From a virus: a stretch of 40,238 nucleotides of DNA. The position numbers were made by a program, and so were the translations under genes. How positions within the stretch are numbered: position 1 is the first letter of the stretch; each line of letters starts with the position of its first letter. Positions 1 to 40,238 of the stretch are shown piece by piece. The stretch lies in the UHGV virus genome UHGV-0383559; one strand, 5' to 3'. The notes under the pieces were generated by a model, which saw only the letters and a program-made list of their open reading frames with translations, was not told where the DNA came from and did no database searches.

Positions 1-75
1 GAACCCAGCGGCGACATAGGCCGCCTGCAAGTAGTCATGTAAGTCCACACTATTAACATTTGGGGAAGGATCGAA

Positions 76-240
76 ATGTATTTAAATATCGAATACAGAG
101 ACGGAAAGAAAGAACAGAAAAGTGTGGATGATTGTGCCGTTAAAGACGGGTGCCTTGTATACTATATCCGCTTTGGGGTAGGTGCCGGACATCATTATAT
201 TCCGCTTGATACCATCAAAGAATTTCATAAAGAGAATTAA
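76..240 (+). CDS. Small hypothetical protein (54 aa), below the ORF-track size cutoff
   Basis: ATG at 76 is preceded by GGGGAAGGA at SD spacing. The open frame runs to TAA at 238-240 and ends just before the next gene. Confidence 0.3.
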   Translation: MYLNIEYRDGKKEQKSVDDCAVKDGCLVYYIRFGVGAGHHYIPLDTIKEFHKEN

Positions 241-282
241 CATTTAGCTGCCGACTGCTGAGTGTCGGAGAAAGAAGGAAAT

Positions 283-546
283 ATGGGAAGTCAGGAATTT
301 TTAAATATCTGCAAAGCGAAAGTAGCAGCTTATTTTAATGAACACTGTGAAAAAACAGACACGGTTGATATCACGGTGAATGATGTGTATGTGGTTTGGT
401 ATTGCAAGACCTTACAGAACCATAAGGCATTGTTGTCAACAACTGCGGCTGATGGTATGTACTACGAAATGACCTTTAATGGTGACAAAAATCAGATGTA
501 TATGGATGCCTATAAAAAATGGCAGAATGTCTGTTTCGATATGTAA
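283..546 (+). CDS. Hypothetical early protein (87 aa)
   Basis: Within ORF-track 262..546. The internal ATG at 283 is preceded by AAGAAGGAAAT (SD). A small hairpin, CCGAC...GTCGG, lies upstream. Confidence 0.5.
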   Translation: MGSQEFLNICKAKVAAYFNEHCEKTDTVDITVNDVYVVWYCKTLQNHKALLSTTAADGMYYEMTFNGDKNQMYMDAYKKWQNVCFDM

Positions 547-569
547 TTTAAGATTTTCAGGGGAGAGAA

Positions 570-767
570 ATGAATCATAACGAAATGAACTATGAAAGAG
601 GTTATCAGGCAGGAAGTCATATGATGATGAACAGTTTGCTTGAAGCAAGAAGGCTTCTTGAAACATCCGCAGAAGAAATCGAAAACTGCTATGGAAAAGA
701 AACCCTATTATCTAAAAGAATTAGAAACTTCTTAAATGGAGGTGATACCAATGCGGCATTATTATAA
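570..767 (+). CDS. Hypothetical protein (65 aa)
   Basis: ORF-track entry. An SD-like GGGGAGAGAA sits upstream of the ATG at 570. Confidence 0.45.
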   Translation: MNHNEMNYERGYQAGSHMMMNSLLEARRLLETSAEEIENCYGKETLLSKRIRNFLNGGDTNAALL

Positions 768-887
768 GAAATCCAGAAGCACATAAACAGGCGGCACACC
801 CACCGCTCAAAGTAAGATGTGCCGCCCTTCCGTCTAAGGATAGTATACCACATTATACGTCCTTGGACAAGCCGAGGGGGTAAGAAT

Positions 888-1928
888 ATGGATAATAACC
901 AGACCGCAAAGAAGCATCTGATTGATAACGTATTAGTTGCAATGGCACAGTATTTGACCGCCGAAGTGCTCCAGATTCTTGAAAGAGTGCTGGCAGAGGA
1001 GTTGGTGAAGGTGGTGATGGAAGAGATCACCACGCTGCCGGCAGAAGTCAAGGACAGCGTGGACGACCAGAACAAGTACATTATCCAGCTCTTTTTATAT
1101 AAGAAGGGACGGCTTAAGGATGGCACGAAATATAACTATCTCAATTCGGTTAAGCGCCTGATCACCCTGATCTACAAGCCGCTAAACCAGATCGATGAGA
1201 TCGACATATATCGGTTCCTTGATTGGTATGAGCACCATAACGGGAACACAGGCCAGAAGAATCAGCCTGTTACGATCAACAACGAGCGCCGGAACCTTTG
1301 CGCATTCTATAGCTGGATGCGCAAGGAGAAGTTAATCGCATACAATCCGGTCGAGTCCATCGAACCGCTGAAAGTGATCCGCAAGCCTATCGACTATTTC
1401 CGGCCCGAAGAGATCGCCAAACTGCGGGACGGCTGCAAGACATTGCGGGAGCGGGCCATCGTAGAAGTCCTGCGCAGCACTGGCGCACGTGTGGGAGAGG
1501 TCATAGAGATCACCAAAGATATGATCAACTGGGAGACCGGCGATATCCTGATCCTCAGCGAAAAGGGAGAGCGTTACCGCACGATATACCTGGACCCGGA
1601 GGCCCGCTATCATCTGCACAAGTACCTTAACAGTCGGGAGGACTATACCCCGCAGCTCTTCGTACACGCCAGAAAGCCCTATAAGTCATTGTCAACCTGC
1701 GGGGTCCGCATGATCCTCAAAGACATTGCGGCACGGGTTGACATAACATCAAGGGTCTACCCGCATAAGCTGCGGAAAACCCTGGGAATGAACTTGAAGA
1801 ATAGCGGCGTTGACATCGGAACGATTCAGGAAATTTTGGGCCATGCAGGCCCGGAGGTGACAGCAGCATACTACGCTCAGTCCACACCCCAGACATTGCG
1901 TCAGGTGCGGGAGCGGACAGCGGCATAA
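888..1928 (+). CDS. Tyrosine site-specific recombinase (phage integrase / XerD family)
   Basis: Translation carries ARVGEV (catalytic Arg box), HKLRKT (His-x-x-Arg), LGHAG and a C-terminal AAYYAQ tyrosine. The ATG at 888 is preceded by GAGGGGGTAAGA; ORF-track 819 is an upstream alternative start. Confidence 0.9.
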   Translation: MDNNQTAKKHLIDNVLVAMAQYLTAEVLQILERVLAEELVKVVMEEITTLPAEVKDSVDDQNKYIIQLFLYKKGRLKDGTKYNYLNSVKRLITLIYKPLNQIDEIDIYRFLDWYEHHNGNTGQKNQPVTINNERRNLCAFYSWMRKEKLIAYNPVESIEPLKVIRKPIDYFRPEEIAKLRDGCKTLRERAIVEVLRSTGARVGEVIEITKDMINWETGDILILSEKGERYRTIYLDPEARYHLHKYLNSREDYTPQLFVHARKPYKSLSTCGVRMILKDIAARVDITSRVYPHKLRKTLGMNLKNSGVDIGTIQEILGHAGPEVTAAYYAQSTPQTLRQVRERTAA

Positions 1929-2034
1929 CATATATTTCCAATTTTCACCGCGGCCGCAAGGCCGCATCGAAACTCGATAAGCTTATTAACATTTCGCCCC
2001 GGAGGGGTAACTATAATCATTTTTGAGGTGTCTT

Positions 2035-2811
2035 ATGTACAAGGAGCAGATCATCAGGGCAGGAAGAACAGAGGAACATGCACTCTATCACTCAATCCGC
2101 TACAACCAGAACGGGAGTGGTAAGGGAGAGAAGCGCGCGAAGAGGTCAAAGCCGACCAGTGAACGTCAGGCATTGGTCAACCGGAAACGTGCGGAGCGTA
2201 TCCTCACTCGTCTGCTCAACGCCAACTTTGGGCGGAATGATCTGTATGCTACATGGACATTCAGCAAGGACAAGCGGCCGGGGGACTCTGAGAAGTTCAA
2301 GCAGATCGTGCAGGGGCTTCTCAAATCCCTTCGGAAGATGTTCGGAAAGATGGGCGTACCGCTGAGGTATATCTGGGTGGGTGAGCGTGGGGAGCGCGGA
2401 GCGGAGCACATTCACATGGTTATGACTGGGATCGACATACGCATGTTGCAACCGCTCTGGCCGTATGGATACGTGACCTGCGTCAACCTTGACCCATCGG
2501 GCAGTTATCGCAAGCTGGCAGCGTATTTTATCAAGTATAGCGATAAGACTATGAAAACCGAGGGAAGGCTCCAGGGCAAGCGCTACAACCCTTCCCACGG
2601 CCTGATCCACCCAGAGCCGGAAAAGACCAGAATCCGCAAGCGCAAGACATTCCGCACAGACGATATTAAGGTCCCGGCAGGATGGTATCTGGAGAGAGAC
2701 ACCATGGAGTGCGGCATATCGGACGTAACAGGCTACGAATATCTGTACTACACGCTGGTCATGCTGCCGGATTACATACCCAACAAGAGCAACCGAAAAC
2801 TAAAATCATAA
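2035..2811 (+). CDS. HUH-superfamily rolling-circle replication initiator (Rep_trans / phage CRI-like)
   Basis: Three ordered motifs: motif I ATWTF, motif II HIHMVMTG (HuH) and motif III YFIKYSDK (Y-x-x-K catalytic Tyr). The ATG at 2035 is preceded by GAGGTG; ORF-track 2023 uses a TTG start. Confidence 0.75.
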   Translation: MYKEQIIRAGRTEEHALYHSIRYNQNGSGKGEKRAKRSKPTSERQALVNRKRAERILTRLLNANFGRNDLYATWTFSKDKRPGDSEKFKQIVQGLLKSLRKMFGKMGVPLRYIWVGERGERGAEHIHMVMTGIDIRMLQPLWPYGYVTCVNLDPSGSYRKLAAYFIKYSDKTMKTEGRLQGKRYNPSHGLIHPEPEKTRIRKRKTFRTDDIKVPAGWYLERDTMECGISDVTGYEYLYYTLVMLPDYIPNKSNRKLKS

Positions 2812-2821
2812 CAGAGAGACT

Positions 2822-3187
2822 ATGCCGAAAGAAAAGATAATCCATTGTCCTTACTATGAGACAAGCAGCCGGAGTAACAAGGTGTATCCGACGATCACCT
2901 GTAGCCCGATTGAAAATAACCTGGGGTTCGATATCCGCAACCAGGTTGTTTTCTCGTGTCATGAAGAGAAGCACAACTATATCGGCATATTCTGCGCAGA
3001 TCAAGAGCTATATTCAACATGCCCGTATTATCGGGCCATCTATAAATACCAAAAAGGAGATCAAGAAAGTGAAAAAGAAAACAGGATTAAAGAGGCAGGC
3101 GCAGAGGGCGGAAACATTGTCAAAAATCGCCTGGGATCGAGTGCGCCAGAAAGAACAGGCCAGAAGAACGGCCAGGGTCGAAGCTGA
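2822..3187 (+). CDS. Cys-rich small protein (HCPYY...C...SCHEEKH...CPYY); possible zinc-binding regulator. The C-terminal tail may be mis-framed.
   Basis: ORF-track entry. Cysteine and histidine residues are spaced as in a zinc-binding domain in the first ~75 aa. The C-terminal ~45 aa are G/Q/R-rich and overlap the ORF below, so the true stop is uncertain. Confidence 0.4.
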   Translation: MPKEKIIHCPYYETSSRSNKVYPTITCSPIENNLGFDIRNQVVFSCHEEKHNYIGIFCADQELYSTCPYYRAIYKYQKGDQESEKENRIKEAGAEGGNIVKNRLGSSAPERTGQKNGQGRS

Positions 3188-3356
3188 TTCTGCTATCTGC
3201 GTTATCAGCCTGTTGGCGGCGCGCCTTGGTGATGAGGTCAAAATCACCCGACAGGAAATCGAGGAGGCCAGAAACAACGAATATGTCGCCAAACCATTGG
3301 ATGATGGCGGCTTTGTTCTGGTGCGTGCTGATCGGATTGAGGACCGGACACTATAG
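3068..3356 (+). CDS. Hypothetical small basic protein (96 aa), GTG start
   Basis: In the frame of ORF-track 2856..3356. GTG at 3068 is preceded by AAAGGAGA with an 8-nt spacer. The downstream sequence is amphipathic and protein-like (KKTGLKRQAQRAETLSKIAWDRVRQKEQ...). Confidence 0.35.
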
Positions 3357-3405
3357 TGTGTGCGCCTGCGCACACAGGTGTATGCGCGCGCGTAATGAGA
3401 AGCAA

Positions 3406-3431
3406 GGGAGCCAGCAATGGCTCCTTTTTTT
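3406..3431 (+). terminator. Rho-independent terminator before the late operon
   Basis: GGGAGCCA-gcaa-TGGCTCC stem-loop followed by TTTTTTT. A further GC palindrome, GTGTGCGC-ct-GCGCACAC, lies just upstream at ~3358-3375. Confidence 0.7.
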
Positions 3432-3457
3432 CGTGCCAAACCGGTCAAAACCGGACA

Positions 3458-3514
3458 GGAAATGGGGTGGGGGCATCGGCAAAAAAAATTAGATAAAATG
3501 GTTGACAGGAGGTG
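3458..3514 (+). promoter_or_regulatory. Conserved late-leader element, copy A: AAATGGGGTGGGGGCATCGGCAAAAAAAATTAGATAAAATGGTTGACAGGAGG
   Basis: Nearly identical to 13969..14027 (about 5 mismatches in 53 nt) and, over its 5' half, to 7759..7790. It sits between a terminator and the terS RBS and contains a GATAAAAT -10-like box. Confidence 0.6.
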
Positions 3515-3519
3515 AAGCA

Positions 3520-4062
3520 ATGGCAAGGCAGAGGTGGCAAGAGTGGGCAGAGAACGAAGAAAACCTATCTGTGTTGGCTGCATGGGCGCGGGCTGGGCAG
3601 ACGGACGAGGATATAGCCAAGGCAATCGGGATCAGCCGGTCCACGCTGTCCGAGTGGAAAAAGAAGCATGAGCCGATCCGTAAAGCCCTGTCAACTGGCA
3701 AGGATTTTGCGAATCGTCTGGTCGAAAACAGCCTGTTCAAGATGTCTCTGGGCTTCCACGTCACGGTGAAAAAAGTATTCAAGGTCAAAACGGTTGAGTT
3801 TGGCCCAGACGGCAAGCGTAAGGGAGAGAAGGAAGAGCTGCAAACCGCAGAGGAGACGGAATACATCAAGCCGGACACCCGGGCGATCATGTTCTATCTA
3901 AAAAACAAGATGCCGAACGAGTATCGCGAAAAGCTTCTGCCATCAGAGGGTGGGGAGGATGGCGAAAACGTAGGCATGGTCATTATGAATGAGGCAATGG
4001 CCGGGCAGATCAAAAAATTGATGGAGGAGGAGAAAGAAAAGCAGAATGCGGAACAAAGATAA
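3520..4062 (+). CDS. terS: Terminase small subunit
   Basis: HTH-containing N-terminus (DEDIAKAIGISRSTLSEWKK). It lies immediately upstream of and overlaps the large terminase gene. The ATG at 3520 is preceded by GACAGGAGGTG; ORF-track 3502 is an upstream extension. Confidence 0.8.
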   Translation: MARQRWQEWAENEENLSVLAAWARAGQTDEDIAKAIGISRSTLSEWKKKHEPIRKALSTGKDFANRLVENSLFKMSLGFHVTVKKVFKVKTVEFGPDGKRKGEKEELQTAEETEYIKPDTRAIMFYLKNKMPNEYREKLLPSEGGEDGENVGMVIMNEAMAGQIKKLMEEEKEKQNAEQR

Positions 4063-5533
4063 GCCATTCGACGCCAAGGAATACCTGCGCAAGCACCCGG
4101 TTCTGTGGGCACCAAATGAGCGGCAGCGGAAAATGATGTCCCGCATGGAGTATGAGGCGCTGTACGGTGGGGCCGCAGGCGGAGGAAAGACGGATTACTT
4201 GGTGGTGGAAGCACTGCGCCAAGTTCATATCAGGCATTATAGCGCAATTATCCTGAGAAAGACATACCCGGAGTTGGAGGATGTGATCAGTCGGTCCATG
4301 GAACTGTACCCAGCAGCCGTGCCGGGCTGCAAATATAACGAGTCCAAGCACATGTGGAGATTTCCGAGCGGTGCAAGAATCTATTTCGGCAGTATGCAGC
4401 ACACCAAGGACAAGTATCGATACCAGGGCCGACACTATGACTTTGTTGGATTCGACGAGCTGACACATTTCACCAAGGACGAATATATGTATCTGATCTC
4501 CCGTAACCGTTCATCCGGCCCTGGACTTAGGGTGTATGTGCGGGCAACCGCAAACCCTGGAGGAGTCGGACATCACTGGGTGAAGCAGCGCTTTGTCTCC
4601 GCAGCAAAACCGGAAACTACCATTGTGGAAGAACTGGAAATACCTGTTCCAGGAGGCGGTACCACAAAGATCACAAAGGACCGGATATTCATTCCGTCAA
4701 GCGTTCTGGATAATCCTGACTTGCGCAGGAACAATCCGGCCTATATGGCCTCTCTGGCCATGATGCCCGAGGCAGAGCGCAACGCACTGCTGTATGGAGA
4801 CTGGGACGCGTTCAGCGGCCAGGTGTTCTCCGAGTGGACCAACGACCCGGATAACTACGATACGCAGCAGTGGACCCATGTGATCAATCCATTCAAAATC
4901 CCGAATGGGTGGGAGATCATCCGAGGATACGATTTCGGATACGCCAAACCGTTCTCTGTTGGCTGGTACGCCGTGGATTATCGGGGCTGCATCTACCGTA
5001 TACGGGAGCTATACGGCGGAATAGAGGGAGAGGACAACGTGGGAATCAAGATTGACCCCGCGGAGCAGGCCCGCCAGATACGCGAGATTGAGGAGACGGA
5101 TGAAAACCTGAAAGGCCGGAGAATCACCGGAATAGCGGACCCGTCCATTTTCGACAAGTCCCGAGGCGAATCAATCGCGGATATTATGGCGAAAGAGCGG
5201 GTGTATTGGAATCCGGGAGATAACCACCGGATCGCAGGAAAGATGCAGTATCATTACCGCCTGGCCTTTGACGAGGATGGGCGCGCTATGTTCTACGTGT
5301 TTAACACCAGCAAGAACTTCATCCGCACCTTCCCCAATTTGGTATACGACGAGAAACACGTCGAGGACATCGATACAACACAGGAAGATCACATCTATGA
5401 CGAGTGCCGCTACGTGCTCATGTCCCGAGTGATCGCCACAAGGAAAAATGTGAAAAAGCCGGTTGATCTGAATGATCCGCTTGACCAGCGTGCCGACGAG
5501 ATCAAAAAAACATACAGGTTCATCCGAGTATAG
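4046..5533 (+). CDS. terL: Terminase large subunit (PBSX/XtmB-like)
   Basis: Walker A GGAAGGGKT, an ATPase domain followed by a nuclease domain, and a 495-aa size. Position is between terS and portal. Confidence 0.95.
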   Translation: MRNKDKPFDAKEYLRKHPVLWAPNERQRKMMSRMEYEALYGGAAGGGKTDYLVVEALRQVHIRHYSAIILRKTYPELEDVISRSMELYPAAVPGCKYNESKHMWRFPSGARIYFGSMQHTKDKYRYQGRHYDFVGFDELTHFTKDEYMYLISRNRSSGPGLRVYVRATANPGGVGHHWVKQRFVSAAKPETTIVEELEIPVPGGGTTKITKDRIFIPSSVLDNPDLRRNNPAYMASLAMMPEAERNALLYGDWDAFSGQVFSEWTNDPDNYDTQQWTHVINPFKIPNGWEIIRGYDFGYAKPFSVGWYAVDYRGCIYRIRELYGGIEGEDNVGIKIDPAEQARQIREIEETDENLKGRRITGIADPSIFDKSRGESIADIMAKERVYWNPGDNHRIAGKMQYHYRLAFDEDGRAMFYVFNTSKNFIRTFPNLVYDEKHVEDIDTTQEDHIYDECRYVLMSRVIATRKNVKKPVDLNDPLDQRADEIKKTYRFIRV

Positions 5534-5542
5534 GAGGTATAC

Positions 5543-7438
5543 ATGGACGAAGAGAATATTACAACAACAGAACAGGCAGAACAGCCAATCGACACCAAAG
5601 AAATTGACGAGGCCCTTCAAACCCTGCTCCAGTATAAGCGCGATAAACAAGCACTGACGGATCGGATCGTAAATGCTGAGGAGTGGTGGAAAAATAATCA
5701 CTGGGACAGGTTCAGCAGTGCATCCAGTAATTCCAACGACACGCAGCCGGTTAGCGCCTGGCTGTTTAACAGCATTATCAACAAGCACGCTGACTTCATG
5801 GACAATTTCCCCTGTCCTGCAATTCTGGAGCGCGAGGAGAGCGACAGGGAGATCGCCAAAATGCTGTCCTCCGTGGTGCCGGTAATCCTGGAGCAGAACG
5901 GGTTTGAGCGGACTTATTCGGAATGCTCCTGGGATAAGCCCAAGATCGGAACTGCAATCTATGGGGTGTTCTGGAACCCCGAGAAAGAAAATGGCTTGGG
6001 AGACATTGACATCAAGCACATGGACGTGATCAACATGTTTTGGGAGGCCGGGGTGGAAGATATCCAGAAATCCCGCAATGTCTTTACAGTCGAGATGATG
6101 GATCGGGACTTGCTGGAGGAAGAATACCCAGAGATCAAGGGCAAGAACCAAGCGGAGATCATCTACAAGCCGGAATATCTGTATGAGTCCAATTTGGACA
6201 CCACCAACAAGGTGCAGGTGATTGACTGGTATTACAAGAAGCGCATACGCGCCGATGTCAATGGGATCATAACCACCAAAACCATCTTGCACTACTGTAA
6301 GTTCATTCCGGGCGCGGTTCTGTATGCCACTGAAAACGACCCGGAAATGCAGTATACGGGATGGTATGACCATGGCATGTATCCGTTCGTGTGCGACACC
6401 ATGTTCCCGGAGAAGGGAAGCCCTGCGGGTTTTGGATACCTGGATATCATGGTCAATCCACAAGAGTACATCGACAAGTTGGACCAGGTGATACTCAAAA
6501 ACGCCATGTTGAACCGCCCCAGGTATTTTGTCTCAAACAGCGCGGGCATCAACGAGCAGGAATTTGCCGATATGTCCAACGATTTCGTACACTGCTCAGG
6601 CTCGGTGGATGAGTCCCAGATACAGCAGATCAAGGTCCCTCAGATGTCGGATGGTGTATTCAAAATCCGCGAGGAGAAGATCGAGGAGCTGAAGGAGACA
6701 TCCGGGAACCGCGACTTCTCGCAAGGGGGAACCACCTCCGGCGTGACCGCAGCAAGCGCCATTGCTGCGCTCCAAGAGGCCGGTAGTAAACTTTCCCGCG
6801 ACATGATCAAGGGAACCTATACCGCCTACTCCAGCACCGTCACAATGGTGATTGAGCTGATCCGGCAATTCTATACGCTCCCACGTTGCTACAGGATCAC
6901 ACAGCCCAATGGGGAGGCCCAGTACATTGAGCTGACCAATGAGAGCTTACAACCCCAGCAAGATAACATGATGGACGGGGAGCTTTCGGCCCGCAGACCG
7001 GTATTTGACATTAAGGTTGCGGCTCAGAAGGCCAGCCCATACAGCCGGATCGCCAACAACGAGTTAGCCAAGGAATTGTTCGGCATGGGCGTATTCAACC
7101 CGCAGATTGCAGATCAGGCAATGGCCGTGGTGACAATGATGGACTTTGACCGGCGAGACGAGGTCCTGAAAAAAATCCAGGAGAACGGCCTAATGTACCA
7201 GCAGTTGCAGCAGATGCAGGCTGCTATGGTCCAGATGGCCGATATAATCGCGCAGACAACGGGAAACACCCAACTGCTGGACGCGGTGGGCCAGATGGCG
7301 GGACCGGCACAGACCGGAATCAATGTCAATCCGCAGCAGGTGAGAACCAATAGTCTGGGCGCGCCTGTAAGCACCGATAACAGCCAGGCAGGCCAGGCCC
7401 GCGAACGGGTTGCCACGGCCACGGAGGTACGAGCATGA
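5543..7438 (+). CDS. Portal protein
   Basis: A 631-aa protein directly after terL. Its Q/A-rich C-terminus is typical of portals. The Prp protease gene follows, and its start overlaps the portal stop (ATGA). Confidence 0.85.
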   Translation: MDEENITTTEQAEQPIDTKEIDEALQTLLQYKRDKQALTDRIVNAEEWWKNNHWDRFSSASSNSNDTQPVSAWLFNSIINKHADFMDNFPCPAILEREESDREIAKMLSSVVPVILEQNGFERTYSECSWDKPKIGTAIYGVFWNPEKENGLGDIDIKHMDVINMFWEAGVEDIQKSRNVFTVEMMDRDLLEEEYPEIKGKNQAEIIYKPEYLYESNLDTTNKVQVIDWYYKKRIRADVNGIITTKTILHYCKFIPGAVLYATENDPEMQYTGWYDHGMYPFVCDTMFPEKGSPAGFGYLDIMVNPQEYIDKLDQVILKNAMLNRPRYFVSNSAGINEQEFADMSNDFVHCSGSVDESQIQQIKVPQMSDGVFKIREEKIEELKETSGNRDFSQGGTTSGVTAASAIAALQEAGSKLSRDMIKGTYTAYSSTVTMVIELIRQFYTLPRCYRITQPNGEAQYIELTNESLQPQQDNMMDGELSARRPVFDIKVAAQKASPYSRIANNELAKELFGMGVFNPQIADQAMAVVTMMDFDRRDEVLKKIQENGLMYQQLQQMQAAMVQMADIIAQTTGNTQLLDAVGQMAGPAQTGINVNPQQVRTNSLGAPVSTDNSQAGQARERVATATEVRA

Positions 7439-7848
7439 CACACATATACATAACCAACGGTATGGGATACGCCCGCGTGAAGATCGAGGGCCATGCCGGA
7501 TATGGAGCCGCAAACCACCTGCCGGAGGGACATGACCTGGTATGCGCTTCCGTGTCCATTCTGGGACAGACCGCGATGCAGATCGCGATAGACATGGAGA
7601 GCGAGAAGAAGGTGAGCATTGCGCAAATGACCTGCACCCCGGGCTTGATTGACCTGCGGATATTGCCGAAAAGCGCCCATGCAAAGGAGCTGCAAGACAA
7701 GATCGAGGCCATTAGAACAGGCTTTGAAATCTTGTCAAGCACTTTTTCTGACTATGTGAAAATGGGGTGGGGGCATCGGCAAATAAAATCTGGTATGGTA
7801 TACCCAGATGGCAAATGCCTGGCTCTCGGGAAAGACCGTGAAATATGA
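7435..7848 (+). CDS. prp: Prp-family cysteine protease (ribosomal-processing cysteine protease homologue, DUF464)
   Basis: GHAGYG...VCASVS motif carrying the catalytic His/Cys dyad of Prp. Its start overlaps the portal stop. Both downstream genes carry Prp cleavage motifs. Confidence 0.8.
   Translation: MTHIYITNGMGYARVKIEGHAGYGAANHLPEGHDLVCASVSILGQTAMQIAIDMESEKKVSIAQMTCTPGLIDLRILPKSAHAKELQDKIEAIRTGFEILSSTFSDYVKMGWGHRQIKSGMVYPDGKCLALGKDREI
7759..7790 (+). promoter_or_regulatory. Conserved late-leader element, partial copy B (GAAAATGGGGTGGGGGCATCGGCAAATAAAATC)
   Basis: 31-nt near-identity to copies A and C. It lies inside the 3' end of the Prp reading frame, in a different frame from the other copies, so conservation is at the nucleotide level. 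Confidence 0.5.
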
Positions 7849-7870
7849 CTCTCGGGAAAGACCGTGAAAG
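7819..7870 (+). repeat. Perfect 26-bp tandem duplication (GACTCTCGGGAAAGACCGTGAAA-containing unit) at the Prp-scaffold junction
   Basis: CTCTCGGGAAAGACCGTGAAA occurs twice, 26 nt apart. This creates LGKDRE in the Prp C-terminus and again in the upstream extension of the scaffold ORF. Confidence 0.8.
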
Positions 7871-7880
7871 GAGAACCAAA

Positions 7881-8756
7881 ATGAGAAGAAAAATGTTACT
7901 TGTGAATCTGCGATTGTTTGATGGAGAAGGAGGCGCGGGAGCCACCGCAGCCGCCGCAGCACCGGCGGCAGAGGGAACCGATACAGGGAGCGAAGCGGCA
8001 GAGGGGCAGGAAGCGGCAGAGGAAGAACCTGCGCAGCCGACGCCGGAGGAACGTAAAGCGGCCTATGAGAAATTCAAGGCTGAGTACAAGGACCTGTACA
8101 GTGAGGAGGTACAGTCCGCAATCAACCGTCGGTATCGGGAAAACCAGCAGCTCCACCAGCAGCTTGATTCCTACGGGCAGTTGCTTGACCTGCTGGGAGC
8201 ACGGTATCAGGTATCCGGTGGAAAGGTGGAGGACATTATCTCCGCCATTGAGAAGGACGACGCCATGTTTGAGGAGGCCGCAGCCAAGGAAGGGCTGACT
8301 GTGCAGCAGTACAAGGACATGCTGAATCTGCGCCGCCAGAACAATCAGCTCTTAAAGGCCCAGCAGCAGGCCGAACAGATTCGCCAGCGGGACCAGACCT
8401 GGGCCAGATGGAACCGGGAGGCAACGGAGTGCCAGCAGCAGTTCCCGGGATTCAACATGGATGCGGAATGCCAGAATCCCGAATTTGTCCGCCTCCTCGG
8501 CTCGGGAATCGATGTGACCACCGCCTATAAGGCGCTGCACTTTGACGAAATTAACCGCGGCCTGATCGCCACGGCGGAGAGCCAGACCAAAAAGAAGGTA
8601 GCTGACACAATCAGGTCCGGCGCGGCGCGGCCCTCTGAGAACGGGACAGGTAACGGAGCAGCCGCCAAGCTCAAAGTGGATGTGTGGAAACTGAGCAAGG
8701 AAGAATTCCGCAAATTACAGGATCGAGTAGACAACGATGAAAAGATTGTGCTTTGA
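7881..8756 (+). CDS. Scaffolding protein with N-terminal Prp cleavage motif
   Basis: ATG at 7881 is preceded by AAAGGAGAA. The N-terminus MRRKMLLVNLRLF/DGEGG resembles the L27/phage Prp site. It is followed by an Ala-rich linker and a coiled-coil, Q-rich body typical of scaffolds. ORF-track 7845 is an upstream extension. Confidence 0.7.
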   Translation: MRRKMLLVNLRLFDGEGGAGATAAAAAPAAEGTDTGSEAAEGQEAAEEEPAQPTPEERKAAYEKFKAEYKDLYSEEVQSAINRRYRENQQLHQQLDSYGQLLDLLGARYQVSGGKVEDIISAIEKDDAMFEEAAAKEGLTVQQYKDMLNLRRQNNQLLKAQQQAEQIRQRDQTWARWNREATECQQQFPGFNMDAECQNPEFVRLLGSGIDVTTAYKALHFDEINRGLIATAESQTKKKVADTIRSGAARPSENGTGNGAAAKLKVDVWKLSKEEFRKLQDRVDNDEKIVL

Positions 8757-8769
8757 CGAAAGGAGAACA

Positions 8770-9774
8770 ATGAACAGAACTATTAACAGAACAAGAGTCA
8801 TTTTGAAGGTGAACCTGAGATTATTTGAACTTAACACAACTGGCACTGATACGCTCAGCGCCGAGATGAAAACATTTTATGATCGGACCCTGATTGAAAC
8901 GGCAGAGCCGAACCTGGTACATGATCAGGCGGCACAGACCAGAAATATCCCTAAAAACGGGGGCAAAAAGATTGAGTTTCGCCGATATAATCCCTTGGAA
9001 AAAGCCTTGACGCCGCTGACCGAGGGTGTAACGCCTGAAGGACAGAAGATGAGCGTTACCACGCTGGAGGCAGAGGTTAAGCAGTACGGCGGATATATTT
9101 CCCTGTCTGATCTGCTGATCCTGACGGCAATCGACAAAAACATCCAGGAAGCCACCAAGATGATTGGCTCCCAGGCTGGACGGACTCTCGACACCATTTC
9201 GCGTGAGGTTATGAACACTGGAACCAACGTGATTTTTGGTGATGGTACAGTGACCGCTAGAAATCAGATTACCGCTAACATGAAACTGACCGTCGATATG
9301 GTCAAGCGTGCGGTCAGAGCATTAAAGGTTCAGCACGCGGAGAAGATCAACGGACATTATCTGGGCATCATCCATCAGGATTGCGCCTATGACCTGACCA
9401 GCGACAAGGAGCGTTTTATCGATGTGATCAAGTATAAGAACCCGGAACGTATCTATAATGGCGAGATCGGAACCCTTGAAGATGTCCGTTTCGTTGAAAC
9501 TTCGGAAGCCAAAAAGTTCGTGAGCGCCGGAGCGGATGGGATTGATGTATATTCCACACTGATCATTGGCGAAAATGCTTACGCAACGACGAAAGTTGAG
9601 GGCGGAGGATTGGAGACAATCATTAAGCAGCTCGGAAGCGCTGGAACCGCCGATCCGCTCAACCAGCGTGCAACGGTGGGCTGGAAAGCGCTGAAAGTGA
9701 CCGAAATTTTGACGGAGCAGTACATGATCCGACTTGAAACAGCATCCACATTCAACGACCATGCAGCGAACTAA
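8770..9774 (+). CDS. Major capsid protein (HK97-fold type) with N-terminal Prp cleavage motif
   Basis: ATG at 8770 follows AAAGGAGAACA. The N-terminus MNRTINRTRVILKVNLRLF/ELN carries the same VNLRLF motif as the scaffold. Position is after the scaffold gene. ORF-track 8737 would overlap the scaffold stop. Confidence 0.75.
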   Translation: MNRTINRTRVILKVNLRLFELNTTGTDTLSAEMKTFYDRTLIETAEPNLVHDQAAQTRNIPKNGGKKIEFRRYNPLEKALTPLTEGVTPEGQKMSVTTLEAEVKQYGGYISLSDLLILTAIDKNIQEATKMIGSQAGRTLDTISREVMNTGTNVIFGDGTVTARNQITANMKLTVDMVKRAVRALKVQHAEKINGHYLGIIHQDCAYDLTSDKERFIDVIKYKNPERIYNGEIGTLEDVRFVETSEAKKFVSAGADGIDVYSTLIIGENAYATTKVEGGGLETIIKQLGSAGTADPLNQRATVGWKALKVTEILTEQYMIRLETASTFNDHAAN

Positions 9775-9784
9775 GGAGGTAACA

Positions 9785-10123
9785 ATGGCTAGAAGTAAAA
9801 TTGAAGCAACCGCAGATACATTTACTGCTGAGGTAATGGAAGATGAGAAAACCGTAGAAAAAGAAACTGAGGTTGAGAATGCTATGGAAAAGAAGCCGCC
9901 CAAAAAGGAGCCGGAAAAGACGGTAAGATTCAAGTTGTTTAAAGACGGTGGAAAGTACAAAGGGGATAAATTCGTTGGTGTCAATGGCAAGGGATATTTG
10001 GTGGAACGCGGTGTATGGGTTGACCTTCCTGAATCCGTCTACAACGTGCTGGCGCTGTCTGAGGAGCAGATTCAGGTGGCCGAGCGAGTGATGGAAGAAA
10101 GCCGGATGGTGGAATACAAATAA
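9785..10123 (+). CDS. Hypothetical head-associated structural protein (112 aa)
   Basis: ATG at 9785 is preceded by AGGAGGT. Position is directly after the capsid gene. The protein has an acidic N-terminus. Confidence 0.55.
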   Translation: MARSKIEATADTFTAEVMEDEKTVEKETEVENAMEKKPPKKEPEKTVRFKLFKDGGKYKGDKFVGVNGKGYLVERGVWVDLPESVYNVLALSEEQIQVAERVMEESRMVEYK

Positions 10124-10139
10124 TCTGGAGGTGGGATAG

Positions 10140-11477
10140 ATGATAACAGTCAGAGGACGACAGCTGGTAATTCCGAGAGACGAGAACCAGATCGGCACAA
10201 CCTACGACGATAACTCTGAGGTCAGGCGCTTTCTGATCGACCGTGTGACGTTCGGCGGAATTGATCTGTCCCACCTGAATTTCCGCCTGGACCTGGAGTA
10301 CCAAGGAGAAAAAAAGGACACAAGCCTGCTGGACGTTGAGGTACGAGAGGACAGTATCTTATTGACCTGGACAATACCGCACAGTTGCTTGACAGCTGCC
10401 GGAACCGTATGGATCGCCATTCGCGGATACGACGATAATGGCACAGTCAAGTGGGCCACGAATAAGGGCGCGGTATACGTCGAGGACACAATCGATACCC
10501 CGGGAAGCAATCCTCCTGGTCTGACAGAGCTGGAGCAGTTGGAGCGCCGGATCGAGGAAAAAACTGAAATGCTGGACGCCAATGAGGGAGAGCGCCAGCA
10601 GAATGAGGTAATACGGCAGGAAAACGAGCAGAGACGCCAGAATAACGAGGCAGAGTGGCAGAGGCAGGCAGAGACGGCAATCGGCCAGGCCAACACCACC
10701 TTGCAGGGAGCCAATGACGCCAAGGAGGCAGCACAGGGATCGGCAACAAGTGCGGCTGAATCTGCTACAGCCGCAAACGCATCCAAGGAAGCCGCAGCGA
10801 GCAGCGCACAGGAGGCAGAGGAGAGCGCGGCAGAGGCGCAGCGGATATCCCAGGGATTCGCAGGGTTCGATGGTACAGCCCTTTCAGTCCCGGCGGTCGA
10901 CGTGCAGGGACTTGTAGGGCAGGCTGGAAGCACAAGCAACGTGCAGGCTATGCTCGATTATCTGGCCGTGAAAGTAGCGCAGGAATTGGTCGGAAATGAG
11001 GCGCTGACCACAAAGCTGCTGGACTATGTGACGAAATCATCCATTGTTCAGACGGAGAGTACAGACCCCACCACAGTGCCTTCAAGCCCGTATTTTAAGC
11101 AAGTGACTGGTAAGCTAATTAGTGATTTAACTGAGTCCAAAAATGAAGTATTACTCTATTCTGGGAAGATAAAATATAACGATGAAATCAGCGTTCCAAA
11201 CTTACACAAGTATAAGTTGTTCCATCTCGGGGATAACCAAAATGAACTTTATGGGTGTGATGTGGGTGGTGTTGTTGGAAACGTATTAGAGTTTAATTTA
11301 TCAGGCCAAGTATCAGGACGAGCCGTATTTTCATCAATTAAATTTCACATAATCAAAGCCAATACCCTGAAAGTGATTTTTAATATACAAGTTAATGTTA
11401 CCGCTGACAATGCTATAGAGTATGTTAGCTTGGAAAGAGAGAGTCAAATAACGTTATGGGGAGTGCCTTTAATCTAA
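10140..11477 (+). CDS. Tail-fibre-like protein with coiled-coil Ala/Gln-rich shaft and AT-rich C-terminal domain
   Basis: RBS GGAGGTGGGATAG. The central region is EAxxAA/coiled coil. The last ~120 codons (about 11130-11477) are markedly AT-rich relative to the rest of the gene, suggesting a mosaic receptor-binding end. Confidence 0.6.
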   Translation: MITVRGRQLVIPRDENQIGTTYDDNSEVRRFLIDRVTFGGIDLSHLNFRLDLEYQGEKKDTSLLDVEVREDSILLTWTIPHSCLTAAGTVWIAIRGYDDNGTVKWATNKGAVYVEDTIDTPGSNPPGLTELEQLERRIEEKTEMLDANEGERQQNEVIRQENEQRRQNNEAEWQRQAETAIGQANTTLQGANDAKEAAQGSATSAAESATAANASKEAAASSAQEAEESAAEAQRISQGFAGFDGTALSVPAVDVQGLVGQAGSTSNVQAMLDYLAVKVAQELVGNEALTTKLLDYVTKSSIVQTESTDPTTVPSSPYFKQVTGKLISDLTESKNEVLLYSGKIKYNDEISVPNLHKYKLFHLGDNQNELYGCDVGGVVGNVLEFNLSGQVSGRAVFSSIKFHIIKANTLKVIFNIQVNVTADNAIEYVSLERESQITLWGVPLI

Positions 11478-11481
11478 TTGA

Positions 11482-11955
11482 TCATTTTGCAATCGCGATC
11501 CAGAACACAGACAACTCAGAGGCAGAAGTGCCGTTATAGACTACACCAGTTACCTTTTGTGTGTCACGGCTTAATGGCGCTGCACTGCGCAAGTCTGGGC
11601 GTGATGTTACTGCACTCATAACCACCTCAGGATATTTCGAAAACGGTTTTGGGAAATTCACCGTAAATTCAGTCGTGCCGTTTGCAGCAGCGTTGACTGT
11701 TGCAATTCCAGATTGTATATCAGCACCTGTAACATAACTGGCCCAATCAGTCCACACCGATCCATTATATCGCCTGGTGTGTGTACGATCATAGACCGTT
11801 ATGCGCTGGATCACGTACCCAGTTGTTGCGATAACCTCCAAATTACCGGCTACGCTACCGGGTGAGTTGAGAATTGATGGCTCCCCATTGAAACGATATA
11901 TACCAGGACTTCTATAATTATTGAAATCACCAGTAACGGCTCCACGATCAACCAC
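11482..11955 (-). CDS. Start-less tail-fibre C-terminal cassette (knob-like receptor-binding domain), convergent with the fibre gene
   Basis: Translation begins VVDRGAVTGDFNNYRSPGIY, resembling the opening of tail-fibre knob domains. The reading frame has no ATG; only GTG at 11955. No SD precedes it. The frame is open for 9 further codons upstream through an S-D-L codon triplet identical to one in the + fibre gene. Confidence 0.5.
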   Translation of the reverse strand: MVDRGAVTGDFNNYRSPGIYRFNGEPSILNSPGSVAGNLEVIATTGYVIQRITVYDRTHTRRYNGSVWTDWASYVTGADIQSGIATVNAAANGTTEFTVNFPKPFSKYPEVVMSAVTSRPDLRSAAPLSRDTQKVTGVVYNGTSASELSVFWIAIAK

Positions 11956-12025
11956 TAAATCACTATATTGAGTAGTAACTCATCCACCAACAACGCCCCG
12001 GATATCCGGGAGAAAGGAAAAATCA

Positions 12026-12436
12026 ATGAATGAAAAAGTGAGACTGAAAAACGGAAATGAGTACCCGCTGGTACTTGGTGGTACATCATCCAGCCCTGAG
12101 ACTCTGCACATGCTGCTTAAGACGGATGATACACTTGAACATTTGATTACTGTTTTTTCGAACTCGACGAACACGGAACAGATCAGGACAATCAATGAGG
12201 ATGGTAGAACGCTGGCCGTGTATGACGGATACACGGTGCTGCGTGATCCTAAGGCAACTTATGATCATTATCTGATCAGCCAGGAACAGTACGACGAGGA
12301 AGGAAATGTTACCACGGAGGCTGTCTATGGCCGTGTAGCACTTCTGAAACTCTCACAGCCATATGTGGAGGCTCAGGTGGAGCAGAACCGGGCGGACATT
12401 GATTTCCTGGCCGTTATGACCGGGACTAACTTATAA
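12026..12436 (+). CDS. Hypothetical protein (136 aa). Its position matches that of XkdW-like proteins preceding the lysis cassette.
   Basis: ATG at 12026 is preceded by GGGAGAAAGGAAAAA. No recognisable motifs. Confidence 0.55.
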   Translation: MNEKVRLKNGNEYPLVLGGTSSSPETLHMLLKTDDTLEHLITVFSNSTNTEQIRTINEDGRTLAVYDGYTVLRDPKATYDHYLISQEQYDEEGNVTTEAVYGRVALLKLSQPYVEAQVEQNRADIDFLAVMTGTNL

Positions 12437-12449
12437 CAGGAGGTACAAG

Positions 12450-12584
12450 ATGGATGTGAAAGCGTTGGCAAAAAAGTATTATCCGAGGTTATGGGATATC
12501 GACCGCCTTAAAGCCCTGGTAGCTGCCGGGAAACTGGCGGAGGCGGACTACAAAGAAATTACGGGAGAGGAGTATAAGGCATGA
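12450..12584 (+). CDS. xkdX: XkdX-family small phage protein (44 aa), missing from the ORF track
   Basis: ATG at 12450 follows CAGGAGGT. The translation is MDVKALAKKYYPRLWDIDRLKALVAAGKLAEADYKEITGEEYKA. It ends with the ITGEEY-type motif and size of the XkdX family. Its stop overlaps the holin ATG (ATGA). Confidence 0.6.
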   Translation: MDVKALAKKYYPRLWDIDRLKALVAAGKLAEADYKEITGEEYKA

Positions 12585-13072
12585 AAAAGGAATATGTAAT
12601 TGCCATCCAGGGGGCCGTGACCGCAGTGGTGGCATATCTCTCGGATCGCCTGGGAGTCTTATTCCCAGTAATGTGCATACTGGTATTCGCCATGGTAGCC
12701 GACTATTTCAGCGGCATGATGGCGAGCAAGCGGGAAGCCCTGGATCACCCGAACGATCCATCTTACGGCTGGTCCAGCAAAAAGGGAGCCAAGGGGATTA
12801 TCAAGAAGGTAAGCTATCTGTGCGTGATTGCCGTGGCTATGATCGTAGATTACGTGATTGCCGTTGCTGCTGGATATCTGGACATTACAATGCCTGTAAC
12901 GGCCTTCTTTGGCCTCCTGGTGACATTATGGTATGTTTTGAACGAGCTGCTGTCCATCATTGAGAATGCCGGACGCATGGGGGGATCGGTCCCGGAGTGG
13001 CTCAGAAAATATATTGCGGTCCTGAAGGACAAGATCGACAGTGAATACGATGCAGGTGATAAGGGAACCTGA
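12581..13072 (+). CDS. Holin (phage_holin_4 / phi-LC3 family-like)
   Basis: A 163-aa protein with several hydrophobic transmembrane segments and a charged C-terminal tail. It lies immediately upstream of the endolysin. Confidence 0.8.
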   Translation: MKKEYVIAIQGAVTAVVAYLSDRLGVLFPVMCILVFAMVADYFSGMMASKREALDHPNDPSYGWSSKKGAKGIIKKVSYLCVIAVAMIVDYVIAVAAGYLDITMPVTAFFGLLVTLWYVLNELLSIIENAGRMGGSVPEWLRKYIAVLKDKIDSEYDAGDKGT

Positions 13073-13167
13073 AGGAGGTGATCCAACATCTCCCACCGGA
13101 TGGGTTAATACCGGACGTATACAGCAGCCCTGGGGAGACTCAGGGCATTATTTTAGAGGAGGTACTT

Positions 13168-13932
13168 ATGAGCATCATGATAGGACATGCTGGATCAGAT
13201 GAGCATGGAAAATATACCGGCGGAACAGCCGGGGACCAGAAGGGAACGGAAGTATGCGTAAGAGAATGGTATAACCGTCCCTGGAATGTTGTGTTGCGCC
13301 CTAAGAGCGCATATGTGGCCGCTGATATGGTCCGGGCCATGCGCGATGCCTGCGCTAATGACAATATTGGCTATGACCAGAATCAACGTACTACGCTGTA
13401 TACACAGGCCAAAGCTGTAGATTGGGATATCACCAAGATAACAACCCCCTGCGAAACAGATTGTAGTGCACTTATCGCGGTATGTGCCAACGTAGCCGGT
13501 GTCAAGGTAAGTAAGGACATCTACACCGGTAACATGGTCAAGGCGCTGAAAGCAACCGGCCAGTTTGATATATTGGCGGACGGCAAGTATCTGTCCAGCG
13601 ACCAGTATTTGCAGGCGGGCGACGTGTTGGTGTATGAGGGCCATCACACGGCTATGGCATTGCAGTATGGAGCACAGGCGGCATATCGTAAGGGCTGGAA
13701 CTATGACTATTATGGATGGTTCTATTCACCGTCTGGTGGACGCGACTATCTTATGTCCTGCTGGCAGGTGATCAACCGCCACAAGTATTATTTCAACGGC
13801 GATGGCTACGCCATGACGGATTGGCAGATAATTGGAGGCAAGGACTATTATTTCGAACCGCGCGCAGGACATCCGCTGGAATGCGCATTATACATTGCCC
13901 CGGAGGGCGCACAGTACATAGGGGAGTTCTAA
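13168..13932 (+). CDS. Endolysin: NlpC/P60-type peptidase with C-terminal cell-wall-binding repeats
   Basis: ATG at 13168 follows AGAGGAGGT. The catalytic Cys context CETDCSALI and the later GDVLVYEGHHTAMAL His are present. The C-terminus carries YYGWFY / KYYFNGDGYAMTDWQ / GGKDYYF choline-binding-like repeats. The 13078 GTG start in the ORF track lacks workable SD spacing. Confidence 0.8.
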   Translation: MSIMIGHAGSDEHGKYTGGTAGDQKGTEVCVREWYNRPWNVVLRPKSAYVAADMVRAMRDACANDNIGYDQNQRTTLYTQAKAVDWDITKITTPCETDCSALIAVCANVAGVKVSKDIYTGNMVKALKATGQFDILADGKYLSSDQYLQAGDVLVYEGHHTAMALQYGAQAAYRKGWNYDYYGWFYSPSGGRDYLMSCWQVINRHKYYFNGDGYAMTDWQIIGGKDYYFEPRAGHPLECALYIAPEGAQYIGEF

Positions 13933-13938
13933 CACATT

Positions 13939-13963
13939 GGCAGGTCATTGCGGCCTGCCTTTT
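13939..13963 (+). terminator. Rho-independent terminator after the lysis cassette
   Basis: GGCAGGTC-attgc-GGCCTGCC stem followed by TTTT. Confidence 0.7.
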
Positions 13964-13968
13964 GCGTG

Positions 13969-14027
13969 CAAAATGGGGTGGGGGCATCGACCAAAAAAAT
14001 CCGATAAAATGGTTGACAGGAGGGACG
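13969..14027 (+). promoter_or_regulatory. Conserved late-leader element, copy C: AAATGGGGTGGGGGCATCGACCAAAAAAATCCGATAAAATGGTTGACAGGAGG
   Basis: Same element as 3458..3514. Again it sits directly after a terminator and directly before an RBS/ATG (14031). Confidence 0.6.
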
Positions 14028-14030
14028 CTT

Positions 14031-14402
14031 ATGACATTAGGGAAATTAATTGAGAAAATTGTGGAACAGAAGGGGCAGCAGTATGACACGGGAATCCTGA
14101 CGGACTGGGTGAACGAGATCGAGGGCCAGGCCGTGGAAGAGGTAATCAACCAGGCAGATGGGAACAATATTGCTTTCGTACCCTATGATTACACCCAGGA
14201 CGTGGAACGCACTTTGCGGATTCCAGATAGATTTCAGGACGTATACCTGAACTATCTGTACGCCAAGATCGATTTCGGCAACCAGGAGACAGAGCGCTAC
14301 AACAACGACGTGGCAATGTATAACGCCTCCTATGAGGCATACGCGGCGTGGTTCCGGCGAGAGCATCGCCCTAAGAAGCGCGCCATGTTTTCGAAATTTT
14401 AG
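14031..14402 (+). CDS. Hypothetical protein (124 aa), first gene of the second late unit
   Basis: ATG at 14031 immediately follows the conserved element and its GACAGGAGG. ORF-track 13716..14402 extends upstream across the terminator and element and is unlikely to be real. Confidence 0.55.
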   Translation: MTLGKLIEKIVEQKGQQYDTGILTDWVNEIEGQAVEEVINQADGNNIAFVPYDYTQDVERTLRIPDRFQDVYLNYLYAKIDFGNQETERYNNDVAMYNASYEAYAAWFRREHRPKKRAMFSKF

Positions 14403-14413
14403 GAGGTGAGGAC

Positions 14414-15979
14414 ATGAGATTACCATTTCTTCGCACTGCGGCCCAGGAACAGCGAAAACAGATCGGTCAATTCTTGGGACTGAATAAGAATCTGGTCATC
14501 AACGAGAACGAATTTTCCGATATGAAGAACATGTCCTCGGATCGATTCCCGGCCATCTGCACCCGCCGCCCGCGCGGTGAGATAATGAAAACGCTGGGGA
14601 AACCGCACGGCCTGTTCCACAAGAACGGCCTTGCATACGTTGATGGCACAAAACTGTATTACAAGGACCAGGCCGTAGCCGACGTGACCGACACCGACAA
14701 GATCATGGTGGGGATCGGGGCCTATATCGTGATCTGGCCGGACAAGATCATGTATAACACCGCAGACGGCACGGTAACGCCCCTGGAGGTCACCTGGACG
14801 CAATCGGCCACGGCCACGTTCTCCTTGACCACCGCAGGCTCCACGATGGTCAAAATTGCCTGCACCGGGATCGGCAAGGCGTTCCAGCGGTACGACGCGG
14901 TAACAATATCCGGCTGCACCAACGCTGGATTCAACAAGACCGCAGTGATCCAGGAGAAGGAGGACAACTACATCGTCGTGATCGGGGACCTGTCGGCCAC
15001 ATTCACACAAGCCTCCGGCCTGACGCTGAAGCGCACCGTACCGGATATGGATTATGTCTGCGAAAGCGAGAATCGCCTGTGGGGCTGCTCCAGCGCCAAC
15101 CACGAAATCTACGCATCCAAGCTGGGGGACCCCACCAACTGGCAGGCATTCGAGGGGATCAGCACAGATTCCTACGCGGTCACGGTGGGATCAGATGGGG
15201 ACTTCACCGGCTGCATATCCCACCTGGGATATGTCCTGTTTTTCAAGGGTGACACCATCCACAAGGTGTTCGGCAATAAGCCCAGCAACTACCAGGTCAC
15301 CACATCAACCCCTATGCGCGGTGTTGCTAAGGGCTGCGAGGGGACCATCTGTATCGTCAATGAGACGTTGCTGTATGTCAGCCGGGACGATGTGTGCAGC
15401 TACGACGGCGCACAGCCGGAGAGCATCGGTGAGGCAGTCAAGGGCCTGGGATTCGACGCCGGAACGGCAAGCCACTATAATGGCAAGTATTATGCCTCCC
15501 TGCGCGATTCAGCGGGCAGCTGGGGCCTCTACGTGTTCGACCTTAGCAAGGGCCTATGGCATAAGGAAGATAGCCTCCACGCCCTGTATATGGCCTACGG
15601 AGAGGGCGAGCTGTATTGTATCGACGAGCACGGCAACCTCTTCACCATTGCAGGCGACCGGCAGGAAACAATCTCCTGGAGCCTGGAATCCGGTGATCTC
15701 ATTGAGGGCAGCGTGGAGTATAAGCACGTCAAGCGCCTGCTGTACAACATGATCATCACGCCGGGCGCAGAGGTCAATGCCTACATCAGATACGACGACG
15801 ATCCAGATTGGAAGAAGATTAACACCTTCACCGGAAAGTCTTACCGGACCCACATCATGACCGTGGTCCCCGGCAGGTGTCAAAGGTACCGCATCCGCCT
15901 GGACGGGATCGGGGACGTAACGCTGATCGCAATAGGCAAGGTAATTGGACAGGGGAGTGAATTACATGGCAGTCTATAA
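14414..15979 (+). CDS. Putative tail/virion structural protein (521 aa)
   Basis: Strong RBS TAGGAGGTGAGGAC. It is a large beta-rich protein immediately upstream of the fibre genes. No catalytic motifs were recognised. Confidence 0.55.
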   Translation: MRLPFLRTAAQEQRKQIGQFLGLNKNLVINENEFSDMKNMSSDRFPAICTRRPRGEIMKTLGKPHGLFHKNGLAYVDGTKLYYKDQAVADVTDTDKIMVGIGAYIVIWPDKIMYNTADGTVTPLEVTWTQSATATFSLTTAGSTMVKIACTGIGKAFQRYDAVTISGCTNAGFNKTAVIQEKEDNYIVVIGDLSATFTQASGLTLKRTVPDMDYVCESENRLWGCSSANHEIYASKLGDPTNWQAFEGISTDSYAVTVGSDGDFTGCISHLGYVLFFKGDTIHKVFGNKPSNYQVTTSTPMRGVAKGCEGTICIVNETLLYVSRDDVCSYDGAQPESIGEAVKGLGFDAGTASHYNGKYYASLRDSAGSWGLYVFDLSKGLWHKEDSLHALYMAYGEGELYCIDEHGNLFTIAGDRQETISWSLESGDLIEGSVEYKHVKRLLYNMIITPGAEVNAYIRYDDDPDWKKINTFTGKSYRTHIMTVVPGRCQRYRIRLDGIGDVTLIAIGKVIGQGSELHGSL

Positions 15980-16898
15980 GCCCATACAGATAGACGGAGA
16001 CGAGGATATCAAGGTCCTGATGAAGAAGCTATATCGCTTCAACGAGGACCTACGTTACACGATGTCCAATTTGGACCTCGCGGACAACTGCCCAGGAATC
16101 TTGAATAAGATTGACGAGCGAGACGACATGCTCCGCACCATCAAGTGGGACGCGGACCAGCTGCACATACAGTACGACGACCTGGAGACGGCCACAACCA
16201 CCAGCCTGCGCCAGTCAGAGGACGCAATCAACCTGTTGGTCAGCCGGGGATCGGTGGTGGATACTCTGATCACCCGACTGGACATCTATAAGGAGTCAAT
16301 CACGTTGAAATCCAATCAGATCGAGATTGACGCCAACAATATGACACTTGATCGGGCGGGTAATACCGTGTTTACAGGGAGCATTACTGGCGGATACATA
16401 CGGTTGGCAAACGGAAAGTTCTGGGTCAATGAGGATGGAGACTGTTACATCGACGACGAACTGATCACGGAGACGTTGAACCCGTCCGACGGTATATTTG
16501 CTGCACAGCTGGAGGTATACAACGACGATGAAGTGATGATCTATATAACCGACACGATCAACGCCGGAGAGGCGTACATCGGTGGTGAGCTTAATTGCCG
16601 CCAGGTCAAGCAGCGGTCGGACCACCGCGTAAAGAAGCACATAACCAGCCTGGAACCGTCGAAGTGCGCCAAGATCGTGAGGCAGTTGCAGCCGAAGTCA
16701 TTCCGATTCATCGGATCGGGAATCCCGTCAATCGGTTTTGAGGCCCAGGACGTGTACCGTATACAGGATGATCTCCCGCTCGTGGGCCGCAACGGGGCAT
16801 ACCTGGAGATTCCATACGCGAACTGCACGGCACTCCTGGCGGGAGCGATCCAGGACAACCAGCGGCGCATAGATCGCCTGAAAAGGATGGTGATGTAA
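15966..16898 (+). CDS. Tail fibre/tailspike with C-terminal intramolecular chaperone auto-processing domain (Peptidase S74-like)
   Basis: The C-terminal RSDHRVKKHI carries the Ser/Lys dyad (S-D-x-x-x-K) of self-cleaving fibre chaperone domains. SITGGYIRL fibre-like repeats are present. ATG at 15966 follows GGGGAGTGA; ORF-track 15945 is an upstream extension. Confidence 0.75.
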   Translation: MAVYKPIQIDGDEDIKVLMKKLYRFNEDLRYTMSNLDLADNCPGILNKIDERDDMLRTIKWDADQLHIQYDDLETATTTSLRQSEDAINLLVSRGSVVDTLITRLDIYKESITLKSNQIEIDANNMTLDRAGNTVFTGSITGGYIRLANGKFWVNEDGDCYIDDELITETLNPSDGIFAAQLEVYNDDEVMIYITDTINAGEAYIGGELNCRQVKQRSDHRVKKHITSLEPSKCAKIVRQLQPKSFRFIGSGIPSIGFEAQDVYRIQDDLPLVGRNGAYLEIPYANCTALLAGAIQDNQRRIDRLKRMVM

Positions 16899-17830
16899 TG
16901 GCATACTTTACTTGCCCGGTATCGACCGGGGAAGCCAATATGAAAAAAGTCAAGAGCTACCTCATGATGTTGAATCAGCAGTTGCAATACTGTTTCCAGA
17001 ACATTGACCCGGAGGATAACTTCACCGCGGATTCCCTGCTGAAATACCAGGAAACCGATGAGAACATATCCCAACTGGAAGTGAGCATGAGCGGATTTAT
17101 GTCGCTTTTCAAAAACTTGAGAAACGATGTGGAATCCAGCATTAAAGTCTTGAACGGACAAATAGGTTTTAAGGTAAGTGCAGAGGAATTGTGCTCCGAA
17201 ATCTCCATGACCACCGACACAATCACATTCAAAACGGGTAGCTTGATCATCGACACAACGAATTTCAAGCTCCGCGCGGATGGATCGGCGGAGTTCTCCG
17301 GCTCCATCACCGGCGGGTCCATCAATATCAATGGCCGTTTCGTGGTCACCCCGCAGGGGACCGTCACGATACAGTCCACCACGTTTTCGAAGCAGATCAC
17401 AACCAATGGCCTGCTGTACAGCAACTACATGCGCATCGCTGGGGACGCCGATATCCACGGCTCCGTCAACTGTAGCGATCTGTACGCCTCAAAAGACGTG
17501 TCCTGTGAAACACTCTATCAGAGATCAGACCGCCGACTGAAGGAGCACATCGAGGAGATACCGGACGAGACGGCCCTGGCCCTGGTACTTGGCATGAAAC
17601 CATCATCCTTCGTCTACAAGGAATCCGGGGAGCGAGCAATCGGTTTTGTGGCCCAGGACATTGACGAATTGCAGGACAGACTCGGCACCGCCCTTCCACT
17701 GGTGGATCATAGCGGAGACTACGAGGCGATCCCATACCCCAACTTAACGGCACTCCTGACCGGCGCCGTTAAGGCGCAGCAGAAAGAAATAGAAGAACTG
17801 GAAAGAAGAATAGGAGGAACAGCAGCATGA
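16898..17830 (+). CDS. Second, paralogous tail fibre with C-terminal S74-like auto-cleaving chaperone domain
   Basis: RSDRRLKEHIEEI motif. GSITGGSINING repeats are shared with the previous gene. The start overlaps the previous stop (TAATG). An alternative ATG at 16940 is possible. Confidence 0.75.
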   Translation: MAYFTCPVSTGEANMKKVKSYLMMLNQQLQYCFQNIDPEDNFTADSLLKYQETDENISQLEVSMSGFMSLFKNLRNDVESSIKVLNGQIGFKVSAEELCSEISMTTDTITFKTGSLIIDTTNFKLRADGSAEFSGSITGGSININGRFVVTPQGTVTIQSTTFSKQITTNGLLYSNYMRIAGDADIHGSVNCSDLYASKDVSCETLYQRSDRRLKEHIEEIPDETALALVLGMKPSSFVYKESGERAIGFVAQDIDELQDRLGTALPLVDHSGDYEAIPYPNLTALLTGAVKAQQKEIEELERRIGGTAA

Positions 17831-18042
17831 AAGTGATGTATGACGAGACAGAAGTAGCAACCATGAAAACCCTGCTAAGACAGATACAGGTAATCGGGGA
17901 TCAGCAGGCGGCAATCCTGGCAATGCTGGGCCAGACGGTCCGTAGCGGAAAAGTTGTAGAAGAGGAGCAGCCGAAGCAAGCAGCGAAACGGCAGAGGAAG
18001 GCCAAGCAGCTTGCGACAGAACCGGAGAAGGAGGAAAAATAA
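17827..18042 (+). CDS. Hypothetical small protein (71 aa)
   Basis: ORF-track entry. Its start ATGA overlaps the previous stop. It has a Lys/Glu-rich C-terminus. Confidence 0.45.
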   Translation: MKVMYDETEVATMKTLLRQIQVIGDQQAAILAMLGQTVRSGKVVEEEQPKQAAKRQRKAKQLATEPEKEEK

Positions 18043-19265
18043 TGGCAGTAGGAAGCATTGTGGATTATCTCGCCAGTCGCGGCCAAGATAGCAGCTACAA
18101 GAACCGCAAAAAGCTGGCGGAGCAGTACGGGATCAGCGGATACACCGGATCAGCCAATCAGAACACGCAGCTCCTTAATACGTTGCGCAGCGGATCAGCG
18201 GCGCAGCAGCCCCAGGCACCCACCGGGGGAAATAATGTCACCATCACCCCCGCGGGGCCATCCGAAAAAGCCAGCCCAGCACAAGAATATATCACAGGCT
18301 ACAAGTATAACAAGTACACGCCGTCCAACCGCGTCAATGACTACGCGGACAAGCTGGAGGACTTGGAAAACTCGAGACCCGGAGACTTTTCCAGCCGCTA
18401 TGACGAGCAGATACAGAACATCATCAACACAATCCAGAACCGCCCGCAGTTCGACCAGGGCCAGGTGTTCGACAGCGACTTGTACAAGCAGTATCGGGAG
18501 CAATACGTCCAGCAGGGCAACAAGGCCATGAGAGATACCATGGGCAACGCTGCCGCCATGACAGGCGGCTATGGCTCCACCTACGCCACCGCAGCCGGGC
18601 AGCAGGCCAACGATGCATACCTGAGCCAGCTTGGAGACAAGACCATGGATATCTATGACCGTGTGTACAACCAGTACCTCAATGAGGGCCAGGAATTGTA
18701 TAACCAGCTCGGCATGTATAACAACCAGGACAGCATCGACTATGGCCGCTACCGCGATACCGTGGGCGACTATTATAACGACCTGAATTACTACAGTAAC
18801 CGCTATAACACGGAGTACGCCAACGACTTCGGAGAATACCAGACGGATCAGGATGCCATGAGGTGGGCCGAGCAATACGCCTACCAAAAGACCCAGGACG
18901 CCTTGGCACAAAGCAACTGGAGGGAACAGTTCGACTACCAGAAAGAGCAGGACGCCTTGCAATATGCCCTTGCCCAGCAGCGGGCGGCGCGGTCTGGGGG
19001 AGGGGGATCAGGAAAAAGTGGGAGCGCAACCCAGTTGACAGAGACGGAAGCCGAGCGTTATCTGGATTACGTCAGGCAGACATACGGAATCAACGCGGCA
19101 AATAAAGAATACAAAAATCTGGTGAGCACCGGGGGAGTAACAGACAATAAAATGTCTCCAGAAATGGTAAAAGCAGCGCAAGCGGCCAATATGCCAAATC
19201 TGGGGTACAACTATTCGGACGAAAACAAGCTGAAATACTTGATGAGCATGATGAACAGAAAGTGA
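18042..19265 (+). CDS. Virion-associated protein with extended Tyr/Gln/Asn/Asp-rich low-complexity region
   Basis: ORF-track entry whose start overlaps the previous stop. Roughly residues 120-330 are dominated by Y, Q, N, D and G (for example YNQYLNEGQELYNQLGMYNNQDSIDYGRYRD), followed by a GGGGSGKSG linker. Confidence 0.6.
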   Translation: MAVGSIVDYLASRGQDSSYKNRKKLAEQYGISGYTGSANQNTQLLNTLRSGSAAQQPQAPTGGNNVTITPAGPSEKASPAQEYITGYKYNKYTPSNRVNDYADKLEDLENSRPGDFSSRYDEQIQNIINTIQNRPQFDQGQVFDSDLYKQYREQYVQQGNKAMRDTMGNAAAMTGGYGSTYATAAGQQANDAYLSQLGDKTMDIYDRVYNQYLNEGQELYNQLGMYNNQDSIDYGRYRDTVGDYYNDLNYYSNRYNTEYANDFGEYQTDQDAMRWAEQYAYQKTQDALAQSNWREQFDYQKEQDALQYALAQQRAARSGGGGSGKSGSATQLTETEAERYLDYVRQTYGINAANKEYKNLVSTGGVTDNKMSPEMVKAAQAANMPNLGYNYSDENKLKYLMSMMNRK

Positions 19266-19272
19266 GGCAGTT

Positions 19273-22200
19273 ATGGCATTATCTGAAAACGAAAAAAGGC
19301 GGTTTGAGAATCGATATAGAGGCATAGTCGATCAGAAAAGTGATCCGTTTGACGCATTGCCGGATAGTGTGAAGGCAAGATTGTATAAGCGTAAAAGCAC
19401 ACTTGAAAAGAATGCAGGGGATGTACCGGCCAGTAAGCGAAAACACATCTATTCAGAATTTGGCACAGGGGTGGAGACGGAATTTCGCAACAACCTTCCT
19501 GGACTTGCGCAGGAATACGCACGCAAAAGGGCAGAGAGAGAGCGCACTCTGCCCCTTATCGGTGCGGGGGTATATGAAGCAATGACCGGAAACAATATGC
19601 CCAGCCTGGCGTTGGAATATGCCCAGGAACGGGCCGCACAGGGATATAAGCGGCCATCATTGAAGGATACAGATTTCAGGAACAAGGTTCTTGAAAATGC
19701 CTTTACAGGATTGCAGTTGTCGCAGATGGCAATGAAAGGAAGCCCATCCGCAAAGGACACTGCGGCAGAGTACATGGCGACAAAAGACAGCCAAAGTAAA
19801 AGAAAACCTTACACCCTGAGGAATACTCCATATGATCAAGACTTGGCGGTATATACTCCACCGGAGGTTGAAGAAAAGCGGAGGCGGGAAAAGTTCGAAA
19901 ACGTCGGATTCTATGATCAAAACGATGAGTTTGTGAGATACGATGGACTCGAACGACAGTCAGATTTCCCGGAGATGGTAAAGTCGGGAAAAGAGAAGGA
20001 TAATGTATTTAATGCTAATTATGGATTAATCGATTATCTCAATAAAGATAAAAGAGATGTAATGAAAGCAGCGAATACAAACTTCACTTATATGACGGAC
20101 ACTGAAAAAGACCTGTACTATTATCTCAATGCAAAATATGGGGCGAAAGCAGCCTCGAACTATGTTGAATCGATTAACAAGGAATTAAACAGAAGGAGCG
20201 CAGAATATGCAACCGCTCAGGCGCAGAAATTGGGTAAGGAGCATCCGATATTAGGAACGGTTGCGGATACCGCATTTGCAACGGTGGGAAGCGGTGCTTA
20301 TCCGTGGATTGTTGCAAAAACAGTAGCGGGTAAAAAGGAAATTGACCCAAATGATCCAGCATTTGGGGCGGATATACTAAATTCCGGTATTCGCTCCGGA
20401 ATGAGCGAAAATGAAACACTCAAAACCTTAATTCCCAATGAGGGGGCGCGCAATTTTGCCATAGGAACAGGTCTTTCTATGGCGGAAAATATTGGTAGAT
20501 TACCCATGGGGTATCTGGGCTTGGGAGTTGCGGCTGGAGGAGCAGGACTTTCGGCCACGAGAGAAGCAACGGAGCGCGGAGGCACGGCGAATCAAGCAAT
20601 CGCCTACGGAGCCGCAAATGCAGCAGCGGAAGCATTTTTTGAAAAATTTTCGCTCGAAAATTTAAAATCGCTGAAAGCGGCACCCGGTAAAGGAGTAAGG
20701 ATTTTTCTTAGAAATATCGGTAAACAGGCTTTAACGGAAGGTTCAGAAGAGGTATTCACGGAAATTGCGAATACCGTGTCTGATCAAGTAATTATGCGTG
20801 AATTATCAAATTACAATCTGGAGCTGGAATATTACAAGAGCCAGGGAATGAGCGAGGAGGAGGCGAAACAGAAGGCTTTTGGCACATTTTTAAGTAATGT
20901 AGCCTTGGCTGGAGCTGGCGGCGCAGTATCGGGTGGACTCATGGGCGGAGGGGGACAACTCTTAGGAAACTATGAACTTAGTCAATATGGAAAGAGCATA
21001 GACCATGATTACCGTGATGTGGCCGCTGGTATCGACATTCGTCCTGAGAGCTACGCAACGGCAGAGGATCAGCAGCAAGCGGTGAATCTCCAAAACTTGG
21101 CCCAAGAATACGCTGCCCGTCAGGCCAATAAAGAAACAATATCTAATCGTGAAAAAGCAGAATTTGAGTTGCAGCTTGAGAGCTTCAATTACGGAGCACA
21201 GGCCCGCAAAAAGGCGCTGGATAGCATCCTCGCAGAGGACCAGGAACCACCTGCGCAGCAGAATCATGAGCCGGGAGGAGAACAGCCGGACGCCTCCGTG
21301 CAGAGACCCACAACGAGCCAGAACAGCCCGGAAGCGGCCCAGATGAGGGAAACTGCACCAACAGCTCAGAAGAGTGATAGCGTGGCGTATAATGCGCCGG
21401 AATCTAACGTAAGCGCGTTGGAGGAGTGGGCAAAACCATTCGGAACTGAAGGACAAGACACCTTTAAGGCACTGTACGATGGTGAGACTGACATGGGAGC
21501 GTATTACCGTGCATTTGGCCGCGCCTATAACATAGGCCGGTATAACATGCAGCCTACACCGCAGCACCGGGCAGAGGCGGCGGTGATTCTTGGAGTAGAT
21601 GGATTTTCTGAGGCATTCAAGGCTGGAGCACATGACCGCCCCGAAATTGGATATGACCGAAAGACCGGATCATTGAACGGTATGGTGATGGGATCGCCGA
21701 AAGAAGGTGGCCTTGGAACTGTTGCCCCGAGCGCGACGGAGGCCCAAAAGAAGGCCGCAACACATATCGGAAAACTCACCGGCCTGCAAATAGACCTTGT
21801 GGATGGACTGAACAATCAAAATGCTGCGGCCTCTTACTCCAAAGGCAAGATTACCCTGTCAGTGAACAGCAGCGATTTCATGGGCTCGGCCGCCCATGAG
21901 TTGACACATTACATTAAGGACTATGCGCCGGATGCCTATCAGGTATATTCGGACCACGCAGTACGAGCTATAACGGAGGCGCAGGGAGTTGATCTTGAAA
22001 CGATGATCAATGACTACATAAGCACGTATGAGCAGCAGACCGGCCAGCAGTTAAGCCGGGAAGAAGCCGTTGATGAAATTGTAGCCGACGCCACGCAAAA
22101 GTTCTTAAATGATCCTGATTTCATCAGCCGGGCGATTAAGGAAGATTCGACCATCGGCCAGAGAATTATAGATTTTCTGACCGACGTAATCGACGCGATC

Positions 22201-25200
22201 AAGGAGCTGGTCAAAGTAGGAAGCACGCGCCGGGCAGCAAAAGCATTGGAAGAGAACCTACAATATTTTGAGCGCTGCCGTCAGGAGTGGATGATCGGCC
22301 TGGAGGAAGCCGGTGAACGCTATAAAGCGGGCTGGGAGACTGATACAGACACTAAATATCAGTTAAACCAGTTTGGATTAGAAGAATATACAGAACGTGA
22401 AAAACAGAATCTTGCGAATGAAATAAATATTATCTGCAATTCGAAAGCTGATATTAAGCGATTCGTGGATAATATCAACCCGGCCAAATTGCAGCGTTTG
22501 TTTTTGGGTAATATTGGACCAGAATTAGGCCAAATAATCAAGAATAAAACAGGCATAGATATAACGGGATACAGCCTGGTTATACGAAGTGACAATGTAA
22601 CAAAAATATTCAAAGATCATGGAAGCGATAAGGAGTATAAAAGAGGGCAGATTCCAGTGACGGTCGATGATATTGCAGCAATTCCACAAATTATATCTGA
22701 GGCAGACAAGATTGAACGAACGACTGATACCGATATGGGGAAACCGGCGATACGGTTTGAAAAGAATTTCCGGGGGAAAGATGTTGTCATTGAGTATGTT
22801 TCGGATAAGCGCAGAATGCTTTACACCCAAACCATGTGGATAAATAAAAAGAATCCTCCCACTACGGAAGATGTGCAAGCCCCTTCCCTTACGCCCAAAG
22901 CGGTTAGTGGTACGGATTCTAATAACAGTATAGCACGGGAAAAGAGCGAAGGCAAGGTTCGATTTCAGTTAAAAGAGCCGGTAGAAGAGACGAAAGACCT
23001 TATCGCGGTTCACAATCTGTCGGAAGAAAAACTGCTGGGGGATATCCGGCTTGGTGGCCTACCAATGCCTTCCATTGCCATAACCAAGGCAGATATCGGC
23101 CATAGCAATTTCGGCGACATTTCGCTGATATTCCGCAAGGATACCATTGACCCGAAAAATCGAAAGAACAAGGTATATGGTGCCGACGCCTGGACACCCA
23201 CGTTCCCACGAATTGAATACGAGGCCGATCCCAAGGTATCGCGGGATATCGAGAACAGGGTAACACAACTGAGCGGTGCCTTGCCGGACGAATACGCCAA
23301 CCGCGCAAGGTCGTTCGTGGCAGCGCTGGGAAACAACCTGAATAATTATGGCGGTCAGGCTGGAATCGTTGAACAAGCATTCGGAAATTATGGCATGAAG
23401 GCGGTATATCTGGCAAGCAAGGGGGAACCGGTAGAGGTCAAGACGCTCAAAACAGAGGAAGCCATACCGCAAAACAAGCAGACTATATACAAAGCAATTC
23501 TGGATGAGCTTGGCGAAGATATTGAGCAGGCTCATGGAAAAGGAAGCGAAGTATATGGAAAATATGGTGATCGAGCAAGGGAAGCTTACCGCAGGGGGTT
23601 GATGAGCATTGGTGCCGATGAGGACATGGCTTGGGATATGGCGGGCAGAATGAACAAATTCCAGATCGTCCAAGAAATGCGAAATGCACTAAAATACCGC
23701 GAAACCGGCGATACCATCATCACAGAAGCCCCAGACTACGCGGGGACTGAAAAGAGCATAGATGATCGAATCGACCAGGGAGAATACCGAAAGTGGTTGA
23801 ATGATCTCTTCCAGGGCGTCGAAAAGAGACAGGGAATATACAACGGGAAAGAATACATCACTCCATCGGGAAATCGGAGATCGTTTTCGCAGCTCCACCT
23901 CGACGTGACGGTCGAAAATATTGTAAAAGCGATGCTCGCCCAGACCGATGATGTCAGGAATGTTGCCGGCTGGAATGGCATTAAGTCTATCAGGGCTATT
24001 GTGACCGATGATTTTAAGAGCATCGATCAAATCAAAAAAAAGTCGAACAGACTCCGTGATGTTAATACAGAGACTTACAACAAGCAACTGGAGGAGATGG
24101 AGAACCGATTATATGCTGTAATCGGCCAGATTGTTGACGCCAAAGGAGGATCGGGGAATCATCTGATTGATATTGACATGGTAGGAAAAAGTATTCTGGA
24201 GGCGTGCAAAAATCCTACAGCCCAGAATATCCTCAAAACGCTGCGCAATTACCACTGGCCCATAACAAATGCCCAGGCCCAGGAAATCGCGAACATTGCC
24301 AACGAGGTCTACAACATGCCGGTCAACATGTTCGAGGCAAAGCCCCAGCGCGTGGTGAATTTCGATGAGATCGCCGCCGCAGTAATCCCATTAACGGCCA
24401 GTGAGGACCTGAAATTGGAACTGGAGGCAGTAGGGATTAACGCAGTTCAGTACGATCCAAACCTGCCGGATGCCCGCCGGGAAGCCGTGAACACACTGAA
24501 AGATGTGCGCTTCCAGCTTGAAGATGTGGATAATGTCGATGCCCGGGCGCTCCAGCAGGAAAACAAAACCCTGCGGGAAGCCAACGAACTGCTGAGGAGG
24601 GAGCTTGAATTGACCGGAAAGACAGAGCCGCGCCTGAGTGACGTTAAGAAGGTAGCCACGGAGTTGTTGAGGCAGCATAACAGCGATTACCGGCACGAAA
24701 CCCTGACGCGAAACTTGATCGGGCTGTATGAATATCTGCGCAGCGCCGACCAAGTGGACATGGCACAGGCTGCGGAACTGGCGGCGGGGATCGCCAAAGG
24801 CGTCCTTAAGAAGGCAAAATCCACGTCAGAATATGCGCAGCAGTATGAGGACTTACGGCAGCAGATCAGGGATACCAAGATTCAGATTACGGACCAGGAT
24901 AAGGCCGATCTGATGAGGATGGGAGGCTACAACAACTTCCGCAAGCAGTATTTTGGCAAGATGAAGTTGGGAAACGACGGTATATCGATTGACGCCTTCT
25001 ACCAGGAATTGGCGGACCAGCATCCGGAACTGTTTGATGCCAACGTCACGCATCCGGCGGATCAGCTCATGGCCGTGGCGACTGCAATCGACACCATGAC
25101 CGCCCAGGTAGCCAACCCATACGGCGCGGACATGGACGAGATGTCTTACATCGTAGGCCAGGAAATCTTGCAGGCATATTCCAGGGTACGGGAAGTTCCG

Positions 25201-28200
25201 GCCACATTTGCGGATAAAAAAGCCGCAGAGATTCAGCAGGTGAGACGGGATTATAATAAGAAGATGTCCGAATACAAAAATGACCTGAAAAAGAAGTATG
25301 ATCAAGCATTGAAACAGGTGTGGCGAGAGAACAGCGCAAAAATTGATGAGCTGGCGAAGGAATACCGTGAGCTTAAGGACGCTCGTATGGTAGACCGCGC
25401 AGAATACCGTACCAAAATGGATAGGCTGCGCAATGACAAAAACTTGGCGCTGGCCGCTATGCAGCAGCGACATCGTGAACAGCTCCAGCAGCGCAGGGAC
25501 AGCCTGCGGGCCAGGGAAGCCAAAAAGCGTATTATCAAGGACACGCGAGAAATGCACCGATGGCTGACAGAACCCAATGACAAGAAGCATGTACCGGAAA
25601 GCCTGAGAACCCCGGTGGCGCAGTTCCTTCTCAGTATAGATTTTAGCAGCGATTGGACTGACCAGAATGGAGGCCCGGCGCAGCGAACGATTATCTGGAA
25701 GGACATGAGTAAGCAACTAAATAGTATCGTTGAAGCGGGCGGAATTGTAGAGGAGCAAGGAGAGCAGCGGATTCTCAACGTCGATCCATCACTTCCGGGA
25801 AAAATCAACGAACTTGCGGACAAAGTAAAACTTCTCCCACGGCTGGAAGAACTGGACGCAAACCAACTGGAGCGGTTGCAGGAAAGCGTTACGGCCATGA
25901 AAAAACTGATCCAAGACGCGAATCAGATGATCAGTAACGCCAATTACAGGAACGTTGAAACCGCAGCAACAAGCTTCCTGTCAGATGTCAGCAAGAAAAA
26001 AGACGCGGTTGAATTTTCGGAAAATTCTTACGTGGGAAAAGGGAAAAACCTGTTTCAAAACGACCTGCTGGACTCTAACAGCGCCTTCTACCGTATGGGG
26101 CCGGTGATGAGATCAATCTATCAGGAGATCAGAGATGCAGAGGATAGGCACACCGCCAACCTGGTAACTATGGAGCGATATTTCCACGATACCTGCCAGG
26201 AGCTTGGGATCACAAAAGAGGAGCTGCGGGAATGGACCGGCCCGAAAGCCAAACAAATGACCTTCATAGTAGACGGGAAAGCTGTAAAAATGACAGCAGC
26301 CCAGCTCATGACCCTCTATGAATCGGACAAGCGTGGACAGGCAAAAAAGCACATATACAGTAAAGGCGGAGGCATTATTCCATCAGAACTGATCCGGCAG
26401 AAAGAAAACGATAACGGAAAAGCAAAAACCTCCGTCCTGGGGCGCATGAATCCAAAGCCAAAACCAGTTCATGTAACAGAGCAGGACGTGCAGAGGATCA
26501 CCAGTGTTCTTACACCGAAACAGATCGCCTTTGCGGACAAGCTGCAATATTTCCTTGGGCACGTCACATCTGAGTGGGGAAACGAAACCTCCATGAAGAT
26601 GTACGGCTACAAAAAGTTCACGGCGTCCAATTACTTTCCCATAGAGGTATACCAAAATGCCATCCACAAAGACACGGTTGACGTGGGAATGAATGCGCTG
26701 GCAAGCATCAAAAACATCGGCGCAGCCAAAGCAACCAGCGAGAAAGCCGGAAACGCCCTGGTCCTGAATGACATCATGGATGTGTACATTAAACACTCGA
26801 ACCAGATGAGCATCTATAACGCCATGTTGGCCCCACTCTCAGATTTTCAGAAAGTCTATAATTACAAATCCGGGGAGGCTGGAAATGTAAAAGAAGAAAT
26901 TGAACGAGCGTGGGGGAAAGGAGGAGCCAAATACCTTGACACGCTGATCAAAGACATCAATGGAAGGGTAGACAACCCTGACCCTGGAATGTATGGCAAA
27001 CTGATGCAGAACATGAAGGCGGCGGCGGTCGCGGGTAACCTGCGCGTTGCAATCCAGCAGCCTACGGCAATGGTCAGAGCTGCGGCGGAACTGTCCCTGA
27101 TGGACCTTGGGAAAGGTGCCATCACAAAATCCCCCACACTAAGCAGGAAAGAGCAGTGGGACGTCATGTGTAAGTACGCCCCGATCACTCAGTGGAAGGA
27201 CTGGGGATTCTTCAAGATGGACACGTCAAAAACCATGCGGGATGTGTTAATGGGGACGGAATCCCCCAAGCAAGCCTTCGTAGACAAATTCATGTGGGCG
27301 GCGGCCAAAGGTGACGAGCTGGCCTGGAGACACATGTGGAACGCCTGCGAATACGAGGTTATGAGAAGTAACCCAGAATTAGAGCCTGGGAGCGATGCCT
27401 ATTACCGAAAAGTCGGGAGCCGGTTCTCAACGGTGATCGACAAAACCCAGGTGGTAGATTCTGTGCTGCATCGTACGCAGATCATGCGCAACTCGGATGG
27501 ACTTGTTAAGATGTCCGTCGCATTCATGAACGAGCCACTTAAAAGTTATAACATGCTCTACCGGGCCTTTGTGGACGCGCGGGAGAGTGGCAACTATAAG
27601 GCCGTAAGAACCGCGGCAGTAATATATGCCGCCAATGCGATTACGACGGCCCTGGCGGCGTCCCTGGTTGATATGTGGCGCGACGATGATAAGGATAAGA
27701 AGTTGTGGGAGAAATATCTGAATGCCCTGATGGGGAACGCCATTGACGGGCTGAACCCGCTCAACATGATCCCACTCGTGAAAGATATCTGGTCCATATT
27801 CCAGGGGTATTCCACGAAACGCACAGATTTGAGTGGTATTGAGGATATCCAAAAAGTAACCGGAAAGTGGCTGCAATATTTCCAGGGAGACAGCAAGTAT
27901 ACAATCCCGTACCTCATCATGGAAACCATGGACTCGACAAGTATTATAACGGGGGTGCCGGTTCGAAACCTGAACCGGGATATCATAAAACCGCTGATAA
28001 GATCGCTGTATAGTGTTTGGGACGGTGACGAATACCGTGCACTAAAATTGAAATACGATATAGGAAGCGAGAAGAACCTGGGATACTATGCCGATATGAT
28101 GGTTGACGCCATGATCGAGGGAGATCAGACGCGCATGGAGCAGATCAAGGCGGATATGCTGGAGGCCGGCTTGGAGAATGAAGATATTTCGAGTAGATAC

Positions 28201-28908
28201 GATTCAGAATACAGGAAATATCTGAAAGATAATGTCCCTGAAATAGAGGAGGCGGCACAGGCCAGAATCGACGGGAAGCCGGAGGAATACAAGCGCCTGT
28301 ATGATGAAATTGTTGTGGCAGGTTACGATCCAACATATGTTAAAAAGGCAATCGATACCGCTATGAACAAGCTGAAATCGGATATTGAAGAGGCGGCGCA
28401 GGCCAGAATCGACGGGAAGGAGAAAAAATACAAACGACTGTATGGTGATCTTATTGAAGATGGTTACGATCCCACATACGTTAAAAAGGCAATCGACACC
28501 GCCACAAATAAGCCGAGATCAGGCACAGAAGAGAGCGAGGAGAAAATAGAAGAGACGAAGGAAGAGGAACCCAAGGCAGAAAGCATATATTCAACTTATG
28601 ACCTGCTGGCAGGGGTCGAACAGGTGTCGAACACGACGCAGAGCCTAAAGGCATTCAGCGTGGTGGCAGAGGATATGTATCAGGCAAAACTCAGCAACGG
28701 GAAAAAGAAGAGCGAAGCCATCGGAGAGATCAAGTCCCTGATCACCAAAGCGTATAAGAAGCAGTGGATTGAGGCATACCAGCGAAAAGACAAGGCCACG
28801 TACCAGGCGATCCAAAACAAGCTGAAATATCTCAAGATCGGAGGCGCAACAATATACGGAAGTAGCGATTGGGAAAGCTGGCTAAAAGAGGCCAAGAAAA
28901 ATAAGTAG
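19273..28908 (+). CDS. Giant 3211-aa virion protein with zincin HExxH metallopeptidase motif; polyvalent-protein-like
   Basis: One uninterrupted ORF. AHELTHY (HExxH) lies at nt ~21893-21913. There is a Gly-rich N-terminal region, long alpha-helical/coiled segments, an AT-rich internal module (~22330-22990) and a C-terminal tandem repeat. Position is at the end of the late region. Confidence 0.85.
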   Translation: MALSENEKRRFENRYRGIVDQKSDPFDALPDSVKARLYKRKSTLEKNAGDVPASKRKHIYSEFGTGVETEFRNNLPGLAQEYARKRAERERTLPLIGAGVYEAMTGNNMPSLALEYAQERAAQGYKRPSLKDTDFRNKVLENAFTGLQLSQMAMKGSPSAKDTAAEYMATKDSQSKRKPYTLRNTPYDQDLAVYTPPEVEEKRRREKFENVGFYDQNDEFVRYDGLERQSDFPEMVKSGKEKDNVFNANYGLIDYLNKDKRDVMKAANTNFTYMTDTEKDLYYYLNAKYGAKAASNYVESINKELNRRSAEYATAQAQKLGKEHPILGTVADTAFATVGSGAYPWIVAKTVAGKKEIDPNDPAFGADILNSGIRSGMSENETLKTLIPNEGARNFAIGTGLSMAENIGRLPMGYLGLGVAAGGAGLSATREATERGGTANQAIAYGAANAAAEAFFEKFSLENLKSLKAAPGKGVRIFLRNIGKQALTEGSEEVFTEIANTVSDQVIMRELSNYNLELEYYKSQGMSEEEAKQKAFGTFLSNVALAGAGGAVSGGLMGGGGQLLGNYELSQYGKSIDHDYRDVAAGIDIRPESYATAEDQQQAVNLQNLAQEYAARQANKETISNREKAEFELQLESFNYGAQARKKALDSILAEDQEPPAQQNHEPGGEQPDASVQRPTTSQNSPEAAQMRETAPTAQKSDSVAYNAPESNVSALEEWAKPFGTEGQDTFKALYDGETDMGAYYRAFGRAYNIGRYNMQPTPQHRAEAAVILGVDGFSEAFKAGAHDRPEIGYDRKTGSLNGMVMGSPKEGGLGTVAPSATEAQKKAATHIGKLTGLQIDLVDGLNNQNAAASYSKGKITLSVNSSDFMGSAAHELTHYIKDYAPDAYQVYSDHAVRAITEAQGVDLETMINDYISTYEQQTGQQLSREEAVDEIVADATQKFLNDPDFISRAIKEDSTIGQRIIDFLTDVIDAIKELVKVGSTRRAAKALEENLQYFERCRQEWMIGLEEAGERYKAGWETDTDTKYQLNQFGLEEYTEREKQNLANEINIICNSKADIKRFVDNINPAKLQRLFLGNIGPELGQIIKNKTGIDITGYSLVIRSDNVTKIFKDHGSDKEYKRGQIPVTVDDIAAIPQIISEADKIERTTDTDMGKPAIRFEKNFRGKDVVIEYVSDKRRMLYTQTMWINKKNPPTTEDVQAPSLTPKAVSGTDSNNSIAREKSEGKVRFQLKEPVEETKDLIAVHNLSEEKLLGDIRLGGLPMPSIAITKADIGHSNFGDISLIFRKDTIDPKNRKNKVYGADAWTPTFPRIEYEADPKVSRDIENRVTQLSGALPDEYANRARSFVAALGNNLNNYGGQAGIVEQAFGNYGMKAVYLASKGEPVEVKTLKTEEAIPQNKQTIYKAILDELGEDIEQAHGKGSEVYGKYGDRAREAYRRGLMSIGADEDMAWDMAGRMNKFQIVQEMRNALKYRETGDTIITEAPDYAGTEKSIDDRIDQGEYRKWLNDLFQGVEKRQGIYNGKEYITPSGNRRSFSQLHLDVTVENIVKAMLAQTDDVRNVAGWNGIKSIRAIVTDDFKSIDQIKKKSNRLRDVNTETYNKQLEEMENRLYAVIGQIVDAKGGSGNHLIDIDMVGKSILEACKNPTAQNILKTLRNYHWPITNAQAQEIANIANEVYNMPVNMFEAKPQRVVNFDEIAAAVIPLTASEDLKLELEAVGINAVQYDPNLPDARREAVNTLKDVRFQLEDVDNVDARALQQENKTLREANELLRRELELTGKTEPRLSDVKKVATELLRQHNSDYRHETLTRNLIGLYEYLRSADQVDMAQAAELAAGIAKGVLKKAKSTSEYAQQYEDLRQQIRDTKIQITDQDKADLMRMGGYNNFRKQYFGKMKLGNDGISIDAFYQELADQHPELFDANVTHPADQLMAVATAIDTMTAQVANPYGADMDEMSYIVGQEILQAYSRVREVPATFADKKAAEIQQVRRDYNKKMSEYKNDLKKKYDQALKQVWRENSAKIDELAKEYRELKDARMVDRAEYRTKMDRLRNDKNLALAAMQQRHREQLQQRRDSLRAREAKKRIIKDTREMHRWLTEPNDKKHVPESLRTPVAQFLLSIDFSSDWTDQNGGPAQRTIIWKDMSKQLNSIVEAGGIVEEQGEQRILNVDPSLPGKINELADKVKLLPRLEELDANQLERLQESVTAMKKLIQDANQMISNANYRNVETAATSFLSDVSKKKDAVEFSENSYVGKGKNLFQNDLLDSNSAFYRMGPVMRSIYQEIRDAEDRHTANLVTMERYFHDTCQELGITKEELREWTGPKAKQMTFIVDGKAVKMTAAQLMTLYESDKRGQAKKHIYSKGGGIIPSELIRQKENDNGKAKTSVLGRMNPKPKPVHVTEQDVQRITSVLTPKQIAFADKLQYFLGHVTSEWGNETSMKMYGYKKFTASNYFPIEVYQNAIHKDTVDVGMNALASIKNIGAAKATSEKAGNALVLNDIMDVYIKHSNQMSIYNAMLAPLSDFQKVYNYKSGEAGNVKEEIERAWGKGGAKYLDTLIKDINGRVDNPDPGMYGKLMQNMKAAAVAGNLRVAIQQPTAMVRAAAELSLMDLGKGAITKSPTLSRKEQWDVMCKYAPITQWKDWGFFKMDTSKTMRDVLMGTESPKQAFVDKFMWAAAKGDELAWRHMWNACEYEVMRSNPELEPGSDAYYRKVGSRFSTVIDKTQVVDSVLHRTQIMRNSDGLVKMSVAFMNEPLKSYNMLYRAFVDARESGNYKAVRTAAVIYAANAITTALAASLVDMWRDDDKDKKLWEKYLNALMGNAIDGLNPLNMIPLVKDIWSIFQGYSTKRTDLSGIEDIQKVTGKWLQYFQGDSKYTIPYLIMETMDSTSIITGVPVRNLNRDIIKPLIRSLYSVWDGDEYRALKLKYDIGSEKNLGYYADMMVDAMIEGDQTRMEQIKADMLEAGLENEDISSRYDSEYRKYLKDNVPEIEEAAQARIDGKPEEYKRLYDEIVVAGYDPTYVKKAIDTAMNKLKSDIEEAAQARIDGKEKKYKRLYGDLIEDGYDPTYVKKAIDTATNKPRSGTEESEEKIEETKEEEPKAESIYSTYDLLAGVEQVSNTTQSLKAFSVVAEDMYQAKLSNGKKKSEAIGEIKSLITKAYKKQWIEAYQRKDKATYQAIQNKLKYLKIGGATIYGSSDWESWLKEAKKNK
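28243..28524 (+). repeat. Tandem internal duplication (~141 nt / 47 aa, 2 copies) near the C-terminus of the giant protein
   Basis: IEEAAQARIDGKPEEYKRLYDEIVVAGYDPTYVKKAIDTAMNK is followed by IEEAAQARIDGKEKKYKRLYGDLIEDGYDPTYVKKAIDTATNK. Confidence 0.85.
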
Positions 28909-28914
28909 AATTAA

Positions 28915-28945
28915 GGGGGCGGGAGTTTTCCGCCTCCTTATATAG
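28915..28945 (+). terminator. Putative terminator of the late region
   Basis: GC-rich stem GGGGGCGG...CCGCCTCC (8 bp, one G-U pair) followed by a T/A-rich tract TTATATAGTTATATT. Weaker than the other two terminators. Confidence 0.45.
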
Positions 28946-28965
28946 TTATATTGAAAAAATAATTA

Positions 28966-29011
28966 CCATAAGCCTATATGCGCATATACATTTGCGCATA
29001 TAGGCTTATGG
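28966..29011. promoter_or_regulatory. Perfect 19-bp inverted repeat with 8-nt spacer (CCATAAGCCTATATGCGCA-tatacatt-TGCGCATATAGGCTTATGG); candidate attP core
   Basis: Seen directly in the sequence. It lies in the short intergenic gap immediately 3' of the large serine integrase gene and after the last late gene. Confidence 0.5.
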
Positions 29012-30598
29012 TTATGGACGCAAAGGAATCTTCGGGTATACCGTCAGTTCGAAGTTTATATTATGCAAGTCTCCCTTCTTATTACGTTCGTTCTTTACAT
29101 ACGAAATTCGATCAATGACATTTTTCAGTAGCGCGTTTTTGGTTTGTGCATCTTCTATACTGTCATACACATCAATAATGTGGCGCACAGCAGGCAAGAA
29201 TTTAGTTCGTGCTTGTTCCTGCAATAATTCTCGTTCGTACTGTTCTTGAAGCTCCCGGAGGCTTTCGGTCGCCTCTGTGATCTGATCTGACAGACTTCTG
29301 TTTCGTTCCAAAAACACTTCCGATGTATATATCCCCTGCTCCAAAAGATCATATGTAGACAATAATTGCTTTTTGAGTGTTTCGATCCTGGCCTCGGTAT
29401 TTTTGATGGCAGACACGCGAAGGGAAAGCGCTGATACAAGAGGAGATTCCTTTTGACGGAATGGAAGCTCGTAGCGATCAACCCAATCCTGCAATGCGAC
29501 GAGGAGTTGTTCCTCAATCAAAAAGATGGGGGAAGATATATTATCACAATAACGATTAGGACACTTCATAACGGGATAGTTTACCTTCGTGTTGCTGGCG
29601 GCTCGTGTCATAAGCGAACCACATTTCCCGCAGTAGACAAGGCCAGTAAAAGGATTCTGCAACACTTGGTTAGAAGATACCGATATATTCCTCTTTTCAC
29701 GGATAATAGACTGAGCCAACTCAAAGGTATCGTTATCAATGATTGGTTCGTGTAATGCTTTGATTTTCATACAGTTATCATAGTCCTTTGGCCTCTTTTC
29801 AACCAATTCACCATTGACGATCTTCTTCTCAACTTTCCTCCACCTCCAGCGCACCTTGCCAGTGTAGGTAGGATTGGTTAGGATATCTTTTATGGTTGAT
29901 CTGGACCACATGTTACTATTGCGTGGCTGAATATGTAAGCTGTCCAATCTCTTGCTGATCAGATACATTCCCAGGCGCTTAAACTCCCCATTTTCTTGCA
30001 ACTCGCCTCTGGTATACAGATCGTAGATTAAGCGGACAACATCGGCCTCGCTTGGTATGATCTTTAGTGTGTAGCCCTTATCGTTTTTGATCCGCACGCG
30101 CTCATATCCATAGGGAGCTGCACTTGCGATATACTTTCCTTCCTCGACGGAGGCAATGCGTCCACGCTGTATACGACGATTTATGGTTTTGTACTCGCGC
30201 CTGGACATAAAAAGCCCAAACTCGAAATACTCTTCGTCAAATTCATTCGATGGATCGTATATTTTAACCGGGGTAATAATTTTCGTATTGCTGAACTTAA
30301 ATGCCTCGGCGACGGTTCCCTGATCCTTGGTGTCGCCTCGGGCAAGTCGTTCAACTTCCATGACAAGGACGCCTTCCCATAGCCCTTCTTCAACTTCGCG
30401 AATAACCTGTTGCATCTTGGGCCTGGCAGCGATTGTCTCACCGGATACAATTTCCTTGTATATTCCAGTGACATTCAGGTTCATTTTTTTAGCAAGTTCT
30501 ATTAATGTTTTTTCGTGTCGGGCAAGAGTTTCTCCTTCGCCGCGTGCTTCGGCTTCCATATCGGCGCGGCTCTTGCGCAGATAAATCAAGTATGGCAT
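29012..30598 (-). CDS. int: Large serine recombinase (phage integrase)
   Basis: An N-terminal resolvase-type catalytic domain (YLRKSR...), a central recombinase domain, a zinc-ribbon (CGKCGSLM...KCPNRYC) and a C-terminal coiled coil, in 528 aa. Confidence 0.95.
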   Translation of the reverse strand: MPYLIYLRKSRADMEAEARGEGETLARHEKTLIELAKKMNLNVTGIYKEIVSGETIAARPKMQQVIREVEEGLWEGVLVMEVERLARGDTKDQGTVAEAFKFSNTKIITPVKIYDPSNEFDEEYFEFGLFMSRREYKTINRRIQRGRIASVEEGKYIASAAPYGYERVRIKNDKGYTLKIIPSEADVVRLIYDLYTRGELQENGEFKRLGMYLISKRLDSLHIQPRNSNMWSRSTIKDILTNPTYTGKVRWRWRKVEKKIVNGELVEKRPKDYDNCMKIKALHEPIIDNDTFELAQSIIREKRNISVSSNQVLQNPFTGLVYCGKCGSLMTRAASNTKVNYPVMKCPNRYCDNISSPIFLIEEQLLVALQDWVDRYELPFRQKESPLVSALSLRVSAIKNTEARIETLKKQLLSTYDLLEQGIYTSEVFLERNRSLSDQITEATESLRELQEQYERELLQEQARTKFLPAVRHIIDVYDSIEDAQTKNALLKNVIDRISYVKNERNKKGDLHNINFELTVYPKIPLRP

Positions 30599-30625
30599 AT
30601 TATCACCCCATTTCGTATATACTCG

Positions 30626-31498
30626 TTAAAAATCTGCTGCATCAATTTCTTCGATACCAACATGGACATTTGTGTCCTGATATAGAATAAGTGATTCACC
30701 TCGAGCCACATCGCCATCATGATAAAAGCTAAATATACTGTTACCCTTATAATATCGCGTTTCTGAGCCAAATAGGTGATCTTTACCGTACCATTTTGAC
30801 CCGACGGCATAAGTAAGATCATAATCACCGCATAGCAGATTAACTCTTATATTAGCTTCACCACTATGGGCAAATATAATATAGGTTTGATCGGTAGATG
30901 GACAGTGGAATTTCAAATAGTACATAGTTCCTTCTTGCTTAGGAATATTAATTTCAAGAGGAGCATATTTAAAATGACCACGGAAACCATCGACATTAAT
31001 ATTATATAAGTCATTGTGGGATATATATTTTCCGCCTTCCAAGAAACTTCCATGAGAAGGGGGTTCCTTTTCGATTAAAACCTCGTCGGAGACGGTGGAT
31101 ATAACTGTTTGAGGTTCAGCTTCGACTGGATCAGTTAAAGCGCTCAACCGCATAGACCGTAATCCTAAATTACACAAATAGACAAGGGCAATTACAAGGA
31201 AGAAAATCATTGCGTAGTGAAGGGGATGCCTAGGTTTTCTTTCAGAAGCCGAGGCTGAGAAATAAGTATAAGGAGAAGAGCATTGATTACATAATTGCTG
31301 ATCATACAGTTTCCTTTTTGAAGAATCTGAAAGTACCTCAAATGCTGAATTTAATTGTATAACCATTTCACTACATTCTTTAGAAAATGCAGGGTTATTA
31401 TCTGGATGATACTTCTTTATCAGAGTAGTATAGGCGGATTCTATTATTTCAGGAGAGGCTTTTTGAGATACCTCTAATATATCATAGTATGTTTTCAT
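30626..31498 (-). CDS. J-domain (DnaJ-like, HPD motif) membrane protein with extracytoplasmic C-terminal domain
   Basis: N-terminus YYDILEVSQKASPEIIESAYTTLIKKYHPDNNP. One hydrophobic transmembrane segment (MIFFLVIALVYL), then a ~170-aa Tyr/Gly-rich C-terminal domain. ATG at 31498 follows AGGAGA; ORF-track 31519 is a TTG extension. Confidence 0.75.
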   Translation of the reverse strand: MKTYYDILEVSQKASPEIIESAYTTLIKKYHPDNNPAFSKECSEMVIQLNSAFEVLSDSSKRKLYDQQLCNQCSSPYTYFSASASERKPRHPLHYAMIFFLVIALVYLCNLGLRSMRLSALTDPVEAEPQTVISTVSDEVLIEKEPPSHGSFLEGGKYISHNDLYNINVDGFRGHFKYAPLEINIPKQEGTMYYLKFHCPSTDQTYIIFAHSGEANIRVNLLCGDYDLTYAVGSKWYGKDHLFGSETRYYKGNSIFSFYHDGDVARGESLILYQDTNVHVGIEEIDAADF

Positions 31499-31547
31499 AC
31501 AACCATATCTCCTTGGCAAAATACCAGTACCATATTTTGATAAAAGC

Positions 31548-31937
31548 TTAATTTTTTAATTGATTAATAATCTCTTTTCTCTTTTCTTGCTGTGCAGCAG
31601 TCAATCCGATGTATTCAGAAATATCCTCAAGTAAATCTTCAATGTTATCAACTTTGAGGCCTATATCATATGTGCTATCCTGCAAATTGCCAATTTGCTT
31701 GCGAATGACAGCAACATCTTCTTTAGTGGCATAATTATCGGAAGTAGAATTTGTGGAAACAGTTGTTGCATTATCCGATGAGAGAATCGAAATTTGCTGT
31801 TGAAGGTCATTTACTTGTTGGGACAAATGAAAGTTTGAGACGATCAAAAAGGCAACTCCGCATATTAATAGCAGAATTAAAAAGTATGAAAATATTGGTT
31901 TATTACGTTCAATTTCATCATAACTATCTTTTCTCAT
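31548..31937 (-). CDS. Small membrane-anchored coiled-coil protein (129 aa)
   Basis: An N-terminal transmembrane segment (IFSYFLILLLICGVAFLIV) followed by a coiled coil. It sits between the J-domain gene and the repressor. Confidence 0.55.
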   Translation of the reverse strand: MRKDSYDEIERNKPIFSYFLILLLICGVAFLIVSNFHLSQQVNDLQQQISILSSDNATTVSTNSTSDNYATKEDVAVIRKQIGNLQDSTYDIGLKVDNIEDLLEDISEYIGLTAAQQEKRKEIINQLKN

Positions 31938-32188
31938 AGCGATACAGCCTCCAATTAATGGATTTATTTACCAGTATTTCCTTTATTTTACATATTGTAT
32001 AATAGTTTTGCACCCAGCCTCACCAATAGAAAGAGGTTGATCATTATGTCAAAGAAATACATATGTTACAGCAGGCACGAGATATACGCGATATACTATC
32101 GGGAGACTCGAATCATCTACTATAATATTGACTTCTGTGGCACGACTAAAATCATACTACTATTCTAATGACGGACCGGCTGGGTGTT

Positions 32189-32644
32189 TTATCCTGCCGT
32201 TTCAGTGCGAACATCCACCGGCGGGAACTGGCGCTCTAACTCTTCGGATGTATTTGGTACACCGTCAAAAATAGATTTCCTGGTTGGTATGCCGAAATTA
32301 TCAAGGAAGCGATCCAGGAATTGCGTTCTAAGCTGTGGATCGATTTCAAAATAAGCCTTTAAAATTCCAAGCTCCCGATCAGACATTCCGTGATCCTTTG
32401 CGAACTTATCCAAGCTGAACACATTGGGAGCGCTATACATTTTGCCGGTTCCGCCTCTTAACCATTCTTCGTTGACGGAAAATTGACGGCATATACTTTT
32501 GACAGTGAGGTCAGATACATTGCGGCCAGACTGTTCCATGTAGCTTACACCGGATTGGGTGATACCCAAAATATCAGCAAATTCTTTTTGATTTAGTTTC
32601 GCTTCTGCTCTAATCTGTTTTATTCTGCTGTTTATTGTATTCAT
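32189..32644 (-). CDS. XRE-family HTH transcriptional repressor (CI-like)
   Basis: N-terminal helix-turn-helix QKEFADILGITQSGVSYMEQ. It is transcribed divergently from the early operon, in the classical repressor position. Confidence 0.85.
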   Translation of the reverse strand: MNTINSRIKQIRAEAKLNQKEFADILGITQSGVSYMEQSGRNVSDLTVKSICRQFSVNEEWLRGGTGKMYSAPNVFSLDKFAKDHGMSDRELGILKAYFEIDPQLRTQFLDRFLDNFGIPTRKSIFDGVPNTSEELERQFPPVDVRTETAG

Positions 32645-32711
32645 AATTCACCTCACATTCTTTTATAATCCAATGATACAAGCCAGTCATAAAAAAGTCA
32701 ATAGAAAAGAA

Positions 32712-32740
32712 GATTTATTATTGACAAATATGAATAACTT
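32712..32740 (+). promoter_or_regulatory. Consensus sigma-A early promoter (TTGACA-17-TATAAT) in the repressor/early divergent region
   Basis: TTGACA at 32712-32717, a 17-nt spacer and TATAAT at 32735-32740. It lies about 60 nt upstream of the first early gene. Confidence 0.7.
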
Positions 32741-32800
32741 GTATATAATTGCATTATAAAACAAGTGAATCATATTTTTCGGAGGAGAGGAGGAAACCAA

Positions 32801-32983
32801 ATGTCATGTAGAAGCGATACAGAAACCTTTTTGAACATGGAATTGCTGCCAGAAGCAGAGGAGATGGCAAAACTTTTAAAAGAAATACCGGTAGAAGCAC
32901 AAAAGGCAATGTTTAACCAGATGATCGGAATGAAGATCATGGAGCAGATATATGATCCTGGTGGTGATAAGCGATCAGCATAG
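32801..32983 (+). CDS. Hypothetical first early gene product (60 aa; Cro position)
   Basis: ATG at 32801 follows GGAGGAGAGGAGGAAACCAA. This is the in-frame inner start of ORF-track 32765..32983. Confidence 0.45.
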   Translation: MSCRSDTETFLNMELLPEAEEMAKLLKEIPVEAQKAMFNQMIGMKIMEQIYDPGGDKRSA

Positions 32984-32993
32984 GAGGGAGGAA

Positions 32994-33572
32994 ATGTTTT
33001 TAAGAAAGGAAAAAGAAAAGCCTGAGCAGATACAGGTTGTAATTAAAGAAGGGAACCGTTCTGACATCTTATGTATGGGAATCCCCGAAGGAATAGCCTT
33101 TGTTTCCCGCCTATTACAGTTGGGAGCATTTAAGGTAGAGGTTACGCGCTCCCCGAAGTTTACGGGGAATCTGGATGAACTACTAAAAGAATTGACATCT
33201 GGAAACATTGAACACAATTCCGAACGGGCTACCAAAGAACTTGTAAAAAATGGGCAGAGGCCTAATGAACGGTATAATTTTTACAATATGGTATCAGAGC
33301 AGTATGGAGAGCTGAGAAGAATAGACGCTATCGGGATTGTGGATTCCTTGAATAAGCAACATATTTTTGAATCCATTATTAAAAATAGTGAGGATAAAAC
33401 TTGGGAAGCTTCTCTTTATATAGCGGCAATGCTGAGAATCATGGGTGAAGTTATCAGAAATATCGATTATGATACCTTAACGCCAGATGAAAGACGTATG
33501 CTGGGCGGGAATTTCATAAAAGACCTGGAAGGGCTGAAACGATATCTGGGAATAACAGCAGAGGCCCCATAG
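32994..33572 (+). CDS. Hypothetical early protein (192 aa)
   Basis: ATG at 32994 follows GGAGGGAGG. A GGCCCC-ataga-GGGGCC hairpin overlaps its stop. Confidence 0.55.
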   Translation: MFLRKEKEKPEQIQVVIKEGNRSDILCMGIPEGIAFVSRLLQLGAFKVEVTRSPKFTGNLDELLKELTSGNIEHNSERATKELVKNGQRPNERYNFYNMVSEQYGELRRIDAIGIVDSLNKQHIFESIIKNSEDKTWEASLYIAAMLRIMGEVIRNIDYDTLTPDERRMLGGNFIKDLEGLKRYLGITAEAP

Positions 33573-33601
33573 AGGGGCCGGGATTTTACAACTATCATAA
33601 G

Positions 33602-33883
33602 ATGAGGCCAGCAAGCGCGATAAGAGAAGTAACAACCAAAGCGATCAGCATAGGAGGTGGAAAATTGGAAAGACCAGATGGAACGAGAGGAGCCAGGGTT
33701 ATTCAGGTAATTGAAACAACGGCATTGAAAGGGCTTGGAACAGAAAAAGACCCAGCACGGGAGGTAACCCAATACTGGAGTCTGGATGGAAAATGTTTAG
33801 CGACATTTGATCCGCATCTTGCGTACCACAATATTGAATTTGAATGCAAAAATGTAAAGGAGTCGCTTATTTTGCCTGCATAG
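33602..33883 (+). CDS. Hypothetical protein (93 aa), weak gene call
   Basis: ORF-track entry. No SD precedes the ATG. Confidence 0.3.
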   Translation: MRPASAIREVTTKAISIGGGKLERPDGTRGARVIQVIETTALKGLGTEKDPAREVTQYWSLDGKCLATFDPHLAYHNIEFECKNVKESLILPA

Positions 33884-34562
33884 ATTTCGCGTCTTCAACG
33901 ACTAATTTCAATGAAATCAAATGAACGGAAGCAGTAATAAAAGTTTTCATATCATTAGTATCGCGATCAATATGTTTTCGCACATAATGTGCTTCGTCAT
34001 TACCAAGCCAAGTAGCCTTTTCAACAAGCGATTTAATACCATCATCATCGATATATTTGCGGATACATGAACTAAGAGGCATTGATTTTATTGTTTCTGT
34101 ATCATCAGGATTAAAGCAAACAGAGAAATCCTTAACAAGGAACTCAAGCGCTTTTCGGTAACCAAGACCCGCTATTTCGTTTAGCCCATAGGACTCTGCG
34201 GCGAGGGCCTGATTATATATTTCAACAAACTGTGGTGAGAGCTTTTCAATGTTGCTATTAAAAGCTTGCTTCACGGGAACAAGAGGCTCAACTGCTTTAA
34301 TAGCGGCGTCTGAATATTTTCCCGAATTACAGTTCGCAAAATATGTACCAATAAAAGAATGTTCGCAATGAGGGCAAAACAAATAGAACTCAATTCTTGC
34401 CACTTTTTCATATTTGTATTGAAAACGCTTAAAAGCGCCCCCTCTATAAACCGGAGCAATAGCTGCGTTACATCTTGGACATTGCATTATTTGTTCAACT
34501 TGAAAAACGGCATCTGGATACATAGCGGGTTCTAAGGAATTAGCAGGGTAATTAACAATCAT
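33867..34562 (-). CDS. Zn-ribbon plus DUF4145-like C-terminal domain protein; antisense moron gene in the early region
   Basis: CPRCN...CPHCEH four-Cys cluster. The C-terminal WLGNDEAHYVRK motif resembles DUF4145 (R/GN-xx-AH). ATG at 34562 follows GAGGTGG. The region is AT-rich compared with flanking + strand genes. Confidence 0.6.
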   Translation of the reverse strand: MIVNYPANSLEPAMYPDAVFQVEQIMQCPRCNAAIAPVYRGGAFKRFQYKYEKVARIEFYLFCPHCEHSFIGTYFANCNSGKYSDAAIKAVEPLVPVKQAFNSNIEKLSPQFVEIYNQALAAESYGLNEIAGLGYRKALEFLVKDFSVCFNPDDTETIKSMPLSSCIRKYIDDDGIKSLVEKATWLGNDEAHYVRKHIDRDTNDMKTFITASVHLISLKLVVEDAKSMQAK

Positions 34563-34685
34563 ATTTGCCACCTCATAATGTACTCGGCCTGGCGGGGCCT
34601 GTAAGTACATTATAAACGGGAGGGGAAGAAAAGGCAACATGATGGACAATCAGTACCACATAAGATAGACAAGGAGGTGGTCTGT

Positions 34686-34898
34686 ATGCCAAAAAGAAGA
34701 ACTGTACCAATCGAGCAGGGAAATGTGGTACTAACGGTAGTCAAGAACGGCGCAAAGGTGTATTTCTGTGACGATTGCTGCCGGGATAAGACAGAGGAAG
34801 AGGTGCAAGAAATCTTGCAGAGGACAGCCGACGAGTTATTACCCAGGCTGAGAGCCGAGCACGAACGCAGGCTGAGAGCTGGGAAAGCCACAAAATAA
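34686..34898 (+). CDS. Hypothetical small protein with CxxC pair (DDCCRDK)
   Basis: ATG at 34686 follows AAGGAGGTGG. ORF-track 34677 is an upstream GTG extension. Confidence 0.5.
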   Translation: MPKRRTVPIEQGNVVLTVVKNGAKVYFCDDCCRDKTEEEVQEILQRTADELLPRLRAEHERRLRAGKATK

Positions 34899-34945
34899 CA
34901 GGTCCGCCGCAAGGCGGAGCCGGTGGACAAGCTAAGGAGGAGAAT

Positions 34946-35392
34946 ATGAAAAGCGCATGGTTGACAGAGCAGGCCAACGACCTGCGAACCAAAGGAAAGC
35001 ACGCGGTAATCGCAGAAATGACCGAAAAACAGAACGTAAACCTGAATCTGCTGGCCTATAAGGCCGGATACAGTAACCCCAAGGAAATGCTGGAGACAAT
35101 GATCGGCGATCTCACTGGCTGGGGAGAGACAAGCCCCTGCCCGGAGTCTATGCGTAAGTGGTACGAGGAGGCCCACCAGAAAACGCTGGAAACGTATTAT
35201 TTCCGCTTCTATCTGTACAACTATGATTATACGGTAGAACATCTGCATGAGATGCTCGCCGATATGAATATTTTCACTACAGAATATCAGGGATATTGCG
35301 ATATTTGCGCAGACGAGGAGCGCGAAGAAGAACCCTGGGAGCGCTGCCTGGAGGTTACCAAGGAAATCTGCGAGGTGGGAGGGTACGAATAA
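34946..35392 (+). CDS. Hypothetical early protein (148 aa)
   Basis: Strong RBS CTAAGGAGGAGAAT precedes the ATG. Confidence 0.55.
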   Translation: MKSAWLTEQANDLRTKGKHAVIAEMTEKQNVNLNLLAYKAGYSNPKEMLETMIGDLTGWGETSPCPESMRKWYEEAHQKTLETYYFRFYLYNYDYTVEHLHEMLADMNIFTTEYQGYCDICADEEREEEPWERCLEVTKEICEVGGYE

Positions 35393-35535
35393 TGAGATCA
35401 GCGAAATTCTGGCGCAAGCAGTTTTACACGGCATGGCATGACGCAGAATTATGGAAATGTTGGACTGTTGGCCTGGCCCTGCTCAACCTGTTCTTGTCGG
35501 CCACAATCATCTATCTGCTGTATTTTGGGAGGTAA
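35392..35535 (+). CDS. Small hydrophobic protein (47 aa)
   Basis: ATG at 35392 overlaps the previous stop (TAATG) after GAGGTGGGAGGG. The C-terminal half is hydrophobic (LALLNLFLSATIIYLLYF). Confidence 0.35.
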   Translation: MRSAKFWRKQFYTAWHDAELWKCWTVGLALLNLFLSATIIYLLYFGR

Positions 35536-35539
35536 CAGA

Positions 35540-35818
35540 ATGTACATAATTGGATATGAGCCAGATGATGGAATGATCCGGTATTACTCCGGGAAGGAAA
35601 AGGGGGAGGTCAGATTCGTGTGCGGAGTTAGAGCGACGAAATATGCTGTCAAGTATAAGACCTACACCGGAGCGATAAAGAGGCTGAATGAATTGAAAAC
35701 ATTACCGGGAGGCAAAAAGGCCAGATTGTTCATCCTGCCGGAGGAAGTCTATGTGGCATACGAAGAGTGGGCCGCTCGGAGAGCCAAACAATTAAGAAGG
35801 GAAGCTGGAATAGAGTGA
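35540..35818 (+). CDS. Hypothetical protein (92 aa)
   Basis: ATG at 35540 follows TTGGGAGGTAACAGA. This is the in-frame inner start of ORF-track 35438..35818. Confidence 0.5.
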   Translation: MYIIGYEPDDGMIRYYSGKEKGEVRFVCGVRATKYAVKYKTYTGAIKRLNELKTLPGGKKARLFILPEEVYVAYEEWAARRAKQLRREAGIE

Positions 35819-35991
35819 GAAGAGACTGGTATCGCTGCGAGGACTGCAAATGCTATCTGGACACAAGAGATAACGGCATATGCGACGAATGTCGCAAGAA
35901 ACGGGAGCAGAGAGAGGTACAGAAGATCAGACACAATCCGATCAAGGCCGAGAAAGATGGTCAGTACCGCATGAACCTGGCTTGTAAATAG
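35767..35991 (+). CDS. Small Cys-rich (CEDCKC...CDEC) zinc-finger-like protein; start uncertain (GTG at 35813 possible)
   Basis: ORF-track entry containing two CxxC pairs. It overlaps the end of the previous gene. Confidence 0.35.
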   Translation: MGRSESQTIKKGSWNRVRRDWYRCEDCKCYLDTRDNGICDECRKKREQREVQKIRHNPIKAEKDGQYRMNLACK

Positions 35992-36084
35992 GATGGCCCC
36001 AGCGATACGCGGAATATCACCAGGGCCGGAAGGCTAACTACAATTAATATACCCTATAACGCGGAAAAATTCAAGAGGAGAAAT

Positions 36085-36843
36085 ATGCGAATTATCAACA
36101 TAATCAACCTGAAAGGCGGCGTCGGCAAGACCACCACCGCCTTAGAAATGGGATACATATTACATCATAAGTACGGATACTCCGTGCTGCTGGTGGATAA
36201 CGATAAGCAGGGCAATCTCAGCAGGGGAATGGACCTGTACACAGACAGCGGCATATGCCCGACGGCCCGCCTACTGTCCGGGGAGCCGGTGCAAGACCTG
36301 ATCCACCGCGACGGCATTGACACCATAGCCGCTAATATGTCTCTGCTGACCGCCACCTACCGCCTGACCTCCGGGGCCGCAGCCAATGCAACGGGCCGGT
36401 ATCGGGGCCTGAGGAAAGCGCGGAACCAGGACGGGAAACCATACGACTACGTGATCATAGACAATCCCCCAGACCTGGGGATCAACGTGATCAACGCCTT
36501 GATGGTCACCGACGACGTGATCATCCCTACCAAGATAGACCAGTGGGCGCTCGAAGGGCTGGATATCATCGGGGACCAGATCGTGGAGATCAAGCAGGTT
36601 AACCCGAGAATCCGTCTTGCGGAGGCATTGGTGACCATGTACCGCAATACACCGGCCTGCGCTGCCGGATTAGACTGGCTCCATAAGCACAATTACGACG
36701 CTTTCGACACCGCGATCAGGTATAGCGAGAAGGCCGCAGAGTGCACCTTCTTCGGCAAGCCCCTCCAGGACTATAGCCCCAGGAGCGCAGCCGCCGTATC
36801 TTACCGCCGGTTCGTGGCGGAATATCTGAGGAGGACAAGCTGA
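36085..36843 (+). CDS. parA: ParA/Soj-family partition ATPase
   Basis: Deviant Walker A KGGVGKTT near the N-terminus, in a 252-aa protein. Confidence 0.9.
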   Translation: MRIINIINLKGGVGKTTTALEMGYILHHKYGYSVLLVDNDKQGNLSRGMDLYTDSGICPTARLLSGEPVQDLIHRDGIDTIAANMSLLTATYRLTSGAAANATGRYRGLRKARNQDGKPYDYVIIDNPPDLGINVINALMVTDDVIIPTKIDQWALEGLDIIGDQIVEIKQVNPRIRLAEALVTMYRNTPACAAGLDWLHKHNYDAFDTAIRYSEKAAECTFFGKPLQDYSPRSAAAVSYRRFVAEYLRRTS

Positions 36844-37154
36844 TGAAAGGTATCGTAACAGAATATAACGACAACTGCCTGTTTTGTGGACGTCCTACAG
36901 AGGCCCAGCATCACTTGGTCTATGGCAAGGGTGCCCGTACAATCGCTGAAAAGCACGGCCTGAAAATCCCCTGCTGCAATAACTGCCACAACATGGGCGA
37001 TCCCTTGGAGCGCATCCACGGAAACCCGATGGCCGAAATCATGTCAAAAGTCATCGGACAGCTGGCATACGAGAAACACGCCGTGGCCGCAGGCATGAGC
37101 GAGGCAGATGCCCGTGATTCCTTCCGGGCAGAATTTGGAGTCAGCTACTTATAG
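36843..37154 (+). CDS. HNH-endonuclease-like zinc-binding protein
   Basis: CLFCG...HHLVYG...CCNNCHN arrangement (CxxC, HH, N, CxxCH). Its start overlaps the parA stop. Confidence 0.55.
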   Translation: MKGIVTEYNDNCLFCGRPTEAQHHLVYGKGARTIAEKHGLKIPCCNNCHNMGDPLERIHGNPMAEIMSKVIGQLAYEKHAVAAGMSEADARDSFRAEFGVSYL

Positions 37155-37163
37155 GAGGCATAC

Positions 37164-38168
37164 ATGGGAAAGTGGTCTGTAATGGAACTGATCGGCATAT
37201 CTGCCGAGGACAAACAGGATTTTCAAGAAATCATGCTCTCACCTTATGAGGTGGAAGCATCGGAAAGCAATTTCTATTCTCAGGAAAACATCGAAGAGCT
37301 GGCGGACTCGATCCGCATGGTCGGCCAGCAGCAGCCGACGGTACTGGGCCGTGTGGATGGAGTCTATAAGATCATCAGCGGTCACCGCCGGAATCTGGCG
37401 AACATTCACAACATCGAAACCGGGGCATTCCCCTGGGACTATCAAGCAAAATATCTCTACAAGGACATGACCCCGGCCATGCTGGAGCTGTCCCTGATCG
37501 TCGGCAACGCCTTCAATCGTCGCCTGACCCCCTACGAGGAGACGGAACAGGCCGCGCGCCTGAAAGCTGCGCTGATCCGCGCCCGAGACGAGGATGGGCT
37601 GGAGATCACCGGGAAACTGCGAGACGTGGTAGCCGACATCCTCCAGACCAGCCGCACGAAGGTAGCGCGCATGGACAAGATCAACAACAGTCTGGAACCG
37701 GAGGCCCGTGAACAGTTCAAAGCTGGGAAACTGGGGAAATCTGCGGCCTATGAGACGGCGAAACTGCCGGAGGAAGAGCAGCGCCAGATCGCTGCCCAGG
37801 CCGCAGCCGGAAAAGCGGTCAAACACAAGGAGGTTGCGGAGAAGGTGGCCGAAAAGAAGGCTGAACAGGCCGCAGCCCGCGCCGAGAAAGCCGCCAAGAA
37901 AGCGGAAGCAGCTCAGACAGCCGCCGCCCAGGCAGGACTCCAGGCAGAGCGCGCAGCGGAAAGCGCCGACACCAGCGCAACACTGACATCTGCCCACATG
38001 AATCCGCCGGAACCTGCTGAACAGCAGGAATGGACTACCAGGGATTGGGCAATCTACCACCTCCGGGAGCTGATGGGCGTGGCAAGCTATATTACAGAGG
38101 ATGATCTGATCGTATTGCAGGACATTATAATGGCCGCGACAGGGAGGCGAGACAATGAACGATGCTAA
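37164..38168 (+). CDS. parB: ParB-like nuclease-domain partition/DNA-binding protein with Ala/Lys/Glu-rich C-terminal region
   Basis: ParB/Srx-like N-terminal domain (VLGRVDGVYKIISGHRRNLA), an HTH region, then an AAARAEKAAKKAEAAQTAAAQ low-complexity tail. It follows parA. Confidence 0.75.
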   Translation: MGKWSVMELIGISAEDKQDFQEIMLSPYEVEASESNFYSQENIEELADSIRMVGQQQPTVLGRVDGVYKIISGHRRNLANIHNIETGAFPWDYQAKYLYKDMTPAMLELSLIVGNAFNRRLTPYEETEQAARLKAALIRARDEDGLEITGKLRDVVADILQTSRTKVARMDKINNSLEPEAREQFKAGKLGKSAAYETAKLPEEEQRQIAAQAAAGKAVKHKEVAEKVAEKKAEQAAARAEKAAKKAEAAQTAAAQAGLQAERAAESADTSATLTSAHMNPPEPAEQQEWTTRDWAIYHLRELMGVASYITEDDLIVLQDIIMAATGRRDNERC

Positions 38169-38433
38169 ACTGCGGGGCGCAATTACTCCCCGCGAAATTT
38201 CACAACTGCGGGCCAGACTTAGAGTAGGCCAGAAGATTCCTTGCCGCATTGAAATTGCCTGTTTTGGGCGCGGCGAGCGCGAACGCTTCTTCGAGGAGGC
38301 AATCCGCAAGCTGCCGGTCAAGCGCAAGTATCGCCACATTGTGGAGGTATCCGGCATGGGGATATACAGGGACACCACCATATCATACGCGGAGCTTGCC
38401 CTTCTGCTGCGCGCAGAGGGGAGAAGAATATAG
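38155..38433 (+). CDS. Hypothetical protein (92 aa)
   Basis: ORF-track entry that overlaps the parB stop. Confidence 0.45.
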   Translation: MNDAKLRGAITPREISQLRARLRVGQKIPCRIEIACFGRGERERFFEEAIRKLPVKRKYRHIVEVSGMGIYRDTTISYAELALLLRAEGRRI

Positions 38434-38442
38434 GAGGCATGT

Positions 38443-38769
38443 ATGGGATTTGAAGTATTTGACCGCTACGAGTGTGACGGTCAAATGGAACTGACAGAGC
38501 CGCCGATGAAAAAGAGCGAGTTGCAAGCATACCTGAAAGGATTCCGCCGGGATGGAGAGGTAGCGGTGGTTGTAGTGGACTCACGGGGACGTAACCGCTA
38601 CCCCGTCCGCCGTACAATGTGTGTCACAGATATGGGTGATCCGGTAATCATCATCGATGTGGGGAACCCGGAAAATCTGGACACCGAAAACCTGGAGCAC
38701 ACGGACCTGTCAGACCAGATGCAGCTCGATCTATTGGGAGAGGAGGAACGGACCAATGGTAAGCATTAA
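38443..38769 (+). CDS. Hypothetical protein (108 aa)
   Basis: ORF-track entry. RBS GGAGGCATGT precedes the ATG. Confidence 0.5.
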   Translation: MGFEVFDRYECDGQMELTEPPMKKSELQAYLKGFRRDGEVAVVVVDSRGRNRYPVRRTMCVTDMGDPVIIIDVGNPENLDTENLEHTDLSDQMQLDLLGEEERTNGKH

Positions 38770-39016
38770 TATGGAAATGCCAGCTGCGTGCAGCAAATGC
38801 AGCCTGTACGAATCGGGAGGACACAACCAGAACGGGCCATATGATGGAGCCTGCTATCTTGCCAAGCGTTGCATGATGGGACATAAGGTAACCCAGGGTA
38901 GGCCATTATGGTGCCCGCTAAAGCCAGCGGAGGGAGTGCCGGATACAATGGATCGCTGCTACCTGGGAAGCCCGTGCAGGTTTCAGACGCCAGTATTTAA
39001 TAATTCACGGATTTAA
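38756..39016 (+). CDS. Small Cys-rich protein (86 aa)
   Basis: ATG at 38756 follows GGGAGAGGAGG. The sequence CSKCS...C...C...C is cysteine-rich. This is the in-frame inner start of ORF-track 38657..39016. Confidence 0.45.
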   Translation: MVSINMEMPAACSKCSLYESGGHNQNGPYDGACYLAKRCMMGHKVTQGRPLWCPLKPAEGVPDTMDRCYLGSPCRFQTPVFNNSRI

Positions 39017-39032
39017 CCGAGGAAGGAGCATA

Positions 39033-39365
39033 ATGGATAGATTAACAGAATCGTGCGGCCCGAACCATTTCCGGGTCTGTGGCAATAAGACGGTATACAA
39101 TCGTAAGCCGCCAAAGAGCAGCCGGGTGTCCTATGCGCTGGCAAAGCTTTTTCAGCTTGAAGAGGATCAAGAACCTCAATCTGTCAGATGGATTCCGGTG
39201 GAGGAACAGTTACCGGAAATAGGAGAGCCGGTATTGATCACATTGTGGAACGGGTGTGTGGATATTGGAACTTGGTACGGCCATAGATGGGGTACAGCAT
39301 TATATTACAGCGAGGATGTGCTGGCTTGGATGCCAAAACCGGAGAATTACCGGCCAGCAGATTGA
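39033..39365 (+). CDS. Hypothetical protein, DUF551-like
   Basis: RBS GAGGAAGGAGCATA. WIPVEEQLPEIGEPVLI...W motif resembles the DUF551 phage domain. Confidence 0.5.
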   Translation: MDRLTESCGPNHFRVCGNKTVYNRKPPKSSRVSYALAKLFQLEEDQEPQSVRWIPVEEQLPEIGEPVLITLWNGCVDIGTWYGHRWGTALYYSEDVLAWMPKPENYRPAD

Positions 39366-39426
39366 TTGGGAAAATCGTTATTTACAAAATCATATCAAAA
39401 TGTAAATCAGAAGGGGGAGAGGCAGC

Positions 39427-39678
39427 ATGACGGTGAAAGAATACGCCAATAAAATGGGCCTGACGGTCAACAGACTGTGCGAGGTAACCGGCATGAGTCG
39501 GCAGGGATTGCACAATATCCTGGTAAAAGGCCAGAGGGCTGATAACGATTATAAGCGGCGCAGGGCAGTTAATAAGCTGCTGAAGGCAATCAACGAGGAC
39601 GCGGACAGAAAGGCGAAAGCCGCAGAGCGTGAGCATACAGAGCGAGTAAAACTGCTTGATATGTTCTATAACAACTAG
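39427..39678 (+). CDS. Small HTH DNA-binding protein
   Basis: YANKMGLTVNRLCEVTGMSRQGLHNIL helix-turn-helix. RBS AAGGGGGAGAGG. Confidence 0.6.
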   Translation: MTVKEYANKMGLTVNRLCEVTGMSRQGLHNILVKGQRADNDYKRRRAVNKLLKAINEDADRKAKAAEREHTERVKLLDMFYNN

Positions 39679-39709
39679 ACTAAATCGTTATTTTCAGGAG
39701 GAAGGAAAT

Positions 39710-40222
39710 ATGAAAGCAATAACAATTTGGCAGCCATGGGCGTCCCTCATTGCCTGTGGCGTGAAAAAGTATGAGACACGGAGCTGGAAAACGAAGTATA
39801 GGGGGCCGATAGCAATACATGCGGCGTTGAAACCTTTCGTGAACTGCTGGTCCTGGTCCACAACTGCAAGAGCCAGAGAAGTAATCTTGCGGAGAATGGG
39901 GCTGACAGAAGATTTTGAACCTGAGAAATATTTTCCAGCAGGATGTATTCTTGCCACGGCAGAACTTGTGAATGTCTGGCATATTGTACACCATCCAGGA
40001 ACTGACATTGATGTGGCGAGAAGTATTCATATTGGAGCCGAGAGTCTGACAGACGATAAACATGCGCCGGATTTTGGAAATTTCATTGTGCCTACGAATG
40101 ATGAAATGGCTATTGGAGATTGGACGCCAGGGCGCTATGCGTGGGAACTGGATAATATAGAACTGCTTCCACTGCCAATTCCGGCAAGGGGGCGGCAGGG
40201 ACTATGGAATTGGGAAAATTAA
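39710..40222 (+). CDS. ASCH-domain protein
   Basis: ATG at 39710 follows CAGGAGGAAGG. ITIWQPWASLIACGVKKYETRSW is the ASCH signature. ORF-track 39656 is an upstream extension. Confidence 0.8.
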   Translation: MKAITIWQPWASLIACGVKKYETRSWKTKYRGPIAIHAALKPFVNCWSWSTTARAREVILRRMGLTEDFEPEKYFPAGCILATAELVNVWHIVHHPGTDIDVARSIHIGAESLTDDKHAPDFGNFIVPTNDEMAIGDWTPGRYAWELDNIELLPLPIPARGRQGLWNWEN

Positions 40223-40238
40223 CATTTGTGGCATTGGC

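Follow-up and report, generated by a model that had tools for sequence, protein, structure and literature searches.

A G-rich box at a fixed distance from a −10 element marks probable late promoters of an Enterocloster lavalensis prophage

Why does one short nucleotide element recur three times in this phage genome, twice directly between a transcription terminator and the ribosome-binding site of a gene block? The initial annotation of the window (the whole 40,238-nt stretch of DNA analyzed here) described such a thrice-conserved element, and the repeat is real: the 19-mer AAATGGGGTGGGGGCATCG occurs exactly three times, always on the plus strand, starting at 3460 (copy A), 7760 (copy B) and 13971 (copy C), against a chance expectation of 0.03 matches in shuffled sequence with three mismatches allowed. 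The three sites are those first proposed, with positions corrected by 1–2 nt. Copies A (3460–3512) and C (13971–14023) are nearly identical, as had been stated, with 4 of 53 positions differing (92% identity) rather than about five, and copy B is indeed a partial copy, sharing 30 nt from the element start with one mismatch rather than the approximately 31 nt given before. The flanking signals also hold up. Copies A and C each lie behind a rho-independent terminator (hairpins and T-runs at 3404–3427 and 13939–13959), and each ends in an SD sequence ahead of terS and of the post-lysis gene block, respectively: AGGAGG closes both copies, 7–8 nt before ATG 3520, which opens the gene for a terS-like HTH protein, and ATG 14031, which opens the first gene of an internal-virion/fibre/giant-protein block.

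By homology, copies A and C are intergenic, and the gene at ATG 14031 (phrog_12105) matches its homologues from residue 1, which places its start at its own Met. Copy B lies inside the 3′ tail of a Prp-like protease ORF; this tail is not conserved, and the Pfam match of the protease stops at residue 109, the point at which copy B begins. The ORFs that overlap the motif read it in two registers only, KWGGGI in A and C and KMGWGH in B, and not in the three reading frames originally claimed.

Each copy combines the box with a −10-like hexamer (Table 1). The −10-like sequence GATAAAAT pointed out earlier does contain this hexamer, and its distance from the G-rich core is fixed in all related lineages examined except the L203 type. 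Relative to the predicted starts, the box spans about −44 to −30, and GGGTG itself occupies −41 to −37. The conserved block, GGGTGkkrG at about −41 to −33, is asymmetric, and nothing is kept near −55 across sites. At the −35 position, the window copies match TTGACA at 1–3 of 6 positions (spacers of 16–18 nt), and a scan for consensus promoters lists none of A, B and C. The early promoter of the same phage (32721–32749) is, in contrast, a perfect TTGACA-17-TATAAT. Hexamer quality depends on the neighbouring TG: TG-extended sites average 4.3 of 6 consensus positions (n=12) versus 5.7 of 6 for sites without TG (n=7; Mann-Whitney p=3.6e-4). Weak hexamers therefore carry a compensating TG, as is expected of genuine −10 elements of the sigma-70 family. 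No terminator-like site is present between any of the three copies and the next genes.

Table 1. Coordinates of the putative late promoters and neighbouring features in the window
Feature	Position	Strand	Description
Gene X	2822..3187	+	Small orphan; ~80-aa conserved core; invariant Cys C9, C27, C58, C67
Gene Y	3069..3356	+	95 aa; GTG start after AAAGGAG; overlaps non-conserved tail of X
Intrinsic terminator	3404..3434	+	10-bp stem and T-run; closes early block just upstream of promoter A
Putative late promoter A	3460..3499	+	Box 3460-3478; GGGTG 3465-3469; A-rich spacer; −10 TAAAAT 3494-3499
Downstream of promoter A		+	Predicted start about 3505-3507; RBS 3507-3512; terS ATG 3520
Putative late promoter B	7760..7799	+	Box 7760-7778; TG 7791-7792; −10 TATGGT 7794-7799
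Downstream of promoter B		+	Predicted start about 7806; 75-nt leader; scaffold-like gene ATG 7881
Intrinsic terminator	13939..13963	+	After endolysin gene; ends head/lysis transcription unit
Putative late promoter C	13971..14010	+	Box 13971-13989; −10 TAAAAT 14005-14010
Downstream of promoter C		+	Predicted start about 14016; RBS 14018-14024; ATG 14031

The scaffold leader downstream of promoter B contains GGARAGA hairpins. The fibre segment around 11482–11955 was also checked for invertibility and contains only a weak 75% inverted repeat.

Comparison with about ten related Lachnospiraceae prophage lineages, which were found through homology of the terS or X proteins and not through the motif, reveals that this geometry is conserved. 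Upstream of terS, a [T/C]AnnnT hexamer lies exactly 29 nt from the start of GGGTG in all lineages except the most distant one, L203 (seen in the L024, L131/L019, L045, L122/L047, L198, L201, L202, L204 and L205 types). The recurrence upstream of terS that the initial annotation had proposed as a check is found, for the core and the hexamer, in all of these types. The scaffold-side site, homologous to B, shows the same arrangement in 6/6 of these lineages where it is within reach. In total, 19 of 19 instances from 11 lineages place the hexamer 29 nt after the GGGTG start, a count that overstates independence because the relatives share ancestry. The 24 nt between GGGTG and the −10 are largely unrelated across lineages and contain no indels, and the GGGTG core stays constant between phages with only about 50% protein identity, with flanks and spacer scrambled. 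Both searches of the window for this arrangement return the same sites: the relaxed pattern GGGTG-N24-TAnnnT matches three sites only, and a matrix trained on the relatives alone scores B at 41.1, C at 31.5 and A at 29.6 bits, with the best non-site on either strand at 4.5. A hairpin and T-run equivalent to the 3404..3434 terminator is present in all relatives.

Within this constant frame, each phage uses its own variant of the box at its terS and scaffold sites (GGGTGGGAGACA, GGGTG[T/C]TGGATTC, GGGTGTTGGAAAC, GGGTGGGGGAAC or GGGTGGGGGCAT). Because the same variant appears at both sites within a phage, one shared recognition factor per phage is indicated. Promoter C is missing at this position in the L047-type and L011-type relatives, which suggests that copy C probably arose by duplication of A in this lineage and came to lie behind the lysis-cassette terminator. 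Outside the family, an unrelated phage (L005/L077) carries a terminator, the box and an extended −10 ahead of a Bro-N gene, which argues for a portable promoter, independent of any particular structural gene. Contigs IMGVR_UViG_3300045988_073131 and QFCH01001079.1 represent this L005 type. When genomes and metagenomes are scanned with the exact box, chance hits aside, this prophage (in Enterocloster lavalensis and in a MAG fragment) and the L005-type phage are all that is retrieved; in species-representative genomes, the exact box turned up in the prophage alone. Degenerate box-plus-−10 scans of IMG/VR yield mostly chance matches outside this phage family. A search of the phage GenBank collection for complete annotated relatives returned unannotated fragments only, at about 66% identity, and nothing useful was retrieved for the L005 type.

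From these observations, A, B and C are probably late promoters, each combining a sigma-A-type −10 with a factor-dependent box, in an Enterocloster lavalensis prophage that is temperate and podovirus-like. The comparative geometry gives good support to the earlier proposal that the element controls late genes and acts at the DNA level. The positions are functionally sensible, since A and C follow terminators and directly precede packaging and tail ribosome-binding sites, and B precedes the head block. Host RNA polymerase with its housekeeping sigma would be unable to use A, B and C alone. A factor that appears towards the end of the early programme would bind the box, adjoining or overlapping the −35 position, and would recruit or stabilise the polymerase, by class-II-type activation or by sigma appropriation, such that the three late units are turned on together. 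Promoter A would serve terS, terL, portal and Prp; promoter B would boost scaffold and capsid and run on to holin and endolysin; promoter C would start transcription anew beyond the terminator of the lysis cassette, so that the genes for internal-virion, fibre and giant polyvalent proteins are expressed. Read-through into the late units may be held back by the terminators that precede A and C.

Direct reading of the promoter by an alternative sigma factor, of phage or host origin, with the G-rich box as its extended −35 and no separate activator, is unlikely. Two conserved blocks at a fixed distance without a housekeeping −35 would suit such a factor, and a conserved host sigma would explain why the same GGGTG appears in phages of ~50% protein identity and in an unrelated phage. 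However, no sigma-70 region 2 or 4 domain was found in any ORF of the window, which counts against the phage-encoded sigma factor suggested by the initial annotation. The −10 is moreover housekeeping-like, including its TG compensation, the 24 nt between GGGTG and the −10 exceed usual −35/−10 spacers, and the absence of the exact box from species-representative genomes outside the prophage also speaks against this reading. An extended −10 promoter like B may function with no activator at all, so the box might instead be bound by a different protein, a repressor for instance. Promoters of both kinds, −10 and extended −10, would then be intrinsically active, and the box, which overlaps the −35 region where repressors frequently bind, would be an operator that silences the late genes in the lysogen. 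B-type sites, being TG-extended and able to function without a −35, agree with this; A-type sites in several lineages, with neither TG nor −35, should in contrast be weak alone. No box-like sequence accompanies the HTH repressor gene (32189–32644) in the immunity region, where the matrix scan is empty near 32650–32950, and the late genes of known temperate phages are usually kept off by the absence of an activator and not by a second repressor. An operator function is, on this evidence, quite improbable.

A function in RNA, whether read-through transcripts would use the element for antitermination, for processing or as a leader structure, has very little probability. It accords with the location of A and C between terminator and ribosome-binding site and with conservation at the nucleotide rather than the protein level. 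The element nevertheless lies downstream of the terminators and cannot modify the polymerase before it meets them, and the predicted starts would leave the box outside the late transcripts. The predicted folds (z = −0.8, −1.2 and +0.1) are no better than those of shuffled sequences and differ from copy to copy, there are zero Rfam matches, and only the GGGTG core and −10 positions are kept across lineages, with no compensatory pattern. The antitermination signal first considered is accordingly not supported. It is just as hard to credit that duplication left the copies behind without any function, as debris of coding sequence or as scars of recombination. The 92% identity of A and C through the ribosome-binding site does resemble a recent duplication, and B overlaps an ORF tail. 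Set against this are the core and −10 spacing, maintained at ~50% protein identity while flanks and spacer are scrambled, the two different registers of the motif, the Prp match that ends where B begins and the 14031 gene that starts at its own Met; the two registers and the retained core also speak against the coding-sequence remnant named at the outset as a refuting outcome. Two further readings were rejected on inspection by eye: a sigma-54 site, for which the GG-N10-GC spacing is unfit, and a minus-strand promoter with a C-rich sigma-I-type −35, downstream of which there is nothing conserved and there are no genes.

If the three copies are factor-dependent late promoters, the factor that reads the box may be encoded in the early block, which comprises integrase, rolling-circle Rep, X and Y and is closed by the 3404..3434 terminator. 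Gene X is the last conserved gene of this block, and every box-bearing relative has X, joined in some lineages by Y, at the end of its early genes, ahead of the terminator and promoter A. Gene Y is present in only some relatives and is thus unlikely to be essential for the promoters. By position, X, the Cys-rich 2822 product that the initial annotation named for gel shifts, is a tentative candidate at best. Neither X nor Y matches Pfam, NCBIfam or PHROG families even at E≤1, and the other unassigned early ORFs match no regulator or sigma family in Pfam, PHROGs or NCBIfam. A sequence-profile search of X against the PDB gave no match. AlphaFold models of X reach pLDDT 40 (6 sequences) and 59 (24 sequences), and the pLDDT-59 model, compared with the PDB by Foldseek, had no match at E<1. 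Comparative data weigh in part against X as the reader: its divergence does not follow the box variant, and L203, the most distant X-bearing phage, has no recognisable box. On the contig of the unrelated, box-bearing L005 phage, two scans of limited sensitivity, using few peptide patterns, detected no X like that of the window.

The proposed control most likely belongs to a type familiar among phages, a conserved box beside an ordinary −10. In Gram-positive temperate phages, the Ltr regulators (RinA, ArpU, LtrA/Sigma70_r4, LtrB/DUF1492 and LtrC) act at a tightly regulated promoter directly upstream of terS that drives the morphogenesis and lysis genes (PMC3753634, PMC3152322). The prophage resembles these systems in its promoter directly before terS, in the position (and position only) of gene X and in its Firmicute host. 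X differs from the Ltr regulators in having no match to their Pfam families, in its smaller size (~80-aa core) and in its four invariant Cys, and two to three promoter copies are present here versus one.

Other phages offer partial parallels. The late operons of P2 each have a shared upstream element, a dyad TGT-N12-ACA centred near −55, and a poor −35, and depend on Ogr/Delta activators; the P2 activator is ~72 aa long with a Cys4 zinc site. The repeated upstream element and poor −35 are common to both, and X is similar to the P2 activator in size and Cys count, whereas the prophage box, at −44 to −30, is asymmetric, X has no Ogr_Delta Pfam match (E≤1) and a different Cys spacing, and the host is a Gram-positive anaerobe. 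In T4 middle promoters, a MotA box centred at −30 accompanies a sigma-70 −10, and AsiA appropriates sigma; in P1 late promoters, which use Lpa, a −10 is paired with a conserved repeat near −22. Both share with the present sites a housekeeping-type −10 and a multi-copy, phage-specific box that replaces the −35, but in position and sequence this box is unlike the MotA box or the P1 repeat, and the window yielded no homologue of MotA, AsiA or Lpa. Lambda Q acts at a single strong consensus promoter, and the terminator behind it is then read through. Here too, a regulator gene may stand last in the early operon beside the late promoter, and terminators are involved; in contrast to lambda, the promoters lack a −35, the terminators are upstream (A and C) and the element is repeated three times.

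A bolder scenario, which we regard as doubtful, is that X founds a new four-Cys late-activator family and that its promoter module was captured by the unrelated L005-type prophage, ahead of a Bro-N antirepressor-like gene. If so, the X family would form a fifth type beside the Ltr families, acting at a −40 box of −35-less sigma-A promoters, and a gene of one prophage could be turned on when a different prophage is induced (cross-talk).

Phages of gut Lachnospiraceae are abundant and, to our knowledge, their gene regulation is essentially uncharacterised. The GGGTG-N24-TAnnnT signature provides a marker for late-operon starts in this prophage family, together with precise start-site predictions and a bait for the activator. 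Should X prove to be that activator, it would represent a new family among the late regulators of Gram-positive phages; otherwise, the three sites would be an ordinary case of a known principle, in which several late operons share one promoter type.

Sequence comparisons indicate that the repeated G-rich element is real and well conserved, most probably a late-promoter motif of a Lachnospiraceae prophage family. Three copies (A, B and C) of the 19-mer AAATGGGGTGGGGGCATCG are present in the 40,238-nt window, all on the plus strand, against a mean of 0.03 matches in shuffled sequence with three mismatches permitted. Copy A (3460-3512) and copy C (13971-14023) show 4 mismatches over 53 positions, a 92% identity that reaches through the ribosome-binding site, and AGGAGG closes each of them a few bases 5' of the start codons at 3520 and 14031; copy B shares their first 30 nt and diverges afterwards. 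A hairpin followed by a T-run lies upstream of both A and C. The initial annotation had described the three copies, the preceding terminators and the ribosome-binding-site ends correctly, to within 1-2 nt; the three reading frames it assigned to the motif reduce to two registers in the mechanical ORFs that overlap it, KWGGGI in A and C and KMGWGH in B. The relaxed pattern GGGTG-N24-TAnnnT matches only these three sites within the window. A position matrix trained on relatives only, scored on both strands, gives 41.1 (B), 31.5 (C) and 29.6 bits (A), far above the next best position on either strand (4.5), so the copy number in the window is exactly three.

Features of the window, and box sites in the L005 and L077 contigs
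Feature	Position	Strand	Remark
Tyrosine integrase	819-1928		
Rolling-circle Rep	2023-2811		
Small Cys-rich ORF X	2822 onward		
ORF Y	3069-3356		GTG start at 3069 after AAAGGAG
Terminator	3404-3427		
Copy A	3460	+	
terS-like HTH protein, terL, P22-type portal, Prp-like protease	3520-7848		
Copy B	7760	+	in non-conserved tail of protease ORF; Pfam match stops at residue 109, the start of B
Scaffold-like gene, capsid, fibre-like proteins, holin, endolysin	7881-13932		
Terminator	13939-13959		
Copy C	13971	+	
phrog_12105 protein, internal virion protein, fibres, 3211-aa protein with PBECR nuclease domains	14031-28908		
Serine recombinase	29012-30598	minus	
HTH repressor	32189-32644	minus	
Early promoter, perfect TTGACA-17-TATAAT	32721-32749		faces away from HTH repressor gene
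ParA, HNH-like protein, ParB-like protein	36085-38168		
Box in L005	7212-7230	minus	
Box in L077	4303-4321	minus	

Relatives were gathered by terS and X protein homology, independently of the motif, through IMG/VR, the protein database and contig look-ups; X is a small four-cysteine ORF, the last conserved gene of the early block. Nine further lineages with proteins ∼45-75% identical to those of the window (the L024, L131/L019, L045, L122/L047, L198, L201, L202, L204 and L205 types) carry the GGGTG core upstream of terS, with a -10-like hexamer exactly 29 nt away, start to start. A second copy of the same geometry lies at the protease-scaffold junction in 6/6 of these lineages with a readable junction. 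In the 19-instance alignment, the information is carried by GGGTG, by a pair of G residues some three positions later, by three hexamer positions (T, A and the last T) and by a TG two bases before the hexamer; the intervening 24 nt are essentially unrelated between lineages and constant in length. The flavour of the box, the conserved G-rich block around the core, is phage-specific and identical at both sites of a phage (e.g. GGGTGGGAGACA, GGGTGTTGGAAAC, GGGTGGGGGAAC), and the two copies of the L122 type are identical over 40 nt. The window flavour, GGGGTGGGGGCAT, recurs in L201, L204 and L205, whose X proteins are 47-65% identical to the window X. Enterocloster lavalensis KCTC 15153 carries the same prophage, all three copies included.

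The hexamers are TAAAAT in A and C, and TATGGT with a preceding TGg in B. Over all instances, the hexamer match averages 4.3/6 with the TG extension versus 5.7/6 without it (p=3.6e-4, indicative only, the sites being kin by descent), a trade-off typical of genuine recognition by the housekeeping sigma factor. There is no usable -35: the window copies match TTGACA at 1-3 positions, 16-18 nt upstream of the hexamer, and a consensus promoter scan of the window did not return A, B or C. With the hexamer set at -12 to -7, the GGGTG core occupies -41 to -37 and the window 19-mer -45 to -27. Transcripts are predicted to start near 3506 (A), 7806 (B) and 14016 (C), giving leaders of ∼14 nt for A and C and ∼75 nt for B. 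With starts at these positions, transcripts from the three promoters would leave out the box.

The genome in the window is that of a temperate phage. The site at 32721-32749, presumably the early lytic promoter, has a full TTGACA, whereas the late promoters have no -35. A tyrosine integrase, a serine recombinase, a rolling-circle Rep and a ParA/HNH-like/ParB-like set are combined in one prophage, with the integrase and Rep placed between the early genes and terS, a synteny kept in relatives; the element may integrate, persist as a plasmid, or do both. A single ORF (19273-28908; PBECR5 and PBECR3 nuclease domains) takes up 24% of the genome and has a 141-nt stretch duplicated in tandem at 28240-28521; its 3211-aa product is apparently a polyvalent protein in the sense of Iyer et al. 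(PMC5512222), and similar 8-kb ORFs are reported for Clostridium clostridioforme LM41 prophages (PMC11318856). Directly after the plus-strand fibre-like gene at 10140-11477, a minus-strand ORF (11482-11955) encodes a Gp53-like tail-fibre C-terminal domain, an arrangement reminiscent of an invertible fibre cassette, flanked only by a weak 20-nt, 75% inverted repeat (11259-11278/11987-12006).

Between X/Y and promoter A (3340-3458), ACCGGACA-type repeats (3343-3350, 3440-3447, 3450-3457) accompany an alternating purine-pyrimidine inverted repeat, GTGTGCGC...GCGCACAC...GCGCGCG, at about 3355-3393. Both are kept there in every relative (e.g. L046, L047, L204, L205) and are confined to site A, adjoining the Rep and terS genes; they could mark a candidate replication origin, nick site or pac site. 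Downstream of B, the predicted leader of the scaffold-like gene (7820-7869) holds two tandem copies of a 23-26-nt unit, GACnCnCr-GGArAGA-CyGyG, which reaches five copies in relatives and also follows the B promoters of L024, L034, L036, L131 and L198. The unit can fold into a small hairpin whose GARAGA loop is conserved, and one pair in its stem covaries (G-C in 8 units, A-U in 6, unpaired in none). These hairpins may serve as an RNA operator through which translation of scaffold or capsid is controlled, P22 scaffold autoregulation being a possible parallel. Copy C would most simply be a lineage-specific duplicate of A, given their identity through the ribosome-binding site. Neither a terminator nor a promoter separates the 14031-gene homologue from the gene before it in L047-type and L011-type relatives; in the window, copy C would restart transcription past the lysis-cassette terminator.

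Other readings of the element fare less well. An RNA antitermination signal, as the initial annotation had offered, is not borne out: folds of the three regions are unlike each other and do not exceed shuffles (z = -0.8, -1.2, +0.1), Rfam has zero matches in the window, and the element lies 3' of the terminators whose read-through it would need to permit. A remnant of coding sequence is rejected on homology: A and C are intergenic, the 14031 gene aligning with its PHROG from residue 1 and its homologue being directly abutted by the upstream gene in the L047 type, and B lies beyond the conserved protease domain. A repressor operator is counted against by the immunity region, where the matrix scan found no box-like sequence. 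Recognition by a phage-encoded sigma factor, also proposed initially, finds no support in the search of all window ORFs, which detected no sigma domain.

As to which protein recognises the promoter box, X is a tentative and rather doubtful candidate, with a conserved host factor as a serious rival. X lies where Gram-positive phages typically encode their late activators (PMC3753634). The X family comprises 27 clusters, all annotated hypothetical, with four invariant cysteines; X resembles no known family or structure, and its structure models are of low confidence. Several observations count against a simple X-box link. Box flavour does not track X similarity; in L203, the most distant X-bearing phage, X abuts terS with no recognisable box; and the unrelated-looking phage L005/L077 carries the same module (22-nt box identical, ∼86% identity to copy B through the -10). 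There the module follows the endolysin terminator and precedes a Bro-N (antirepressor-like) gene close to the prophage end, and within the ∼10 kb examined a 41%-identical endolysin is the only similarity to proteins of the window that was detected; scans with a few peptide patterns, which are weak evidence, picked up no window-like X on the contig. Y is missing from several box-bearing lineages. The X ORF runs ∼118 nt further as a non-conserved, low-complexity tail overlapping Y; since relatives' X ends at ∼77-110 aa, the window product may be shorter than 121 aa, or X and Y may truly overlap.

The window promoters resemble the Ltr/RinA-type terS, P2 Ogr/Delta, P1 Lpa and T4 MotA sets, in which a shared box recognised by a phage factor replaces the -35. 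The position and symmetry of the box differ, and the Ltr and Ogr protein-family tests both failed; membership in any of these sets is not demonstrable. Nor is this a Q-type antitermination unit, because the window terminators lie upstream of the element, not downstream. The Lachnospiraceae prophage family carrying the motif is little studied. If X is a true activator, it would represent a new activator family, and the shared module might mediate cross-talk between prophages.

Follow-up and report, generated by a model that had tools for sequence, protein, structure and literature searches.

The 40,238-nt viral genome sequence analysed here over its whole length (UHGV-0383559, hereafter the window) carries, at the end of its tail-fibre gene, what is very probably a single-segment site-specific inversion module (positions 11120-11965) through which the fibre changes its receptor-binding distal end. 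The parts of the module can be read in the window itself, and related contigs carry the same segment in both orientations, with breakpoints at a short core sequence, matched core variants at the two ends of each segment and inversions between near-identical members of sister lineages. Flipping may still be going on in the phage represented by the window, and the resulting switch of fibre tips would be expected to change its host range.

In its current configuration, the fibre gene occupies positions 10140-11477 of the plus strand and encodes 445 aa, as the ORF list and the first-pass annotation had it. The N-terminal part of the protein is BppU-like, with a coiled-coil shaft (residues 1-265 match phrog_25888, further matches to tail-fibre PHROGs being weak, and a relative is labelled "BppU domain protein" in nr). 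The constant part (aa 1-330; 10140-11129, plus strand) ends in ...KLISDL, the last three residues, S328-D329-L330, being encoded within the fibre gene by the left crossover site (11120-11129, plus strand; invariant core TAGTGATTT at 11120-11128). Cassette A (TESKNEVLLYSG...GVPLI, 115 aa; 11130-11477, plus strand) is currently fused to the shaft as its tip, and a TGATCA hexamer (11479-11484) marks the tail-to-tail junction with cassette B, whose stop codon is the TCA of the hexamer. Cassette B (VVDRGAVTGDFNNY...WIAIAK, 157 aa; 11482-11955, minus strand) is a silent copy with no start of its own: GTG is the sole start codon available to this minus-strand ORF, no purine-rich Shine-Dalgarno sequence precedes it at proper spacing, and the frame remains open upstream (VTTQYSDL/VVDRGAV, the slash marking the cassette boundary) as far as the TGA at 11980-11982. 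The right crossover site follows in inverted orientation (11956-11965, minus strand; core at 11957-11965), so that TAGTGATTTA at 11120-11129 recurs as its reverse complement and S-D-L is read in frame at both copies. The inverted repeat with its S-D-L reading, the start-less minus-strand ORF and its open upstream frame had been pointed out beforehand, as had the AT-richness of the current C-terminus, which is borne out by a GC content of 35% in 11100-11477 (and in cassette A) versus 52-63% in the shaft, the orphan cassette standing at 45-49%.

Comparison of related contigs delimits the invertible and exchangeable segment to 846 bp (11120-11965). The 14-bp palindrome CCCGGATATCCGGG reported to flank it does exist, but at 11997-12010 rather than at 11999-12012, that is, outside the inverted DNA, just beyond the right site, the next gene's ribosome-binding site following 16 nt further on. 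It is kept in the related contigs L003 and L004, and L005 has instead a small hairpin, CCGGC-GAG-GCCGG, in the same place. Scans for promoters and terminators around the module returned nothing above chance. No tRNA genes were found in the window, and its two ends do not overlap, so that circularity cannot be demonstrated directly.

In the proposed mechanism, the site copy within the fibre gene, read as S-D-L, would recombine with the inverted copy lying at the 5' end of the promoter-less, start-less cassette B, and a crossover inside the core would flip the 846 bp. Shaft residues 1-330 would then be joined in frame to cassette B, giving a 157-aa tip with an H-type-lectin-like domain, and the AT-rich cassette A, with its 115-aa tip, would become the silent copy. 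The flipped junction is predicted to be ...AAGCTAATTAGTGATTTAGTGGTTGATCG..., accompanied by its partner, and the expected junction reads are ...AAGCTAATTAGTGATTTA/GTGGTTGATCG... and ...CTCAATATAGTGATTTA/ACTGAGTCC... The same sites would also let whole segments pass between different phages. The most likely catalyst would be an Xer-like tyrosine recombinase, as in the arrays of relatives, for which the candidate gene here lies at 888-1928.

The knob-like domain previously proposed for the minus-strand ORF agrees with its predicted structure, that of a fibre tip or lectin-like domain. Cassette B is modelled as two domains, the distal one being H-type-lectin-like, with fold matches to R-pyocin fibre tips, Helix pomatia lectin and tailspike C-termini, and it shows a match to Pfam Gp53-like_C that falls below the Pfam cut-off (E 7.6e-4). 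Searching Protein Data Bank sequences gave no match for cassette B and only noise for the fibre. Likewise, blastn and tblastn searches of the locus and the fibre against 50,697 GenBank phage records gave no match, and there is therefore no annotated relative among those records.

Taken in the window alone, the crossover sites make a modest case. The 9-mer TAGTGATTT has two copies in 40 kb against 0.27 expected, with at least two copies in 2/100 shuffles, and the repeat is unremarkable by length, because the surrounding 4-kb region contains many inverted repeats of 10-13 nt. Its significance rests on the related contigs, comparison with which answers the earlier caveat that the repeat might be due to chance. 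The inverted repeat measures 9-18 nt across 35 distinct segments, the 10 nt of the window lying at the short end of this range, and in all 35 the left and right cores carry the same variant, TAGTGATTT (GTG), TAGCAATTT (GCA) or TAGTAATTT (GTA). Over the family, the core is short and asymmetric, with the consensus TAG[T/C][G/A]ATTT (roughly AAnTAGTGATTTAg). T-AGT-GAT-TT was present in 25/25 of the sites first examined; Ser, Asp and Leu/Phe each have many codons and a single set is used, therefore conservation operates at the nucleotide level. The T preceding the codons is also invariant, even though it is non-coding at orphan sites. Alignments of related contigs to the window stop at 11128/11129 and restart at 11953-11956.

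The in-frame fusion of shaft and minus-strand cassette anticipated by the first-pass annotation exists in nature. In L006, window positions 11117-11965 are found reversed with 99.65% identity over 850 nt, between flanks that are collinear at 83.3% and 85.3%, and the fibre of this contig (P0057) is the predicted 330+157 = 487-aa fusion, ...KLTSDL/VVDRGAV... The same segment is reversed in L086 (99.88%), inside an unrelated 279-aa fibre gene, and in L011 (99.5%), where the left flank is different and non-coding; identity of the reversed segment thus lies at 99.5-99.9% in these three contigs, all of which have cassette A as the silent partner. Besides P0057, cassette B occurs in fused form in P0001, P0003, P0008 and P0024. 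Furthermore, judging by the assembled genomes, clean inversions between near-identical genomes occur in sister lineages: the near-isogenic L070 and L073 (99.6% over 11.7 kb, including a recombinase of the window type) differ by inversion of a 509-nt segment, and L020 and L021 (99.99% over 16.8 kb) by inversion of a 599-nt segment, the segment itself being 100% identical in each pair.

Exchange of segments is seen as well. Comparison of related phages at the junction, suggested at the outset as a check, revealed that the constant shaft, at 99-100% identity, is joined to at least eight different C-termini, the break always coming directly after S-D-(L/F/I). L004 matches the window at 100.000% identity for 7623 nt, as far as 11129, and regains identity at 11955. 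L003 and L005 follow the same pattern, each of the three having another convergent cassette pair between the same inverted cores; unrelated cassette pairs replace the segment in L003, L004, L005 and L014. The same outer flanks are thus found with different cassettes and the same cassettes with different flanks, joined exactly at the core. Other relatives differ within the segment: L009 departs from the window only in 11485-11954, and the match of L085 stops at 11486, so that the TGATCA junction appears to be the point at which cassettes are re-paired. TGATCA was also considered as a universal second site and rejected as such: all TAGTGATTT-type segments contain it, whereas those of the TAGCAATTT type show TAATCA, TGATTA or small gaps in its place, and the pattern is therefore largely that of two back-to-back stop codons. 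In L001 and L016-L022, 3 to 7 segments of this kind, with 6 to 13 sites, are clustered around the gene of an Xer-like (XerC/D-like) tyrosine recombinase, and among L016, L017 and L018 segments have been relocated and inverted at 100% identity.

At least four different fibre scaffolds carry the core. It can be tentatively proposed that the 9-bp sequence is a shared currency of several otherwise unrelated lineages of gut Lachnospiraceae phages, a tyrosine recombinase flipping two-cassette segments and swapping them between co-resident genomes. Segment swapping would then be a natural form of recombinase-mediated cassette exchange, and individual cassettes would be re-paired at a second breakpoint, the palindrome of back-to-back stop codons (TGATCA, roughly AAATGATCATTT). 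If true, shared sites and re-pairing together would form a two-level combinatorial system for host-range change.

As to the enzyme, the XerC/D-like tyrosine recombinase encoded at 888-1928 (plus strand; ORF open from a GTG at 819) is the candidate invertase. It matches Pfam Phage_integrase (E 4e-29), its best NCBIfam matches are of Xer type, and its position, 9 kb from the segment, is kept in segment-carrying relatives. No small serine invertase is encoded by any sizeable ORF of the window, in agreement with the first-pass annotation. The only other recombinase is a 528-aa large serine recombinase (Resolvase + Recombinase + Zn_ribbon_recom; 29012-30598, minus strand), located 17 kb from the segment in the lysogeny module, beside the repressor; the tyrosine recombinase, which is genome-internal and lies upstream of the late genes, is thus left with no role assigned to it. 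It may well be the invertase, but it could instead resolve plasmid multimers, given the presence of ParA (36085-36843), a ParB-like gene (37164-38168) and Rep (2023-2811) in the phage. Hence the possibility, less probable but deserving attention, that the inversion is real and is catalysed in trans by an invertase of the host or of a co-resident array phage, the product of 888-1928 performing for example Cre-like multimer resolution for a plasmid-prophage of the ParA/ParB/Rep kind. The distance of the recombinase gene from the segment would fit this arrangement, as would the identity of the window's cassettes and cores to those of array phages that carry their own recombinase. Similarly, 60%-identical homologues of the recombinase occur in other phage types with no site seen within 10 kb, L066 combines a 94%-identical recombinase with a different, 312-aa fibre and no site in the DNA at hand, and a bifidophage inversion with no adjacent recombinase is on record (PMC6109161). 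Against it, relatives that combine a visible fibre 3' end with a recombinase of the window type nearly always have a core site, the L070/L073 inversion pair has this recombinase and no other within 12 kb, and the enzyme belongs to the Xer-like class together with Rin and the array-embedded recombinase. Similarity to the latter was examined as a criterion for the acting enzyme and does not decide the matter, the 31% identity to the recombinase of L001 being ordinary for two Xer-like proteins.

It is unlikely, although the corresponding early caveat has been answered only in part, that the sites are relics or serve exchange alone, recording past recombination between phages, with no flipping now and with the orphan cassette kept as a spare on an evolutionary timescale. 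Such a reading draws on the contigs of the window's own lineage, where the flipped state is absent: the window, L007, L008, L009, L010 and L083 all have cassette A fused, and the fibre with this tip (P0037) was found on 9 contigs. No 487-aa protein with a 100%-identical shaft is present in the protein collection, and the exact 26-nt shaft-end pattern was found on one contig in JGI metagenomes and one in IMG/VR, both of the L014 type. Moreover, the window repeat has just 10 nt, the many cassette pairs behind an identical shaft need replacement and not inversion alone, and the orientation difference to L006, L086 and L011 could reflect transfer of the segment in either orientation instead of flipping in place. 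However, assemblies give the majority orientation only, so that a minority state would be missed; sequencing runs in which this exact phage occurs are ERR8083598, ERR14845668, SRR5903331 and ERR10101874, with the genome project of Enterocloster lavalensis KCTC 15153 as a further suitable source of reads. Both sites are intact and identical, and cassette B has kept an intact reading frame, its sequence being 99-100% identical to copies that are expressed. Sister lineages of the same layout have undergone clean and recent inversions, and breaks at the module or within it are found in several contigs, as mixed populations would cause.

Far less probable is homologous or microhomology-mediated mosaicism at the conserved N-S-D-L linker, acting without a dedicated site-specific recombinase. 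Mosaic tail fibres joined at conserved linkers are common, and the junction is indeed a conserved peptide motif of many fibres; however, the shared identity of 9-18 nt is too short for efficient RecA-type recombination, and this reading is at odds with the nucleotide invariance of the codons and of the preceding T, with the matching cores of all segments and with the clustering of array sites around a recombinase gene. That the ORF at 11482-11955 is an ordinary independent gene starting at GTG, the repeat being coincidental, can practically be dismissed: in public assemblies it is often called with a GTG or ATG start (P0007, P0009-P0011), but the positions of these starts vary, all of them being at the core or slightly upstream of it, no Shine-Dalgarno is present, segment boundaries fall on the core in many genomes, and homologues of cassette B, for which independent expression from own starts had been named as counter-evidence, either have their beginning exactly at the repeat and lack a consistent start, or form the C-terminus of complete fibres, joined to a shaft at the N-S-D-L motif.

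Enterocloster and other Lachnospiraceae are abundant gut bacteria whose phages have been little studied. A single-segment inversion module of the type favoured here would offer their temperate phages a widespread and concrete route to change receptor specificity without mutation. It would account for the many different tips found on identical fibre shafts in metagenomes and, at the level of assembly, for the contig breaks at the locus, and small GTG-started ORFs downstream of fibre genes would be silent spare tips rather than genes. The 9-bp core could serve as a simple marker for receptor-binding modules and cassette pools, and the site-plus-cassette format as a ready-made scaffold for engineers wishing to swap fibre tips.

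Switches of this kind are already known. In Mu G/Gin, P1 C/Cin, p15B Min and e14 Pin, the C-terminal part of the tail fibre, and hence host range, is switched by a small serine invertase encoded beside the segment, with a Fis-dependent enhancer, chaperone genes inside the segment and crossover sites (gix/cix) of about 26-34 bp. Here too, convergent alternative fibre 3' ends are joined in frame to a single constant 5' part, but a small resolvase-family serine invertase by the segment is missing (Pfam scans of all sizeable ORFs), the segment contains no chaperone genes, and the inverted repeats are shorter. In the R64/IncI1 shufflon, the Rci tyrosine recombinase acts on sfx sites (19-bp repeats) in pilV and thereby changes an adhesin tip. 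Common to both are two convergent C-terminal cassettes per segment and inverted sites within coding sequence, and the 3 to 7 segments of L001 and L016-L022 form R64-like arrays beside a tyrosine recombinase, compared with one segment in the window. The R64 target is, however, a conjugative pilus adhesin and not a phage fibre, the repeats differ in sequence and length, and the recombinases described here score best on Xer models (NCBIfam). A diversity-generating retroelement was also considered and discarded, since variation takes the form of whole-cassette swaps and not of adenine-specific substitutions; no reverse transcriptase domain was found in any scanned ORF.

Among phage systems, the tail-fibre shufflon of a BV01-like Phocaeicola phage, for which read-level data show all configurations (preprint PMC13596623), likewise has directional motifs (10-bp there) separating non-homologous cassettes that overlap the tail-fibre gene at its distal end. 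There, the recombinase flanks an array of three cassettes in a 1.7-kb window, and the motif TGGGAGAACT, the host phylum and the phage all differ. A second bifidophage inversion (689b-1 / Bb423phi2), seen between relatives, takes place at an 8-bp sequence and has no recombinase beside it (PMC6109161). It resembles the window in having a single segment (~500 bp there), composed of a small gene and the 3' end of its neighbour, a very short repeat and no flanking recombinase; its genes have no identified function, whereas the cassettes described here are fibre tips and belong to a family that includes arrays with an embedded recombinase. The Rin shufflon of Bifidobacterium prophages, reported too in Eggerthella lenta prophages (PMC6109161, PMC8778435), is similarly phage-encoded and likewise places variable C-terminal cassettes that lack starts behind a receptor-binding or fibre gene of constant N-terminus, with a short asymmetric repeat in front of each cassette (11 bp, against the 9-bp core here), and evidence of the same kind was obtained there by comparing near-identical genomes. 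Both systems have an Xer-like tyrosine recombinase, in the present case as the candidate invertase. The Rin site TTCCCTAACCC (rix) differs from TAG[T/C][G/A]ATTT and has no match in the window at up to 1 mismatch, and hosts and phage types differ as well, those described here being Lachnospiraceae and a phage whose portal is of P22 type and whose fibre is BppU-like. Moreover, the Rin recombinase flanks its array, whereas the window has one segment with two convergent cassettes and an Xer-like candidate 9 kb upstream; L001 and L016-L022, with the recombinase within the array, come closer to the Rin layout. In summary, the window represents a phage of the gut bacterium Enterocloster, the family of switches to which its module belongs is a previously undescribed one, and the anatomy of the module together with the comparative evidence therefore indicates that it very probably operates in the manner of Rin, R64 and Mu G.

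The fibre gene (10140-11477, plus strand, 445 aa) is followed tail-to-tail by a minus-strand orphan ORF (11482-11955) whose only possible start is a GTG, for which no Shine-Dalgarno (ribosome-binding) sequence was found, and whose frame stays open upstream of the GTG, from a stop codon through VTTQYSDL into VVDRGAV. The sequence TAGTGATTTA lies inside the fibre gene at 11120-11129 (plus strand), where it is read I-S-D-L, and its reverse complement lies at 11956-11965, giving S-D-L in frame once more on the minus strand. The GC content is 52-63% in the shaft (aa 1-330, 10140-11129) versus 35% in 11100-11477. The first-pass annotation had described the start-less ORF, the inverted repeat and the AT-rich current tip in these terms, and had predicted from them an invertible fibre tip. 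The repeat taken alone is weak evidence, because inverted repeats of 10-13 nt are common in a 4-kb stretch, and because the 9-mer core (2 copies per 40 kb against 0.27 expected) reaches two copies in 2 of 100 shuffles. A perfect 14-bp palindrome, CCCGGATATCCGGG, does exist just beyond the right site, ahead of the ribosome-binding site of the following gene, but at 11997-12010, the annotation having placed it two bases too far right; it is kept in the related contigs L003 and L004, and in L005 another small GC hairpin takes its place.

In the related contig L006, window 11117-11965 is present in reversed orientation with 99.65% identity over 850 nt, between flanks collinear with the window at 83.3% and 85.3%. 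Its fibre protein, P0057 (487 aa), consists of the shaft plus the orphan cassette (cassette B), which is exactly the in-frame fusion that had been foreseen. The same 846-nt segment (11120-11965) occurs within an unrelated 279-aa fibre gene in L086 (99.88%) and next to a different, non-coding left flank in L011 (99.5%). Over the 7623 nt that end at 11129, contig L004 and the window are 100.000% identical, and identity is back again at 11955; it stops and resumes likewise in L003 and L005, each of these three contigs enclosing another convergent cassette pair bounded by the same inverted core. Alternative fibre C-termini are found at the S-D-L junction of relatives, a 99-100% identical shaft being joined to at least 8 different ones, with the break directly after S-D-(L/F/I) every time. 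Misassembly is not a credible source of these junctions, since assembly k-mers are much longer than the repeats and the junctions have this structure in Logan, ENA and JGI assemblies alike, which are independent of one another.

Clean inversions are also seen in sister lineages. Contigs L070 and L073 share the layout of the window (a recombinase of the same type about 9 kb upstream of a single segment). Their sequences agree at 99.6% over 11.7 kb and at 100% downstream; the segment, 509 nt long and bounded by 16-nt repeats, AAATAGCAATTTAGCA, is 100% identical but lies in opposite orientations. Similarly, L020 and L021 agree at 99.99% over 16.8 kb, apart from a 599-nt segment that is 100% identical and turned round. 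L001 and L016-L022 carry arrays of 3-7 segments each, placed to either side of a gene for a Xer-like recombinase; segments have moved and inverted between L016, L017 and L018 with 100% identity, and one L001 cassette encodes a protein 96% identical to that of cassette B.

The sequence T-AGT-GAT-TT is common to all 25 sites of the first set examined, and its leading T is kept even at orphan sites, where that base is non-coding. Core variants in relatives, TAGCAATTT or TAGTAATTT, encode S-N-L, and left and right cores carry the same variant in 35 of 35 distinct segments, whose inverted repeats span 9-18 nt. L036, L037 and L038 have near-identical flanks and GTG, GTA and GTG cores, respectively, with matching ends within each; outer flanks and cassettes reassort, joining inside the core. 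The core is conserved as DNA. Tyrosine recombinases need identical central bases at both sites of the crossover region and tolerate which bases these are, a requirement to which the matching ends observed here correspond.

The two inverted cores are best read as sites of conservative site-specific recombination, which would flip 11120-11965 and exchange tip A (11130-11477, 115 aa) for the lectin-like tip B (157 aa). Whole segments must also pass between phages at the same sites, because identical shafts bear unrelated cassette pairs and one segment is more than 99.5% identical in diverged or unrelated flanks. Current flipping in this phage is a proposal: the flipped state was absent from all compared contigs of its own lineage and from the protein collection. 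Contigs L013 and L084 stop 45-52 nt beyond the left core and L083 stops at window 11414; in L085 both ends fall in the tail of cassette A and are reverse-complementary to each other. Contig ends of this kind are suggestive of mixed orientations or mixed partners met by the assembler.

The candidate enzyme for the inversion is the XerC/D-like tyrosine recombinase (888-1928) encoded directly upstream of the Rep gene (2023-2811) and terminase. It lies far from the segment, and its likeness to the array-embedded enzyme of L001 and L016-L022 (31% identity) is only generic. With ParA, ParB-like and Rep genes present in the window, it may alternatively act as a Cre-like resolvase. In favour of a role in inversion, the integrase position is taken by a serine recombinase, and the gene of the tyrosine recombinase has an internal place in the genome; the order early genes-recombinase-Rep-terminase is also found in relatives, and recombinase and segments nearly always co-occur where the fibre 3' end is visible in the relatives examined.

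The orphan ORF encodes a fibre tip and is no gene in its own right. Some of its homologues are called from GTG or ATG at VVDRGAV or slightly upstream of S-D-L, with inconsistent starts; others (P0001, P0003, P0008, P0024) form the C-terminus of complete fibres, joined as N-S-D-L followed by VVDRGAV, so that the independent genes with their own starts considered in the annotation did not emerge. The proposed knob-like receptor-binding domain is consistent with an AlphaFold model (mean pLDDT 74, about 90 for residues 83-160) matching R-pyocin fibre tips, the Helix pomatia H-type lectin and tailspike C-terminal domains; the Pfam match of cassette B, to Gp53-like_C, is sub-threshold, and for a sister cassette, in P0052, the match is to H_lectin. 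Cassette B is modular in turn, with a first domain (VVDRGAV to LTNAD) that is joined to at least 5 unrelated distal domains (P0007, P0009, P0010, P0011, P0024), and has a second conserved junction at the motif WTDWASY[LV]T[NG]AD (about window 11710-11730).

Cassettes are also re-paired. L009 equals the window except for the orphan cassette (L009 1541-1950), breaking at TGATCA between the two stop codons (window 11479-11484), and in L085 (1-55) cassette A meets a third partner there, so that three different partners of it are seen. No TAGTGATTT-type segment lacks TGATCA, not even those in which it is out of frame as a stop, and recombination may take place at this second point too. Back-to-back stop codons explain part of the pattern, because TAGCAATTT-type segments have TAATCA, TGATTA or a short gap there.

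The window is a temperate phage. Genes for terminase, a P22-type portal, Prp protease and capsid protein precede the fibre gene, which is followed by an XkdX-like gene, the holin and the endolysin, and then by a 521-aa virion protein and two Peptidase_S74 fibre proteins. A 3211-aa ORF (19273-28908) carries PBECR3 and PBECR5 nuclease domains and, near its 3' end, a 122-nt tandem repeat (82% identical, 28240-28502). The lysogeny module comprises a large serine recombinase (29012-30598) and an HTH repressor (32189-32644), both on the minus strand; window 28962-29015 could be a bidirectional terminator or a piece of attP. The co-presence of Rep, the early genes ParA (36085-36843) and ParB-like (37164-38168) and the two recombinases suggests that the phage might persist also as a plasmid. 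A candidate late promoter or regulatory element, the roughly 50-nt motif AAATGGGGTGGGGGCATCGGCAAAAAAAATCnGATAAAATGGTTGACAGGAGG, lies at 3460-3512, upstream of the small-terminase gene, and at 13971-14023, upstream of the gene preceding the 521-aa virion protein; the opening 30 nt of the motif recur at 7760-7789, ahead of the scaffold gene. Homology of the independent relatives L013, L014 and L083 begins at window 554-570, directly after a DUF6275 ORF (262-546), so that position ~554, upstream of the tyrosine recombinase, is a mosaic breakpoint common to several relatives. A stretch 97.7% identical to the window in Enterocloster lavalensis KCTC 15153 identifies the host as a Lachnospiraceae gut bacterium.

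Sequence searches with the locus or the fibre retrieved no similar annotated phage among 50,697 GenBank phage records, and full-text searching for phage shufflons and tyrosine recombinases brought up no paper on Lachnospiraceae or Enterocloster phages. The original observation is confirmed and its interpretation supported, for a kind of switch that is already known. The module falls outside the serine-invertase group, because its sites are short and, as had been noted, no small serine invertase was found in the window. The fibre-tip module works like the switches of Mu, P1 and p15B, the R64 shufflon and the Rin shufflon of bifidophages (PMC6109161), seen also in E. lenta prophages (PMC8778435), with a site sequence that differs from those of Rin and BV01.
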